64,000 bases of DNA from an uncultured virus (IMG/VR IMGVR_UViG_3300027782_003801) (taxonomy: Duplodnaviria > Heunggongvirae > Uroviricota > Caudoviricetes). Position numbers and translations under genes: made by a program. The notes beneath the pieces were generated by a model that saw only the letters and a list, made by a program, of their open reading frames with translations, had not been told where the DNA came from and did no database searches. Positions 1-64,000 of the stretch are shown here, in pieces (the first letter of the stretch is position 1; each line of letters opens with the position of its first letter). The stretch lies in the IMG/VR virus record IMGVR_UViG_3300027782_003801, one strand, 5' to 3'.

Positions 1-1
1 C

Positions 2-46
2 GGGGCTTCACAAACAATTAATTACGGTTACATAAAATTATCATAA
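2..46 (+). CDS. 3' end of an upstream gene (partial), probably a virion/fibre protein
   Basis: Open frame GASQTINYGYIKLS-stop at the window edge, directly before the fibre block. Confidence 0.5.
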   Translation, partial: GASQTINYGYIKLS

Positions 47-77
47 TAAAAATATATAAAGAAAAAAATAAAATAAA

Positions 78-2015
78 ATGTCTTTAACCTTTCCCTACCC
101 AGTTTCATCAGGTACAACATTTCAATCAGGAGATTCACCTGTTTACATATATAACGGTTCATATTGGACAATAGATAAAACCAATCGTTCCACATCAGGA
201 ACAAGTGGATTAAGTGGTTCTTCGGGTACCTCAGGTGCTCAGGGTCCAGCAGGTGAAACTTTAACAGTTAAAGGTGTATATTCATCGTATAGTGGTTTAA
301 CAGGTTTAACACCAACAAACTTGGATACATACATAGTTCAAGATACAAGTCATTTATGGATTTATAACCCATCTTCACCATCAGCAAATGGTAGTGGTTG
401 GGTTGATATGGGACAAATACAAGGACCAAAAGGAGAAGATGGAACATCAGGTTCAAGTGGGTCTAACGGTTCTTCAGGAACATCAGGATCATCAGGTGGA
501 ACGGGTTCTTCTGGTTCAAGTGGGTCATCGGGAACTAGTGGATCAAGCGGAAGTTCAGGTTCTAACGGTTCTTCAGGTTCATCGGGGTCTAATGGTTCTT
601 CTGGCTCTAATGGAAGTTCAGGAACATCAGGAACGAGCGGAAGTTCAGGTTCTAACGGTTCTTCAGGTTCATCGGGGTCTAATGGTTCCTCAGGAACAAG
701 TGGAACTAGTGGTTCATCAGGTTCGTCAGGTAGTAATGGAAGTTCAGGAACTAGTGGTTCATCAGGAACTGCCGGTACAAGTGGGTCATCAGGTTCTAGC
801 GGATCTTCAGGAAGTAACGGATCAAGCGGAACTAGTGGTTCATCAGGAACATCAGGTTTAGTAACACTTACAGGTTCAACAGCGGGTGGTTTAATAACAT
901 ATAATGGTTCAGGAACAAACGCAACCGTTCAATCGGGGGTAACATATAGTGGAACAACTTTAACGGCTCCAACAGGTTCATTTGATAATGTAATTGTAAA
1001 CGGACAACCAACAACTTATGGTGTGGCAAATCTCACAACAGGTGTGGTTGCAATTCAATCAACCGCAACGGGAACGATGAATGCAACAGTTGGTAAAGTG
1101 ACTTTATCAAACAGTTATAGTCAAGTGGTTGGAGCCTCAAGTCCAGGAACTACCATCTTTACCCTACCAAGTCTACAACCAGGTACTTACTTGATTACTG
1201 CTCAGGCAAAAGTTAATGGTGGTTATAGTGTAATGGGTATATTTACAGGTGGATCACAGGTTGCTAACACCAGTGTTTTTAATTGGTATCAAGCCAGCGG
1301 TACAGTAAATAACGGACTTCAAGGAACTTGGGTATTAACAGTAACTACACCAACAGTTTATACCATCAATGCTTGGGGTGGAGGAACCGTTCAAGCTGGA
1401 ACTGATGGTACAGCAGTAGCAAACTATATTCAAATCAACCCAACATTTGCACTAACCGCAATTAGTGGTTTAACCACAACAAGTGATGTGAATGTTGGTG
1501 GAAACTTAAATGTTAGTGGGACTTCTACAATAGGGGTAACCCAAGTTTATGCTTGGCCAACAAATGGTGCCACAGGTGGTTATGTTAGACTAGGAACTTG
1601 GACCACAACGTCAAATGCGGGTCAAATGTTGGACATCAAGATGACTTTACACAGTGGATACAATGCTGACCCAACACAGATACAAGTAATAGAATCTGTA
1701 TTTATGTTGTCTAACAACGCCTCTCTTGCGGCAACAGGTAATGGTACTGTTGTTACTGGTTCAGTGTTGGGAACTGGTGTTGCAACTAAATTTAGTAAAT
1801 TAGGTGGAGGAACGGCGTTAACTGGATTGGTGCTGGTTCAAAATTCATCAACTTCATATACAATATGGGCACAAGGAGTGGTTGTATATACAGACAATAG
1901 CATGTACCAAGTAGTTCATGGATATGGGTCCACATGGTCGAATTCTGGAACATTTCAATCGGTGGCTCCAAGTTATGGTAGCAATTATGTTGTTATAACT
2001 CCGCAAACTACATAA
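78..2015 (+). CDS. Virion fibre protein with Gly-X-Y (Ser/Thr/Asn) collagen-like repeat
   Basis: GAQGPAGE and GQIQGPKGEDG collagen motifs, long GSS/GTS/GSN tract, Thr/Gly-rich beta C-terminus. Confidence 0.8.
   Translation: MSLTFPYPVSSGTTFQSGDSPVYIYNGSYWTIDKTNRSTSGTSGLSGSSGTSGAQGPAGETLTVKGVYSSYSGLTGLTPTNLDTYIVQDTSHLWIYNPSSPSANGSGWVDMGQIQGPKGEDGTSGSSGSNGSSGTSGSSGGTGSSGSSGSSGTSGSSGSSGSNGSSGSSGSNGSSGSNGSSGTSGTSGSSGSNGSSGSSGSNGSSGTSGTSGSSGSSGSNGSSGTSGSSGTAGTSGSSGSSGSSGSNGSSGTSGSSGTSGLVTLTGSTAGGLITYNGSGTNATVQSGVTYSGTTLTAPTGSFDNVIVNGQPTTYGVANLTTGVVAIQSTATGTMNATVGKVTLSNSYSQVVGASSPGTTIFTLPSLQPGTYLITAQAKVNGGYSVMGIFTGGSQVANTSVFNWYQASGTVNNGLQGTWVLTVTTPTVYTINAWGGGTVQAGTDGTAVANYIQINPTFALTAISGLTTTSDVNVGGNLNVSGTSTIGVTQVYAWPTNGATGGYVRLGTWTTTSNAGQMLDIKMTLHSGYNADPTQIQVIESVFMLSNNASLAATGNGTVVTGSVLGTGVATKFSKLGGGTALTGLVLVQNSSTSYTIWAQGVVVYTDNSMYQVVHGYGSTWSNSGTFQSVAPSYGSNYVVITPQTT
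439..856 (+). repeat. Gly-X-Y coding repeat (GSS/GTS/GSN)
   Basis: Degenerate 9-nt period such as ggttcatca/ggaactagt; Gly at every third residue. Confidence 0.9.
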
Positions 2016-2063
2016 TTAAATTAAACTTACAAACTATTTTATAGATAACTAAACTATAAAATT

Positions 2064-2095
2064 AAAAAGGAAATCAAAAAAAGATTTCCTTTTTT
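2064..2095 (+). terminator. Intrinsic terminator, possibly bidirectional
   Basis: AAAAAGGAAATC-loop-GATTTCCTTTTTT hairpin downstream of the 78..2015 stop. Confidence 0.75.
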
Positions 2096-2107
2096 ATTTA
2101 TTAAATG

Positions 2108-2114
2108 TATTTAT
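2108..2114 (+). promoter_or_regulatory. TATTTAT putative late-promoter element
   Basis: Same heptamer upstream of genes at 8678, 55476, 57610 and on the minus strand at 48046-48052. Confidence 0.45.
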
Positions 2115-2175
2115 CATAAGACCTACATAGGTCGTTAACCGTGATATATATCACAAGGATTTAGAACACATATAT

Positions 2176-5100
2176 ATGAGTCAAATAGTAAAACTACGCA
2201 GAAGTTCCACTGGTGGGAATAGGCCTACCAACTCCCAATTACAATTAGGAGAATTAGCAATAAACACAACCGACGGTAAATTATATTTTGCCAAATCAGG
2301 ATCATTATCAGCCTCAATAGAGGAAGTTTTAACTACAAATACTCAAAACACAGGTTCATTAAATCTAAGTGGAAGTTTCAATTTACTTGGAACAGAAAAT
2401 ATTACGGGTTCATTAAATGTTACAGGTTCTTTAAGAGTTTTAGGTAACACATCATTAACATCATTAGTCGTTTCGGGTTCTGACCCTGTTGCAAATGTTC
2501 AAGCATTCGTACCTGATAGTTCAGTTTATAACCCTGCAAGTTTCAACACTCCAGATAGAGTTGCAGCAGGTATTCGTTTTAATTGGAGTGGTGAGAATTG
2601 GACGATAGGTGCCGCAAGAGGTGCAACAACCGATGTTGATGGTTTAGTTTTCAGTAGAAATGGTAACAGACAAATGTTACTTGATGAGAATAATAATTTA
2701 GTTCTATCAGGTTCAATTAATTTAACAGGTTCATTTAATATAAACGGTACAGAATATACTAGTACTACAAGTGGTACATCAGGAAGTAACGGAACAAACG
2801 GTTCTTCAGGTTCTAGTGGAAGCAACGGTACAAATGGTAGTTCAGGAACAAGTGGAAGTTCGGGTTCTAACGGAACAGATGGTTCATCTGGCACTTCAGG
2901 TAGTAACGGAACGAATGGTTCTTCAGGTTCTAGTGGTTCTAACGGAACTAACGGTTCATCAGGTTCAAATGGTTCTTCAGGAACATCAGGTTCTAACGGA
3001 ACGAATGGTTCTTCAGGTTCTAGTGGTTCTAGTGGTTCTAACGGAACTAACGGTTCATCAGGTTCAAATGGTTCTTCAGGAACATCAGGTTCAAATGGTT
3101 CATCAGGCTCTTCAGGAACTTCTGGTTCTAGCGGTTCCAACGGAACAAACGGTAGTTCTGGAACTAGTGGGTCTAACGGAACCAACGGTTCATCAGGAAC
3201 ATCAGGAGATAGTTTATTTGCTTTAACAGGTTCAGTTTGGGAAACCACAAATAACGCAAAAGTAAATGGTGATTTAACAATTACAGGAACACTTACAGCA
3301 AAAGAAATTCATACGGCTTTAGTTACATCTTCAGTATTGTATGAATCAGGTTCTACCGCATTTGGTAATACATTAGATGATAATCACAATTTTACTGGTT
3401 CTCTTAATATTACGGGGTCTTTAAGTCTAAACGGACAAACTGTTGGAACAGGAAAGTTAGATACAACAGCATTTAACACATATACAGGTTCAAATACATC
3501 CACATTTGCGGGAACATCATCATTTGCATTAACGGCATCATATGTTGCAAATCCAACTTTAGTTTCAGGTTCAACAAAGAAAACAACTGTTTCGGTAGCA
3601 GCAACAACATGGTCATTGAATCATGCTATGAACGAAAGATTCCCATCAATTACTGTATTTGATAGTGATGGATATGTTGTTATTCCAACAGGAGTTAGAG
3701 CAATCGACGCAAACAATATTGAAGTATATTTTTCACAAGCACAAACGGGTACAGTGATTGCAACTGTCGGTGGTAGTGGTGCGGTTGGAACAACGGGTGC
3801 TTCGGGTACATCAGGAACAAGTGGAGCGGACGGTATCGGTGGTTACACACAAACATATACTTCGGCAACAACATGGTCAGTTGCACACAATTTAGATTTA
3901 GATTATCCAGGAGTAACGGTTTGGGATAGTAATAGAAAAGTTATAATCCCAAGTGAGATAACATCAATAGATTCAAACAATTTACAAATAACATTCCCAT
4001 TTGCACAAGCAGGAGAAGTTCATATAGTGAGAGGTGGACATATGGTAAGTGGTTCACAAGATTTATCTGCAGTTGGAACAATAACACCATCAGCAGATGG
4101 TTTATATAATTTAGGTAGTTCATCAAAGCAATTTAATAATGTTTATATTTCAGGTAGTCTTTTAGTAAATGGAGTACCGTTTAGTGGTGGAGGTTCAAAT
4201 ACAAGTGGTACTTCAGGAATTAATGGAACATCAGGAACAAGTGGTATTAACGGAACCAATGGTTCATCAGGTACCTCAGGCACTAACGGAACATCAGGAA
4301 CAAATGGAACTAGTGGAACTAGTGGAAGTAATGGAACAAATGGTTCATCAGGAACAAGTCCAATCGTTGATTTAGGTTCGTTAGCAACAACAGGTTCTAA
4401 TACCTTTAAAGGAACACAAACATTCAGTGGGTCAATTGTACCTGTTGGAAGTGGTTCTTTTGATTTAGGTACCGCAGCAAATCCATTTAGGCACTTATAC
4501 TTATCAAGTGCATCGTTATACATTGACGGACAAAAAGTTTTGGGTAGCACAAACCAAGAATTACAGATTACAACCGATACAGGTCAATCAATTAAGATAT
4601 TAGAACAAGGTACTGATACAATTACATTACAAAGTGCCGACGGTGATATTCAATTAAAGTCATCAGGTGGAGGTAATGTATTATTAGACCCAACAAATGG
4701 TGTAATTGATTTAAGAGGTACAGTACAAGTTCAAGACGGTAATAAAATAACAAGTTCAGGAGCAACTAAAGTTGTTTTTGGAAATGATATTGAGGTAACG
4801 GGTTCAATTAGAACAAGTGGTACATTAATTGTAAATGGGGTTTCATTCTCAGCAATGACTTCAGGAACATCAGGGTCTAGCGGAAGTAATGGTACAAATG
4901 GATCATCAGGTTCTAGTGGAACTAGTGGTTCTAACGGAAGTTCTGGAACATCAGGTAGTAATGGAACTAATGGTTCTTCAGGTACATCAGGTTCTAACGG
5001 AACCAACGGTTCTTCGGGTAGTTCAGGTTCTAATGGAACAAATGGTTCTTCAGGAACGTCAATTACAACATCAGGTACCAACAATAAAGTAGTTAAATTT

Positions 5101-6114
5101 ACTTCCACATCAACAGTTGGTGATTCACAAATTACCGATGATGGTACAACAGTAACAATACCTGGTTCATTAGTAGTTCAAGGTAATTTAACAGCTCAAC
5201 AATATATTGTAAGTTCATCTGTATTATATGTTACAGAATCTTATGCGTCAGGTTCAAATAATTTTGGAAACACATTTGACGATTATCATAATGTTACAGG
5301 TAGTTTGAATATTACGGGTTCATTATCAATAAATGGAACATCATATACTGCAGCAACATCAGGAACAAGTGGAAGTAACGGTACAAACGGTTCTTCAGGT
5401 AGTTCAGGTTCATCAGGTTCTAATGGAAGTTCAGGAACTAGCGGAAGTAACGGTACAAATGGTAGTTCAGGTTCATCAGGTTCATCAGGTTCTAGCGGTA
5501 GTAACGGAACGAATGGTTCATCAGGTTCTAGCGGTAGTAACGGAACGAATGGTTCATCAGGTTCTAGCGGTAGTAACGGAACTAACGGTTCATCTGGTTC
5601 TAACGGTACAAATGGTAGTTCAGGTTCATCTGGTTCTAACGGTACAAATGGTAGTTCAGGTACTTCAGGTTCTAATGGAACCAACGGTTCATCAGGTAGT
5701 TCAGGTAGTAACGGAACCAACGGTTCATCAGGTACTTCAGGTTCTAATGGAACCAACGGTTCTTCGGGTTCTAGTGGTACAACAACAATAACAAATGCGG
5801 TTGATAATAGAGTAATGACAAGTGTTGGTGGTGTTACATTAAATGCTGAAGCCAATTTAACATTTGACGGTTCAACATTAACGGTGGCAGGTAACGTGTT
5901 ACCTGAAGCAAATGGAACAAGAGATTTAGGTTCAACATCATATCGTTGGAGTACAGTTTATACATCGGATTTATCCTTAAACAACGGAATTGGTGATTGG
6001 ACGATAGTGGAAGGTGAAGATGATTTATTCTTATATAATAATAAGAAGGGTAAAGTATATAAGTTTGCTTTAACCGAAGTTGACCCTAATGTTGCCACTC
6101 CTAAAAAATCTTAA
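2176..6114 (+). CDS. Large tail fibre protein with multiple Gly-X-Y tracts
   Basis: N-terminal IVKLRRS..P...L..GELAINTTDGKLY fibre-attachment motif; four GSSGTSGSNGTN tracts; C-terminal DLSLNN..DWTIVEGEDDLFL.NNK.GK.YKF.LTEV typical of phage fibres. Confidence 0.85.
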   Translation: MSQIVKLRRSSTGGNRPTNSQLQLGELAINTTDGKLYFAKSGSLSASIEEVLTTNTQNTGSLNLSGSFNLLGTENITGSLNVTGSLRVLGNTSLTSLVVSGSDPVANVQAFVPDSSVYNPASFNTPDRVAAGIRFNWSGENWTIGAARGATTDVDGLVFSRNGNRQMLLDENNNLVLSGSINLTGSFNINGTEYTSTTSGTSGSNGTNGSSGSSGSNGTNGSSGTSGSSGSNGTDGSSGTSGSNGTNGSSGSSGSNGTNGSSGSNGSSGTSGSNGTNGSSGSSGSSGSNGTNGSSGSNGSSGTSGSNGSSGSSGTSGSSGSNGTNGSSGTSGSNGTNGSSGTSGDSLFALTGSVWETTNNAKVNGDLTITGTLTAKEIHTALVTSSVLYESGSTAFGNTLDDNHNFTGSLNITGSLSLNGQTVGTGKLDTTAFNTYTGSNTSTFAGTSSFALTASYVANPTLVSGSTKKTTVSVAATTWSLNHAMNERFPSITVFDSDGYVVIPTGVRAIDANNIEVYFSQAQTGTVIATVGGSGAVGTTGASGTSGTSGADGIGGYTQTYTSATTWSVAHNLDLDYPGVTVWDSNRKVIIPSEITSIDSNNLQITFPFAQAGEVHIVRGGHMVSGSQDLSAVGTITPSADGLYNLGSSSKQFNNVYISGSLLVNGVPFSGGGSNTSGTSGINGTSGTSGINGTNGSSGTSGTNGTSGTNGTSGTSGSNGTNGSSGTSPIVDLGSLATTGSNTFKGTQTFSGSIVPVGSGSFDLGTAANPFRHLYLSSASLYIDGQKVLGSTNQELQITTDTGQSIKILEQGTDTITLQSADGDIQLKSSGGGNVLLDPTNGVIDLRGTVQVQDGNKITSSGATKVVFGNDIEVTGSIRTSGTLIVNGVSFSAMTSGTSGSSGSNGTNGSSGSSGTSGSNGSSGTSGSNGTNGSSGTSGSNGTNGSSGSSGSNGTNGSSGTSITTSGTNNKVVKFTSTSTVGDSQITDDGTTVTIPGSLVVQGNLTAQQYIVSSSVLYVTESYASGSNNFGNTFDDYHNVTGSLNITGSLSINGTSYTAATSGTSGSNGTNGSSGSSGSSGSNGSSGTSGSNGTNGSSGSSGSSGSSGSNGTNGSSGSSGSNGTNGSSGSSGSNGTNGSSGSNGTNGSSGSSGSNGTNGSSGTSGSNGTNGSSGSSGSNGTNGSSGTSGSNGTNGSSGSSGTTTITNAVDNRVMTSVGGVTLNAEANLTFDGSTLTVAGNVLPEANGTRDLGSTSYRWSTVYTSDLSLNNGIGDWTIVEGEDDLFLYNNKKGKVYKFALTEVDPNVATPKKS

Positions 6115-6117
6115 GAG

Positions 6118-7026
6118 ATGGGAATAAATACATTAGGTGATATTACAATGTCGGGAACTGGTTCATTAAGACTCCCCCAAGGTACAACAGCACAAAGACC
6201 TGGTTCACCAAGTGCCGGTATGAGTAGATTTAATACAACTATTTCTAAACCTGAAATTTATAATGGTACTATATGGGTAATCGTGGGAGCAAGTGGTGAT
6301 GGTTCGTCATATTCTAATGCAGCATCATCGGCTAAATCAATTAAAGCCATAGTTGGAAATCCATCAAGTGGAATATATTGGTTACAAGTTGCCAATGTTA
6401 ATAGTGGTAACCCATTTCAATGTTATTGTGATTTTACAATGGATGGTGGTGTTGGATATGCAATAATTTTCAATCAATATTTTACAGGTGCAGAAACAGG
6501 CCCGTCACATGCAAATTTTGCCGCATCAACCATATCAACTGCAGGGTTTGATACCGAATATCAAATATCTCCAACAGCAATGGTAACAAACTATGGTTTA
6601 ACAAAATTAGCAGTGTTCGCAAGAACAGGAGGAAGTTCTAGTAATGGTATTACTGGTGCAACATATTATAACTGGGTGTCATTTACAGGACCAACCACAA
6701 CACAATTTAATAATATATTCACCAATGGATATAGTTCAAACCAATTTACAGGAACATTTAATTCGTCAGACGGAAATACTGGAACAGCGTATTTTCCTAA
6801 TAGTCATGGTAATACTGGAGGTGTAACTCAAATTACAACCGGTGCTAGTACTGTTAATACTAATACACTTTATGAATACAATGCTAATGGTGGATCCGAC
6901 CCTAATCACTTTTGGATGGTACTAAATGGTAGGGATGGTGATACATATTGGGTTGTTAATACTAGATATGGTAGTAGTAGTGGTAACGTAATGTATAATA
7001 GATGGGGAGGAGTTGCACTTTATTAA
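6118..7026 (+). CDS. Virion protein with fibrinogen-like domain
   Basis: LPQGTTAQRP..G..RFNTT N-terminal fibre motif; SGIYWL...PFQCYCDFTMDGG fibrinogen C-terminal-like start. Confidence 0.7.
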   Translation: MGINTLGDITMSGTGSLRLPQGTTAQRPGSPSAGMSRFNTTISKPEIYNGTIWVIVGASGDGSSYSNAASSAKSIKAIVGNPSSGIYWLQVANVNSGNPFQCYCDFTMDGGVGYAIIFNQYFTGAETGPSHANFAASTISTAGFDTEYQISPTAMVTNYGLTKLAVFARTGGSSSNGITGATYYNWVSFTGPTTTQFNNIFTNGYSSNQFTGTFNSSDGNTGTAYFPNSHGNTGGVTQITTGASTVNTNTLYEYNANGGSDPNHFWMVLNGRDGDTYWVVNTRYGSSSGNVMYNRWGGVALY

Positions 7027-7036
7027 AATATAAAAA

Positions 7037-7291
7037 ATGGAAAAGACAGCATACGATTATTATTTAGAATCCACAGATAAAGAAAATTTTATTGTTGAAA
7101 AAACAATAGAATGGAAATTACCTGAAGGAGATTTAGTTAAAATATTGATATCACAATGTAAGGAAATTAGAAAATTAAATTATCCACCTATTGAAGATTA
7201 TATTGACGGAGTTGTAAAAAATAATCAAGAACAAATAGATACATATATAAACGAATGTTTAAGTGTTAAACAACAATACCCTAAACCATAA
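7037..7291 (+). CDS. Small fibre-assembly chaperone-like protein
   Basis: R...YPPIEDYIDG.VK......YI..CL.VK..YPKP motif of small proteins that follow phage fibre genes. Confidence 0.55.
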   Translation: MEKTAYDYYLESTDKENFIVEKTIEWKLPEGDLVKILISQCKEIRKLNYPPIEDYIDGVVKNNQEQIDTYINECLSVKQQYPKP

Positions 7292-7294
7292 AAG

Positions 7295-8383
7295 ATGCCA
7301 ATTAATAATGCAGGAAATGAAAATATTGGAGGTAATTCAATTGTTACCGGTTCAGTTTCTATAGGTGGTATAACACCTTTAACTGCATTAGATGTATCCA
7401 ATTCAGGAGTTGGTGGAACACAAACTGGAAGTTTAGTGACATTAAGAGGTGGAAATAGCTCTAGTACGTTTAATTCAAATCAAATTATTTTAACATATGC
7501 AGGAACTAATCAATATGCTCATGCAATAAAAACAAGACACCATTCTGGTGATTATGTAAATGCAATTGATTTTTATGTTTGGAAATATCTAACTGATACC
7601 ACAACTACAGTTGGCTCACAACATGTAATGACATTAATACAAGGAGGTGTATCGTCTGCTGATACTGGTAGAGTTGGAATTGGTACAAATGCTCCGGCGG
7701 CTAAGTTGGAAATTGCAAGTTTGGCAAATAGAAATATTTTACTTGGAAATTCTACAAATAATACAAATTATAATGTTATTTCATTAACGGGAACGTTAGC
7801 AGATTCTGGTTTTGTTGGATTTGCAGGAGGTGCAACATCAGATAATAGTTTATACATAACAGCACAAAATTCTTTGATTTTTAGACCTAATGGTACAACA
7901 CAAAGAATGATTCTAAACTCTAGCGGATATTTAACAATATCAAACCAACCCTCATTTCAAGTTCATAGAGGTGCAGGTGCAAACTATACAATTACTAATA
8001 GTTCAGATACTACAGTTTTACCATTTAATACTGTAAGACATGACACAACAAGTAGTTATAACACATCTAACTATAGATTTACAGCACCAATTGCTGGTAA
8101 ATATTTATTTACCGCAACCGTAAGATGGGATGGTTCTTCTGGAGGGTCATATTTAAGAACTTTCTTTACGGTTAATGGTTCGTCAGGTCAAGGGGGTTCT
8201 GCATTTAACTACGGACATCAAATTATGGGACCTAGTGGGTATTCATCTAATTATCAATCATTAACAATTTCAGCAGTTATAAGTTTGGCAGCAAATGATT
8301 ATGTTTCAGTTGTTGGAGGGATAAACTCTGGAACAACGGATATGCACGCTGAAAGTCAATGGAGCGGACAACTTTTAGGATAA
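7295..8383 (+). CDS. Virion fibre protein with C-terminal C1q-like domain
   Basis: VGIGTNAPAAKLEI repeats; PSF.V...FN....YN.SNYRFTAPIAGKYLF...L.ANDYV...WSGQLLG C1q signature. Confidence 0.8.
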   Translation: MPINNAGNENIGGNSIVTGSVSIGGITPLTALDVSNSGVGGTQTGSLVTLRGGNSSSTFNSNQIILTYAGTNQYAHAIKTRHHSGDYVNAIDFYVWKYLTDTTTTVGSQHVMTLIQGGVSSADTGRVGIGTNAPAAKLEIASLANRNILLGNSTNNTNYNVISLTGTLADSGFVGFAGGATSDNSLYITAQNSLIFRPNGTTQRMILNSSGYLTISNQPSFQVHRGAGANYTITNSSDTTVLPFNTVRHDTTSSYNTSNYRFTAPIAGKYLFTATVRWDGSSGGSYLRTFFTVNGSSGQGGSAFNYGHQIMGPSGYSSNYQSLTISAVISLAANDYVSVVGGINSGTTDMHAESQWSGQLLG

Positions 8384-8401
8384 AATTAAAATATAAATAA
8401 T

Positions 8402-8671
8402 ATGAATAACTATACAGTAACACTTACAGACACAGAAAAATCAGCAATGGAATATGTTGCTTATGAACCACAAGAATGGATTGAAAATGCTTTTAAACAA
8501 AGAGCAAAAATCGCAATTGATGAAATTGTAAAAATTGCAGTTGAAAAGTTTTTGGAAATAAATGAATCAATACCCGGTTCTAAAGATGAAATTGTTTTTC
8601 AAGCATATAGTAGAGGTTGGGTTAATACGGTAAAATATTATGAAGATAATAAAGTTCAACCAACTGAATAA
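8402..8671 (+). CDS. Hypothetical virion-associated protein
   Basis: Clean ORF in the structural block following the C1q gene. Confidence 0.6.
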   Translation: MNNYTVTLTDTEKSAMEYVAYEPQEWIENAFKQRAKIAIDEIVKIAVEKFLEINESIPGSKDEIVFQAYSRGWVNTVKYYEDNKVQPTE

Positions 8672-8688
8672 AACAAATATTTATCAAT

Positions 8689-8937
8689 ATGGAAAATAGA
8701 AAATATATAATTTTTAATGTCAGTGAATTAGATAAAATTGACTTTAATCAAGTTCAAGAAACATCAGTAGATACAATTAGAAAATCTGTTGATGAAACAT
8801 TAACGTTTGTGAAATATGATGGAGATGAAATGCCGTCAAGTGTATTATCTTTAACAACAAAACAAGGACCATACACACAAACGGAAATACTTGAAATAAT
8901 AAACACACCTAAATGGTCGGTAGAAATAACACCTTAG
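8689..8937 (+). CDS. Hypothetical virion-associated protein
   Basis: Clean ORF preceded by TATTTAT, directly before the LamG genes. Confidence 0.6.
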   Translation: MENRKYIIFNVSELDKIDFNQVQETSVDTIRKSVDETLTFVKYDGDEMPSSVLSLTTKQGPYTQTEILEIINTPKWSVEITP

Positions 8938-8940
8938 AAT

Positions 8941-9645
8941 ATGCCTTTAAATATAAGTGGAAGTATTGTTAATAGTTCTATTGCTAGTACATTAAATTAC
9001 AAAAGTATTGTTACAAGAGGATTGAGTATTCATTTCGACGCATCTGCAAAAGATTCGTATCCCGAAACAGGAACTAGTTGGTTTGATTTAGTTAAATCTT
9101 CAACTGGCACTTTAACAAATGGACCCACTTATAGTTCATCCAATGGTGGATCAATATTATTTGATGGAACAAACGATAGAGTATCAACCGGTTTATTCCC
9201 AAGTGGAGTTAGGTCATATATGATTTGGATTAAATATAATTCTGCAACAGGTACCGGTGGATATCAGCTAACAGGAACACAACAAGGTGATGCGTATACA
9301 TACACCGGTAGACAAGATAATGGTAACCCATATACATATGGTGGAAGCGGTGGTAGTGGTGGTGCAACCACAAGTTATACGTTAAACACTGCAACTTGGT
9401 ACTACCAAGGATTTACATTGGCATCCAATGGTGATTTAGGTATATATGTGAATGGTTCTTTATTAGAAACCAAAACAGGAAATGGATTAGGATCAACACC
9501 AACTAGTGAATTTTCAATCGGATGTATAAATCAAAATCATTGGGTAAATGGAAATATAGCTGTGGTTCATCTTTACGATAGAGTATTATCTACGGCTGAA
9601 GTTTTACAAAACTATAACGCACAAAAATCAAGATTTGGATATTAA
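8941..9645 (+). CDS. LamG/concanavalin A-like lectin domain virion protein
   Basis: GL..HFDA...SYP..GT.W.DL, FDGTND, YVNG, GNIA.V..YDR.LS..EV.QNYNA.K.RFG. Confidence 0.85.
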   Translation: MPLNISGSIVNSSIASTLNYKSIVTRGLSIHFDASAKDSYPETGTSWFDLVKSSTGTLTNGPTYSSSNGGSILFDGTNDRVSTGLFPSGVRSYMIWIKYNSATGTGGYQLTGTQQGDAYTYTGRQDNGNPYTYGGSGGSGGATTSYTLNTATWYYQGFTLASNGDLGIYVNGSLLETKTGNGLGSTPTSEFSIGCINQNHWVNGNIAVVHLYDRVLSTAEVLQNYNAQKSRFGY

Positions 9646-9657
9646 ATAATATAAACT

Positions 9658-11205
9658 ATGCCGTTTAATGTAGGAGGTTACATATATAATGGAACTCAAG
9701 CAGATTTACAAGATTATCAAAATATAATCACAAGAGGATTAGTTTTACATGTGGATGCTTCAGCACTGGAATCTTATATAGGTTCTGGAACAAGTTGGAG
9801 TGATATTAAAGATAGTTTAAGTAATGTTGAGGTGTTAGTTGTTGCAGGTGGTGGCGGTGGTGGTGGTTATATTGGTGGAGGTGGAGGTGCCGGTGGATTA
9901 ATATATAATTCTAATTTTTCAATAACAGGTTCATCATCATATACTGTAACTGTAGGTGCAGGAGGTAATCCCGGTGTTGGTGCGGGAGCAGATAGTACTC
10001 AAGGAGGAAATTCAGTTTTTAGTTCGTTAACGGCAATCGGAGGAGGTAAAGGTGCGGGTGGTGAAACTGATAATACATCACATGATGGTGGTAGTGGTGG
10101 AGGACAAGGAAGAACACCCGGTGGAAGAGGTGGTGCCGTTGGTCTTGCAACTTCAGGTCAAGGTTATAATGGTGGTGCAGGATATCCCGCCGATGGTGGA
10201 GGTGCAACTTCAGGTGGTGGTGGAGGTGGTGCAGGTGCCGTTGGTGGTAACGCAAGTGGTGGTACTCCTGGTAATGGTGGTGCAGGTCTATCTTATGACA
10301 TTTCAGGAACGGCAACATATTACGCTGGTGGTGGTGGTGGCGGGGCATATGCGGGAACCGCTAGTAGTGGTGGTAGCGGAATAGGAGGTGCTGGTGCAAA
10401 TGGACAAGGGTCTGTGGCAGGTAATGGAGCAACAAATACAGGTTCGGGTGGAGGTTCGGGTGGATACCCAACAAACCAAACAGGAGGATATGGTGGTTCA
10501 GGTATTGTTATAATTCGTTATCCAGGACCACCTAAAGCTATAGGAGGAACAATCTCAAGTAGTAACGGTTATACAATACACAAATTTACATCTAGTGGAA
10601 CTTTTACACCAAAATTAAGAACCAATTTTACTTTAACAAACGGACCAACTTTTAGTTCATCAAATGGAGGACATATCATTTTTGATGGAACAAATGATTA
10701 TACGGTTACATCGGCAAGTTCTACGTTTTATAAATATGAAAATGAACTTACAGTTAGTTGGTGGGTTAAATTGAATGGGACATTAAGTAGACCTGGATGT
10801 GGTCAATCAACATTAGATGTAGATGCGATGGGAACAAATGTTTGGTTAATGCATGGTGGCGCAACTAATCAATTTACATTCTACGTTAATGATAGTGGTT
10901 CATGGAGGTCGATTGATTCTTCCGTATTAACCGTTGGAACATGGTATAATCTTGTGGGAACGATTAACACAACAAATATATCAATATATGTAAACGGAAC
11001 ATCATACGCAACAGGGGCAGGAATAAGTACCGGCATAACAAATAACTCAAATTCAATTATGACAATCGGTATTGACCCTAGATATCTAACCCTTAGTCAA
11101 TTTTTTAACGGTAGTGTTGCAACTAAAATGGTATATAACAGATCTCTATCCTCTTCTGAAATTTTACAAAACTACAACATACAAAAAGCAAGGTTTGGTT
11201 TATAG
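9658..11205 (+). CDS. LamG lectin protein with inserted glycine-rich domain
   Basis: LamG halves paralogous to 8941 flank a VEVLVVAGGGGGG...GGSGIVIIRY...GYTIHKFTSSGTF glycine-rich module. Confidence 0.8.
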   Translation: MPFNVGGYIYNGTQADLQDYQNIITRGLVLHVDASALESYIGSGTSWSDIKDSLSNVEVLVVAGGGGGGGYIGGGGGAGGLIYNSNFSITGSSSYTVTVGAGGNPGVGAGADSTQGGNSVFSSLTAIGGGKGAGGETDNTSHDGGSGGGQGRTPGGRGGAVGLATSGQGYNGGAGYPADGGGATSGGGGGGAGAVGGNASGGTPGNGGAGLSYDISGTATYYAGGGGGGAYAGTASSGGSGIGGAGANGQGSVAGNGATNTGSGGGSGGYPTNQTGGYGGSGIVIIRYPGPPKAIGGTISSSNGYTIHKFTSSGTFTPKLRTNFTLTNGPTFSSSNGGHIIFDGTNDYTVTSASSTFYKYENELTVSWWVKLNGTLSRPGCGQSTLDVDAMGTNVWLMHGGATNQFTFYVNDSGSWRSIDSSVLTVGTWYNLVGTINTTNISIYVNGTSYATGAGISTGITNNSNSIMTIGIDPRYLTLSQFFNGSVATKMVYNRSLSSSEILQNYNIQKARFGL

Positions 11206-11217
11206 AAATATTTTTCT

Positions 11218-11225
11218 TATATTAT
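11218..11225 (+). promoter_or_regulatory. TATATTAT putative promoter element preceded by a T-tract
   Basis: Identical octamer just upstream of the ATG at 11218, 36896, 52428 and 57890; TATATTAC at 42852. Confidence 0.45.
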
Positions 11226-11229
11226 AGGT

Positions 11230-11910
11230 ATGAATAATATCGGTATAGGAATAATGTGTTTCGGTGATATTTCCTATTTTAACAATACAAAAGAAAAAGT
11301 TACCAATTTAAAAGATATTGGAATTGATTGTTATATCTTAACCGATGAACCAGAACAATTTACAACTAAAACTATACAATATAGTAGACACCTCAAGTCA
11401 TATCATGATAAGATAATATTAGTTAAAGAAATATTAAAATATCATAACATCGCAATTTTAATGGATGCCGACACCATCATCAATGACTATTCTATTATTA
11501 ACGATTTAAAAAACTACAAATTCAAAGACGGAATAACATACATTGATAATCTATTATCAAATAAAGTTAATAAAGAGTTCATTGGTGAAATCAATTTAAC
11601 CGCACCAGATTGGGATGAATATAAGAAGTTCGTTGATAAATTATTACCAACATTTACGGAGTTAGAAACAATTAATGAATATTTCATTGTCTTTAATAAT
11701 CAAGGACTTAAAGATGATTTCTTTTTACAATATGAAAAATTGCAAGTGATGAGAGAAAGTTGTGATATCAGAAGAATTAAAGAAATATACGCAGGTGGTG
11801 AAGGGTTCTCAATACATATCGCATCAAAATTATCAAATGTGGATATACAAAAAGATAATAAATTGTTTAATATGTTAAAAGATAATGTTATAAATGTAAT
11901 AAAACAATAA
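11230..11910 (+). CDS. Putative GT-A fold nucleotide-sugar transferase (paralogue of 48186)
   Basis: YILTD and ILMDADT (DxD) motifs; motif order shared with the 48186 ORF. Confidence 0.5.
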   Translation: MNNIGIGIMCFGDISYFNNTKEKVTNLKDIGIDCYILTDEPEQFTTKTIQYSRHLKSYHDKIILVKEILKYHNIAILMDADTIINDYSIINDLKNYKFKDGITYIDNLLSNKVNKEFIGEINLTAPDWDEYKKFVDKLLPTFTELETINEYFIVFNNQGLKDDFFLQYEKLQVMRESCDIRRIKEIYAGGEGFSIHIASKLSNVDIQKDNKLFNMLKDNVINVIKQ

Positions 11911-11913
11911 GTT

Positions 11914-12639
11914 ATGATTACCAATCAAGATTTTATAAAAGAAAGAATCACCACCAATAACGGTGAACCTATACCATATAGATGGACACATGGTGCAACA
12001 GAAGAACATATGGGTGATGGTATTATGGTTTATTCATTAATACAACATATGAGAGCCAAGAACTGCGCATGTATCGGTTCTGGTGGTGGATATATACCTC
12101 GTATTATAACACAAGCAAGATTAGATTTACATAAACAAGGAATATTTGAAGGTAACGACACTTTAAATTGGGGTGATATCGGTGCAACCTATCTGGTTGA
12201 CGCTTGCAATGGGGTAGGAGGACCTAACGACCTCGAAGATGAGAATTCATACTACCGACATACGTTTCAACCCAGATTGATTAAATCAACATCAGAAGAA
12301 GCATATTATAATTTCTTCGTTTTACAAGATATTAAATTAGATTTTATCTTTATAGATGGTGACCATTCATATGAAGGAGTCAAGAAAGATTTTGAATTAT
12401 ATTCAACACTATTAACTGATAAAGGTATTATCGTTATACACGATACAGATTCGGATTACGAGGAATCATTAATAGTTTCAGAGGAGGCAAAAAAAGACCA
12501 TCATAGATTTGACGGTCCATCAAAATTTATTAAAGAATTAGAAAAAAATCCACTTTATAATTTGATTAATTTATTTAATTTTCGTATATTACCTAACAAA
12601 CCTGCATCAAGCGGTATAACGGTAATTAATAAAAAATAA
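11914..12639 (+). CDS. Class I SAM methyltransferase (Methyltransf_24-like)
   Basis: CIGSGGG motif I; DFIFIDGDHSYEGVKKDF; GIIVIHD. Confidence 0.85.
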   Translation: MITNQDFIKERITTNNGEPIPYRWTHGATEEHMGDGIMVYSLIQHMRAKNCACIGSGGGYIPRIITQARLDLHKQGIFEGNDTLNWGDIGATYLVDACNGVGGPNDLEDENSYYRHTFQPRLIKSTSEEAYYNFFVLQDIKLDFIFIDGDHSYEGVKKDFELYSTLLTDKGIIVIHDTDSDYEESLIVSEEAKKDHHRFDGPSKFIKELEKNPLYNLINLFNFRILPNKPASSGITVINKK

Positions 12640-13496
12640 TGGTTAGGTTATTAACAGTTATAGGTCACGGAGTTAATTTACTTCCACATTTCATCAAACA
12701 TTATAAAAGATATGTTGATGAGATTAATATTGCAATTTATAAAACAGATTTATACCCAACATTAGAAGAAGATATAAATGAAATTATTAAAGAACATGAC
12801 AATGTGAAGATTGTTAAGGTTATTGAAGATAGAGTTTTTGATTGGGAGAAAGTAACCGCATTATATAACTTCATTAAGGATCAAATACCATTTGATTGGT
12901 GGGTAATTGCCGACATTGATGAATTTCATTTATATCCTGATGATGATATTGTTTCATTAATTAACGATTGTGAAGAATTTGGATGGGACATTGTTCGAGG
13001 TGGTTTTATTGATAGAATTGGAGAAGATGGTGAGTTTGTTGAATTAAAAGATGATGTATCAATATGGGAACAATTTCCAAATGCCGGTTTTTTTAGATAT
13101 CATATGAGTAAAGCGTGTCCAAATAAAATATGTTTAATTAGAGGTGGAATACAAATTACTTCAGGTCAACACTATGCAAATATTGATGGACACACCACAT
13201 GGAAATGGCAAGGTTGGGGTCATCCATCAATTGCACCAATACCATCCTATTCAGTTCAAGTACATCATTTTAAATGGGATAAAACTTCTATTGATAGAGT
13301 GAAAGCTGTGGCAGAACTAAATCAAGATTATTCATATTCAGATGAGTATTTCAAAATGTTCACTGAATTATTAAAAACAAAATATAAAATAAATCTAAGT
13401 AAAAGAGAATATATGTTTGAATTGGGATTAATATATCCTGAATATAACAGATATAAAAGTTGGAATAAATTAATAAATAAAATAACATCAGTATGA
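12639..13496 (+). CDS. GT2-like (Glyco_tranf_2_4/GT92-type) glycosyltransferase
   Basis: LLPHFIKHY, WWVIADIDEF, GQH, VHHFKW. Confidence 0.7.
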   Translation: MVRLLTVIGHGVNLLPHFIKHYKRYVDEINIAIYKTDLYPTLEEDINEIIKEHDNVKIVKVIEDRVFDWEKVTALYNFIKDQIPFDWWVIADIDEFHLYPDDDIVSLINDCEEFGWDIVRGGFIDRIGEDGEFVELKDDVSIWEQFPNAGFFRYHMSKACPNKICLIRGGIQITSGQHYANIDGHTTWKWQGWGHPSIAPIPSYSVQVHHFKWDKTSIDRVKAVAELNQDYSYSDEYFKMFTELLKTKYKINLSKREYMFELGLIYPEYNRYKSWNKLINKITSV

Positions 13497-13732
13497 GTGT
13501 AAAACCATCAAATGACGAGTTAATGGCTCTCGAAACAAGAAAAGTAAAAGCCTTAGAAAAAATCGCAAATTCATTAGATTCTTTAACCGTTTGGTTTGAA
13601 GAAATTGATAAAGATGAGTGGGGTAACAGAGCTCAATATTATCTAGCGGAATTCCATAACAAAATCGTAAAAGAGGTTGTGTTTGAAGAAGGTAAAGAAA
13701 TAAAAGTAACAACCAAGAGTGGAAAAAAGTAA
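13493..13732 (+). CDS. Hypothetical protein
   Basis: ORF overlaps both neighbours, suggesting translational coupling. Confidence 0.6.
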   Translation: MSVKPSNDELMALETRKVKALEKIANSLDSLTVWFEEIDKDEWGNRAQYYLAEFHNKIVKEVVFEEGKEIKVTTKSGKK

Positions 13733-15167
13733 AAAATTAGGAGTCGTTGTTCCATATAGAAATAGAAGAGAACATCTAAAAGATTTTAGTAGACGATTTG
13801 TTAGATATATGGAAAAATTTGATATCAATTATGAATTAATTGTTATTAACCAAGACGATGCTAAATTATTTAATAGGGGAATGTTATTAAATATAGGATT
13901 CAAATATGCTGAACAACTTAATTGTGATTATGTAGTATTTCACGATGTTGATATGATACCAATACACGTTGATTATTCATATTCAGAAGTCCCATTACAT
14001 TTATCAACACATTTTTTAAAGAACGAGGGTTATGACGATAAAGAAACTTTTGATCAATACTTTGGGGGTGTAACGATGTTTACTATGGATGATTTTCGTA
14101 AAGTTGATGGATATTCTAATAAGTATTGGGGATGGGGATATGAAGATACGGATTTACTTTATAGATGTGAAAAAAATGCGATTAAATTAGAAAAAATAAA
14201 AATTGAACATGTAGGAACACCAGGACAAAATTTAAAATTTAATGGTTTAAATTCTTATGTTAAAGGTAAAAATATTTTTAATACTAACGAAAATAATACA
14301 TTTTTCATATCTTTTTTTCCTGATGACATTGAACTTGACCATACTAAAGATGTTGATGACTTTAACGTATTTACCATACCTGGATATGATTTTACCGTAT
14401 CATATAATTCATTTTGTAGATATAATTTTTGTATGTTTGATGTTGAAAATAACGCTTTATATGTTAACTCTAAAATTAAAACAAATTACAAAACAAATAT
14501 CAGCGTCACAATTAATAACGTTAATTCACAAATTAAAGTATACCAAGACGGAAAGTTTATTGGTGAATGTTATTACCACGAAAAATTACGTTCATATGAT
14601 GACCAAGAGTTTTTTTATATTGGTGTAGGTGACCCAAATAGAGATGACCCATCAAATTCTGAATATCCAAAATATTACAAAGGTACAATGTCCGTATTTG
14701 CTAATTTTAATTGTGTATTGACTGATAGTGAAATAGAAGAAATATCAAAAAACGATAACTTAAATTTAAAAGAAAATTTTGGAAATTATAATTCTTCAAA
14801 TTATTTGAAAATATATTATGACACTAAATTTATTGAAAATTATCTACTTACAGACCTGAGTGGAAATGAAAATAACGGTGAAATAGTCAATTGTGAAATA
14901 GTTAAATTATCATTTACTAAATATAAATCTATCAGTATACCATTTAGAAGAGATTCTACATTTGCTTTATTACATCATAAAGAAAATGGATTTTATAAAA
15001 ATAAATGGAAATTTAAAGCAACAAGATGGAATCAATTAAGATTTTATAATGAAGTATGTAAGGATAGTAATTTACTAAAATACGACGGACTTTCAAATTT
15101 AGAATTTGTTGAACACGGATTGATAAAAATAACTGAAAACATAACACACGTTAACGTAGGAATATGA
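13719..15167 (+). CDS. GT7 beta-1,4-galactosyltransferase-like enzyme with inserted LamG-like domain
   Basis: VVPYRNR..HL, FNRGMLLNIG, FHDVD, YFGGV, GYSN.YWGWGYED; GT7 C-terminal DGLSNL after a ~220 aa insert. Confidence 0.85.
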   Translation: MEKSKKLGVVVPYRNRREHLKDFSRRFVRYMEKFDINYELIVINQDDAKLFNRGMLLNIGFKYAEQLNCDYVVFHDVDMIPIHVDYSYSEVPLHLSTHFLKNEGYDDKETFDQYFGGVTMFTMDDFRKVDGYSNKYWGWGYEDTDLLYRCEKNAIKLEKIKIEHVGTPGQNLKFNGLNSYVKGKNIFNTNENNTFFISFFPDDIELDHTKDVDDFNVFTIPGYDFTVSYNSFCRYNFCMFDVENNALYVNSKIKTNYKTNISVTINNVNSQIKVYQDGKFIGECYYHEKLRSYDDQEFFYIGVGDPNRDDPSNSEYPKYYKGTMSVFANFNCVLTDSEIEEISKNDNLNLKENFGNYNSSNYLKIYYDTKFIENYLLTDLSGNENNGEIVNCEIVKLSFTKYKSISIPFRRDSTFALLHHKENGFYKNKWKFKATRWNQLRFYNEVCKDSNLLKYDGLSNLEFVEHGLIKITENITHVNVGI

Positions 15168-16582
15168 GTCATAAATTAGGTATTTGTATACCATATAGAG
15201 ATAGAAAAGAACACATTGATAAATTAATACCACATCTATCAAAACATTTAACAGATAATGGAATTGACCACACATTTTATGTTGGTCACCAAGTAGATGA
15301 AAAGTTATTCAATAGAGGGGCAATGAAAAACATTGCGGCTCATTATGCTTTTGAAGATGGTTGTGATTATGTTGCATGGCACGACGTTGATATGTTACCA
15401 CAAGTAGACGCTGATTATTCGTACCCTGAAGAACACCCAATACATATCGCAACTAAATTATCTAAATATAATTATGGATTAGGTTACGACCAATACTTTG
15501 GGGGTGTTGTATTATTTACCAAAGAACAGGCATATAAAACAAATGGTTATTCAAATGAATATTGGGATTGGGGTCAGGAAGATGATGATCTTTTTTGGAG
15601 ATGTTATTTAGAAGGATACACAACGAATAATGTTTTTAAAACTTATAAAAATAAAACAACGGCAACTTTTAATGGAATAAATAATTTTATAATTATACCA
15701 TCTAATAAAGAATTAGATAATTGTTTAAATAATGACCATACTATATCAATATTATTTAATGCAGAACAACAACCCGAAAAGGTACCTGTTTGGCTTGTCG
15801 GTGATAAAGAAAAAAAATTCATTGAATATCCATTAATAAGAAAATTAGATTCGTGGACGTGGGGGTTATCGTTTAATAATTCACGTTCAATTAATATGGT
15901 TGTTTATGATGAAAATAGTAATCACTATTACAACTACGCAAAAAGATATGAAAATCAATGGACATGGGTGACAATGTCCTATAATAGTGATAGAAAAGAA
16001 ATGTCATTATATATAAATGATGAGTTAATCACCAATCAAAACGGAATTAAAGAAAACATACCATTTAAAATAGATAAAAAATTAAAACCATATAATAATC
16101 TACAACCGTTTATAGTTGGATTTTGTTCACACGTTAATACATTTTTTAAAGGTAAAATTGCAGAAATTAGAATCTTTAATAAATCAATAAATGATGTTGA
16201 CAAGGCGTTATATGGAATAGACGGGTTAATATTACAAATGGATTTTAAAAAGGGAGTAGTGGAAAATATCAATAAAGGAGAATGTGAATTCAATGTCAGC
16301 CTCTCAAAAGAAAATATTAACGTAGTTGAAAATGTAATTCCATTCAGAAAGGAAGGTAATTTTGACTGTATACCACATATAGATGAGGGTTATGTTCGAG
16401 GAAAATGGGCAAAAGGGGAAACTACGGCCAGAAATGAAAAAAGATTTGTTATGGAAATGCAACAAGGTTTAATTAAACATAGTGAAGATGGATTAAATAA
16501 TATACTAAATGTTTTGAATATTGAAAATATTGATGTATCTTTATATACCAATACTAAATTTATAAATGTTACTACGAAATGA
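15164..16582 (+). CDS. Second GT7 enzyme with inserted LamG-like domain
   Basis: IPYRDR..H, FNRGAMKN, WHDVD, YFGGV, NGYSNEYWDWGQEDDD; DGLNNI near the C-terminus. Confidence 0.85.
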   Translation: MSHKLGICIPYRDRKEHIDKLIPHLSKHLTDNGIDHTFYVGHQVDEKLFNRGAMKNIAAHYAFEDGCDYVAWHDVDMLPQVDADYSYPEEHPIHIATKLSKYNYGLGYDQYFGGVVLFTKEQAYKTNGYSNEYWDWGQEDDDLFWRCYLEGYTTNNVFKTYKNKTTATFNGINNFIIIPSNKELDNCLNNDHTISILFNAEQQPEKVPVWLVGDKEKKFIEYPLIRKLDSWTWGLSFNNSRSINMVVYDENSNHYYNYAKRYENQWTWVTMSYNSDRKEMSLYINDELITNQNGIKENIPFKIDKKLKPYNNLQPFIVGFCSHVNTFFKGKIAEIRIFNKSINDVDKALYGIDGLILQMDFKKGVVENINKGECEFNVSLSKENINVVENVIPFRKEGNFDCIPHIDEGYVRGKWAKGETTARNEKRFVMEMQQGLIKHSEDGLNNILNVLNIENIDVSLYTNTKFINVTTK

Positions 16583-18675
16583 GAATAGATTATCAAAAAC
16601 CATGGTTTTTAAAACCTAAAATAACACAACCACAGACAAATATATTATCTAACGGTAAATTTTCAATTAATTTAACATTTAGAGTAGGTAAAGGATATAA
16701 AAAAGACAATAAAATTGGATTTTGGGGTGTTCCAGGTAAAAATATTGGAATTAGTTATGATTATGAAGTAGATTTATTTGTATTTGAATTTTGGACAAAA
16801 TTGGAAAACGGGGAAGATAAATTTAATTGTTACACGTATGATTGTATTAACGATAAAACATTAGATAAGGGTTTAACAATATCAATAACCTATGATGGAG
16901 GAACATATTATCTTTATAAAGATTTTAGATTATTCGATACTATTGTTAATGGTGACCCATTAATACAGGACTACATTAATGAACCAATTTATTTAGGTTG
17001 CCATAACATGGATAGCTTAAATGAAAAACACAGATGTATTACTGAAATGGATGTTTTTCATTTTAGTATTTTTGATGAATCAATTAACATAAAAAGATTA
17101 GAAAGTATAATTACAAAAGAAACACCATTACATACATCAATGGAGTATGATAATGTTTTTTGTTTTTTTGATTTCCAAACAGAGGGTGACGAATTTTTAA
17201 TATTTGATGGACATAAAGATTTATGTTTCTTAAAAAAGAAAAATAAAATGTCAACTGTTGGATTTGATATAATAAAAGATAAATTAGATTCAGTTGGATG
17301 TGGATTTTGCTTAGCTAAGTGGACTCAAGTAACAATGCATCTACATAATGGTACAACACATAGTTGTCATCATCCTGAACCACACAAAGTTGGTTTAGAA
17401 GAAATTGTTAGAAACCCAACAGCATTACATAATAGTAAAACAAAGAAACAAGCGAGAAAAGAAATGCTTGAAGGTAAAAGACCTACAGAATGTCAATATT
17501 GTTGGAATGTAGAGGATAGCTCAAGTTCATTTTCTGATAGAATATTTAAATCGTCTGAACCATGGTCAGAACCATATTTTGATGAAATAACTAAATCGGA
17601 TTGGAGATCAGATTACAATCCAAAATATGCTGAAGTTAGTTTTTCAAATACTTGTAATTTTAAATGTGCTTATTGTGGTCCAGAATATTCATCTAAATGG
17701 ATGGAAGAAATCAATGAATTTGGGGCCTATAACTTATCTTATGAATATAATGGAACTAAAAGAATGGAAGAAAGGAACACAAAACCATACAGACATTCTG
17801 AACAAAATCCATATGTGGATGCATTTTGGGAATGGTTTCCTGAGTTATATGGAAGTTTAGATACTTTTAGAATTACGGGAGGAGAACCGTTATTATCAAA
17901 AGACACGTGGAAAGTATTAGATTACATAATCGATACCGATAAACCAAATAAAAGTTTAAAATTATCAATTAATAGTAATTTAGGTGTAACAGATGAATTA
18001 ATCGATAAGTTAATTGAGAAACTTGAAATAATAATTAAAGATAATAAGGTAAAAGAGTTAATTATTTTTACATCGGCTGATGGATACGGTAAACAAGCAG
18101 AATACACTAGATTTGGTTTAGATTTTGAAAAACTATTTCAAAATATCGATAAAATTCTAACTGTATTACCAAGAGTCACCGTAGTAGTAATGTCAACTTT
18201 TAATGTCTTTAGTATTTTTTCATACGAACAACTAATAAAGAAAATCTATAAACTAAAATATAAACATTATAATACAAAAAGATATTGGAACTCTGCAATT
18301 ATATTAGACACCTCTTATTTGAGACATCCACCATTTATGAGTTTTAGAATATTAAAAGATTATATTGATGTTGAATATTTTAATAGATGGATTAAATATA
18401 TGAAGTTTAATTCAACATTTAGAAGCCTTAATTTTCATAAAACACAGACATTATCGGATATTGGATTCTCAACACAAGAAATTGAAAAAATAAGTAGAAT
18501 CAGGGATATCTTCTTAGCGGATTATGAAATAGATATTAGATTATTTGATAAAGATAAAAAAGATTTCATTAGTTTTATTAGACAATATGAACTTAGAAGA
18601 AATGTGGTGTGTGAAGATTATTATCCAGAATTAATTCAATTTATAAAAAGCATAGAAAATGAAAGTAAAATATAA
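16579..18675 (+). CDS. LamG-like domain fused to twitch-domain radical SAM enzyme
   Basis: CLAKW..SCHHP..CQYCW auxiliary Cys; CNFKCAYC (CX3CX2C); TGGEPLL; N-terminal ~225 aa resemble the 18659 ORF. Confidence 0.85.
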   Translation: MRIDYQKPWFLKPKITQPQTNILSNGKFSINLTFRVGKGYKKDNKIGFWGVPGKNIGISYDYEVDLFVFEFWTKLENGEDKFNCYTYDCINDKTLDKGLTISITYDGGTYYLYKDFRLFDTIVNGDPLIQDYINEPIYLGCHNMDSLNEKHRCITEMDVFHFSIFDESINIKRLESIITKETPLHTSMEYDNVFCFFDFQTEGDEFLIFDGHKDLCFLKKKNKMSTVGFDIIKDKLDSVGCGFCLAKWTQVTMHLHNGTTHSCHHPEPHKVGLEEIVRNPTALHNSKTKKQARKEMLEGKRPTECQYCWNVEDSSSSFSDRIFKSSEPWSEPYFDEITKSDWRSDYNPKYAEVSFSNTCNFKCAYCGPEYSSKWMEEINEFGAYNLSYEYNGTKRMEERNTKPYRHSEQNPYVDAFWEWFPELYGSLDTFRITGGEPLLSKDTWKVLDYIIDTDKPNKSLKLSINSNLGVTDELIDKLIEKLEIIIKDNKVKELIIFTSADGYGKQAEYTRFGLDFEKLFQNIDKILTVLPRVTVVVMSTFNVFSIFSYEQLIKKIYKLKYKHYNTKRYWNSAIILDTSYLRHPPFMSFRILKDYIDVEYFNRWIKYMKFNSTFRSLNFHKTQTLSDIGFSTQEIEKISRIRDIFLADYEIDIRLFDKDKKDFISFIRQYELRRNVVCEDYYPELIQFIKSIENESKI

Positions 18676-19396
18676 AGAACCATATTGGGTTAAATTTCAA
18701 TGGGACATATCTGAACACCACGATAATCAATATGTAACTAAATTTGATAAAGAAGAGAATAAAATTCTTAAAGATTTTTTACATAAAGAAAATTATATCA
18801 TTACATGTAATTTTAAAATAAAAAGTCACTACAAAAAAGATGATGTTTCTATGGTATATGGTAAACCAGGTAAAAATCTTGGGTTATCATACAATCAAAA
18901 ATCAAAAACATTAGCGTTTGAATTTTGGACAACTAACAATACTGAAGATGTGTTTAATTTTGTCGAATTTAAAACTTTAACAATTAAGGAAATTGAAAAT
19001 GGTGTAACACTATCAGTTGCTAGAGATAAAAATAAAATTACAGTATATAAGAATTTTGTAGAAGATAATAGTATAGAATTTCAAGGTAATCTGATTGATG
19101 ATTATAAAGATAATGCACTTTTCATTGGATGTTCAAGTCCTGATTGTGATTCTGAAAAACATAGATATTATGGTGAGATTGATATAAATCACTTTTCAAT
19201 TTTAAGTAAAGAATCTGACATTGAAAAAGGAAAAATATTATATGAATCTGAAATACATAATTTATTAATACATAAATTCTATGATGATGTTTTATGTTAT
19301 TACGATTTTAAAACCATTAATAACTTAGGGATAATATATGATGAATCAAAAAATACTAATTTTTTGGAAAGAGTACCAATTGAATACGTTAAATAA
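18659..19396 (+). CDS. Stand-alone LamG-like domain protein
   Basis: GKPGKNLGLSY, FEFWT, LIDDY, FIGC, EKHR, HFSI, CYYDF shared with the N-terminus of 16579. Confidence 0.65.
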   Translation: MKVKYKEPYWVKFQWDISEHHDNQYVTKFDKEENKILKDFLHKENYIITCNFKIKSHYKKDDVSMVYGKPGKNLGLSYNQKSKTLAFEFWTTNNTEDVFNFVEFKTLTIKEIENGVTLSVARDKNKITVYKNFVEDNSIEFQGNLIDDYKDNALFIGCSSPDCDSEKHRYYGEIDINHFSILSKESDIEKGKILYESEIHNLLIHKFYDDVLCYYDFKTINNLGIIYDESKNTNFLERVPIEYVK

Positions 19397-19415
19397 AAGA
19401 TAAAAAAAATTAAAG

Positions 19416-20864
19416 ATGTCAAAAGAATTAAGTGATTGGAGAGATGAACATTTAAATAAAATAAGTTGTAGTTTTTGTGCCGCAAAATGGTTAAATGTTA
19501 GTTTACATTTGGGACATGGTTTTACAAACTCATGTCATTTACCATTACCACATCCAATAGATGTTGAAGCAATTAAAAAAAATCCAGCAGCATTACATAA
19601 TACTGATTTTAAAAAGGAAATCCGTAAAATGATGTTAGAGGGTGTTAAACCGGCAGAATGTTCTTACTGTTGGAAGATTGAGGATATTGGTAGAAATAAC
19701 ATTTCAGATAGAGTATATAAGAGTCAAATATATAGTCCCGAAGATATTGAGGCATTAAAAGAACTACCTTGGGATGCGGATATTATACCTCAAACTATGG
19801 AGGTTAGTTTTGACAGAACATGTAATTTTGCATGTTCATATTGTAATTCAGGATACTCAACAACATGGGGTAAAGATATTAGAGATAACGGACCATATCA
19901 AAATTTTAAAACCACAAGTGCAGGTGCTTATTACGCAGATGGTTCTTGGTCAGAGATTTATGGTAAATACAATGAAAACAATCCATATGTGGATGCTTTC
20001 TTAAAATGGTGGCCTGAATTGTCAGAAAAATTAATGGAAATACGTATAACTGGAGGTGAACCATCACAGTCACGTAATTTTTGGCAGTTCATGGATATAA
20101 TGAAACAATACCCATCCCCTAATTTACGACTTGCAGTCAATTCTAACCTAGGTCTTAATGAAACGACTGTGAATAGGTTAATTAGTATATCTCACGAATT
20201 AGACATCAAAGAATTCGATTTATATACAAGTTGCGAAGCTTACGGCGCACAAGCAGAATATATTAGAGATGGTTTAAATTATGAACTATGGAGAAGTAAT
20301 TTAGTTAAAGTAATTGAGAATGCTAAAATTAGACAAGTTGTTATTATGATGACAATTAATAGTTTGTGTTTATTTAGTATTACCGAATTTTTAGACGATA
20401 TGTTAACATTGAAAGAAAAGTATGGTACACATAAACCAATTGTTGATTTTAATATATTAAGATGGCCAGCATTTATGTCACCACTTACATTACCTGACGA
20501 TGTCAAACACGATTTACACGGTAAACTATCAATGTGGTGGAGAAAACACAAAAAGAATCCATTAATCAATATGCATGAAGGTGCGCAAATTCAAAGATTG
20601 ATTGATTACATTGAAGTTGTTAATAGAGGTCATAATACAAGTGAAATGGATATGTCAATGCAATATCATGATTTTAAAAGTTTCTATGTTCAATATGATA
20701 TTAGAAGAAATAAGAATTTTGTTGAAACATTCCCTGAGTTGGAAGATTGGTATAATTCATTAGTTATTGATAATACCATAAAGGATGTAAAAGTTACTGA
20801 CGGTAAAATAACACATTTTGAATCTGGTGTGTATGTTTCAGATAAAGAAAACTACAATAAGTAA
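19416..20864 (+). CDS. Twitch-domain radical SAM enzyme
   Basis: CAAKW..SCHLP..CSYCW; CNFACSYC; TGGEP; paralogue of the 16579 C-terminal part. Confidence 0.9.
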   Translation: MSKELSDWRDEHLNKISCSFCAAKWLNVSLHLGHGFTNSCHLPLPHPIDVEAIKKNPAALHNTDFKKEIRKMMLEGVKPAECSYCWKIEDIGRNNISDRVYKSQIYSPEDIEALKELPWDADIIPQTMEVSFDRTCNFACSYCNSGYSTTWGKDIRDNGPYQNFKTTSAGAYYADGSWSEIYGKYNENNPYVDAFLKWWPELSEKLMEIRITGGEPSQSRNFWQFMDIMKQYPSPNLRLAVNSNLGLNETTVNRLISISHELDIKEFDLYTSCEAYGAQAEYIRDGLNYELWRSNLVKVIENAKIRQVVIMMTINSLCLFSITEFLDDMLTLKEKYGTHKPIVDFNILRWPAFMSPLTLPDDVKHDLHGKLSMWWRKHKKNPLINMHEGAQIQRLIDYIEVVNRGHNTSEMDMSMQYHDFKSFYVQYDIRRNKNFVETFPELEDWYNSLVIDNTIKDVKVTDGKITHFESGVYVSDKENYNK

Positions 20865-20868
20865 TTAA

Positions 20869-20958
20869 ATGAATAAGATTTATTCAAAAGTAATTCCTGA
20901 ATATACATTTGAAAGTTTAATGGATGAAATGATTGACTATTGGATAAAAAAATATTAA
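20869..20958 (+). pseudogene. 29-codon remnant carrying the C-terminal end of a GDP-mannose 4,6-dehydratase
   Basis: MNKIYSKVIPEYTFESLMDEMIDYWIKKY matches PEYTFEGMMDEMIEHWMRIY of the 63774 gene. Confidence 0.7.
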
Positions 20959-20968
20959 ATTTAACATT

Positions 20969-22093
20969 ATGGATTATAAAAAAACACTTAGGTGGACTGA
21001 ACCATATAATGGTTGGGTGAATGGAGATACTGGTTTATGTAACCGAATTTTTCATTGGGAAATTGCACATGAAATAAATAAAAATTCTAATTTTCAATAT
21101 AAAATAGTATTAGAAAATTTACAATGGCCAGAATTATCCTTAATTCATTTACCCGATACTGCAACACATATTAATAGTGAATATGAACATGGTGTAAGAT
21201 ACGAAAAAGAATACCAACGTTTGAGGTTTTTAACTGTATTTGATATTGAAAATCAAAATGTTAAATTATCATCTAAAATCACAAAACAAATTGTCGAAAA
21301 TATGTTTCAAAGTGATAATTTTTATTTATCGGGAAGTGACCATTTTTATTCTGATTTTGGATACAATGAAATAAATAAATTATATGTAAAACCAGTTGAA
21401 AAAAGACCATTATCTTTTATTAAGTTAAGACATACTTTTATTGAAGATTTTCTTAGAAAAAATACATTTGATGTTGTAGGTATACATATTAGAAGAAATG
21501 CGGGTGTACATTATACTGAAGAAGATTTAAAAACTTTGTCACCTGACATCAAAGAAAAATACGTAAAATATCACCAAGAAACTACGGTAAAAAATAGAAT
21601 AATAGAATATGTTCAAGATTCTAAATATTTTAATATTATGGATAATATGTTAAAAATTAATCCTGAACAAAAATTTTATATTAGTACTGATTTACCTTTA
21701 ACAATGTTAAGTAATTTTAAAAAAATTTATGGTGATAAGATTATCACAAGAAATGAGTTATTTGGTCCTGTTAGAGACCATTTATTAAATGGTGGGGTGG
21801 ATATAAATAAATTAAAAAGAGGAGATGTTATAGAAAACATTATAGATTTATTTGCTTTGAGTTTTTGTAAATTCTTAATTAAAACTAATAACAGTACTTG
21901 GAGTGAATTCGCTCAAGAATATAGAAATCAACCTTCTTTTTTCGTAAATGATAATTGGCAAACAATGATTCGTCCTAAGTATATAAGGCCAATGTGGGGT
22001 CAACCTGGTGATTATGACTTTAATGGTGATGATTTACATTATGAAAAAATGGCAAAATCATTGTATCTTGAAGAAGATGAGTCAAATATGTAA
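20969..22093 (+). CDS. Fucosyltransferase-like GT-B enzyme (GT11/GT23/O-FucT superfamily)
   Basis: GLCNRIF, VGIHIRR, FYISTD, DLFALSFCKFLI...STWS motifs. Confidence 0.7.
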   Translation: MDYKKTLRWTEPYNGWVNGDTGLCNRIFHWEIAHEINKNSNFQYKIVLENLQWPELSLIHLPDTATHINSEYEHGVRYEKEYQRLRFLTVFDIENQNVKLSSKITKQIVENMFQSDNFYLSGSDHFYSDFGYNEINKLYVKPVEKRPLSFIKLRHTFIEDFLRKNTFDVVGIHIRRNAGVHYTEEDLKTLSPDIKEKYVKYHQETTVKNRIIEYVQDSKYFNIMDNMLKINPEQKFYISTDLPLTMLSNFKKIYGDKIITRNELFGPVRDHLLNGGVDINKLKRGDVIENIIDLFALSFCKFLIKTNNSTWSEFAQEYRNQPSFFVNDNWQTMIRPKYIRPMWGQPGDYDFNGDDLHYEKMAKSLYLEEDESNM

Positions 22094-22096
22094 AAT

Positions 22097-23107
22097 ATGG
22101 TACAATGTAATAATGAGTGGGGTAAATTAAGAGAAGTAATTGTTGGTACAATTGACAACGCTAACATGCCAAAACATGGTGAGGATTTACATGCAATAAA
22201 TTATGCCGATAAAGACACAATACCCAATATTGAACAAGGTAAGTTTGATGATGTTGTTTATGAGGAAACACATGAAGATTTAGAAAAGTTAGTCAATACG
22301 TTGATTGATTGTGGGGTTACCGTCAAAAGACCAAAACCAATCGAAACACAAAATAAAATAAGTAATGGTTTTTGGGAAACTGACCAATACTATACATTTT
22401 GTCCTAGAGATACGGTATCAGTAATAGGAAATACAATTTTAGAAGCTCCAATGAGTTTGAGGTCCAGACAATATGAAACATATTGTTTTAGAGATCAATT
22501 TATTGAATATATGGAACAAGGTGTAAGATGGGTATCTGCCCCAAGACCAAGATTGTTAGATGATAGTTACCAAAGAGACGATTTAAGTAAATTAACATTA
22601 ACTGAAAAGGAACCTGTGTTTGATGCTGCTAATATTTTGAAATGTAATAATGATATTTTATATCTTGTAAGTAACACTGGCAACAAACTTGGAGCAAAAT
22701 GGTTACAAAACCTATTAGGAGACCAATACAAGGTACATATCCTTGAAAACATGTATTCATATAGTCATTTAGATTCAACGATTGCATTACTTCGTGAGGG
22801 TCTTTGTTTATTAAACCCATCTAGAGTAAATGACAGTAATATGCCTGAAGTTCTAAAATCGTGGGATAAAATATGGTCACCACCAATGGTGGATATCGGT
22901 TACCATAAAGTACAGCGAGCATCGACTTGGATTGGGATTAATTTATTATCAGTAGACGAAAAAACAGTTATAGTTGATAACTCACAAAAAGAATTAATAA
23001 AAGAATTAAAAAAACATAAAATTGAATCTCTCGATTGTAGAATTAGACATGCAAGAACGTTAGGTGGTTCATTTCACTGTGTGACAACAGACATATTAAG
23101 AGATTAA
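22097..23107 (+). CDS. Amidinotransferase (AGAT/StrB1 family)
   Basis: NEWGKLREVIVG, CPRD, FDAAN, HLDST, GGSFHCVT with the catalytic Cys. Confidence 0.9.
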   Translation: MVQCNNEWGKLREVIVGTIDNANMPKHGEDLHAINYADKDTIPNIEQGKFDDVVYEETHEDLEKLVNTLIDCGVTVKRPKPIETQNKISNGFWETDQYYTFCPRDTVSVIGNTILEAPMSLRSRQYETYCFRDQFIEYMEQGVRWVSAPRPRLLDDSYQRDDLSKLTLTEKEPVFDAANILKCNNDILYLVSNTGNKLGAKWLQNLLGDQYKVHILENMYSYSHLDSTIALLREGLCLLNPSRVNDSNMPEVLKSWDKIWSPPMVDIGYHKVQRASTWIGINLLSVDEKTVIVDNSQKELIKELKKHKIESLDCRIRHARTLGGSFHCVTTDILRD

Positions 23108-23109
23108 AA

Positions 23110-24408
23110 ATGAAAAAAGTAAATTTTATATTTGAAGATATTGGTAATAGAGTAAATTTTGAATCATGTAATGATGTGAACACATCTGGAATTAAAAGAT
23201 TTTGGGTATCACCATTATTAAATGCTGCCGCTGTGTATCATTCATTCTATCCTGAAGATAATAAAACACAATTTTTTAACATACATGATGATTTAACTTA
23301 TGTTGAAGATTACATTATATGTTCCGCTGTTAATCATAGTCCAGACGATTGGACAGGATATAACCCAAAAGTGAAAAGTTTATTTTTATATTTGAATGAG
23401 AAATATATTAGAGATTTAAGAAATGGTACCGCTTTATTAATGTTAGATTCAAGTTTTGAGGGATATCAAACTAGTTGGTTGTTCGATTGGTTTCATAACG
23501 AATGTAAAAATTATGAAATATCACCTAAACAAATAATATATGTGACAGGTAATATGATTGTTAATGACATATATCAAGTTTGGTGTAACCAAAATAATAT
23601 CACTGAAAAAATGAAAGTAATTGGTTATTCTCATTTTGAATTGGATGTTGCAATGACCACCAAAGGTAAAATAAAAGAATATAACCCATTACCTTCTTAT
23701 GAACATAATGTAGTTTATAAGTTAGAAAATTTATCTAAAATAAAAACATATGCGTGTCAAAATAAAAGAATTAGACACCAAAGAATATGGTTTTATAAAT
23801 ATCTACACGATTCGGGGTTATTAGATAGAGGAATTGTTAGTATGAATAATTTCCCAATATATGATTATACTTGGGAAGGGGCTTATATGACGGAACATGA
23901 AGCTAAAAATTTAAATGATACGTTACCTAAACTAATATATGATAAAAGAAATGATGAGTTGGATGATAATTATTACATTAGAAGATTTAATGACCAAGTT
24001 TGTTTAGATACATTTCTAACTGTAATTAGCGAAGCTCAATGTGGGGATAGGGATGAGACTATGTTTATAAGTGAAAAGACATTTAAAGTTATGGCATGCA
24101 GTCACCCATTTATTATTATGGGTAATAAAAATACGATGTCAAAACTTAGAGAAATGGGTTATAAAACATTCAACGGACTAATTGATGAAGAATATGATAA
24201 TTTATCAACACACGAAAGATTACAACATATTATAAAATCAATTAATAATGTTGACAAAGTAGAAAATAAATTAGATTGGTACCTCTCAACTAAAGAAATT
24301 GTGAAACATAATCACGATGTGTTAATTGGTAAATTAGATAAGGTTCCTGATGCGTTTAAAGAAGTATTGGATTATTATAATGTAATATTTCCATCTAAAA
24401 TAATATAA
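23110..24408 (+). CDS. Uncharacterised GT10-like family protein, paralogue 1
   Basis: NKRIRHQR; VISE..FISEKTFK..HPFII.GN..LREMGYKTF..IDEEYD. Confidence 0.6.
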   Translation: MKKVNFIFEDIGNRVNFESCNDVNTSGIKRFWVSPLLNAAAVYHSFYPEDNKTQFFNIHDDLTYVEDYIICSAVNHSPDDWTGYNPKVKSLFLYLNEKYIRDLRNGTALLMLDSSFEGYQTSWLFDWFHNECKNYEISPKQIIYVTGNMIVNDIYQVWCNQNNITEKMKVIGYSHFELDVAMTTKGKIKEYNPLPSYEHNVVYKLENLSKIKTYACQNKRIRHQRIWFYKYLHDSGLLDRGIVSMNNFPIYDYTWEGAYMTEHEAKNLNDTLPKLIYDKRNDELDDNYYIRRFNDQVCLDTFLTVISEAQCGDRDETMFISEKTFKVMACSHPFIIMGNKNTMSKLREMGYKTFNGLIDEEYDNLSTHERLQHIIKSINNVDKVENKLDWYLSTKEIVKHNHDVLIGKLDKVPDAFKEVLDYYNVIFPSKII

Positions 24409-24427
24409 TAAAAATAAAATATATTTT

Positions 24428-25402
24428 ATGTTTGATTGGTACAAATTTGATATGGTAAAACCTATAGATAAAAATTCTAAAATTTTAATAGGATTAGGTG
24501 ATGGTTTTGTTAATGGACACGGAGCGTGCTCAAATGAGTTATGGGAAAAATGTAATTGGGATTTGAATAATGTGACACACGATAACATTAAAGAATATCA
24601 AATGTCATTTTATAAAAATTCATGGGTACATAAAATATGTGAAAATTATATGACCGAATATATACCAATTAATATGGGTATTACGGGTGTTGGAAATAGA
24701 GGAGCAGTTAAGGAATTATATCTACATCCAGAATTAAATATTGAATCCGCGGCAGAAAAGGTTGTTGTCTTTATGTTATCAGATTTTGAAAAATTTGATT
24801 TTATACATAGAGAATATTTTGAACACATTCATTTTGAAACTATTCAACCAATGTTAAATCAATCCACATCTAAAAGAGAATTATGGGATAGTTTTACGAA
24901 ACATGCTTATAGTGATAGGGGAGGTCTTATTGAAACATTATTAGCTATAGCGGAGGCTAAAACATGGTGTAAAGCACATAATGCAACATTATTACTCACA
25001 AGTTCAACTAGATATGAATATAATCACGATTATTTTGTAAAAACAATACTTGAAGATTGTGAATGTGATAAAGGTAGAACACCAAATTACCTCTTAGATA
25101 GACCCACATATGTGGGAACAATATCTAATTTTATTAGTTGGGAAGATTTTTTTAGACCGGCTGGACATCATTGCTTGACTGATTATTTACTTGAATTGGA
25201 AAATAAGGACATTTTAGCGAATACAAAGTATTCTGAAAAATACTACGATTATTCGTATGGACTTGAAAAAATAAGTGAAAATGGATATATTACAAATTCA
25301 TCATATCCTTCAGAAAAGGGACATGAAAAAATTGCTAATATTATATCCAATCATATCACACATTTAAAAAATAAAAAACCAATAAAAAATAAGAAAAAAT
25401 AA
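24428..25402 (+). CDS. SGNH/GDSL-fold protein with degenerate catalytic residues
   Basis: LGDGF instead of GDSF, INMGITGVGN block, SSYPSEKGH instead of DxHPxxxGH. Confidence 0.6.
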   Translation: MFDWYKFDMVKPIDKNSKILIGLGDGFVNGHGACSNELWEKCNWDLNNVTHDNIKEYQMSFYKNSWVHKICENYMTEYIPINMGITGVGNRGAVKELYLHPELNIESAAEKVVVFMLSDFEKFDFIHREYFEHIHFETIQPMLNQSTSKRELWDSFTKHAYSDRGGLIETLLAIAEAKTWCKAHNATLLLTSSTRYEYNHDYFVKTILEDCECDKGRTPNYLLDRPTYVGTISNFISWEDFFRPAGHHCLTDYLLELENKDILANTKYSEKYYDYSYGLEKISENGYITNSSYPSEKGHEKIANIISNHITHLKNKKPIKNKKK

Positions 25403-25403
25403 T

Positions 25404-25841
25404 ATGAATAAAGAAAGAAAATATCTACCAACATTGGCGGAATTAATTGACAGGTTAAGTATATCACAATTAAAAGAAGTATTTATAACTGAACATAAAG
25501 ACGAATATTCACAAGAAATAAATGACATTCAACACGATATACAGTTATTCTTAAATGAACACCCAGATGCGTTAAATGCGGAAACAATCAGGGCAATAGT
25601 TGTTTTGGCTCAAACTAATTTACACATTTGGCATAATGAATCAAATTATCGTAAAGGAATTAAAGAAGGCAATAATTTAGAATTAACACATGGATTAAAT
25701 GGTGTTAGAAATACCGCAAAAAATAAAATACAAGAGGTTGTGGGAGGTAGAAAAGATTATAAACTTGATTGTTTAGCTGCGGAGTTTCAAAATTGGGGAA
25801 TTAGTTGGAATAGAACTGATATAACAGAAGAAGAAGGTTAA
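25404..25841 (+). CDS. DUF6165-like helical protein
   Basis: TLAELIDRLSI..LK, N..IW..E, LN..RN..KNKI pattern. Confidence 0.55.
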   Translation: MNKERKYLPTLAELIDRLSISQLKEVFITEHKDEYSQEINDIQHDIQLFLNEHPDALNAETIRAIVVLAQTNLHIWHNESNYRKGIKEGNNLELTHGLNGVRNTAKNKIQEVVGGRKDYKLDCLAAEFQNWGISWNRTDITEEEG

Positions 25842-25851
25842 ATATGATTTT

Positions 25852-26463
25852 ATGTACACAAAATATAAAAAAGATTTACTGGAAGTTGGATACACAGTAA
25901 TCGACAATTTTTTACCAATAGACGTGGCAAAAAAAATCCATGATTTATATATTAATGAAAAATCTTGGGAACACAAACATCAGGTAAGGGCACATCATTT
26001 TGAACATGTATTTAAAACGGATTCACCATATCTACCAAAAGGGGATGAGATATACTCATCAAAATTTAGTAGATCTGAGGAGTTAGAAAAAAATGAATTT
26101 ATTCCAAAAGTGTATGACGAATTTTTTGTACCAATGTTAAAAGAAGTATCACCATTTGATTTAAATGAATTTGATATTAGGTGTCATAAATTAGATAGTG
26201 GAGATTATTATAGGATGCATATTGACGATTACGGTGGAGATATTAATTTAATCTACTACGTTAACGAAAAATGGGTATGGGATTGGGGTGGAATTTTAAA
26301 TATTGTTGATGATAAAGATGTTGAATTTAATAAACAACTTTTACCTAAATTCAATAGAGTGGCATTATTAAATAACAAAGTTTTTAGATCACCACACTTT
26401 GTTAGTTCCGTCGAAGAGTACGCACAATTTCCAAGATACTCAATAGTATCGTTTAATAAATAA
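25852..26463 (+). CDS. 2OG-Fe(II) oxygenase
   Basis: HID, IYYVN..W..DWGG.L, PKFNR, H and R of the 2OG site. Confidence 0.85.
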   Translation: MYTKYKKDLLEVGYTVIDNFLPIDVAKKIHDLYINEKSWEHKHQVRAHHFEHVFKTDSPYLPKGDEIYSSKFSRSEELEKNEFIPKVYDEFFVPMLKEVSPFDLNEFDIRCHKLDSGDYYRMHIDDYGGDINLIYYVNEKWVWDWGGILNIVDDKDVEFNKQLLPKFNRVALLNNKVFRSPHFVSSVEEYAQFPRYSIVSFNK

Positions 26464-26464
26464 A

Positions 26465-26986
26465 TTAATAAAGTTCGGGGTATTCAACTAAAACATGGAT
26501 ACCCCCTTCTTTTGTCACATATTTGTAAGCTAATTCAACATCCGAAGGAGTTTTTAAATCGTGAAATTCAATATTTTTACAAAGTGATTTATACTCCTCC
26601 AAATAGTTTCCTTTATGTTGATGACCTGGGTCGATTGGTTTATCTGACCCCTTACCAACTCTAACAATCATATTTGGATTCCATTCATCGTTACTCATTA
26701 GTTTAATCTTATCAACGTGACTAATCAATTGATTTGAAGCACATATTAAGAAATCCCAACGAGGGTAAAAGGTAATCACAAATTTTCCAGTTAAAGATAA
26801 ACCTAATGACATACCCATTTGTGAATCTTCCATAACGGGCATCTCAATCATTTTTTCTTTTGGTACGTTTATTAATGTACCTGACATGGGGTTACCAGCC
26901 CACACGATTTGTTGACCAATAAATATCGTATCTTCTCTTTGACCCAAGATGGTCATAGATTCTGTTAATTGTTCTTTGTATGTCAT
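26465..26986 (-). CDS. TPP-dependent E1 beta-like subunit (PYR domain only)
   Basis: FIGQ, EMPVMEDSQMGMSLGL, DFLICASNQL, PGHQH; lacks the C-terminal domain. Confidence 0.8.
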   Translation of the reverse strand: MTYKEQLTESMTILGQREDTIFIGQQIVWAGNPMSGTLINVPKEKMIEMPVMEDSQMGMSLGLSLTGKFVITFYPRWDFLICASNQLISHVDKIKLMSNDEWNPNMIVRVGKGSDKPIDPGHQHKGNYLEEYKSLCKNIEFHDLKTPSDVELAYKYVTKEGGIHVLVEYPELY

Positions 26987-28179
26987 ATTAAGTTTTTAAA
27001 GTAGTTAGTATCTTTTTCATTATTCATAACTAATAAATTAATTTCTCTATTTTTCATAAATCTATTTTCATTAGTACGATAAAAATCTATAATTTCGTCT
27101 CTTATATTATCCAATCTTATAATCTCATCGATAATCATCTTCATTCTTTTTCCGTTGTCAGGTTCTTCATCATAACTATGATTAATAATATCATCAAAAA
27201 AATCAAACCCATATAATTCTCTCATTTTTTTAACATGATGTTTAGTAGCAACGAAAATAGGTAATTGTAAAAAATTAAAAGGTAAAAATGATTTTTCACT
27301 AGGTTGAATGATATACGATGGTTCAAAGTGGGTTTCAGTAACAATATTAATATATGAATGACCATATGAATTCATTCTGAAAGTTACTGACCTTTCCAAC
27401 AAATGAGGAGGAAAATCAAACTCTTCTATTGTTTCAAAAACACTTTTTTTAATACCATAATTTTTAAAATAATCAATATATTCTTTTAAATCAACTATTT
27501 CTTCTTGAGTGAATATATTATTTAGTAACCACGGAACAATATTACCGTCAGAATCAAAAAAATTATCTTTTAACTCGTTTCCCCTAATGAAACTCCAATC
27601 AACTTTATCAAGTAAATTGTATTTTTTTAAAAGACACAATAACGCAATTCTATGTGATTTAACCATTCTATTATGTGTCATAAATAAAAATTCTTTATTT
27701 ACCATAAAAGGATAGTCATATTTTGACATTTCCCTTACCGACACCACACTAGCCCAATCAACTCTGTGAACATTAACATCACTACCAGTAAATTCTTTTA
27801 ATTCCTCTAATTTAACATTATTACATAAAAAATGAAATTGTTTTGGATTTAAATTATCTAAACGTAATGTATTTTCTAATACATTTAATACATTTTCACC
27901 ATCAGATTCATGTTCGTTTAAAATTATAAAATGAAAATTTTCACATTCTCTTAAAATAGATTTCATCTCATCAGTTATTGGTAATCCATTTGTGTTTTTA
28001 AATAGAGGTTCTAAATATGCGTTTGTTTTATAAATGTAATAAAACTTTTCATTAGGTTTATCTTTTATTGAATTTAATTTATAAAGTATATAATCATCTA
28101 TTTTGTAGTTATTCATTAAATCAATATAATACTCACGTAATGAATCACTATCGTATAATAAATTTAAAAATTTACCCAT
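26983..28179 (-). CDS. GT10-like family protein, paralogue 2
   Basis: HNRMVKSHR; SYINIVTET..PSEKSFLPF..QLPIF..FDFFDDIINHSYD. Confidence 0.6.
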   Translation of the reverse strand: MGKFLNLLYDSDSLREYYIDLMNNYKIDDYILYKLNSIKDKPNEKFYYIYKTNAYLEPLFKNTNGLPITDEMKSILRECENFHFIILNEHESDGENVLNVLENTLRLDNLNPKQFHFLCNNVKLEELKEFTGSDVNVHRVDWASVVSVREMSKYDYPFMVNKEFLFMTHNRMVKSHRIALLCLLKKYNLLDKVDWSFIRGNELKDNFFDSDGNIVPWLLNNIFTQEEIVDLKEYIDYFKNYGIKKSVFETIEEFDFPPHLLERSVTFRMNSYGHSYINIVTETHFEPSYIIQPSEKSFLPFNFLQLPIFVATKHHVKKMRELYGFDFFDDIINHSYDEEPDNGKRMKMIIDEIIRLDNIRDEIIDFYRTNENRFMKNREINLLVMNNEKDTNYFKNLI

Positions 28180-29446
28180 TTTTTTTATAAATTAAATTTT
28201 GAAAAAAATTATAATCGTCCTTGTTATTAATAATACTTAACGCCTTATCTTTATTTATTTGTAATCTATGTTCTATGTTTTTATAAAAATCAATTACCAT
28301 ATTTTTATTATTATATAATCTAGTTATTTCATTAAAAACCATAAAGAATCTTTTAATATGGTCAGGTTCTTCATCATAACTATGGTCAATTAAATCATCA
28401 AAAAAATCAAAATCATATCTTTCTTTTAATTTTTTAATGTGATGTCTCGTAGATAAAAAAATCGGAATTTGATAGAAATAAAAAGGAACATAAGATTTCT
28501 CAGAAATGTGAATACTAGTACTTAAAAATTCACTTTCAGATGTGATATTAATATATGATTTTGAAAATGAATTAATATCAAAAGCTTTCTCAAAATCTAA
28601 CTTAGGTCCGAAATTACCAACTTCACCAAATGAACATTCATCTTCATACTTACTTTTTTTAAAATCAAATTGTGCAAAATATTTTATTTCATCATATATG
28701 GAAGTAATTTCTTCATCGGTAAAAATCCTACCATACATATTAGTATCAATTGAACCATCCTCATTAAAATATCGTCTTTTAAAATCCCAACCTTGTATTA
28801 GAGACCAATCAACGTCATCTAACATATTATTTTTTTTCAATAAACATAAAAGACCATATCTATGAGGTTTAACAGCTCTATTATGTGACAAGAATAAGAA
28901 CTCTTTGTCCAACGTGTAAAAAGTTTTAGACCTTGACATTGTTGTTAAATTAACAATTGCCAAAGATTCCATAGTATATACGTTTATATTACTATTTGTC
29001 TCTTTTTTATAATCAATTAATGAACTATTATTATTTAAAAAATAAAATTGAGAAGTGTCTAAATTATTTAACAATAATGTATCGTTAATTAATTTAAATT
29101 CAATATCATCAATACCATAATCATTTTCATTAGTGAATATAATGTTAAAATTTTTATTATTTCTAATTACATTTAAGAAACTTTCAGGAAATGAAACATT
29201 GAACTCTTCCCCAAACAACCTTGTGGCATTTTGAATTTTAGGTATAAAATAATAATAATTCAAATTAGGATTTTCATACATGTCTTTCAATGTACAACTT
29301 TTAAAATTATCAATATTATATAAATTTACAAATCCAGATAACTCTAACATTCTTTCTTCAGGTGTTGTAAGTTTTCTTTTGAAGAAGAATAAATCAGCGT
29401 CAATATTATCTAAATTATCACAAATTACATTTAAAAAATCACCCAT
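28172..29446 (-). CDS. GT10-like family protein, paralogue 3
   Basis: HNRAVKPHR; SYINITSES..ISEKSYVPF..QIPIF..FDFFDDLIDHSYD; start moved to MGDFLN by similarity to MGKFLN of 26983. Confidence 0.6.
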   Translation of the reverse strand: MGDFLNVICDNLDNIDADLFFFKRKLTTPEERMLELSGFVNLYNIDNFKSCTLKDMYENPNLNYYYFIPKIQNATRLFGEEFNVSFPESFLNVIRNNKNFNIIFTNENDYGIDDIEFKLINDTLLLNNLDTSQFYFLNNNSSLIDYKKETNSNINVYTMESLAIVNLTTMSRSKTFYTLDKEFLFLSHNRAVKPHRYGLLCLLKKNNMLDDVDWSLIQGWDFKRRYFNEDGSIDTNMYGRIFTDEEITSIYDEIKYFAQFDFKKSKYEDECSFGEVGNFGPKLDFEKAFDINSFSKSYINITSESEFLSTSIHISEKSYVPFYFYQIPIFLSTRHHIKKLKERYDFDFFDDLIDHSYDEEPDHIKRFFMVFNEITRLYNNKNMVIDFYKNIEHRLQINKDKALSIINNKDDYNFFQNLIYKKNG

Positions 29447-30063
29447 TTTCCTGTTCCGTAATGCGGCCATTGTTTTTTATAATCGTACCAAATTATGTCA
29501 TCAGTCACTTCACTTTTTATTCCCCACGTTTCAATTGTTGGGGTATTAGTTGACACCCCATTATCCTCAACGATAAATTTAATAGGTAAGTCAAAATTCT
29601 TAGCGTACTTATAATTCTCCATAAATACCCCACCCTCAAATGTCATATCACCAATAAAACACCAAACAGTATCATTATTACCATTTCTTTTATTTGATAT
29701 TGCAACACCTACAGCAATTGGTATTATACCACCCACAATTGCAGATGAATAGAATTTTTCTTCTTTATTGATGATGGTAATAGACCTACCATCTAATATT
29801 TCTTGTTCTAACCATTCAGATGATATACCCTTTAACAATGCGTGATAATGAGACCTCCATGTTGAAAAAACCCAATCAGATTTTTTTATTCGTTTGAAAA
29901 TTTCAATTAATTCTTTTTCATTACCACCACTTAAATGAATTGGTCCTCTTACTTTACCGGATTCCCAATAGTCGGCCATTTTCCTCTCAAATTGAACTAA
30001 ACCTTCAACATCCCATAATGGGTCACTTACTATTGGTAATTCATCGTTTAAATTTTTTATCAT
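29431..30063 (-). CDS. TPP-dependent E1 alpha-like subunit (short form)
   Basis: GPIHLSGGNE, STWRSHYHAL, SAIVGG, GD.....G...E....A....LP..F.VEDN TPP motif. Confidence 0.85.
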   Translation of the reverse strand: MIKNLNDELPIVSDPLWDVEGLVQFERKMADYWESGKVRGPIHLSGGNEKELIEIFKRIKKSDWVFSTWRSHYHALLKGISSEWLEQEILDGRSITIINKEEKFYSSAIVGGIIPIAVGVAISNKRNGNNDTVWCFIGDMTFEGGVFMENYKYAKNFDLPIKFIVEDNGVSTNTPTIETWGIKSEVTDDIIWYDYKKQWPHYGTGKWVIF

Positions 30064-30614
30064 CTATCTCTTTTTTGTAAAATTGGATTATTGGTTGGCC
30101 ATTCAATTTGGAATTCAGGGTCATTCCATTTAACGACTCCTTGTTCATGTTCATTAACATACTCACCTTTGTAGAAAAATTTATAATGATAAATACAATC
30201 GGTAATTGAATAGAACCCATTAGCAAATCCAGGAGGAACCAATACTTGTTCTCTAGTTTTTTCGGTTATCAAATACGATTCCCATTCACCATACGTATTA
30301 GATTTTTCTCTCATATCTAATACAACGAGGTATATGTCACCAACAAGAGCCTGAATTAGCTTCCAAGTTTTAGTGTCATAATGTAAACCTCTCAAAACCC
30401 CTTTATATGATTTTGAAAATTTATCGTGAACATTAATTTCTGATAAACCATAATTAATTTGATTTAATACTGGATGTTTCTCAGAATGAAATGTGGTAAA
30501 AATCTCACCTCTAAACTCTCTAAAAATAGATGGAGCATATGTTGGGACCTCATATCCGAATTTTTTTGATGGAGTAATTAAAAACTCATCCCATTTTTGA
30601 TTATTATGACTCAT
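30060..30614 (-). CDS. NDP-4-keto-6-deoxy-sugar 3,5-epimerase (RmlC cupin; Cj1430/MlghB-like)
   Basis: RGEIF, HDKFS, VLRGLHY, VPPGFANG, WND....I.WP..NPIL..RD. Confidence 0.85.
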   Translation of the reverse strand: MSHNNQKWDEFLITPSKKFGYEVPTYAPSIFREFRGEIFTTFHSEKHPVLNQINYGLSEINVHDKFSKSYKGVLRGLHYDTKTWKLIQALVGDIYLVVLDMREKSNTYGEWESYLITEKTREQVLVPPGFANGFYSITDCIYHYKFFYKGEYVNEHEQGVVKWNDPEFQIEWPTNNPILQKRDR

Positions 30615-30683
30615 ATTAATACAAAAATAAGGTTTTTTTATTGTTTAGTAAATCAATTTTTTTATTTATATTTATTATACTTT

Positions 30684-31952
30684 ATGGATAAGATTATATG
30701 TAGTTTGGAGGAGTGGGATAGTATTATTGACTATCATAGACCTAATGGATCATCTAAAACATGGTACATTAAAGAAATGAAACAACTTTCACGCCCATTT
30801 ATGTGGGGAGATTGGAATGTATTTACAGAACAAGGTGAAATGTTCGATAATGGAATTTTTAGAAGTTTAGTTGCACCATTACACAGTACTAAAGTCGAAT
30901 ATAAAACAATTTCAGATATAGGTGATGATAAACACATATATGTCATAAACATATTTAATTGTAATTTCTTTAAAGAAAATTATGATATTGGTTTTAAATG
31001 CATATCGGAAAAGTATTTGAATGACATTTTAGAAGGAAGGTCAAAAATATTGATGTTTTTTAATTATGAAGGTTATTCTGGTTGTAAAAATAACGATGAT
31101 TTAGAAATAATTGAAAAGTGGAGAATTGACTTGTCATTACCTATCGATTCTATTTATTACGTATCAGGAAATTTATTGTGTGAAAATATAGTTAAAGAAA
31201 GAGGACACGGTTATCAAGCAAGACCCATTCAATTTTTTGAACCGTGGAATAAATATGATGACCCAAATTGTGTTGACTTTAAACCTGTTAACGATAAGTA
31301 CTTATATCTTTCATATAATAGAAACCCAAGACCACATAGAATAGTGTTCGCATTAGATTTAATGAAAAATAATTTATTAGATAAAGGTTTATTTAGTTTA
31401 AATAAAATTAACCATAATAGATTTAATCTTAGTCCTGAAGATTTTGAATTTTTAAAGAATAATAGCCCATTTATTATTGATGAAAAATATGGGTTGGATT
31501 ATAATTTAGCGGTTAATATTGAAAAAAATGATTATGAAAAAACATTTATATCTGTTGTTACGGAGTCGTTAGTTGACGACGGAACTTTATTTTTTTCTGA
31601 AAAAATATGGAAACCAATAATGGTCGGTCACCCATTTATATTATATGGAAATAAAGGATCATTAAGTTATTTAAAATCAATTGGATACCAAACATTTGAT
31701 AAATGGGTAGATGAAAGCTATGATGATGTTGATGATAGGAATCTTAGGTCTAAAATGGTGGTAGATGAATTAAATAAATTTACATTAAAGACAATTGAAG
31801 AATTACAACAAATAAGAAATGAGATGAAAGAAATATGTGAATACAATAAACAACATTTCAAAGTGTTATATAAACAAAATTATACACCTGGAGATTTAAG
31901 TATAACAATTGAGAATGTTTTTGATGAGATATGGACTAAATTAAATAAATAA
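30684..31952 (+). CDS. GT10-like family protein, paralogue 4
   Basis: YNRNPRPHR; ISVVTES..FFSEKIWKPI..HPFILYG..LKSIGYQTFDKWVDESYD; start moved to the ATG at 30684. Confidence 0.6.
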   Translation: MDKIICSLEEWDSIIDYHRPNGSSKTWYIKEMKQLSRPFMWGDWNVFTEQGEMFDNGIFRSLVAPLHSTKVEYKTISDIGDDKHIYVINIFNCNFFKENYDIGFKCISEKYLNDILEGRSKILMFFNYEGYSGCKNNDDLEIIEKWRIDLSLPIDSIYYVSGNLLCENIVKERGHGYQARPIQFFEPWNKYDDPNCVDFKPVNDKYLYLSYNRNPRPHRIVFALDLMKNNLLDKGLFSLNKINHNRFNLSPEDFEFLKNNSPFIIDEKYGLDYNLAVNIEKNDYEKTFISVVTESLVDDGTLFFSEKIWKPIMVGHPFILYGNKGSLSYLKSIGYQTFDKWVDESYDDVDDRNLRSKMVVDELNKFTLKTIEELQQIRNEMKEICEYNKQHFKVLYKQNYTPGDLSITIENVFDEIWTKLNK

Positions 31953-31963
31953 AATATATAAAT

Positions 31964-33118
31964 ATGAAAGTAGGATTTATTGGGGTTGGAAAATTAGGTA
32001 GGGAAGCGGCAGAAGTGATGCAAAGTGCCGGTCACGAAGTTACGGGTTATGACGTGACAGAAATAAAAAATACAACAATATCAATGACAGAATCGTTGGA
32101 AGAGGTTTGTAAAGATAAGGAATTGATTTTTATTGCGGTACCAACACCACATCATAAAGATTATGACGGAAGTCAACCAACATCTCATTTAAAACCTAGA
32201 GATTTTGATTATTCCATTGTTAAAAGTGTATTAAGTAAAATAAATGAATACACAACAAAGGAACAGTTAGTTGTGTTAATCTCAACAGTATTACCTGGCA
32301 CAACAAGACGTGAATTTATACCATTAGTAGAAAATTATCGTTTTATTTATAACCCATATTTAATTGCTATGGGTACAGTTAAAGAAGATATGGTGAAACC
32401 TGAAATGTTAATTATCGGTACTGAAGATGGTACAATGACAGGGGACGCAAATAAATTAACTGAATTTTACGGGACATTTATCTACCCTAAAACAAGATGT
32501 GAAATTGGAACTTGGGATGATGCTGAGGCAATTAAAATATTTTACAATACATTTATATCGGCTAAAATATCATTAGTTAATATGATAATGGATGTGGCGG
32601 AAAGAAATGGTAATATGAACACTGATATCGTTACGGGAGCATTAGAAAGAAGTACGTATAGAATTATGGGACCTGCATATATGAAAGCAGGCATGGGTGA
32701 TGGTGGAGCGTGTCACCCAAGAGATAATATCGCACTAAGATACATGGCACAAGAATATGGTCTTACATATGATTTATTTGATGTGATAATGAAATCAAGA
32801 GAAGAACAAGCAATTAACATTGCCACAAGATTGATTAACTTATCCGTAGGTAATGATTTACCAATTGTTATTATGGGAGAAAGTTATAAACCAGGGGTTA
32901 AGTATGTTGATGGGTCTTATTCAAAATTAATTGGACATTATATTAATTCGTTAGATAAGGATATCACATATGATAACATTAATGAGCCCGCAATTTATTT
33001 ATTAGGACATAAAGGAGTTTTCAACGATACTGAATTTCCAGAAGGAAGTATTATTTTAGATCCATGGAGAGAAAGAAAAAATAAAGACACAATTTATTAC
33101 GGATATAAAAATGTATAA
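31964..33118 (+). CDS. UDP-glucose/GDP-mannose 6-dehydrogenase family
   Basis: GVGKLG, FIAVPTP, STVLPGT, AE.IK..YNTF, GDGGACHPRD. Confidence 0.9.
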   Translation: MKVGFIGVGKLGREAAEVMQSAGHEVTGYDVTEIKNTTISMTESLEEVCKDKELIFIAVPTPHHKDYDGSQPTSHLKPRDFDYSIVKSVLSKINEYTTKEQLVVLISTVLPGTTRREFIPLVENYRFIYNPYLIAMGTVKEDMVKPEMLIIGTEDGTMTGDANKLTEFYGTFIYPKTRCEIGTWDDAEAIKIFYNTFISAKISLVNMIMDVAERNGNMNTDIVTGALERSTYRIMGPAYMKAGMGDGGACHPRDNIALRYMAQEYGLTYDLFDVIMKSREEQAINIATRLINLSVGNDLPIVIMGESYKPGVKYVDGSYSKLIGHYINSLDKDITYDNINEPAIYLLGHKGVFNDTEFPEGSIILDPWRERKNKDTIYYGYKNV

Positions 33119-34187
33119 AAAAGTTGGAATATATAGTGCGTCGACTTTAGATAATGATGGTAGAATTACTAACATTATTAAAGAAATTGACGATAGTGAA
33201 TTTGAATTAGTTATATATATGAACGAATTTGAATGCATGTCATATGCTTTCACTCAAGAAACATTAAGTCAATTAAAAAATATATTAATAAAGAAAAATA
33301 TTAAATTTTATTTTATATGTGGTGCTGAATTTCAAAATGTACATATTGAACATTTAAATCTTTTTACCACTGATGTAACTAAAGAAGATGAATTTTTATT
33401 TTTTTTACCGTGGAGTACTTTTCTTTTACATTATTCGTATTATTTTCTAAAACATAAAGTACCTGATTTTGAAAATTTAATCTTTGAGAAGACATTTAAC
33501 CATCTTTTCCTATGTTATAATAATAAGTCAAGATACCATAGATGTTATTTAATAGATAATTTAGAAAAAAATAATCTATTGAATATTGGATTAGTTTCTT
33601 GGAGAATGAAAGAACAATATTTATCCAATAATTATGAATTTAAATATTGGAAAGAAAAACCATTGTCAGTAGATAATCCAATTATTCAACCAGGAAATTC
33701 ACCTGATAGTTTTGATGAATATACAAAGGACATGTTAAATATGGAGACATTTTTAACCGTGGTTACTGAATCAAGTGACAAATTTATATTTCATACTGAA
33801 AAAACATACAGAACAATATTATTAGAACAACCATTTTTAAGTTTTGGAGCTAAAAATCAAAATACAACATTGAGACAATATGGTTTTGAATTATATGATG
33901 AAATTTTTAATTACTCATTAGATGGGAGCGAAACTATTGATGAAAGAACACAAGGAATCGTCAATAACATAAACACGATAAAAGATAAAAATCTATATGA
34001 ATTGTATGAACTAATAAAAGATAAAGTCATGTATAATAAAAAAAATGCAATGAAAATAATCAATAATGACCCATATATTCCAAATGTATTAGTTGAATTG
34101 TATAAAAAATATAATGAAGATTTTATGACGGCAATAAACAAAGGAATACTTCCAAATTGGGTACCCTTAATAATGAAAAATAAATAA
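33111..34187 (+). CDS. GT10-like family protein, paralogue 5
   Basis: YNNKSRYHR; LTVVTES..FHTEKTYR..QPFL.FG..LRQYGFELYDEIFNYS.D. Confidence 0.6.
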   Translation: MYKKVGIYSASTLDNDGRITNIIKEIDDSEFELVIYMNEFECMSYAFTQETLSQLKNILIKKNIKFYFICGAEFQNVHIEHLNLFTTDVTKEDEFLFFLPWSTFLLHYSYYFLKHKVPDFENLIFEKTFNHLFLCYNNKSRYHRCYLIDNLEKNNLLNIGLVSWRMKEQYLSNNYEFKYWKEKPLSVDNPIIQPGNSPDSFDEYTKDMLNMETFLTVVTESSDKFIFHTEKTYRTILLEQPFLSFGAKNQNTTLRQYGFELYDEIFNYSLDGSETIDERTQGIVNNINTIKDKNLYELYELIKDKVMYNKKNAMKIINNDPYIPNVLVELYKKYNEDFMTAINKGILPNWVPLIMKNK

Positions 34188-34192
34188 TAGAA

Positions 34193-35548
34193 ATGTTAAA
34201 TTTAAATTTAGTATATGATGATTGGGATGATAGTACAAACAAACCAATACCAAACGGAGAAAAAATGTTTGGGTATCCCGATAGATTTTGGGATGCGAGT
34301 AATTTAATGTACCATTTTATTTTCAATGGATTAAATTCTAATGTTGAAAGATTTACATTAGAAAAATATAGAATGTCCGATGTTTATGATAACCCTGATA
34401 AAAAATATTATTATATTATAAATCACGCCAGACTTGAACTACAAAGGGTATTTAATTATGAACTATTAGACATACATAGACCCGAATACGACTCCAAAAA
34501 AATGTTCCAATCAACACCATTTAGTGATGAAGTTTTGGAATGTGTCAGGAAATGTAAAAATTTTAACATTATGTTTTTAACAGAACACGAACCTGAAGAT
34601 GAAATTGGTTTCAAAACTGTGATTGATTATTTTAAATCTGTGAACGTAAATGAAGAACAAATATTCATTATAACCAATAATTCAGAACTTAATGAGTTAA
34701 AATTGAAATATAAAAGTAAAATTAATACATATTCGTTAGAGTTTATTCCATTTTCATCCACATTAAGTTTTGAAGTTATTGGCTCACAATATATAAAGGA
34801 AAAAATGGGTAAATTTTTTATGTGCCACAATAAAGGACCTAAAATACATAGATTTTTATTATTATCATTATTAAAAAAATACAATTTATTAGATGAGATA
34901 AATTGGTCATTAGTCCCAACATGGAAACCATATTTTGATGTTCATCATTGTGACCCTCTCATTACTAAAAATCAATATGAGGCATTTAAAGATGATTTGG
35001 ATTTTTTTATCGAACTTAAAATAAAAAATAGTGATTTTGAACGTGAAAAAAATTGGTTTAAACCGTTTGAAGATGTTGAAGTGGAAAATCTACCGAAGGG
35101 TGCGTTAATACCCGAAGACAGACATACATTAGAAAATTCATATGTGAATATAATCACAGAATCACAATACATTAATATTCATAGAGAAACCGAACATATT
35201 GTGAAAGAAAATCAAGTTATACATATTACCGAAAAATCAATACGACCATTTTATTTTTATCAAATACCATTAATTTTAAGCACACCAGGACATATTAGAA
35301 AAATGAAAGAAAAATATAAACTTGATTTTTTTGATGATATAATTAATCATAATTACGATAATGAATATGAACCGGAAAAAAGATTATTTCTTTTCTTTAA
35401 TCAAATTTTGGAAATAAATAGAAATAAAGAAAATATAATTAAGTTCTACGAAAACAATCAAGAGAGGTTTGAAGAAAATAAAAGAAAAATATTAAAAATA
35501 TTAGATGACAGAAAAGATTATTTTTATTTTAAAAGTTTATTAAATTGA
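34193..35548 (+). CDS. GT10-like family protein, paralogue 6
   Basis: HNKGPKIHR; SYVNIITES..ITEKSIRPF..QIPL..DFFDDIINHNYD. Confidence 0.6.
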   Translation: MLNLNLVYDDWDDSTNKPIPNGEKMFGYPDRFWDASNLMYHFIFNGLNSNVERFTLEKYRMSDVYDNPDKKYYYIINHARLELQRVFNYELLDIHRPEYDSKKMFQSTPFSDEVLECVRKCKNFNIMFLTEHEPEDEIGFKTVIDYFKSVNVNEEQIFIITNNSELNELKLKYKSKINTYSLEFIPFSSTLSFEVIGSQYIKEKMGKFFMCHNKGPKIHRFLLLSLLKKYNLLDEINWSLVPTWKPYFDVHHCDPLITKNQYEAFKDDLDFFIELKIKNSDFEREKNWFKPFEDVEVENLPKGALIPEDRHTLENSYVNIITESQYINIHRETEHIVKENQVIHITEKSIRPFYFYQIPLILSTPGHIRKMKEKYKLDFFDDIINHNYDNEYEPEKRLFLFFNQILEINRNKENIIKFYENNQERFEENKRKILKILDDRKDYFYFKSLLN

Positions 35549-36174
35549 CAATGAGATTAATTACATTTGGAGATAGTTGGACGGCAGGACATGGAATTGA
35601 AACTGACGTAAAATATAAAGAAGAACCGTTTCCTCACATGTTCATTCAAAAATTAAGAGATATGAACTCATGGCCAAGATGGGTTTCAGATAAATTAAAA
35701 TGTGAATATGTTAATTTAGGTGTTTGTGGTTATGGTAACGAATATATTTTAAAAGATTTAAAAGAAACGGTTGAAAACGGTTTCATAAACAAAGACGATA
35801 TAGTAATAGTAATGTTATCATATCCATATCGTTATAAATCAAAAGACATTCACAATGTTGTTGAAATATATTTATTAATTGAAGAACTATTACAAGAATA
35901 TAATCATTTTTATTTTAATTCTTTTTATCCATCCTTTAGAGAAGAAGATGTAGATACAAAAAAACTACCTGAGTATTTTATAAATCCAAATGGATGTGTT
36001 TCTGATATATTAAGGGATTATGAAATAAAAAATGATGAAGGTGTTTGGGAATATGGTAGTAGAAGTGTGTGGAACGACGAGAAAAATTTTTATGAGGGGG
36101 ATTATCATCCTAATTTAAAAGGTTATAAAATAATTGGTGATTACATTTACAAGAACATTAAAAAATTTTTATGA
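35545..36174 (+). CDS. SGNH/GDSL hydrolase or acyltransferase
   Basis: FGDSWT, VNLGVCG.GN, DYHPNLKGY; intact catalytic Ser and His. Confidence 0.8.
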   Translation: MTMRLITFGDSWTAGHGIETDVKYKEEPFPHMFIQKLRDMNSWPRWVSDKLKCEYVNLGVCGYGNEYILKDLKETVENGFINKDDIVIVMLSYPYRYKSKDIHNVVEIYLLIEELLQEYNHFYFNSFYPSFREEDVDTKKLPEYFINPNGCVSDILRDYEIKNDEGVWEYGSRSVWNDEKNFYEGDYHPNLKGYKIIGDYIYKNIKKFL

Positions 36175-36884
36175 CCTATTTAGAAATTTGGAATCGGCAT
36201 CTTGAGAACATGAAGAAAAAATTGGTAGATTATACACCATCATTACCGGTTGATTCGGATTATTTTGCTGTTATCGTTGAATTAAGAAATTATGAACATA
36301 TGGAGACAGTTTTAAAAACCGTCATCTATTATCTTAATAAAACTAAATCAAAGATTAAATGGGGACTTCAAATATTTCACGGGGAGAAAAATAAAAAACA
36401 AATAGAATCGATAACTAAAAATTGGAAAAATGTACAATTAGTTAATTTAAATATTAATGACATAACTAAGTTGGAATATAGTAATTTATTAAAAACTACC
36501 GACTTTTGGGAAAAGGTAAATGGTAAGAAAATACTAACATTTCAAACAGATTCTATTTTATTAAGAAGTGGTATTGATGAATTTTTAGAATTTGATTATG
36601 TAGGGGCGCCATGGAAAAAATCAAAGGACGGTTATTTTGTTGGTAATGGTGGTTTATCATTAAGAACAAAAGATAGGATGATTAAAATCACTAAAGAACA
36701 TAATAACATCACCGAAGAATGGGAAGATACATTTTTTGTTAAACATTTAAAAGGTAATGGTGTGGCTGATATTGAAACTGCTAGTAGATTTAGCATAGAA
36801 GATGTTTTTTATCAAAACCCACTTGGGGTACACAATCCAATAAAAATTAATACAGATTTACTTAAAAAGGTGTTGTCATTTTAA
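36171..36884 (+). CDS. DUF5672-family putative glycosyltransferase
   Basis: LTFQTDS, FDYVGAPW, VGNGGLSLR, EDTFF. Confidence 0.75.
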   Translation: MTYLEIWNRHLENMKKKLVDYTPSLPVDSDYFAVIVELRNYEHMETVLKTVIYYLNKTKSKIKWGLQIFHGEKNKKQIESITKNWKNVQLVNLNINDITKLEYSNLLKTTDFWEKVNGKKILTFQTDSILLRSGIDEFLEFDYVGAPWKKSKDGYFVGNGGLSLRTKDRMIKITKEHNNITEEWEDTFFVKHLKGNGVADIETASRFSIEDVFYQNPLGVHNPIKINTDLLKKVLSF

Positions 36885-36920
36885 AATTTTTTTGTTATAT
36901 TATAGGGAATACTATAACCT

Positions 36921-38102
36921 ATGAATTACAAATGGCCACTGATTAATGATAACATCACAAAAGAAGACAGGAAAGTTTTATCTGACTTCATACTTGATAA
37001 TCAACGATTTACAAATGGAGAAAGAGTTAAAGAGTTTGAATCTATTTGGTCTAAGTGGTTGGGAGTCAAGCACTCAGTAATGGTTAATTCGGGTAATTCG
37101 GGTAATTTCTTATCAATTGCACTAGTTAAAGAACTTTATGGTATTGGTGAAGTTATTGTACCACCATTAGGTTGGGTTTCCGATATATCATCCGTCGTTC
37201 AATTAGGAATGACACCTGTGTTCGTTGACATCTCAATGGACAATTTATCAATCACAGCAGAAAACATTGAGAAAGCGATTACACCACAAACAAAAGCAAT
37301 AGTTCTTGTACATTGTTTAGGATTTAACGCCATTAATGAAAAAATCTTAGAAATTTCCAAGAAACACAATTTAGTATTGATTGAAGATTGTTGTGAAGCA
37401 CACGGGGCAACATTTAAGGGTCAGAGAGTAGGTTCATTTGGTGATATATCGATATTTTCTTTTTATTTTGGGCATCATATCACAACCATTGAAGGTGGTA
37501 TGGTGTGTGTTAATGATGATAATGCGAATGATATTGTTCGTTTATTTAGATCACATGGAATGACTCGAGAAGCATCACAAGAACTCCAAGATAACTTTGT
37601 TCGTAATTATCCAGAATTAAATCCTCTTTTTACATTTGCGGTTGCTGGGTTTAATATGAGAAGTACTGAAATCAATGCGGTGTTAGGTATTGAACAAATG
37701 AAAAGAATAGATTCAAATGTAGAAAAAAGACAACACAATTTTAAATTATGGTTAGACAATTTAGATAAGTATAAATTCTATACCGAATTTGATGTGGAAG
37801 GTAATAGTAATTTCGCATTACCTCTTATAATGAAAAAGGGATATGAAGATAGATTTGACATTAATGACGATTTTAGTGGTGTTAGAGATATTTTAGATTT
37901 ATCAGGTGTAGAATATAGATTGGGCACTGCGGGTGGTGGTAATCAAGCATTACAACCATATCTAAAAAAATACGAACATCGTATTGAAGGTGAATTAACC
38001 AATGTAAATTATGTACATAGTAATTCACTTTATATTGGTAATCATACTGATTTAAATGACGACCAAATAATAAATTTATGTAAAATGTTAAACAATGTTT
38101 AA
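36921..38102 (+). CDS. PLP/PMP-dependent NDP-4-keto-6-deoxy-sugar 3-dehydratase (ColD-like, DegT family)
   Basis: SFYFGHHITTIEGG with His at the usual Lys position; RSHGMTR; no RDCWC Fe-S motif of Yersinia E1. Confidence 0.8.
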   Translation: MNYKWPLINDNITKEDRKVLSDFILDNQRFTNGERVKEFESIWSKWLGVKHSVMVNSGNSGNFLSIALVKELYGIGEVIVPPLGWVSDISSVVQLGMTPVFVDISMDNLSITAENIEKAITPQTKAIVLVHCLGFNAINEKILEISKKHNLVLIEDCCEAHGATFKGQRVGSFGDISIFSFYFGHHITTIEGGMVCVNDDNANDIVRLFRSHGMTREASQELQDNFVRNYPELNPLFTFAVAGFNMRSTEINAVLGIEQMKRIDSNVEKRQHNFKLWLDNLDKYKFYTEFDVEGNSNFALPLIMKKGYEDRFDINDDFSGVRDILDLSGVEYRLGTAGGGNQALQPYLKKYEHRIEGELTNVNYVHSNSLYIGNHTDLNDDQIINLCKMLNNV

Positions 38103-39066
38103 AGATAAAAAAGTTTTAATTACTGGAGGTGGAGGAATGATTGGTAGATCATTGATAAACCAATTAATTGATAAGGAATGTAAAATATATATTGCAGATT
38201 TAACAACCCCAACAGATTTACCCGAAGGTGTTGAACACTTACAAGTTGATTTAAGATTTTTTGATAATTGTTTGGATATTTGTAAAGGTAAAGATTATAT
38301 CTTCCATTTAGCAGGTGTTAAAGGGTCACCTAAGATGTGTATGGAACAACCCGTGGATTTCATGGTTCCAATGTTACAGTTTAACACAAATATGATTCAA
38401 GCGGCATATGAGGCAAATGTAGATTGGTTTTTATATACTAGTTCAGTTGGTGTTTATTCACCAGCAGAAGTATTTCAAGAAGATAATGTTTGGTCAACAT
38501 TTCCATCACCAAATGATAGATTTGCAGGGTGGACTAAAAGAATGGGTGAATTACAAACCGAAGCGTATAAAATACAATACGGGTTTGATAGATTCTCAAT
38601 TGTGAGACCGGCCAATGTGTATGGTCCATATGATAATTTCAATCCAACAAATGCAATGGTTGTACCATCATTAATTAGAAAGGCAAATGAAAATGATATA
38701 TTAGATGTATTTGGAGACGGAACAGCAATCAGAGATTTTATCTTTGCGGATGATGTTGCAAGAGGTATGATATTTGCGGTAGAAAATAAAATAACACAAC
38801 CTTTAAATTTAGGTTCAGGTAAAAAACATACAATTGGAGATATCGTTGATTTAGTTACAAAATATTCAAGTAGAGACAATACAATAAAATATAACCCAAG
38901 TGGTGTTAAAGGTGATGATATTAGATTGTTTGATATGACAAGAGCTAATTCATATGGATTTGAACCACTAACAAGTTTAGAGGAAGGGATTAAGTTAACA
39001 ACGGATTGGTATTTAAATAATAAAGATATTTTAGATAAAAAATATAACCCATTTGTAAATCATTAA
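38095..39066 (+). CDS. GDP-fucose synthase-like extended SDR
   Basis: GGGGMIG, RPANVYGPYDNF, VVPSLIRK, GDGTAIRDF; catalytic motif reads AGWTK. Confidence 0.8.
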   Translation: MFKDKKVLITGGGGMIGRSLINQLIDKECKIYIADLTTPTDLPEGVEHLQVDLRFFDNCLDICKGKDYIFHLAGVKGSPKMCMEQPVDFMVPMLQFNTNMIQAAYEANVDWFLYTSSVGVYSPAEVFQEDNVWSTFPSPNDRFAGWTKRMGELQTEAYKIQYGFDRFSIVRPANVYGPYDNFNPTNAMVVPSLIRKANENDILDVFGDGTAIRDFIFADDVARGMIFAVENKITQPLNLGSGKKHTIGDIVDLVTKYSSRDNTIKYNPSGVKGDDIRLFDMTRANSYGFEPLTSLEEGIKLTTDWYLNNKDILDKKYNPFVNH

Positions 39067-39067
39067 T

Positions 39068-40051
39068 ATGAGTAATTTTTTAGAAGGTAAAAAAGTAGTA
39101 GTAACTGGAGGATCTGGTTTTATAGGGTCACATTTTTTATTGGAGTTAGTTGAAAGAGGTGCGGATGTAAGAACACACACACATAATAAACCACTTCAAG
39201 TTAGTAATGATAAAATTAAAGTAATTAAAAACATCGATTTAACAAAATTAAATGATTGTTTAATATTAACACACGGGGCGGATTATGTGATTCATTGTGG
39301 TGGAAGTATTGCTCACCCATCAACGGTACCGACGGACGTTCAGATATCACTAAATCAATTAACAATCATTGGCAATGTATTGGAATCGTGTGCGAAAAAT
39401 AAAGTTAAAAGATTTTTAGATTTAAACAGCTCAACTGGTTATCCTGATATTCGTAGACCATTAACAGAAGATGAGTTTTGGGTGGATGAACCATATAAAT
39501 CATATTATGGTTATGGTTGGATGAGGAGATATAGAGAGAAGTTAATGGAACACGTGTCAAGATTTTCAGGGTTAGAAATTGCTTTAGCAAGATGTACTGC
39601 AATATTTGGGCCATATGATAATTTTGATTTAAAAACCTGCCATGTTGTCCCTGCATTAATTAAACGGCATCTCAGTGGTGAAGACCCTTTTGTTATATGG
39701 GGAACACCTGACGTGGTTAGAGATTTTTTATATGTTAAAGATGTTGTAAATGGTGCTTTATTAATATTGGAAAATGGGGAATCAATGAGACCATATAACT
39801 TGGGATACGGTGATGGAATTACTATAGGTGAAATTGTTGATACAATTTTAAAAGTTACAAAAGAAAAACCAAAGGTTGAATATGATATAACAAAACCAAC
39901 AACAATTCCATTTAGGGCGGTTAGTACTGAAAGAATAAAAAATGAATTGGGATTCAAACCTATTTATACTTTTGAAGAAGGAATGAAAGAAACAATTGAA
40001 TGGTATATAAAAAATAATAAAAATGAAAAATGTATTAATTACGGGGATTAG
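39068..40051 (+). CDS. Second GDP-fucose synthase-like extended SDR
   Basis: GGSGFIG, FGPYDNFD..TCHVVPALI, WGT...RDFLYV.D; catalytic motif reads YGWMR. Confidence 0.8.
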   Translation: MSNFLEGKKVVVTGGSGFIGSHFLLELVERGADVRTHTHNKPLQVSNDKIKVIKNIDLTKLNDCLILTHGADYVIHCGGSIAHPSTVPTDVQISLNQLTIIGNVLESCAKNKVKRFLDLNSSTGYPDIRRPLTEDEFWVDEPYKSYYGYGWMRRYREKLMEHVSRFSGLEIALARCTAIFGPYDNFDLKTCHVVPALIKRHLSGEDPFVIWGTPDVVRDFLYVKDVVNGALLILENGESMRPYNLGYGDGITIGEIVDTILKVTKEKPKVEYDITKPTTIPFRAVSTERIKNELGFKPIYTFEEGMKETIEWYIKNNKNEKCINYGD

Positions 40052-41033
40052 TGGAATGGTTGGTTCACACTTATCAGATTTTTTATTGGAGAATACAGAT
40101 TGGAAAATTTATGGTTTTGCAAGATGGATTGAATCTATGGAAAATTTAGAACATCTATCTGACAGAATTAATAAAAAAGATAGAATGGAATTGATATATG
40201 GTGATTTGAACGATTTAACATCACTAATTAATGCTGTTAACATATCAAAACCAGATTATGTATTTCACTTAGGTGCGCAATCTTATCCACAAACAAGTTT
40301 CGACGCACCTAATGAAACATTACAAACAAATATAATTGGTACCACCAATTTACTTGAAGCATTAAAGAATTCAAACTATAAAGACGCAAAAATACACGTT
40401 TGTTCATCTAGTGAAGTATTTGGTAAAGTACCAAGAGAAAAATTACCAATAGATGAAGAATGTTCATTCCATCCAGCATCACCATACGCAATTTCTAAAG
40501 TGGGTACCGATTTAATTGGTAGGTATTATGCTGAAGCATATGGAATGACAATAATGACAACACGTATGTTTACACATACAGGACCAAGAAGAGGTGATGT
40601 ATTTTCAGAATCGACATTTGCAAAACAAATTGCAATGATTGAGGTTGGATTACAAGAACCTAAAATATATGTTGGTAATTTAGAATCGTTAAGGACGTAT
40701 GCCGATGTGAGAGATGCGGTGAGAGCATATTATTTATTACTAACAGTTAATCCAACAGGTGGGGAGTATTATAATATTGGAGGCACATTTACTTGTAAAA
40801 TAGGAGATATGTTAAACTACTTAAAAAATCAATCAACAGTGAAAGACATTGAGATTGTCACAGACCCAAGTAGATTAAGACCTATTGATGCCGACTTACA
40901 GGTACCAAATATAGAAAAATTCAAAAACCATACTGGATGGGAACCAACAATAACTTTTAATCAAACAATGGATGATTTATTAGAGTATTGGAGAAATAAA
41001 ATGAAAACAGGACGTAAATTTTTAAATAGATAA
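40023..41033 (+). CDS. GDP-sugar 4,6-dehydratase (DmhA/DdahA-like heptose subfamily of Gmd)
   Basis: GISGMVGSH, AQSYPQTSF, SSSEVFG, SPYAISK, THTGPRRGDVF, RLRPIDAD. Confidence 0.85.
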   Translation: MKNVLITGISGMVGSHLSDFLLENTDWKIYGFARWIESMENLEHLSDRINKKDRMELIYGDLNDLTSLINAVNISKPDYVFHLGAQSYPQTSFDAPNETLQTNIIGTTNLLEALKNSNYKDAKIHVCSSSEVFGKVPREKLPIDEECSFHPASPYAISKVGTDLIGRYYAEAYGMTIMTTRMFTHTGPRRGDVFSESTFAKQIAMIEVGLQEPKIYVGNLESLRTYADVRDAVRAYYLLLTVNPTGGEYYNIGGTFTCKIGDMLNYLKNQSTVKDIEIVTDPSRLRPIDADLQVPNIEKFKNHTGWEPTITFNQTMDDLLEYWRNKMKTGRKFLNR

Positions 41034-42700
41034 TGTATATAATAGGAATATCAGCTTTTTATCATGACTCCTCTGTATGTTTATTCAGAGATAACCAATT
41101 AATTTTTGCTTGCGAAGAGGAAAAGTTCACAGGTATTAAACACGATGACTCATTTCCAAAAATGGCGTTGGATTATGTTTATAAACACTATAAAATAACA
41201 CCAAAGAATTTACAAGCGGTTTGTTATTATGAGGACCCTCAATTGAAATATCAAAGAGTAATGGAAAATATTAAACCTCAATGGTTTAAGAACCCACTAT
41301 ACTCATTAAAATCTTATTTGAAAATACGTAGTAATGTAAAAGAGATTGATAAGAAATTAAAAGAGATTTGTCCTATCGTATTTTACTCAACACATCATGA
41401 GGCCCATCAGTATTATGCACATTATACGTCTCATTTTGAGGAATCAACTTGTTTATCGGTTGACGGTGTAGGTGAGATTGACACGGTGTCATTGGGTGTT
41501 GCCGATTACAATGGAATCAAATACAGTTCAGTTGCAAAATACCCACATTCAATGGGTCTTTATTACTCCGCATTGACCTCATATTTAGGGTTTAGACCAA
41601 ACGAAGGTGAGTATAAGGTAATGGGATTGGCGTCCTATGGTGACCCTCAAAAGTACATTAAAGAGGTAAGAAATCTTATATCATTCAAATCAGGTAAGTT
41701 AGTGTGTAATATGGATGTATTTTGTTGGAATAAAACCGATAAATCCATGTTTAATGAGAAACTTGCGGAACTATTAAGTGTTCCACAAAGATTACCTGAA
41801 GAAACATTGGTACAAACACATAAAGACTTAGCGGCGGCGGTTCAATTAAGATACGAGGAAGTGTTGTTTGAGATTATGAAATCAATTAAACCCGTTAGTA
41901 AAAGTCCAAATCTAACTTTAAGTGGTGGTTGTGCATATAACGGAACAGCCAATGGTAAGATTATAGATAAAACACATTTTACACATCTTTGGATTCCACC
42001 TGCACCATCTGATGCTGGGTCTGCAATTGGTGCGGTAGTACATTATTTGGTTAGAGAACGTAAAGTAAGAAGTAAAATTACAAGAAATCCATTTTTAGGT
42101 CCCGAATATTATATGGATGACATTAGACGAGCAATTGGTACCTACAACTTTAAAAAGTTTGAATCTGAAAATAAATTAAGAACACATATTGCTCAAAAAT
42201 TATTTGAAGGTAAAGTAGTTGGTTGGTTTCAAGGACATATTGAATTTGGGTCTAGAGCATTAGGTAATAGATCAATATTAGCAAACCCAACCTTACCTAA
42301 TATGAAAGATAGAATTAATAAGGTTATTAAAAAGAGAGAAGGTTTTAGACCCTTTGCACCAATGGTTACCAAAGAGAAACAAGACCAATTTTTTGAAATG
42401 ACAGACGATGTACCATATATGAATCAAGTTGTGAAGGTAAAGGAAAAGTATAGGGATAAACTACCTGCAGTTACTCATGTGGACGGCAGTGCTAGAGTAC
42501 AGACAGTTTACAAATACACTGTCATTCATGATTTATTAAGGGAATTTGAAAAATTAAGTGGTTATCCAATTTTATTGAATACCTCATTCAATGTTAAAGA
42601 TAAGACAATGGTATTAACACCAAAAGACGCTATTGACACTTTCTTTGATACTGATATGGATATATTAGTAATGGGTAATTATGTTATGTATAAAAAATAA
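41033..42700 (+). CDS. O-carbamoyltransferase (NodU/CmcH/TobZ family)
   Basis: HDSS, HHEAH, DGVGE, EYKVMGLASYG, GGCAYN, EFGSRALGNRS, RPFAP, HVDGSARVQTV, LNTSFN. Confidence 0.95.
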   Translation: MYIIGISAFYHDSSVCLFRDNQLIFACEEEKFTGIKHDDSFPKMALDYVYKHYKITPKNLQAVCYYEDPQLKYQRVMENIKPQWFKNPLYSLKSYLKIRSNVKEIDKKLKEICPIVFYSTHHEAHQYYAHYTSHFEESTCLSVDGVGEIDTVSLGVADYNGIKYSSVAKYPHSMGLYYSALTSYLGFRPNEGEYKVMGLASYGDPQKYIKEVRNLISFKSGKLVCNMDVFCWNKTDKSMFNEKLAELLSVPQRLPEETLVQTHKDLAAAVQLRYEEVLFEIMKSIKPVSKSPNLTLSGGCAYNGTANGKIIDKTHFTHLWIPPAPSDAGSAIGAVVHYLVRERKVRSKITRNPFLGPEYYMDDIRRAIGTYNFKKFESENKLRTHIAQKLFEGKVVGWFQGHIEFGSRALGNRSILANPTLPNMKDRINKVIKKREGFRPFAPMVTKEKQDQFFEMTDDVPYMNQVVKVKEKYRDKLPAVTHVDGSARVQTVYKYTVIHDLLREFEKLSGYPILLNTSFNVKDKTMVLTPKDAIDTFFDTDMDILVMGNYVMYKK

Positions 42701-42710
42701 AAAATAAAAT

Positions 42711-42827
42711 ATGAAAAAATTAATCAATTGGGTAAAGAAGTACTTTGCTGACAAAAAAAGAAAGAAAGAGTTTAAGAAGAAATTAGAAGAATTACGTAAA
42801 AGAGATCCATTTATCTATAATCATTAA
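42711..42827 (+). CDS. 38-aa basic peptide following the carbamoyltransferase
   Basis: MKKLINWVKKYFADKKRKKEFKKKLEELRKRDPFIYNH; below the ORF-track cutoff, with an A-rich leader. Confidence 0.65.
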   Translation: MKKLINWVKKYFADKKRKKEFKKKLEELRKRDPFIYNH

Positions 42828-42864
42828 TTTGGTTTTTTGAAAAAAAATTCGTATATTACACAAT

Positions 42865-43299
42865 ATGGTATATTGGTTAACTGGACAACCCGCAGCGGGT
42901 AAAACAACAATGGGAACTTGGATAAAGTCAATTTTCACTAATTCAATTGTGATTGACGGGGACGATATACGTGATATCTTTCAAAACAAAGACTATTCTG
43001 AAGGAGGAAGGAAAAAAAACATAGAAAAGGCTCAGATTTTGGCTAAGTTTCTTCATCATAAGGGTTATATAGTTATTGTATCATTAGTTTCACCATACAG
43101 AGAACAAAGGGAAGAGTTCAAGTCCGAAATGGGTGAGAATATTAAGGAAATATATGTACATACCACTCAAGATAGGGGACGAAATCATTTTCACGTTGAT
43201 GGGTATGAACCACCGTTGGAGAACTATTATGTTTGTGACACTACCGATAGTAATGAATACGAAACATTTTTGGAGTTAAGAAAAAAATTAAAAATATAG
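42865..43299 (+). CDS. cysC: Adenylylsulfate (APS) kinase
   Basis: WLTGQPAAGKTT P-loop, DGDDIR, DYS..GR..N, SLVSPY, YEPP. Confidence 0.85.
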   Translation: MVYWLTGQPAAGKTTMGTWIKSIFTNSIVIDGDDIRDIFQNKDYSEGGRKKNIEKAQILAKFLHHKGYIVIVSLVSPYREQREEFKSEMGENIKEIYVHTTQDRGRNHFHVDGYEPPLENYYVCDTTDSNEYETFLELRKKLKI

Positions 43300-43302
43300 T
43301 TT

Positions 43303-43689
43303 ATGAGTAAAAAATATGCAATGTTTCCAGGACGTTGGCAAAATTGGCACAAAGGACATGAATGGTTAATTAACCAACAATTGGAAAAAGGTAAAGATGT
43401 TTGGGTCGCAATTAGAGATGTACAAGTAGATGATAATAATCCAAAAACTGCACAACAAGTTCTAAAAGAGTTATCAAATGAACCGTTTTTTACTGAAAAT
43501 TGGGATAAGATTATGATATCTATTATTCCCGATATTGAAAGTATTAACTACGGTAGAGGTGTTGGATATGATGTTATTTACCACGAACCACCCGAAAATG
43601 TGGCTAAAATTAGTGGTACGAGTATCAGAAACGGGTATATTGACTCTAACGGAGATGTTATAGAATATTCTAATATGAATGATAAATGA
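43303..43689 (+). CDS. HxGH nucleotidyltransferase (cytidylyltransferase-like)
   Basis: GRWQNWHKGH; YGRGVGY; ISGTSIR. Confidence 0.75.
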   Translation: MSKKYAMFPGRWQNWHKGHEWLINQQLEKGKDVWVAIRDVQVDDNNPKTAQQVLKELSNEPFFTENWDKIMISIIPDIESINYGRGVGYDVIYHEPPENVAKISGTSIRNGYIDSNGDVIEYSNMNDK

Positions 43690-43934
43690 TGGTAGAACGT
43701 AAAAGGCACATTGCTAAAACAATTTCATATCGTATTGTAAGTACCCTTATTGGGTTCCTAATAATATGGTGGGTAAGTGGGTCAATCAAGGTTGGAACCG
43801 CATTTGGGGTGGTGGAATTATTCTATAAACCCATCCAATACTACATTCACGAAAGAATTTGGTATAAATGGATAAAATTTGGACTAAAAGAACAAATAAA
43901 TAAAAATGGTAACAGAAATAAAAAACTTCATTAG
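43686..43934 (+). CDS. DUF2061 membrane protein
   Basis: RHIAKTISYRI..T...YYIHERIW. Confidence 0.8.
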   Translation: MMVERKRHIAKTISYRIVSTLIGFLIIWWVSGSIKVGTAFGVVELFYKPIQYYIHERIWYKWIKFGLKEQINKNGNRNKKLH

Positions 43935-44478
43935 TGAAGAAGAAAATCAAATATTAAGAAAATATTTTGATTTAAATAAAATGTGTGATTCCGAAACTAC
44001 AAATGGAACGCCCGGGTTTTTAATAGCGAAATCAAGACATATAAAACCATCCGAAGATATATTCTTACAACAATTATTGGATAAAATGTTATCAGTTGTT
44101 GATAAAAATTGGCAATATGTTGATTATGTAAATTTTACTATATATCCAACCGGCGGGAAATTTAAAACTCATTCTGATTTTTTAGATACTTCATCTTCTT
44201 ATAATATAGAAGAACTTCAATTGGGTGGCCAACGAGATTATACATTCTTATTATATCTAAATGATGATTGTGAAGGCGGTGAAACTAATTTTAGTGTAAT
44301 AAATAAGAAAATAAAATTAGAAAGAAATAAGATGATTTATTGGTCTAATGTTTTACCAGACGGTTCTGCCAATTTTATTACAAAACATGAAAGTAAAATA
44401 GTGACAAATGGCGAAAAATATTTAATTGGAATATGGGCAAGGCATCAAAAGGTGTATACAACTAAAACTTTGTTATAA
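43906..44478 (+). CDS. Prolyl 4-hydroxylase-like 2OG-Fe(II) oxygenase
   Basis: HSD, GGQR..T.LLYLND..EGGET.F, H....V..GEK. Confidence 0.85.
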   Translation: MVTEIKNFISEEENQILRKYFDLNKMCDSETTNGTPGFLIAKSRHIKPSEDIFLQQLLDKMLSVVDKNWQYVDYVNFTIYPTGGKFKTHSDFLDTSSSYNIEELQLGGQRDYTFLLYLNDDCEGGETNFSVINKKIKLERNKMIYWSNVLPDGSANFITKHESKIVTNGEKYLIGIWARHQKVYTTKTLL

Positions 44479-44490
44479 AATTTAACTAAT

Positions 44491-45012
44491 ATGACACAAG
44501 AAATAATTTTTACGAAAGAAGAATGTAAAAAAATAATTGAATTTTATAAAGAAACCGATTATAAAATCTTAAATAATGACGAACCAAGTCAAACTAGAAT
44601 AAAATACAAAGGTTATCAAATCAAATATTCAAATGATTCCGAATTTTTATATAAAAAACTATTTGAATTTTTTGAAAAAAACACTGGTAAAAAAATATAT
44701 ACATATCCGACCGATATCTATATAATGCAATATGATGAAGGTGATTTGTTTTCACAACATACTGATAATATAGATGAGAGAGTATATGTTACAGGAGTAC
44801 AATTAAACGACGATTATGTAGGAGGAGATTATATTTTTTACGAAGAAACGGGATTAAATATTGTTATAAATAAAGAAATTGGTAATTGTTATGTGTGCGG
44901 TGTACATCTATCACATGAAGTAAAAAAAATAACAAAAGGTACTAGATACTCATTGGTCGCATTTATTCGTAAAATCTCACTTACAGATAAAAATAAAAAA
45001 GTATTGATATAA
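44491..45012 (+). CDS. 2OG-Fe(II) oxygenase
   Basis: HTD, LNDDYVGG, HEV..IT.GTRYSLV. Confidence 0.85.
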   Translation: MTQEIIFTKEECKKIIEFYKETDYKILNNDEPSQTRIKYKGYQIKYSNDSEFLYKKLFEFFEKNTGKKIYTYPTDIYIMQYDEGDLFSQHTDNIDERVYVTGVQLNDDYVGGDYIFYEETGLNIVINKEIGNCYVCGVHLSHEVKKITKGTRYSLVAFIRKISLTDKNKKVLI

Positions 45013-45014
45013 AA

Positions 45015-45557
45015 ATGAAAGACATAAAAATGTCAATAACAAAAGACGGAATATACCCAATTGACAAAAAAGGGATGTTTTATGCTAAAAATGACATGTA
45101 TGAATATTATTCGGAAGTTGCGAAAATATTAGGTAATCGTGATATATTAGAAATCGGATATGGAATGGGTATATGTTCCAAAGAAATACAAAAACATAAT
45201 CCTAAATCACATACTATCATAGAAATCAATAAAGACATATTTGAGAGTGGATTAATGTGGTCAAATTCCTTACCAAATGTTAAAATGATATTAGGTAATT
45301 GGTCTGATATTATACCTACCTTAAATCAAAAATATGATGGTATTTTTATAGATACCATTGAGGATGGTAATATTGGTAATTTTGAAAAGATAGCATCAAC
45401 AATAAGTAAAAAAGATACTATATTATCTGTTTTTCATTATGAAAAAATAAATAATAAAAACCTTTACTATAAAAAAATAGATGGCCGTATATTAAATTGG
45501 TCAGTCTATGATGGCATCAAATTTGGAACAGTGATTGATAAATCTAAATTGATTTAA
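45015..45557 (+). CDS. GAMT/Rmt2-like class I SAM methyltransferase
   Basis: ILEIGYGMGI, IQ...PKSHTIIE.N, G.W.DI.PTL...YDGIFIDT. Confidence 0.8.
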   Translation: MKDIKMSITKDGIYPIDKKGMFYAKNDMYEYYSEVAKILGNRDILEIGYGMGICSKEIQKHNPKSHTIIEINKDIFESGLMWSNSLPNVKMILGNWSDIIPTLNQKYDGIFIDTIEDGNIGNFEKIASTISKKDTILSVFHYEKINNKNLYYKKIDGRILNWSVYDGIKFGTVIDKSKLI

Positions 45558-45688
45558 CTGTTAACTGCAGCTAAAATATAACTTCTTAAGTTAGTTAAAA
45601 TCGATTTAACTATCACTATTTTTTCAGGTGAAGTTTGTTTACTTCCTTTATTAATTAATTCGTTGTATGTTATTTTTACTTCTGGCAT
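45554..45688 (-). CDS. 44-aa small protein downstream of the Hint gene
   Basis: MPEVKITYNELINKGSKQTSPEKIVIVKSILTNLRSYILAAVNS; starts 4 nt after the 45693 stop and fills the gap exactly. Confidence 0.55.
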   Translation of the reverse strand: MPEVKITYNELINKGSKQTSPEKIVIVKSILTNLRSYILAAVNS

Positions 45689-45692
45689 AGTG

Positions 45693-47975
45693 TTATTTAT
45701 TATGTACTAAAATGTTATTTGCGTAAAAGTTGTGATTATCTTCAACTGTTACAATATATGTTTGAGTGTCTTCTGGTTTTAAAATTTCAATTTCTTTAAT
45801 TGAGGTGTGACCACCTGTTTCCAAGTTTACCATATCCCCTACTTTAATTTTATAAACTTCTTTGTCAATTTTATATCTTTGGTTAGTCCATTCTGGAATA
45901 AATGACGCTAATCCCAATCCATTAACATAAATCGGATGGTCAAATGTACAAGTTAATGTAGTATCGTTTGAAAAATGATAGGTTACTAAATCATTATGAA
46001 TTGGATTATTTAAACTAATTACTTTTTTAGGTTCAATAATTGATAAAGATTCATTAAACGAAATAACTTCATCACCAATTACTACATCTTCAATATTTTT
46101 AGTGATTCCACTTTCTAACGTAACCTTAGTACCTGCAACAAAACAAGACATTGGTCTATTATGAACCAAAACACCGTCAGCAAAAAAGTTAGCATTATCC
46201 TCAACATCCTTTAATGTAAAAGTCATAATTGAACCATCAATAACCTCAATAGAATTAACAACAGTTTCACCATCAATTGTCTTTACTGAGTCACCAACTT
46301 TCAATTTTACAACACCTATGTTGTATTTTTCAATAGTCATTAAAACATCCAAAGCCGCCCAACCTTCATTTGTCCAAACAGGATGGTCTTTAGTTATTTT
46401 TAATTCAGTTCCATTTTCTAATTTAACTATAGATATATGGTCTGATAATACCGACAATAATTTTCCAACACTTTTATTTTCATTTTCATTTGTAGAAAAA
46501 TTATATGATACAACAATATCACCAGATTGAACATCTTCAATATTTTTTGAAGAACCGTCCGATAAAAGAATTTTAGTTCCTGCTGCAAAACATTCGTAGT
46601 TATGTACAATGATATCTGCTGGTTTTAAAATAACAGTATCACTTTCCTCAACGTCAAATGAGAAATACGAACCCGTATCATATATGACATTTATATCTTG
46701 TACTAATAATCCATTTCCAGTCGATGTTATAACCCTATCACCAGGTGCAATTGTAGTGGCTGAAATAAATTGAACGGTATCATTATTACTTTGCCAAGTT
46801 AAAATGCCAGAACCAAATAAAGAATTATATTTAATACTACCTTCTAATGTAAGTTCTACCGCGAAATCATCCAATTGAACTGAATCAATCTGAACAACCG
46901 ATGACGTTGTTTCATATTTATTTAATAAATCATATTCTGTTTTAGTTTGTTTCCATTCAAACCAGTTATATGTATTAACTGCAGCATCGGGTAGAGACGT
47001 AACTATATATGATTTAACAACATCACCGACTACCACATCTTTTAATTGTTTAGTAGTATTATCTACCAATTCAACTAATGAATCTTCTCTATATCCATGT
47101 TGTTTAGGACCATCATGAGATGTTAAGAAATTAGAGATATATGAATATCTCCATTTTTTATCAACATAACTACCACTAACACTAAAATCAGCTTCAGCTG
47201 GAAGTGATGTTAATGTTGAAGAATCAAGAAATGCTAAATCAATCGCATCTAAATTAGACCCATACCATAATTGATATACTCTAATTGATTGTATTTTATT
47301 GTTATATAAACTATCGGTTTCATTATAATGATAGTTTTCAACTACATATGTATCTAATATGGTGGGATCAGAATTTAATAAATTATCAATTGTTGTGTCA
47401 TTTTGTAACTTAACTAATTTATTATTTATATATGGTGAAAAAACAGATTTCTTTAAGAAATAATCAGGAATATTTGATTGTGTATTTTTATCTCTACTTA
47501 AATTGTCAAACTCAGTTAAATCACTTCTTTTAAATTTAAGATTTGGAATTGAAGAGGTGTCCCCGTTATTAATAAATAAATCGTAAAGATTAATTTCATT
47601 GGCACAATATTCCGAATCTACAATTGCGGTGGAATCATAAACAGATCTTATGATAAATGTTGTTTCATTATCAACAACATCTGAAGGAATACCATAAAAA
47701 GTATCAAATACCTTTACAAATTCCAATGTAATCCCACTAACAGATTGGTCACCATCCCAATTATTTTGCAAATAAGTTACAAAATCTCGTAAAGTGTTGT
47801 TGTATACAAATACCAATTTTGTGTATCCATTTCCCAATAAATGAGACTTCAAATTTGAAAGATCAAAATATGGTAATTGGGAGGGAAGAATTCCTGTGTT
47901 GGTGTTTATTTCTAATAGTCTTAGATTTCCATTAGAGTCGTGTACAAAATCAGCTGATATTAAGATACTTTTCAT
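45693..47975 (-). CDS. Permuted ATP-grasp-like domain fused to three tandem Hint domains
   Basis: N-terminal ADF..D.NG.LRLLEINTN; Hint units GYRED...IIVHN, CFAAGT..T.DHP..VLVHN, CFVAGT..T.DHP..ILVHNK. Confidence 0.8.
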   Translation of the reverse strand: MKSILISADFVHDSNGNLRLLEINTNTGILPSQLPYFDLSNLKSHLLGNGYTKLVFVYNNTLRDFVTYLQNNWDGDQSVSGITLEFVKVFDTFYGIPSDVVDNETTFIIRSVYDSTAIVDSEYCANEINLYDLFINNGDTSSIPNLKFKRSDLTEFDNLSRDKNTQSNIPDYFLKKSVFSPYINNKLVKLQNDTTIDNLLNSDPTILDTYVVENYHYNETDSLYNNKIQSIRVYQLWYGSNLDAIDLAFLDSSTLTSLPAEADFSVSGSYVDKKWRYSYISNFLTSHDGPKQHGYREDSLVELVDNTTKQLKDVVVGDVVKSYIVTSLPDAAVNTYNWFEWKQTKTEYDLLNKYETTSSVVQIDSVQLDDFAVELTLEGSIKYNSLFGSGILTWQSNNDTVQFISATTIAPGDRVITSTGNGLLVQDINVIYDTGSYFSFDVEESDTVILKPADIIVHNYECFAAGTKILLSDGSSKNIEDVQSGDIVVSYNFSTNENENKSVGKLLSVLSDHISIVKLENGTELKITKDHPVWTNEGWAALDVLMTIEKYNIGVVKLKVGDSVKTIDGETVVNSIEVIDGSIMTFTLKDVEDNANFFADGVLVHNRPMSCFVAGTKVTLESGITKNIEDVVIGDEVISFNESLSIIEPKKVISLNNPIHNDLVTYHFSNDTTLTCTFDHPIYVNGLGLASFIPEWTNQRYKIDKEVYKIKVGDMVNLETGGHTSIKEIEILKPEDTQTYIVTVEDNHNFYANNILVHNK

Positions 47976-48185
47976 ATTTTTTTAATTAATTTACTTTTTC
48001 TTTTAATTAAGTTAAATTTAAACTTAATATTTGTAATTATATAGTATAAATATATAAAAAAACAATTAAATTAAATAATGTCACATATATCTTATAGTAT
48101 AAGTACATAAAAAATAATTAAATTGATGATTATATATATATATCTATATATAATAAAAAAATATAATATAAAAATCGATAATATA

Positions 48186-48872
48186 ATGTTTTGTTTTTGT
48201 TTTCTTGCATATGGTGAAGAACATATTAATGAATTTAATATTGTAGCAAAATCAATTTTAAAATTAAATACGAATTTTAAAATAATAGTCGGTACGGATA
48301 ATACGGATGCAATTATAAGTGGTGTACATAGTATTATTCAAATAAATGAAGGATTTAACTATAATTTAAAAAGATTGGTAATTGAACACGCCTTTAAAGA
48401 ATTTAATACAATATTGTTTTTAGATACCGACATTTTCATTAAAAATGGTATAGACTTTTCTGTATTATATGAACTAAATGAGGGTATGTATGTGGGGGAA
48501 ATAGTAGGATTAAATAGATTAAAAGATGTTTATGGGTCACTTGAATATATGAGAGAATATTTGAACGAGTTAACCAACATATACCCGAACGAATTTTTTT
48601 TAGTACATGAAGGGATATTTGTTTTAGAATTAAAAAATAATAAACAAAAAGAAGATTTTATAAAATATTGGAAAGAAATTGACACTCAAACAAGACCCTA
48701 TCAAAAGTTAGCGTATGATTTACCTGGCGCAATGGAGGGAATAATAATATGGATTGCAATACAAAAAGCTAATATTAAACTTACGTTAATGGAAGGAAAA
48801 ATTGAAAAATTATTTAGAAATATACGTCATTTTGGGAAAAGAAATTGTAAATTGGAAAGAACATTAATTTAA
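48186..48872 (+). CDS. Putative GT-A fold transferase (paralogue of 11230)
   Basis: IVGTD, FNYNLKR, ILFLDTD, EG..I.IA; start moved to the ATG at 48186. Confidence 0.55.
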   Translation: MFCFCFLAYGEEHINEFNIVAKSILKLNTNFKIIVGTDNTDAIISGVHSIIQINEGFNYNLKRLVIEHAFKEFNTILFLDTDIFIKNGIDFSVLYELNEGMYVGEIVGLNRLKDVYGSLEYMREYLNELTNIYPNEFFLVHEGIFVLELKNNKQKEDFIKYWKEIDTQTRPYQKLAYDLPGAMEGIIIWIAIQKANIKLTLMEGKIEKLFRNIRHFGKRNCKLERTLI

Positions 48873-48877
48873 TTAAT

Positions 48878-49372
48878 ATGGAAAAAGTTTTGTTTACTAA
48901 AGAAGAATGTGAAACAATTTTAGAATATACAAAAGAAAAAGAAGGGTTACCCTCCAACCCATCTTATAAAAAATCAGATTATTTAGCTTGGTATATCTAT
49001 CGAGATGAAAAAACAGAATGGATATTCCAAAGAATATTTAAATATTTAAAGGATTTTGTAAGTCTAAACAAAGAATTAGATGTGTTGTTTTTACAAAGTG
49101 TTAAAATAGGAAATAAATTTGAAAGGCACGTAGATGTTAGTAATTATTTTAATGTGGGAGTTTCTTTAAACGATGATTATGAAGGTGGTGAATTGTATGT
49201 AGAAGATTCAAACTATGTGATAGAAAAAAAACAAGGTAATATTTATTTTTTTGAAGGATTTAAACCTCACGGAATATCCGAAGTTATTACTGGACAGAGA
49301 TTTACTATAGTTGGTTTTTTTAAGATTGGAGATTTGAATTTTAATAAAACATTTGATTCTAAATTAATTTAA
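48878..49372 (+). CDS. 2OG-Fe(II) oxygenase
   Basis: HVD, LNDDYEGGEL, PHGI..V..GQRFTIV. Confidence 0.85.
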   Translation: MEKVLFTKEECETILEYTKEKEGLPSNPSYKKSDYLAWYIYRDEKTEWIFQRIFKYLKDFVSLNKELDVLFLQSVKIGNKFERHVDVSNYFNVGVSLNDDYEGGELYVEDSNYVIEKKQGNIYFFEGFKPHGISEVITGQRFTIVGFFKIGDLNFNKTFDSKLI

Positions 49373-49375
49373 TAA

Positions 49376-49885
49376 ATGAATGAAATAAAGAAAAATATAC
49401 TAACCGATAGTGATATTGATTTAATACAAAATTGTTATAGAAACGGAATCGAAAATAATGGCGATGGTATTAATAATACTTTCAAAATGAATATGTTTAG
49501 TAGAATAACATGTACAGGAAAAGAAATATTTTTTTGTGATTTAAAAAATGAAAATTTATTGCAAATTGTTAAAAAATATATATTATTAGAAAAAAATGAA
49601 TTTATTGATTCGATACATCATATAACATATGGAATTGGTGAATATACATTACCACATTATGACGCACACCCAAATAATACATTTTCAAGTAAAACATATT
49701 TATTTTTATTATCTGATACATTTGAAGGGGGCGGATTGTTTTTAAACAAAACTCTTGTTGAATTTAACAAATCTGATATAATTGTATTTGATGCATCGGT
49801 TTTACATGAAGTAAAACCCATAAAAACCGGATTAAGGGAAGTTTTAGTTATTTGGGTTAGGAAAAATAAAAAAAACATATTATAG
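49376..49885 (+). CDS. 2OG-Fe(II) oxygenase
   Basis: PHYD, L..TFEGGGL, LHEVKPI..G.REVLV. Confidence 0.85.
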   Translation: MNEIKKNILTDSDIDLIQNCYRNGIENNGDGINNTFKMNMFSRITCTGKEIFFCDLKNENLLQIVKKYILLEKNEFIDSIHHITYGIGEYTLPHYDAHPNNTFSSKTYLFLLSDTFEGGGLFLNKTLVEFNKSDIIVFDASVLHEVKPIKTGLREVLVIWVRKNKKNIL

Positions 49886-49887
49886 AT

Positions 49888-50403
49888 ATGGATTCCATTA
49901 TACAATATAAAATCACAAAAGATATGTTTATTAAAATTAAACATAAAGATTGTTACAAATTAAAATATGTCGATTTAAATAATTACGTTGATTATGTTGA
50001 TGATTTTAAAATTATAATTGATTTACTAGATAGACAATTAAAATGGGACGGTATTCCGACATTAGAACAATGTTATAAAAGATTTATTTCAAATTCATTT
50101 TGTTTATTATTTTATTATAATAACAAATGTATTGGGTGGAATTGGGGAAATCAAAATGTAACAAAAAATTGGATTGATATTGATAAAACTTTAGATAAAA
50201 ATGAATTATATTTGGGTGGTTGTTTTGTTTCTAAATTAGTTGAAAGGCCGTCAGACGCTGGAATTCAAAACTATAACATGTTTTTTGATTATTGTTTGAA
50301 TGTATTAAACCCAAACACAATGTACGGATATTGTGATAGTTGGAATAAAGCGGCAATACGAATAAACTTAAGTAATGGGTGGAAAAATTTTAATCTAATA
50401 TGA
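49888..50403 (+). CDS. GNAT-like acyltransferase
   Basis: IGWNW, YLGGCFVS, Y.D.WN.AAIR....NGW resemble GNAT motifs A/B. Confidence 0.5.
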   Translation: MDSIIQYKITKDMFIKIKHKDCYKLKYVDLNNYVDYVDDFKIIIDLLDRQLKWDGIPTLEQCYKRFISNSFCLLFYYNNKCIGWNWGNQNVTKNWIDIDKTLDKNELYLGGCFVSKLVERPSDAGIQNYNMFFDYCLNVLNPNTMYGYCDSWNKAAIRINLSNGWKNFNLI

Positions 50404-51242
50404 AACACTTAACTAACGATATTTTAAAATGTAGAAATAATTTAGACGAATTAAATTTTGAAAAAAATAATACCTATTCCTTTATACCGTGCGATAGTGA
50501 AGAACTTTTTAATAAAAATTTAGAAAGAGAGAATAGAAATTATAGCCTATTGTATTATTTAAAAAATCCGATAAAATATAGTTTAAATAACGAAGGATTT
50601 AGAACACCTGATGATTTTAATTCGGAAGATGAAGGTAATGTTTATTTAGGGTGTTCACATACTTTTGGGATTGGTCATCATTTAGAAAATACATGGTCAT
50701 ATAAGTTAAATCAACAGATTGGTGGAAAATTTTGGAATTTATCAGTCGGAGGAACTGGTGTGGCAACACATTTTAGATTATTATTTGGGTATTATAAAGA
50801 ATTAAAAATTAAAAATATATTTCATTATGCTCCAAAATACCCTAGATATGAATTTATTATAAATAAAACACCTATAAATTTTATAATTTCAAATTATAAC
50901 AAAAATTGGTTAAATCAATTCGGAGATTTAATGGAAACTTGTCTATTAACAGATGAACAATGTGAATATAATTGGATAACATATACGAATGCCATTAGAG
51001 GTATTGCTTCAGAAATTGGATGTAATTATTATTTAATTGACGGATGTGATAAATGGGACGGAAGAAATGACAAATCATTATTGGCTAGAGATATTATACA
51101 TCACACTACATTACTTCAACACATGGTGTTTAAAGATTTTCTAAAAATGTATAACCCAAAAATGATAGATAATATTGAAAACGACTTATCGGTTTTTGAT
51201 ATAGAAAAATTTTTTAGTTCAGATAAAAAAACATTACTATAG
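50400..51242 (+). CDS. SGNH-like protein
   Basis: Y.LN..GFR, LGCSHTFG, WNLSVGG, ARD..H. Confidence 0.65.
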   Translation: MKHLTNDILKCRNNLDELNFEKNNTYSFIPCDSEELFNKNLERENRNYSLLYYLKNPIKYSLNNEGFRTPDDFNSEDEGNVYLGCSHTFGIGHHLENTWSYKLNQQIGGKFWNLSVGGTGVATHFRLLFGYYKELKIKNIFHYAPKYPRYEFIINKTPINFIISNYNKNWLNQFGDLMETCLLTDEQCEYNWITYTNAIRGIASEIGCNYYLIDGCDKWDGRNDKSLLARDIIHHTTLLQHMVFKDFLKMYNPKMIDNIENDLSVFDIEKFFSSDKKTLL

Positions 51243-52388
51243 AATTTTTTTAATTTGATTAGAATCGAGAAATTTCAAAAATGACGGTTTCTTTTTATTA
51301 ATGAATAAATTATGATTGTGAATTAAGATGTCTTCCATTTCATTTAACATAATACATAACTCATCATCTGTTTTATTACATATGAAGTTAAGAATGCCGA
51401 TTATTTTATTTACTCTTAATAAATTATTTTTTTCATCGTCATAACTTTCATCCCACCACCTGTCAAATGTTTTATAACCCATTTCTTTTAATTTTTTCAA
51501 TGAATAGGGACTACCAAATATAATAAAAGGTTGACACGTGTAAATTGGTTTGAATGTTTTTTCGGTTAGAAAAACAATGTCTTTATTTATTATTGATTCA
51601 GTTACCAAATATAAAAATGTTTTTTTTATAATATTAACATCTAAAACCGAACCTAAATTCTTTGATTTATCAAAATCATCAAACGACCATGAAGTTTTGT
51701 TGTTAATAAAAAAATCATTTATTAATTTATTCTTTTTATTATCTATATTAAATTCTATTTTATAATTAAAATATTTTTGATTATTTTGTAAACTAATATA
51801 TGAATTATTAAAAACCTCATTATTATGAAATATTTCGTAAAAAATATATTTTCTTTGACTTCTAGATATTCTATTATAACAAATTATTTTTTTTTCAAAG
51901 AATTTTTTGTTTCTATTTATCTCGATAAAAAAATCTAATGTAATATTTTCACTAAATTTATTAATGAAGGTGGGAACATCTTCAAATAGACAGTAAGGTA
52001 TAAATTCACAATTAACATAGTCATATTTTTTTTTAACATTTAAATCTCCCGTTAAAACCTTAAAATTATTATAATTAAAATTATATTTTTTTATAAGATA
52101 ATTTATAAAAATTAAAAAAAAACCATCCGTTGGACCCGAACATTCATCCGAAGCATTTAAAATAACAACACATTTTTTTTTAATAATTAAATTAATTATT
52201 GATTCGTCAATTAGAATATCATCATATAAAAATTCGTTTTCTTTATTGGATGATAATACTAAATTAATTACATAATAAAAATTTAAATCACTATCGATTA
52301 TTTCGGTAAGTTCCTTTTTATTTAAGAAGGCCGAATCGATTGAAAACCCTTTTTGGTTATTAGGTATGTAAAAAAACATTTTATCCAT
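51237..52388 (-). CDS. GT10-like family protein, paralogue 7
   Basis: YNRISRSQR; LVTES..FLTEKTFKPI..QPFIIFG..LKEMGYKTFDRWWDESYD. Confidence 0.6.
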   Translation of the reverse strand: MDKMFFYIPNNQKGFSIDSAFLNKKELTEIIDSDLNFYYVINLVLSSNKENEFLYDDILIDESIINLIIKKKCVVILNASDECSGPTDGFFLIFINYLIKKYNFNYNNFKVLTGDLNVKKKYDYVNCEFIPYCLFEDVPTFINKFSENITLDFFIEINRNKKFFEKKIICYNRISRSQRKYIFYEIFHNNEVFNNSYISLQNNQKYFNYKIEFNIDNKKNKLINDFFINNKTSWSFDDFDKSKNLGSVLDVNIIKKTFLYLVTESIINKDIVFLTEKTFKPIYTCQPFIIFGSPYSLKKLKEMGYKTFDRWWDESYDDEKNNLLRVNKIIGILNFICNKTDDELCIMLNEMEDILIHNHNLFINKKKPSFLKFLDSNQIKKIL

Positions 52389-52440
52389 AATATTAAATAT
52401 TTACTTTAAATTTTAGCTTATTTTCATTATATTATGTGTA

Positions 52441-55437
52441 ATGAAAATACTTGCACATACATGTTTTATTGGAGTAACAGGATACGCTAACCACGCGAAG
52501 TCCTTTTTTTGTGCTCTGAACAAATACCACACAGTTAAAGTTAGAAACTCAACCATAGGTAGTGGTTGGAAGGGAATGAATAACACACCTCACGATGATG
52601 AACCTTACATCACTGATGAGATGAAAGATATGTTAATCTTACAAACCCTTATCAATAGTGACGGTAGCAGATCTCACTTACCAATATACGGTTATAAGAA
52701 TGACTTTAAACCTGACGTTCATATTGTATTGGTTGATATGAACAACTATTATTTCCACGAGAATTATGAGGGTTACAAGATAGCATTTAATGTATGGGAA
52801 TCCACAAGATATCCACAAGATTTTTTTAAGAGATTAATGTACTTTGATGAGGTATGGGTACCGACACAATGGCAGTTTGATTGTTTGGTTGAACAAGGGT
52901 ATCCAAAATCTAAAATATCAGTAGTTCCAGAGGGAGTTGACGTGGAAACATTTAAACCGTTAAATAAGACACCAAAGAAGGATAAATTTAGATTCTTACA
53001 CTTTGGTAGATGGGATTATAGAAAAGGAACAACAGAGGTTTTAAGGACATTTGGTGAGGTTTTTAAAGGTAGAACTGATGTTGAGTTAATTGCGTCAGTT
53101 GAAAACCCATACGCGTACGATGGGTTGAAAACAACAGAAGATAGGGTTAAATTCCACAACATCAACGATGAGAATATAAAGTTTATTAAGTTCACACCGA
53201 GAGAAGAATATGTGAAGTATCTACAAGAGGGTGATTCATTTGTTACCTGTGCTCGTAGTGAAGGATGGAACTTACCATTGATTGAGGCTATGGCTTGTGG
53301 AACACCATCAATTTACTCTAATTGGGGAGGTCAATTAGAATTCGCTGAAGGTAATGGTATTCCCGTTAAGATAGATGGTTTAAGACCTGCGAATGTGGAA
53401 CATAAAAATTTTCCCGGTGAATATTGTGAACCAGATTGGAAAGATTTGGGAAAACAAATGTTAAATGTGGTTGAAAAATATAAAAATAATAAATTAATAG
53501 CATTACAAGAATCCAAACAAATCCACGAGGATTTCAATTGGGATAAAATAGCAAAAACAGCATCAGAAATATTAATGGAAAAGAAAACAATTAGAGAAGA
53601 TGATTTTTATAAATCAGAAAAATTCTACACCGATGTAGATGTGTTAGAAAACTTAGGTGATATTAAAGATTACCAAGGAGGAACCATTGAGGTTGCGAAT
53701 AAGTTTGGTTGGCCAAGAGCTATTTACCATGAAATTTTTAATTTAAAAGATTATTATAAGTTTCCTAACCAAGATAAAAGAATTTATGACGGAGATGTAG
53801 TAGTAGATTTGGGTGGAAACATCGGAATATTCAATAGATGGGCGTATAGTCAAGGTGCGTCTAAAGTAATATCATTCGAACCCGATAGGAGATACTTTGA
53901 ATTACTATCAAAAAATGCTGACCCTCGTTCAATTTTATTTAACGGTGCAGTTGCCGATGAGGTAGGTGAAATGATATTATCGGAAACAGGACATCTTGGT
54001 GGATCAACATTACTTGAAACAAAAGAAGTAACAAACACATATACAGTTAAAACATATACATTAGATTATTTGTTTGAAACGGGTGTGGTAAATAAAATTG
54101 ATTTTTTAAAAATAGATATTGAAGGTGCGGAACATCACGCATTTGTGGGTATATCCGACGAGAATTTGTTAAAAGTTAGAAACGTGGCGATGGAATATCA
54201 CCATAACCTATTAGGACATAATGTGGAATTAAGAGAAAGTTTAATTCAAAGAATGACAAAATTAGGATTCTCAAATTACACACTATATATGGGAGAACAT
54301 GAGAACTTACAAATGTTATATTTTGAAAGGAAGGTTTCATCAAATAGAAAATCCGTTATACATTTTGTTGACGGACCATTTGTTGAAATCAACGAAGATG
54401 CTCAACACCAATATAACGTTCAATTTATTAATGGAGACAATGGTAAAATAGTTTATGAAACTAATATCAAGAGTAATCATTGGACAAGAGCATCTAAAAA
54501 ATACTATGTTAATTGGATTGTTAAGATTAAAGGTATTGATAATGATTTTTATAGAGAGGAGAAATTTAATCCTGAAGGTCAAAGAATTATGATATGTTTT
54601 GAATCTAAATCTTTGGGAGATAGTTTAGCTTGGATGCCGTATGTTGAAGAGTTTAGAATTAAAAACAAGTGTCATGTTGTATGTTCAACATTTAAAAATG
54701 ATTTATTTAAAGGACAATATTCCGAAATTGAATTTGTTGAACCAGGAACAGGAGTTAATAATTTATATGGATTATATAGATTAGGGTTATTTTACGATGA
54801 TAATAGAACAATAAGATATGAAAATCACCCGACTAACCCTAAAGTGGAACCATTGGGTAAAATGGCTACCGATATATTAGGATTAGAATATGAAGAGATT
54901 AGACCTAAATTACCAACTTTTAGTGATAAGAAAAAGAAGAGAGTGTGTATAGCGGTTCATTCGACCTCACAATGTAAGTATTGGAATAATCGTACAGGAT
55001 GGCAACAAGTAGTAAATCACCTTAAAAGAAAAGGTTATGAGGTAAGATTGTTATCAAGAGAAGAGGACGGATATATGGGTAATAAGAACCCACAAGGAGT
55101 GGTACAACAAAAATCAGGACCGATTGAGAAGGTAATTCAGGTATTAGAAGAATCTGAATTGTTTATTGGTATTGGTAGTGGTTTAAGTTGGTTGGCATGG
55201 TCTGTGGGTATTCCTTGTGTTATTATTTCAGGTTTTAGTGAGGAATATAGTGAACCAACAATAGGAGTTTCAAGAATTATTAATAAGGATGTTTGTCATG
55301 GATGTTGGAATGTTTATGATTTTAACCCTGGTGATTGGAACTGGTGCCCTGTAAATAAAGGTACACCACAACAGTTTGAGTGTTCAAAATCGATAACGGG
55401 TGAAGATGTAATAAAAGAAATTGATAAATTAATATAA
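52441..55437 (+). CDS. Tri-domain GT4 + FkbM methyltransferase + Aah/TibC-like protein O-heptosyltransferase
   Basis: RSEGWNLPLIEAMACG (GT4); DLGGNIG, FEP, LKIDIEGAE (FkbM); SLGDSLAW, KYWNN..GWQ, GSGLSWLAW, CHGCWN..WCP..FEC (TibC family). Confidence 0.85.
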   Translation: MKILAHTCFIGVTGYANHAKSFFCALNKYHTVKVRNSTIGSGWKGMNNTPHDDEPYITDEMKDMLILQTLINSDGSRSHLPIYGYKNDFKPDVHIVLVDMNNYYFHENYEGYKIAFNVWESTRYPQDFFKRLMYFDEVWVPTQWQFDCLVEQGYPKSKISVVPEGVDVETFKPLNKTPKKDKFRFLHFGRWDYRKGTTEVLRTFGEVFKGRTDVELIASVENPYAYDGLKTTEDRVKFHNINDENIKFIKFTPREEYVKYLQEGDSFVTCARSEGWNLPLIEAMACGTPSIYSNWGGQLEFAEGNGIPVKIDGLRPANVEHKNFPGEYCEPDWKDLGKQMLNVVEKYKNNKLIALQESKQIHEDFNWDKIAKTASEILMEKKTIREDDFYKSEKFYTDVDVLENLGDIKDYQGGTIEVANKFGWPRAIYHEIFNLKDYYKFPNQDKRIYDGDVVVDLGGNIGIFNRWAYSQGASKVISFEPDRRYFELLSKNADPRSILFNGAVADEVGEMILSETGHLGGSTLLETKEVTNTYTVKTYTLDYLFETGVVNKIDFLKIDIEGAEHHAFVGISDENLLKVRNVAMEYHHNLLGHNVELRESLIQRMTKLGFSNYTLYMGEHENLQMLYFERKVSSNRKSVIHFVDGPFVEINEDAQHQYNVQFINGDNGKIVYETNIKSNHWTRASKKYYVNWIVKIKGIDNDFYREEKFNPEGQRIMICFESKSLGDSLAWMPYVEEFRIKNKCHVVCSTFKNDLFKGQYSEIEFVEPGTGVNNLYGLYRLGLFYDDNRTIRYENHPTNPKVEPLGKMATDILGLEYEEIRPKLPTFSDKKKKRVCIAVHSTSQCKYWNNRTGWQQVVNHLKRKGYEVRLLSREEDGYMGNKNPQGVVQQKSGPIEKVIQVLEESELFIGIGSGLSWLAWSVGIPCVIISGFSEEYSEPTIGVSRIINKDVCHGCWNVYDFNPGDWNWCPVNKGTPQQFECSKSITGEDVIKEIDKLI

Positions 55438-55503
55438 AAATCTATAGATTTATTTCACAAATGTGATTTGTAAAGTATTTATTAGGGTATAACAATATAA
55501 CCT

Positions 55504-57564
55504 ATGAAAATATTTGACGCAAACATCTCGGGATCACTAAACGTATCGGGCGCAGCTCGTTTCTTTGGAGATCTTACGGTAGACGGAACAATAAACGCCA
55601 CCATCAGTGGTACAACCTCAAACGCCTTAACCTTAAACACAACAGGTTCAGCTCGTTTTGCAACCACAGGTAGTAACCTATTCACCGCAAATCAGACAAT
55701 TAGTGGATCAATAATCCCCGCTGTTAACAACACTTACGATTTAGGTAGTCCAACACATTGGTGGAAGGATATCTACGTATCAACAGGATCCATCTTTATT
55801 GGTGGAATTAAAGCTATCAGTACAAACTCTGATGGTACAATACAAGTAGGTGCTCAAGTTGTACAAACTTCAGCGAGTTTGGCTTCAGTAGGTCTTGCAG
55901 TTCCCGCAACAGGTTCAGCTGGATCAAGTCAAATAGTAGGTAGTCAATCTATTACAGGTAGTCAATCCATCACAGGTAGTTTGACAGTTAGTGGTAGTTT
56001 AGGTGTGACTGGTTCATTGTTCATTAATGGAACATCATATACTGCGGCTTCTTCAGGTACAAGTGGTTCATCAGGTTCTAACGGAACCAACGGTTCTTCA
56101 GGAACTAGTGGTTCTAACGGAACCAACGGTTCATCAGGTTCTTCAGGAACTAGTGGTTCTAACGGAACCAACGGTTCATCAGGTTCTTCAGGAACTAGTG
56201 GTTCTAACGGAACAAACGGTTCTTCAGGAACTTCAGGTTCTAACGGAACAAACGGTTCATCAGGTTCATCAGGTTCTAATGGAACAAATGGTTCATCAGG
56301 TTCTAATGGAACAAATGGTTCATCAGGTTCTAATGGAACAAATGGTTCATCAGGTTCTAATGGAACAAATGGTTCTTCAGGGTCTAGCGGATCTAACGGA
56401 ACAAACGGTTCTTCAGGAACTTCAGGTTCTAATGGAACAAATGGTTCTTCAGGGTCTAGTGGTTCTAACGGAACCAACGGTTCTTCAGGAACTTCAATAA
56501 CAACATCAGGTACTAACAATAAAGTAGTTAAATTTACTTCTGCATCAACTGTGGGCGACTCATCAATAACTGATGACGGAACAACAGTTACTATTAATGC
56601 TAATTTAATGGTATCAGGTACAACTACAACAATCAATTCAACAACACTTGCAATTGGTGATAATATAATTGAACTTAATGGTTCAGGTGCTGTAAATGGT
56701 GGTATAGTTGTTAGAGACGCAACCGCAGCATCATTAGTATCAGGTTCGTTATTATGGAATACAACTACTGATAAGTGGATAGCGGGTCCTTTAGGGTCTG
56801 AGATTGAAATTGATACTATTAGTGGAACACAAACACTTACAAACAAAACAATTAGTGGTGGTTCAAATACTTTAACTAACATTGCAAATGGTTCATTAAC
56901 TAACTCATCTGTAACTGTAACCGCAGGAACGGGTATGAGTGGTGGTGGAGCGGTTGCTTTAGGTTCATCGGTAACATTAACCAACGCGGGTGTAACTTCA
57001 TTAACTACAAATACAGGTTTAAGTTCAAACGTAAGTGCAACAGGTGCGGTTACGGTTACAAACGCAGGTGTAACATCAAACGTAGCAGGTACGGGTGTAT
57101 CGGTAAGTGCAGGTACAGGAGCGGTAACAATCTCAATCGGTCAAGCGGTGGCAACTGGTTCTACCGTACAATTTGCTAACGTAGGTATAACAACAGGTTT
57201 AGGTGTGGGAACAGCAGCACCTGCAACTGTAGGTTTGATTAGAGCAACAAATGACGTTATCGCATATTATGTTTCAGATGAAAGATTAAAAGAGAATTTT
57301 GAAAACATTACAAATCCTTTAGAAAAGTTAAAACAAATCAACGGTTATACATATGATTGGATTCCAATGGTTGGAGTTCACGAAAATGAAGGTCATGATG
57401 TAGGTGTTAAAGCTCAAGAAATTGAAGCGGTTTTACCTGAGATTGTAACAACAAGAGAAAATGGTTATAAAGCCGTTAAATACGATAGATTGGTTGCTTT
57501 GTTAATTGAAACAAACAAAGAGTTATTAAATCGTATTGAAGCTTTAGAAGAGAAAATTAAATAA
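55504..57564 (+). CDS. Tail fibre with Gly-X-Y tract and C-terminal peptidase S74 intramolecular chaperone
   Basis: SDERLKEN..., GVKAQEIEAVLPEIV, YDRLVALLIE..L..RIEALE. Confidence 0.9.
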   Translation: MKIFDANISGSLNVSGAARFFGDLTVDGTINATISGTTSNALTLNTTGSARFATTGSNLFTANQTISGSIIPAVNNTYDLGSPTHWWKDIYVSTGSIFIGGIKAISTNSDGTIQVGAQVVQTSASLASVGLAVPATGSAGSSQIVGSQSITGSQSITGSLTVSGSLGVTGSLFINGTSYTAASSGTSGSSGSNGTNGSSGTSGSNGTNGSSGSSGTSGSNGTNGSSGSSGTSGSNGTNGSSGTSGSNGTNGSSGSSGSNGTNGSSGSNGTNGSSGSNGTNGSSGSNGTNGSSGSSGSNGTNGSSGTSGSNGTNGSSGSSGSNGTNGSSGTSITTSGTNNKVVKFTSASTVGDSSITDDGTTVTINANLMVSGTTTTINSTTLAIGDNIIELNGSGAVNGGIVVRDATAASLVSGSLLWNTTTDKWIAGPLGSEIEIDTISGTQTLTNKTISGGSNTLTNIANGSLTNSSVTVTAGTGMSGGGAVALGSSVTLTNAGVTSLTTNTGLSSNVSATGAVTVTNAGVTSNVAGTGVSVSAGTGAVTISIGQAVATGSTVQFANVGITTGLGVGTAAPATVGLIRATNDVIAYYVSDERLKENFENITNPLEKLKQINGYTYDWIPMVGVHENEGHDVGVKAQEIEAVLPEIVTTRENGYKAVKYDRLVALLIETNKELLNRIEALEEKIK
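56263..56370 (+). repeat. Four perfect tandem copies of a 27-nt unit within the fibre repeat
   Basis: GGTTCATCAGGTTCTAATGGAACAAAT x4, encoding GSSGSNGTN. Confidence 0.9.
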
Positions 57565-57576
57565 TTAAAATAAATT

Positions 57577-57613
57577 AATACTCACCACGTCCTAAAAAAA
57601 TGTGGTGAGTATT
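57577..57613 (+). terminator. Hairpin after the fibre gene, overlapping a TATTTAT element
   Basis: AATACTCACCACGT-loop-ATGTGGTGAGTATT. Confidence 0.6.
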
Positions 57614-57646
57614 TATAACAAAGAACTTAGTTAAAAGAAATATATC

Positions 57647-57865
57647 ATGGGTACAGTACCAGCAACGGGAACCGAAGTAAGTATGGGAAGAATTAGTGTA
57701 GTTTTAGGATTAGCATCTACACCAGGTGAAGTACAAGTAGGTCTAAACTCAACTTTAGGTGTTGGTCGTAACCGTTCATATTCTAACTTGGCTAGTATCC
57801 CAAGCGGATCACAAACTTTAGAATCATCAGATTTTGGTGGTATATCAGGATCAGGAACCTATTAA
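57647..57865 (+). CDS. Small virion protein
   Basis: P.TG..VSMG.I...SDFGG pattern of small ORFs that follow S74 fibres. Confidence 0.55.
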   Translation: MGTVPATGTEVSMGRISVVLGLASTPGEVQVGLNSTLGVGRNRSYSNLASIPSGSQTLESSDFGGISGSGTY

Positions 57866-57902
57866 ATTTACATTTTCAATTTTTTTTATTATATTATAGT
57901 GT

Positions 57903-58346
57903 ATGAAATTACATTATAAGAAATCCCCCTCCAAATACGAATTACAATACGTTAAATGGAATGGTATTAATTTTGATAGGGACAAACTCATTAAGTTTGT
58001 TAAACGTCTTAATTTAACTTATCTATTGTCATTTATACCGCATTACAGACAGGAATATCAAATACTTAATGAAATATATGATTCATACGATAAAGTTCGT
58101 ATGGATGGTTTATTAAATAACGATGAGAACATATTAAGGATGTGTTTTATTGAAAAATGGGCGAGAATTGCTGCGGTGGATATCCTTCTTACAAATGTGT
58201 ACTCAAGATTAACTTTCACAACAATTAGTAATTTACCAATTAAAGATTACCAACTTCTAATGAAAAGGGTTGAAGAAATGGTTGATACTGGTAGAAAAAC
58301 AACATATCAAAGTAATAAAATAACAGATAACATACCAGGTCAATGA
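57903..58346 (+). CDS. Hypothetical protein
   Basis: Clean ORF preceded by TATATTAT; coupled to the next gene. Confidence 0.6.
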   Translation: MKLHYKKSPSKYELQYVKWNGINFDRDKLIKFVKRLNLTYLLSFIPHYRQEYQILNEIYDSYDKVRMDGLLNNDENILRMCFIEKWARIAAVDILLTNVYSRLTFTTISNLPIKDYQLLMKRVEEMVDTGRKTTYQSNKITDNIPGQ

Positions 58347-58990
58347 GTAAATCAATAAATAATAGTTCAATGTGGAATGTTAAACCACTTAAGTTGTCAA
58401 TATTAGTACCAACAAGAGACACTGTACATTCTCAATTTGCATATTGTTTAACACAACTATATAATACAACAAGAGAAGCTGGAATTGATACATATCTATT
58501 CTTTGATTCAAGTACGATATTATTGAATCAAAGAAATAATCTTATTAAAAGTGCTAAGGAAGTAAATTCAGATTATGTTCTATGGTTAGATAGTGACATG
58601 ATGTTCCCACCAACCACCGCATTACGTCTTTTAGAACACGATAAGGACATCGTTGCTTGTAACTATATGAGACGTTCAAAACCTCTTAAAACGGTTGCAT
58701 ATACCGATTTAAATGATTGGAACAGTTGGGTCCCATTAGAACCACTGGAAGATTTAATTAAAGTACAAGGTGTAGGTATGGGGTGCATGTTAATGAAATT
58801 AGATATGTTCGATAAATTGGAAAAACCATATTTTGAATTTCAATATAAAGAAAACACCGAAGATTACTTCGGTGAGGACTTCATATTATTAGGTAAGTTA
58901 AGAAATTTAGAATATGATGTTTATATTGATACAATTTTAAGTGTTGATATAAAACATTTAGGAATATATGCCTTTGGAAATAACGATTAA
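58343..58990 (+). CDS. GT2-like glycosyltransferase
   Basis: ILVPTRD, RNNL, VLWLDSDM, GMGCML, GEDF. Confidence 0.75.
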   Translation: MSKSINNSSMWNVKPLKLSILVPTRDTVHSQFAYCLTQLYNTTREAGIDTYLFFDSSTILLNQRNNLIKSAKEVNSDYVLWLDSDMMFPPTTALRLLEHDKDIVACNYMRRSKPLKTVAYTDLNDWNSWVPLEPLEDLIKVQGVGMGCMLMKLDMFDKLEKPYFEFQYKENTEDYFGEDFILLGKLRNLEYDVYIDTILSVDIKHLGIYAFGNND

Positions 58991-58991
58991 G

Positions 58992-60092
58992 TTACTTGAT
59001 TTCTATAGATAAATTACCAACATTATACATACCAGGTTCGTATTCCTGAATAATCATTTTCAATACTGTTATGTTGTTGAAATCTTCTTGAGTTAAATCA
59101 GATGTTAATTTTACCATAACATCAACATCATCGTAATTTTCGAATTTAGATTTTAAATCATAACGAGTTGTTGATTGTTCAGTTTCGATATAATCTTGAG
59201 GAGGGGTACCTAAATTAATTTTATTAAAGAATGGTTCCAATAAAATTAAATTACTATCGTCATTTATTGTTAAACCTATATTTAAATTCTTATATGTAAA
59301 ATCATCTTTCTGTTGATAATTTACTTGGTTGAATGTTGAAATTGGAATACCCCATTTTCTGACAAAATTTCTATTTGAAAATATCTCAATATTTTGTCTC
59401 TTATCTTTCATTTCATCACTAAATCTTGATGTTTGGGACACGAAATGATATGTTATGGCACATTCAGTTGTCTTTAACTTGTATCCTTTTAATTTTGCTC
59501 TAATTAAAAAATCATCATCTTCACAAAAACATGGAACAAAACTAAATCCATCAAAACCGCCCAAATCAATAAACATATCTTTACGTCCACTCATAAAGAA
59601 AACTGCACCATCATAAAGTTCACATTTATCTTTATTTTGTTTAACGTACTTATCAAACAATTTCTTATTAAAATTATCAAAACCAGTACCCATATCTAAT
59701 ATTACTTTACCGGGTCTTTGATGACCAGCAAATATTGGAGGTTCAATTGTGGTATATGATAATAATGTATTCGGATTTTCATCTAATAATCTATCTAAAT
59801 TTTCTAAAAACCCTTTACCTATAACCATATCATTATGAATTAGAACTAATTTTTCGGTGTCTACTAAATCAATACCAGCATTATATGTTTCAGAGAATGT
59901 TAATCTATCATCATCGTGAAAGAAAGATAAGTTTTCATCTTCTAAAGATTCTAACCATTCTTTAGTACCATCACTTGAACCACCACTACTAATTACCAAT
60001 GGAGATTTGGGATAAACCTTACGTAGATGTTTATAACATTCTTTTGTTAAACCTAATTTATTATAAACTGCCAATACAAAACTAATATTCAT
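58992..60092 (-). CDS. GT2 glycosyltransferase
   Basis: VLAVYN, GSSDGT, YNAG, LIHND, LGGFD, EDDD. Confidence 0.85.
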   Translation of the reverse strand: MNISFVLAVYNKLGLTKECYKHLRKVYPKSPLVISSGGSSDGTKEWLESLEDENLSFFHDDDRLTFSETYNAGIDLVDTEKLVLIHNDMVIGKGFLENLDRLLDENPNTLLSYTTIEPPIFAGHQRPGKVILDMGTGFDNFNKKLFDKYVKQNKDKCELYDGAVFFMSGRKDMFIDLGGFDGFSFVPCFCEDDDFLIRAKLKGYKLKTTECAITYHFVSQTSRFSDEMKDKRQNIEIFSNRNFVRKWGIPISTFNQVNYQQKDDFTYKNLNIGLTINDDSNLILLEPFFNKINLGTPPQDYIETEQSTTRYDLKSKFENYDDVDVMVKLTSDLTQEDFNNITVLKMIIQEYEPGMYNVGNLSIEIK

Positions 60093-60111
60093 TTTTTTAT
60101 TTTAATTTAAA

Positions 60112-61104
60112 TTATTTTTTCCAAAAACTATAAATTCCTTTTTCCACTTCATAGTTACCCCAAACAAATCTTTTACGATTATGTTGTTTTTGTACCCATT
60201 CCCACATTTGAGATAATCCATCGTATAATGTCGTCTTATCTTCATAACCTAATAAATCTACAGATTTTTGCCAAGTGGGTACAGCAATTTTTACTTCATG
60301 TCTTTGTTCTTTATATACTGTTTGACCATCTTTTATTACTTCTTTTAATGTTTCATTTGCCTCATTAATAGTATAATGACGTGTCCCACCTAAATTAATA
60401 ATTTCTTTAGAACAATTTTCTTCTTGTGAAGATTTCCATAACGGTTCTAAACAATCATCAATAAAACTAAACGCTCTCTTTTGTTCGCCATCACCAAAAA
60501 TTGACATTGGTTCACCATTCATATATTGATACATCCAAATACCTAATACATTACGATATTTGTCCCATATGTTCTGTTTAACACCATATACATTATGTGG
60601 CCTAATGATACACCAATCAAGACCATGCTGTTCACCAGCGACCTTAATATCCATTTCACAGGCATATTTTGCAATACCATATGGATCAACAGGACAAGGT
60701 ACTTGTTTTTCATCAAATATATCCCCATTACCATGACCATATACTGCCATTGTTGACGTGAACACCAATCTTTTAACATCGTGCTTAATACATTCATTTA
60801 TGATACGTGATGTTGCAACTAAATTGTTTTGGTAATTATAACTTCTAATGAATGGTGATAACCCTTCAGCGGCATATGCTGCCATATGATAAACGTAATC
60901 AAATTGATGTCTTTCAAAACATTCTGAAATGTTACCATTAACCAAATTCATTTGCCACAACTCAACTTTTGAGTTAACATTTTCAATGTATCCACCACTT
61001 AAATCGTCAATACCGACAATTTGAACTTCTGGTTTATTTTCAATTATCCAATCAGATAATCTTGATCCAAGTAATCCAGCAACACCTGTAATTAGTATTT
61101 TCAT
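60112..61104 (-). CDS. NAD-dependent NDP-sugar epimerase (GalE-like)
   Basis: GVAGLLG, TSTMAVYG, PYGIAK, RPHNVYG. Confidence 0.9.
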   Translation of the reverse strand: MKILITGVAGLLGSRLSDWIIENKPEVQIVGIDDLSGGYIENVNSKVELWQMNLVNGNISECFERHQFDYVYHMAAYAAEGLSPFIRSYNYQNNLVATSRIINECIKHDVKRLVFTSTMAVYGHGNGDIFDEKQVPCPVDPYGIAKYACEMDIKVAGEQHGLDWCIIRPHNVYGVKQNIWDKYRNVLGIWMYQYMNGEPMSIFGDGEQKRAFSFIDDCLEPLWKSSQEENCSKEIINLGGTRHYTINEANETLKEVIKDGQTVYKEQRHEVKIAVPTWQKSVDLLGYEDKTTLYDGLSQMWEWVQKQHNRKRFVWGNYEVEKGIYSFWKK

Positions 61105-61144
61105 ATTCTTTTAATTATCTACGTAAAGAGATTTATTCATTCTT

Positions 61145-61993
61145 TTATTTATTCAAATAGTTTTTAATATAATCACTTATATTTTTAGTTGGTTGCCATC
61201 CCAATATTAATTTTGCCAAATAATTTTCACATAAAGTTACTTGAGCCTCCCCTGGTTTATCTTCTGCAAAGATAAACTCACGATTAAACATTAAAGCAAT
61301 GTCCTTTATTGAAAAGTTTATTCCTCTACCCAATTCAAAAATATGACCCCAAGCATTTTTTTCGAATATTTTTACTAATCCATCAACAATATCGTCTATA
61401 TGTGTAAAATCTCTTCTTTTTGTACCATCACCATAAATTGTCAATGGTTGGTTATTTTCAATTGATTTCTCCCACGCACCAATCAATGTACAATAGCCAC
61501 CACTTTTTAAATGATATGGGCCATAGACATTATAGAATCTTGCAATTGATGATTTTAAATTAAAATGTTCTTGATATAATTGTATGATTTCTTCACCAAC
61601 ATCTTTACTAAACGTATAAGGGTTTTTAAACTTACCACTGTGGTGAGAACTACTACCAGCATAAACCAAAGGGATGTTATTTCTAACACAAAATTCCGCA
61701 ATATACATTGTACCATTTGCGTTAGTTTTAAAATAATTTATCGGGTCTTTAAATGATGGTTGTATTCTTGCAATTGCGGCAAGATGATATACAATCTCAA
61801 AATTATCAAATACCGCCCAATCTCTATAACAAAAACTAATATCTTCATTTAGATATCTAACACCATCAATATGATTAGTTCTTGATCCTGTTGAGTAGTT
61901 GTCAATTGAAGTTATTTGATGACCTTCAGTTACTAATCTTTTAATTAAATTGGTACCAACAAACCCTGCACCACCTGTTACTAATATTTTCAT
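61145..61993 (-). CDS. NAD-dependent epimerase/dehydratase
   Basis: GGAGFVG, HLAA, PYTFSK, RFYNVYGP, GDG..RRDFTHIDD. Confidence 0.9.
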   Translation of the reverse strand: MKILVTGGAGFVGTNLIKRLVTEGHQITSIDNYSTGSRTNHIDGVRYLNEDISFCYRDWAVFDNFEIVYHLAAIARIQPSFKDPINYFKTNANGTMYIAEFCVRNNIPLVYAGSSSHHSGKFKNPYTFSKDVGEEIIQLYQEHFNLKSSIARFYNVYGPYHLKSGGYCTLIGAWEKSIENNQPLTIYGDGTKRRDFTHIDDIVDGLVKIFEKNAWGHIFELGRGINFSIKDIALMFNREFIFAEDKPGEAQVTLCENYLAKLILGWQPTKNISDYIKNYLNK

Positions 61994-61996
61994 ATG

Positions 61997-62791
61997 TTAT
62001 AACCTCATTCCTTTTGGAACTTTTTTTTGAAATTTATTATTTTCTTTATCCATAAATTCAAATATACCCAAATCTAAATTATGTTTTTTTACCAATTCAT
62101 TCATAGCCATTACATCTTTTGGTAAACACATACCACCATATCCACCAAATGTTTTATTTACATTTAAATAATGTCCTTCTTGAATACCATGAAATAAAAA
62201 TGAATCTTTAATAACATCATAATCACCACCCATTTCTTCTGCAATTTTTGCAAAACTATTAGCAAATGTAATTCGTAATGCTTTGTAAGTATTTGAAAAA
62301 TATTTAACCAATTCTGCTTCAATTGGTTTAATTTGTACTTTATGTACGGGAAGTGTACCATGTGATTCAACTATTTTAGTATATACCACATCATTATCTG
62401 TTCCTACAATTAGAATATTATTATTGTGTACAAAATCTTCATACGCACATCTTTCTCTTAAAAATTCAGGAACAAAACATATATTTAAGTGTGGATACAA
62501 ATTTGTATAAGTAGTAGTGGTGCCAGGTTCTACTGTGCTTTTTATTGCAACAATACCATTATAACCCAAACTAGATAAATTTGATATGGTTTCATCAACT
62601 GATCCAATATAACATTTACCATTTTCATCTGATGGTGTTCCTACACAAATATAAACAATTTCAGTATCTAATATATCATTTAATGTTGTATTTAATTTTA
62701 TATCATGTCCTATTACTTCATTTCCTATATATTCAAATCCTTGTTTAACTGCTGTGCCTACTGCACCTAATCCTATAATTCCTATTTTCAT
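61997..62791 (-). CDS. UDP-glucose 6-dehydrogenase family, lacking the C-terminal domain
   Basis: GLGAVG, CVGTP, KSTVEPGT, PEFLRE, GYGGMCLPKD; ends shortly after. Confidence 0.85.
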   Translation of the reverse strand: MKIGIIGLGAVGTAVKQGFEYIGNEVIGHDIKLNTTLNDILDTEIVYICVGTPSDENGKCYIGSVDETISNLSSLGYNGIVAIKSTVEPGTTTTYTNLYPHLNICFVPEFLRERCAYEDFVHNNNILIVGTDNDVVYTKIVESHGTLPVHKVQIKPIEAELVKYFSNTYKALRITFANSFAKIAEEMGGDYDVIKDSFLFHGIQEGHYLNVNKTFGGYGGMCLPKDVMAMNELVKKHNLDLGIFEFMDKENNKFQKKVPKGMRL

Positions 62792-62862
62792 TATAATAAA
62801 TTTTTTATTATTTCATTTCCGTTATAATTTGCTGTTACAAATACGGTATTAGTTTCTTCCAT
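62791..62862 (-). pseudogene. 23-codon mini-ORF coupled to both neighbours (probable collapsed gene)
   Basis: MEETNTVFVTANYNGNEIIKNLL; starts inside the upstream gene end; stop overlaps the next ATG (TAATG). Confidence 0.45.
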
Positions 62863-63772
62863 TTTTTAATATTTTTAATCCGTTTTGTAATGAAATATAT
62901 TGATAATCACCAATAATATTTTTTAATTTAACCAATGATGGTTTTCTTCTTTTTGTGTCATTTACCCAACCTTCTTTAAATTCAATTTCTTTTTCAATTT
63001 CATATACTTCAAATATTTTTTTAGTTAATTCTAAAATGGTAATTTGTGAGTCATTTCCTATGTTATAAATACCGGTTGCCGATTTTGCTAATTTATATGC
63101 AATTTTAATATGGTCATCTACAAAACAAAATGAACGTGTTTGTGTACCATCACCATAAATGTAAAAACTTTCGTCATTAATTCTATTAATTAATTCAGGT
63201 ATAACTTGTCCGTATCCACCCGACACCATTCTATCACCATATGTATTAAATGGTCTTAATATTAAATGTTCAACACCATTTCTTTCACACCAAATTCTAA
63301 CTTGAAATTCACCAACTGTTTTTGATACTGCATATGAATCTCTATCTGCTAAGCTATTTAAAATAATATCATGTGTCTCTAGGGTAGGTAATTCAGGTGT
63401 GGGGCCATATACTTCCGATGATGATGTATAAATTATTTTTTTAACCGATGTTACACCCTCGCAGGCTAATAATATATTTTCTGTAATTTTAATATTGTCA
63501 GTTAATACTTTGAATGGAATGTCATAAAAATAACGAGTACCATTGATAGCGGCGTAATGAAATATAAACTCGGGGTTTTCCTTTGATATAATTTCTTTAA
63601 ATGGAATTGTCATATCCCATTCATAAAATGTAAAATTAGAATGTGTTGGTAAATTTTCTTTTTTACCTCTAAAAAAATTATCAACACCTACAACATCATG
63701 TCCTTCCGATAAAAGATAATCTACTAAATGACTTCCTAAAAATCCTGCCGCACCTGTGACTAATATTTTCAT
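62849..63772 (-). CDS. UDP-glucuronate decarboxylase-like extended SDR
   Basis: GAAGFLGSH, TSSSEVYG, RDSYAVSK, RPFNTYG.RM, GDGTQTRSFCFV.D. Confidence 0.8.
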   Translation of the reverse strand: MKILVTGAAGFLGSHLVDYLLSEGHDVVGVDNFFRGKKENLPTHSNFTFYEWDMTIPFKEIISKENPEFIFHYAAINGTRYFYDIPFKVLTDNIKITENILLACEGVTSVKKIIYTSSSEVYGPTPELPTLETHDIILNSLADRDSYAVSKTVGEFQVRIWCERNGVEHLILRPFNTYGDRMVSGGYGQVIPELINRINDESFYIYGDGTQTRSFCFVDDHIKIAYKLAKSATGIYNIGNDSQITILELTKKIFEVYEIEKEIEFKEGWVNDTKRRKPSLVKLKNIIGDYQYISLQNGLKILKNGRN

Positions 63773-63773
63773 G

Positions 63774-64000
63774 TTAAGCTTTATAAATTCTCATCCAATG
63801 TTCAATCATTTCATCCATCATACCCTCAAAAGTGTACTCTGGTTTCCAACCTAATGTTTCTTTAATTTTTGTACAATCACCTTTCAAATAAGATAATTCT
63901 TCAGGTCTTAAAAATTTAGGATTTTGTACAATGTAGTCTTCGTAATTTAATCCTAATTGACCAAACACATACTTACACATATCACGTACAGATCTACTCT
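63774..64000 (-). CDS. gmd: GDP-mannose 4,6-dehydratase, 3' end (partial)
   Basis: KFLRPEEL.YLKGDC.K....LGWKPEYTF..MM.EM. Confidence 0.8.
   Translation of the reverse strand, partial: SRSVRDMCKYVFGQLGLNYEDYIVQNPKFLRPEELSYLKGDCTKIKETLGWKPEYTFEGMMDEMIEHWMRIYKA

Follow-up and report, generated by a model that had tools for sequence, protein, structure and literature searches.

What use a phage might have for an apparent peptide ligase that carries intein-like domains in tandem at its C-terminus is the question raised by one gene in a 64,000-nucleotide stretch of viral DNA (hereafter the window; IMG/VR record IMGVR_UViG_3300027782_003801). The source is an uncultured freshwater T4-like phage: in the five related T4-like records tested (213-326 kb) a capsid gene of the T4 Gp23 type was present every time and one of the NCLDV type never, which ruled out a giant eukaryotic virus. 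The gene, on the minus strand at 45693-47975, encodes 760 residues that agree one by one with the reading given in the original prediction. A predicted circularly permuted ATP-grasp ligase domain (residues 1-290, 47106-47975) is followed by three tandem Hint domains of graded competence: a degenerate Hint1 (residues 294-459, 46599-47096), the spacer Tyr460-Glu461 (46593-46598), an intact BIL-like module of mini-intein size, Hint2 (residues 462-606, 46158-46592), the spacer Arg-Pro-Met-Ser (residues 607-610, 46146-46157), an intact A-type BIL-like module, Hint3 (residues 611-759, 45699-46145), and a single C-terminal Lys760 (45696-45698). The +1 residues of Hint1, Hint2 and Hint3 are Y460, R607 and K760.

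The N-terminal motif S-A-D-F...L-L-E-I-N-T had been taken to mark a circularly permuted ATP-grasp ligase, and the structure predicted for residues 1-290 bears this out when compared with enzymes of the GspS/YgiC type. The AF2 model of the domain (pLDDT 93.4, pTM 0.89) finds its best Foldseek matches, at probability 1.00, E values up to 1e-4 and TM-scores of only 0.37-0.45, in YgiC (7uk8; E 4.4e-7), YjfC, GspS, trypanothione synthetase and the glutathione synthetases, including those of yeast, human and plants. VIA, which is independent of Foldseek, gave the permuted enzymes Z scores of 8.1-9.5 with 203-228 residues aligned, running from model residue 1-2 to about 285, whereas LysX/ArgX, RimK, TTLL and Ddl scored only Z 4.3-6.4 and aligned only from about residue 50 (from about 50-52 of the model for the classical ATP-grasps 3vpb, 5k2m, 4iwx, 3r23 and TTLL). 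Foldseek, VIA and the AF2 model thus agree on the ATP-grasp fold, and the model has the permuted order, in which a hairpin with D...E-x-N stands ahead of the rest of the fold: D9, E22 and N24 lie in an N-terminal beta-hairpin (strands E3-12 and E18-24), and for 148 of 150 listed relatives the match begins at the protein's residue 1-2. To judge by the motif and the alignment ranges, D9, E22 and N24 may correspond to the Mg-binding triad of GspS. Among 100 diverse relatives D9, E22, T25 and D120 are invariant and N24, R110, Y113, K175 and R232 are kept in at least 90%; D114 is also among the conserved residues of the domain.

Sequence searches placed the domain in no curated family. Pfam, run on residues 1-460 at E <= 1, returned no ATP-grasp family and one chance match to MukF_C at 0.067; phmmer with residues 1-293 against solved structures matched no ATP-grasp at E <= 10; and a profile search listed no solved ATP-grasp among the best 60 of 80 matches. 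The ATP-grasp assignment therefore rests on the predicted fold, and the domain, which shares that fold and matches none of the curated permuted families (presumably GSP_synth, CP_ATPgrasp_1/2 and GSH_synth_ATP), is a family of its own. A search of BFVD gave no structural relative of the N-terminal domain below E 0.01, an Atlas search gave leads only, at 0.85-0.90, and tblastn against cultured phages found no relative of this domain, its only matches being to the Hint part, in inteins of Vibrio and Dickeya phage helicases.

Hint1 had been called degenerate, and it is: the module runs from G294 to H458-N459, has a Gly at the Cys1 position, lacks TxxH and carries an insert of about 25 residues. 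It is a true Hint homologue, since its profile matches that of the canonical modules of the family (hhalign probability 98.6%, E 7.3e-16, 136 columns) and residues 291-459 of the full-length model (pLDDT 90.2) superimpose on the Clostridium thermocellum BIL domain 2lwy with a VIA Z score of 19.7 (rmsd 1.4, 136 residues aligned); the VIA match to the Hedgehog autoprocessing domain 6tyy reaches Z 18.2. Just the fold and the terminal His-Asn remain of the intein hallmarks (Cys1, TxxH, His-Asn), and in 100 sequences H458-N459 is invariant, with E443 and D446 kept in at least 90%.

Hint2 and Hint3 possess the Hint fold with Cys1, a block B TxxH and the terminal His-Asn, as C462, T-K-D-H and H605-N606 in Hint2 (+1 Arg) and as C611, T677..H680 and H758-N759 in Hint3 (+1 Lys760), so that the residues expected to form the thioester and to cyclise the Asn are kept in both, in line with the original prediction. 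Pfam matched residues 462-606 and 611-759 to AXH (1.7e-22), Hint (5.2e-15), Intein_splicing (2.9e-14), Vint and PT-HINT (3.3e-9). By VIA, Hint2 (462-608) matches the Ssp DnaB mini-intein at Z 19.9 and Hint3 matches Tetrahymena BIL2 (6y75) at Z 23.6 (rmsd 1.5, 143 residues aligned, 27% identity); phmmer links Hint3 to 2lwy at 2.8e-6, and the best solved relatives by profile among the matches listed (best 60 of 80) are BIL2 (1.7e-25) and 2lwy (7e-24). The modules also match the fold of the Hedgehog-type domains 1at0 and 6tyy (Z 18.2-18.6), keeping the terminal His-Asn and having no extra C-terminal region; in Hog domains the Cys1 thioester is resolved by an adjunct sterol-recognition region and the terminal Asn is not needed. 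The same catalytic residues are kept across the family: of its 187 canonical modules, all have Cys1, 185 the Thr and 186 the His of TxxH, 178 the penultimate His and 179 the terminal Asn. At +1, 111 of the 187 have K and 53 have R, while T or S is seen in just 3. A-type BIL domains are said to be Hint domains of mini-intein size with Cys1 and His-Asn and no conserved +1 nucleophile, and modules of 145-149 residues with variable flanks and no endonuclease fit this description. They do not fit that of an intein, with Cys, Ser or Thr at +1 and a ligated C-extein: a single residue follows Hint3, and since only Arg or Lys stands after Hint2 and Hint3, neither could splice in the ordinary way. The protein itself ends in K in 106 of 196 members and has a K within its final three residues in 152 of them. 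Counting the Lys at +1 as a non-nucleophile needs qualifying, however, in view of Tetrahymena BIL2, the nearest solved relative of Hint3 in structure, for which isopeptide bonding to the amine of a lysine is reported (PMC8616854).

A first scan of viral contigs with the single protein gave no match; the family as now assembled comprises 226 representative clusters (50% identity) and 245 IMG/VR viral contigs, and is thus widespread rather than a curiosity. Hint1 is fused to the ligase domain in every member. The intact modules, by contrast, number 0 in 73, 1 in 62, 2 in 58 and 3 in 3 of the 196 near-complete members. Cys-rich segments (at least 4 Cys in at most 90 residues) follow Hint1 or lie between Hint modules in 43 of the 196 and longer extensions occur in 16, while 133 have only short tails or linkers; 33 members with neither cargo nor an intact Hint end in a short tail and still keep the His-Asn of Hint1. 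Window Hint3 is 78% identical to the sole Hint of one relative (P0068) whose core is 31% identical, and 66% and 64% identical to modules in proteins with cores of 29% and 25% identity; these identities show that Hint3, at least, has been swapped between divergent copies of the gene. A recent origin of the modules by tandem duplication was ruled out, two modules of one protein never being more than 52% identical.

The genes around the ligase bring in two further elements. One, which the original prediction does not mention, is a tiny ORF of 44 residues on the same strand (45554-45688), beginning 5 nt past the ligase stop codon. All 81 loci have an ORF of 37-53 residues directly after the family gene (57 distinct sequences with a common consensus), at a gap of -1 to 31 nt in 79 of them. 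The penultimate His of this partner peptide is kept in 51 of the 57 distinct sequences; the window's copy is divergent at its C-terminus, with VNS against the usual K-x-K-H-[SL]. Both neighbours of the ligase-Hint gene in the window are on the opposite strand, so that its description as antisense to its neighbours holds here. As a general trait it does not: the adjacent gene is on the same strand as the family gene in 56 of 57 relatives at position -1 and in 57 of 59 at +1. The TATTTAT element said to precede the gene exists, as the reverse complement of TATAAATA at 48045-48052 (plus strand), but carries no weight, because 21.6 copies of this octamer are expected in the window and 15 are present. 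Around the two inverted genes, neither a scan for promoters and terminators nor a search for inverted repeats turned up anything beyond chance expectation. Parts of 45506-47953 are matched at 100% identity by contigs from three RNA libraries, one of which, covering 45506-45733, spans the junction between ligase and partner. We regard these contigs as a weak sign of expression, DNA carry-over being possible, and the absence of cover over the flanking genes is uninformative because the runs were found using this same stretch.

The other element is a C-terminal tag on the neighbouring enzymes. As originally noted, the gene sits among tagged enzymes; the products of the genes in this run share the ending -x-[LI]-[LI]. 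On one side (43906-45557, plus strand) lie two 2OG-Fe(II) oxygenases and a methyltransferase-like protein, with the ends TKTLL, KKVLI and KSKLI. On the other (48123-55437), seven tagged neighbours end in ERTLI, DSKLI, KKNIL, NFNLI, KKTLL, IKKIL and IDKLI: a GT8-like protein, two 2OG oxygenases, a 998-residue GT4/FkbM-methyltransferase/GT9 protein and three proteins without family assignment, one of them on the minus strand. We describe the tag as a protein-level K-K-x-[LI]-[LI]-COOH motif. The codons of the final two residues and the stop codons vary, so that the constraint acts on the protein; a DNA-level motif was ruled out on the same grounds. Within 10 kb of a family gene 728 of 1736 ORFs end in two hydrophobic residues, compared with 17 of 232 ORFs ending in [LI][LI] in a whole relative genome. 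Across 59 de-duplicated loci the tagged fraction is highest next to the family gene: it is 0.63 for the first gene downstream and has dropped to 0.07-0.15 at a distance of 9-12 genes. The tag is common to dozens of unrelated enzymes of the oxygenase, radical SAM/SPASM, SET, methyltransferase, glycosyltransferase and HAD families, and is borne by 182 of 185 oxygenases and by 59 of the 63 members of a cluster whose representative matched radical SAM/SPASM; of the 541 hydrophobic-pair tags listed, 266 have K at position -4. No co-variation by locus was seen in the final two tag residues (0.215 against 0.207 shuffled). One relative genome has tagged oxygenases as far as 40 kb from its ligase gene, and for the window's oxygenase cyanophages and Xanthomonas phages offered only partial matches of distant similarity. 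A complex prediction for the core (residues 1-461) with the tagged oxygenase at 44491-45012 scored 0.31 and 0.12, against a mark of 0.32, and speaks neither for nor against an interaction. The connection between tag and ligase is one of neighbourhood only. The tag itself may be an address or substrate mark used in infected cells; we found such a signal described nowhere, in a literature search that did not target the tag as such.

The explanation that we prefer, and to which we give about an even chance of being right, is that the gene encodes a phage peptide-carboxylate ligase that works with the partner peptide, that Hint1 sheds the tail of the protein and that the intact modules are exchangeable, self-removing cassettes. 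The first 290 residues would be a carboxylate-amine ligase of the permuted glutathione-synthetase/GspS/YgiC type. Hint1 would have lost the thioester-forming half of the intein machinery and retained the half that cyclises Asn, and after translation it would cleave behind N459 and release everything downstream. In this phage the released part would consist of two intact A-type BIL-like modules, each predicted to cut at both of its ends, through the Cys1 thioester at one and cyclisation of the terminal Asn at the other; such modules would be accessory, with 0 to 3 in relatives, and YE and RPMS would act as linkers. The mature product would be the ligase-Hint1 core of about 459 residues, which, by analogy with its structural relatives, may phosphorylate the terminal carboxylate of a peptide and then join it to an amine. 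The most likely substrate would be the 44-residue partner peptide, serving as a scaffold or carrier, and the tagged oxygenases, methyltransferases and glycosyltransferases would take part in one pathway with it. What we observe are folds and motifs, their conservation, the linkage of the genes, the tag and the exchange of cassettes; from them we infer autoprocessing and ligase activity and, most tentatively, the substrate. Several points stand against this explanation. Were Hint1 always to shed the tail, there would be no obvious selection for Cys1, TxxH and HN further downstream, and the near-perfect upkeep of these residues argues that the chemistry of the modules matters. Nor does a purely neutral linker model predict K or R at +1 in 164 of the 187 modules. 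The divergent C-terminus of the window's partner peptide and the tagged oxygenases found far from the ligase gene in a relative also count against it.

The upkeep of the catalytic residues and the K or R at +1 would fit a reading in which the intact Hints are single-use, ATP-independent thioester dispensers like Tetrahymena BIL2, which pass the upstream polypeptide to a lysine amine; we consider this unlikely though not far-fetched. The bond before Cys1 would become a thioester, and Asn cyclisation would then free the spent module; the cargo would be the ligase core, or something that the ligase had joined to a freed N-terminus, and the acceptor could be the Lys that follows the module at +1 or a lysine within the K-K-x-L-I tags. 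The K at +1 of most modules and at -4 in about half of the listed tags would suit such acceptors, and Hint3 is nearest to BIL2 of the BUBL1 locus by structure and, among the matches listed, by profile. However, the 73 members without an intact module, 33 of them with a short tail only, imply that the core system works without thioester chemistry; the Arg at +1 in 53 modules is unfit as such an amine nucleophile; and module number and type vary among close relatives, with lateral exchange, as is typical of accessory or selfish elements. The original prediction had supposed instead that the protein releases or conjugates the inter-Hint peptides YE, RPMS and K. Both chemistries do flank the spacers, with Asn cyclisation upstream and the Cys1 thioester downstream, and the 25 members of the close clade (P0001-P0025) all have YE, even the truncated P0020, whose tail starts with it. 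The constancy of YE is confined to that clade, within which the second spacer changes in length and sequence (RPMS, RPMV, RPMVA, RPMISS, RPMIGS, RPMIGI, RPMIGV, RPKY, RPIY), and family-wide the spacers span 0 to 61 residues, 20 being empty and 68 dipeptides of many kinds, so that no conserved peptide is framed. This variation makes YE and RPMS linkers rather than products, and we consider the tiny-peptide reading very improbable.

A PT-HINT-like release of cargo by Hint1, with the window copy, whose only cargo is Hint modules, degenerate or parasitised, strikes us as distinctly unlikely. The invariant His-Asn of Hint1, the Pfam PT-HINT match of the modules and the 43 members with Cys-rich segments and 16 with longer extensions speak for it. 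Yet most members (133 of the 196) have only short tails or linkers, the 33 without cargo or intact Hint keep the HN regardless, and the reading leaves the conserved ATP-grasp active-site residues, the partner peptide and the tagged island unexplained. That Hint2 and Hint3 are ordinary inteins splicing an interrupted host protein has next to no likelihood and was rejected, even though they have the size of mini-inteins, possess Cys1, TxxH and the terminal HN, and match the DnaB, RecA and gp41-1 inteins in structure (Z 18-20). There is no C-extein, just RPMS and later K; the +1 residues are R and K rather than Cys, Ser or Thr; the modules, at 145-149 residues, contain no homing endonuclease domain; and relatives without modules end directly after Hint1, so that no host sequence is interrupted. 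As a long shot, the ligase could form one phage protein-tagging system with the 44-residue peptide, the thioester-making Hint modules and the enzymes' K-K-x-[LI]-[LI] tags. In it the ATP-grasp domain would activate a C-terminal carboxylate, belonging either to the partner peptide or to one of the tagged enzymes, this carboxylate would be joined to the amine freed by Hint cleavage, the next Hint would convert the new bond to a thioester, and the thioester would be handed to lysines of target proteins. If true, this would amount to ubiquitin-like conjugation that dispenses with E1, E2 and E3 and uses an ATP-grasp enzyme and expendable intein-like domains in their place; a whole group of tailoring enzymes would be tethered or marked by it.

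To return to the preferred explanation, a phage ligase with a partner peptide and a self-shedding tail, both of its building blocks are well known, but our literature search found no paper on an ATP-grasp-Hint fusion architecture, in which a ligase is joined to a Hint domain that has the C-terminal cutting half only and is accompanied by the peptide gene. The family also offers a natural experiment, since its 0-3 modules, swapped cassettes and Cys-rich tails show intein-like domains being recruited or tolerated at a C-terminus. YgiC/YjfC, the synthetase domain of GspS and eukaryotic glutathione synthetase share with the phage domain the permuted ATP-grasp fold, with the D...E-x-N hairpin first; they show no detectable sequence similarity to it and are longer (370-600 residues against about 290). 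Unlike YgiC/YjfC/GspS, the phage ligase is fused to Hint domains, occurs on viral contigs and is always accompanied by the gene for a peptide of about 45 residues. In PMC12568646, YgiC and YjfC are described as peptidylpolyamine synthetases, and ATP-grasp enzymes as phosphorylating a carboxylate that is then condensed with an amine.

On the Hint side, the phage modules share the fold, Cys1, TxxH and terminal His-Asn with 2lwy and with BIL2 (BUBL1; 6y75/6tmm), and like A-type BILs they have no homing endonuclease and no obligatory Cys, Ser or Thr at +1. BUBL reportedly has tandem BIL domains with small domains between them, whereas the phage modules are joined by linkers of 2-4 residues with no ubiquitin-like domain between, are attached to an enzyme and begin with a module that lacks the N-terminal chemistry. 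The PT-HINT domains of polymorphic toxins, which probably release a C-terminal piece (the toxin tip), resemble the phage protein in placing a Hint just upstream of a variable C-terminal piece; here, by contrast, a toxin tip and a secretion or Rhs/filamentous context are both absent, and more Hint modules follow. The phage ligase, which is of the permuted type, finds weaker fold matches in LysX/ArgX (VIA Z 5.5-6.2), and its partner peptide is apparently, in our impression, not a LysW homologue; in its logic only, the locus is like the scaffold- or carrier-peptide pathways of LysW with LysX/ArgX and of PEARL, with a small conserved peptide encoded beside a ligase that acts on a C-terminus and tailoring enzymes around the two.

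The 760-aa open reading frame on the minus strand at 45693-47975 has, residue by residue, exactly the layout of the original prediction: Hint1 runs from G294 to H458-N459, a spacer (Y460-E461) leads to Hint2 (C462 to H605-N606), a second spacer (R607-P-M-S610) to Hint3 (C611 to H758-N759), and a single lysine (K760) precedes the stop codon. Pfam Hint-type families are confined to residues 462-606 and 611-759 (AXH, 1.7e-22; Hint, 5.2e-15; Intein_splicing, 2.9e-14; also Vint, Hom_end_hint and PT-HINT), and residues 1-460 gave no credible Pfam match. Residues 1-293, used as the query of an exhaustive HMMER search, retrieved 226 representative proteins at E <= 1e-3 (128 at E <= 1e-10), the match beginning at protein residue 1-2 in 148 of the 150 relatives listed; Pfam and PDB sequence searches placed this domain in no curated family, and no relative was found among the cultured phages in INPHARED. 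The top Foldseek matches in the PDB to an AlphaFold2 model built from 148 aligned sequences (pLDDT 93.4, pTM 0.89) were YgiC and YjfC, the yeast, human and plant glutathione synthetases, glutathionylspermidine synthetase (GspS) and trypanothione synthetase (probability ~1.0, E 4.4e-7 to ~1e-4, TM-scores 0.37-0.45). A Foldseek-independent structure search gave Z-scores of 9.5 (5oet), 8.6 (YgiC, 7uka), 8.5 (GspS, 2io7) and 7.5 (E-64 ligase Cp1B), matching residues 1-290 to the predicted permuted ATP-grasp fold. The permuted enzymes superpose in this search from model residue 1-2 through ~285, whereas the classical ATP-grasps ArgX/LysX, RimK, TTLL and Ddl (Z 4.3-6.4) align only from model residue ~50, which pairs with residue 1 of their own chains. 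The hairpin formed by the first 50 residues, which carries D9, E22 and N24, thus corresponds to the piece at the C-terminal end of the classical enzymes, and the proposed circular permutation holds. D9, E22, T25 and D120 never vary across 100 diverse relatives, and N24, R110, Y113, K175 and R232 are each kept by at least 90% of them, which speaks for an active enzyme.

In the full-length model (pLDDT 90.2), each Hint domain superposes on solved Hint folds. The best solved match is Tetrahymena BIL2 for Hint3 (610-760; 6y75, Z 23.6, rmsd 1.5, 143 aligned, 27% identity), the Ssp DnaB mini-intein for Hint2 (462-608; Z 19.9, rmsd 1.4, 132 aligned, 23% identity) and the C. thermocellum BIL for Hint1 (291-459; 2lwy, Z 19.7, rmsd 1.4, 136 aligned, 17% identity), which (294-460) also matches the Hedgehog autoprocessing domain (6tyy, Z 18.2, rmsd 2.1, 137 aligned, 16% identity). 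Profile-profile comparison relates the Hint1 region to the canonical modules, that is, intact Hint domains with Cys1, TxxH and terminal His-Asn (probability 98.6%, E 7.3e-16). Hint1 has a glycine at the Cys1 position, lacks TxxH and contains an insert of ~25 residues; among 100 diverse relatives the His-Asn at its end never varies, and at least 90% keep the block-F-like acidic residues E443 and D446. The family's 187 canonical modules retain Cys1 (187), the TxxH threonine (185) and histidine (186), the penultimate histidine (178) and the terminal asparagine (179), and are followed by lysine in 111 cases, arginine in 53 and serine or threonine in only 3. With mostly K or R at +1 and no C-extein, they are ruled out as working inteins. 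We hold the identification of a permuted ATP-grasp domain joined to Hint domains with high confidence.

The family is a natural experiment on Hint module number and tails. Intact modules number 0 in 73, 1 in 62, 2 in 58 and 3 in 3 of 196 near-complete members, the profile leaving uncounted a third, divergent Hint-like module that starts with Cys and ends in ...SGLGDN..LN.KYKRQ....HL in place of His-Asn (loci L001, L010, L011, L029 and L030; proteins P0070, P0084, P0094, P0097, P0103 and P0116). The spacers span 0 to 61 residues, and the second differs in length and sequence even inside the window's close clade. YE and RPMS are therefore linkers, and the idea that tiny spacers are defined products is not borne out. 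Any two modules in one protein share at most 52% identity, which rules out recent tandem duplication as the origin of the arrays. Hint3 is 78% identical to the sole module of P0068, a member whose core (ligase domain plus Hint1) is only 31% identical, and it shares 66% and 64% identity with modules attached to two other distant cores; outside the close clade, nothing exceeds 43% identity to Hint2. The cassettes are thus modular and partly exchanged, with lateral exchange apparent for Hint3 at least. Lysine is the final residue in 106 of the 196 members and lies within the last three in 152; on one reading, cassettes would be appended at or before the terminal ...HN-K, restoring the same end. 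After the Hint1 His-Asn, 133 of 196 members have short tails or linkers only and 16 have longer extensions. Cys-rich segments (>=4 Cys, <=90 aa), which would be set free by flanking Hint cuts, occur in 43 of 196, directly after the Hint1 His-Asn or between modules; carriers include P0039, P0066, P0067, P0111, P0131, P0053 and P0038, and several segments share a C-x2-C...C-x4-C-x3-C-x2-C look. In P0158, P0173, P0202 and P0214, a long Cys-rich stretch precedes a C-terminal region resembling, by eye, the endosialidase-chaperone (Peptidase_S74) domain present in the window's fibre gene at 55504-57564.

The family gene has an obligatory partner. In the window this is a 44-aa ORF at 45554-45688 (-), which starts 5 nt past the stop codon of the ligase; each of 81 loci has a homologous ORF, 37-53 aa long, directly 3' of the family gene (57 distinct sequences), with a gap of -1 to 31 nt in 79. 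Its consensus is ..YK...R....L....K..V..I...F..Y.K.KH[SL], and the window's copy diverges at the C-terminus, where the usual K-x-K-H-[SL] end is missing. Transcription against the neighbours, as originally noted, applies to the window, where ligase and partner are inverted as one unit, but not to the relatives, where the ligase gene runs in the same direction as the genes around it. Three RNA libraries, from three studies, yielded contigs that match parts of 45506-47953 at 100% identity, and one of these contigs crosses the ligase/partner junction; since such libraries may contain DNA and a contig need not represent one transcript, they hint only weakly at expression. The upstream TATTTAT element likened to those of the structural genes does not stand out, its octamer being found 15 times in the window against 21.6 expected. 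On the opposite strand it reads TATAAATA (48045-48052, +), facing the plus-strand gene at 48123 and resembling the T4 late-promoter consensus.

Neighbouring enzymes carry a C-terminal tag (roughly K-K-[KTSN]-[LI]-[IL]-COOH) that does not co-vary by locus. Two hydrophobic residues end 728 of 1736 ORFs (>=80 aa, within 10 kb of a family gene), compared with an [LI][LI] end in 17 of 232 ORFs of one whole relative genome. Over 59 de-duplicated related loci, genes at the five nearest downstream positions carry the tag in fractions of 0.63, 0.56, 0.51, 0.56 and 0.53, and those at the nearest upstream position in a fraction of 0.44, with a fall to 0.07-0.15 at 9-12 genes away; all ten large ORFs around ligase and partner in the window (43906-55437) end in two hydrophobic residues, so that the ligase gene indeed sits amid tagged enzymes. 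The last two codons and the stop codons of tagged genes vary, and the constraint thus acts on the protein. The tag is found on proteins of unrelated families: on 182 of 185 small 2OG-Fe(II) oxygenases, whose HxD...H triad is intact, on 59 of 63 members of a cluster whose representative matched radical SAM/SPASM, and in clusters whose representatives matched SET, HAD/NT5C, methyltransferase-like and GDSL-like proteins. It recurs in the window at 26983-28179 (-) and 35545-36174. In the complete relative genome G005, oxygenase homologues lie at 41174-41656 (-), 86959-87474 (-) and 118241-118741 (-); both good matches carry the tag, one at a distance of 40 kb from the ligase gene, and the weak third lacks it. 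Literature searches aimed at the ligase-Hint architecture yielded no description of the tag.

Relatives occur in 245 IMG/VR contigs; all five long related records (213-326 kb) encode a T4-type Gp23 capsid protein and none an NCLDV capsid protein, and window DNA is present in runs labelled freshwater or lake metagenome. The regions 78-11205 and 55504-57564 encode fibre-like proteins with collagen repeats (645, 1312 and 686 aa), of which the last bears an endosialidase-chaperone domain, together with C1q-like, Laminin_G_3 and Gly_rich_2 proteins. Sugar-nucleotide and glycosylation genes form a very large island (11230-43689 and 57903-63772) with several epimerases/dehydratases, a DegT aminotransferase, a carbamoyltransferase, UDP-glucose dehydrogenase-like genes, GT2, GT7 and GT8 enzymes, and two radical SAM proteins (16579-18675 and 19416-20864). 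The fibre-like, C1q-like, Laminin_G_3 and Gly_rich_2 proteins are possible targets of the window's many glycosyltransferases and prolyl/lysyl-hydroxylase-like oxygenases.

We propose that Hint1 would cut behind N459 and shed the tail, that Hint2 and Hint3, as accessory elements, would cut at both of their own ends, and that the ligase-Hint1 core may link the terminal carboxylate of a peptide with an amine in the manner of its structural relatives; YgiC and YjfC are described as peptidylpolyamine synthetases, and ATP-grasp enzymes as working via an acyl phosphate (PMC12568646). Autoprocessing appears probable. The partner peptide would most likely serve as substrate or scaffold, the specific role of ligase substrate being a tentative assignment, and the tagged enzymes may belong to the same pathway. 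The main rival to this scheme gives the intact Hint modules a job of their own, as in BIL2, which is reported to transfer the domain upstream of it onto the amine of a lysine with no need for ATP (PMC8616854). Pure neutrality explains neither why the modules have kept their catalytic residues so nearly intact nor why K or R stands at +1, and both facts favor such a job, yet intact modules are absent from more than one third of the family.

We found nothing relevant to the ligase-Hint architecture in the full-text literature. By sequence profile, the solved structures nearest to the family's canonical modules are Tetrahymena BIL2 (1.7e-25) and 2lwy (7e-24), and BIL2 is also the best structural match of the window's Hint3; inteins differ from these modules in having a C-extein and the usual Cys, Ser or Thr at +1.
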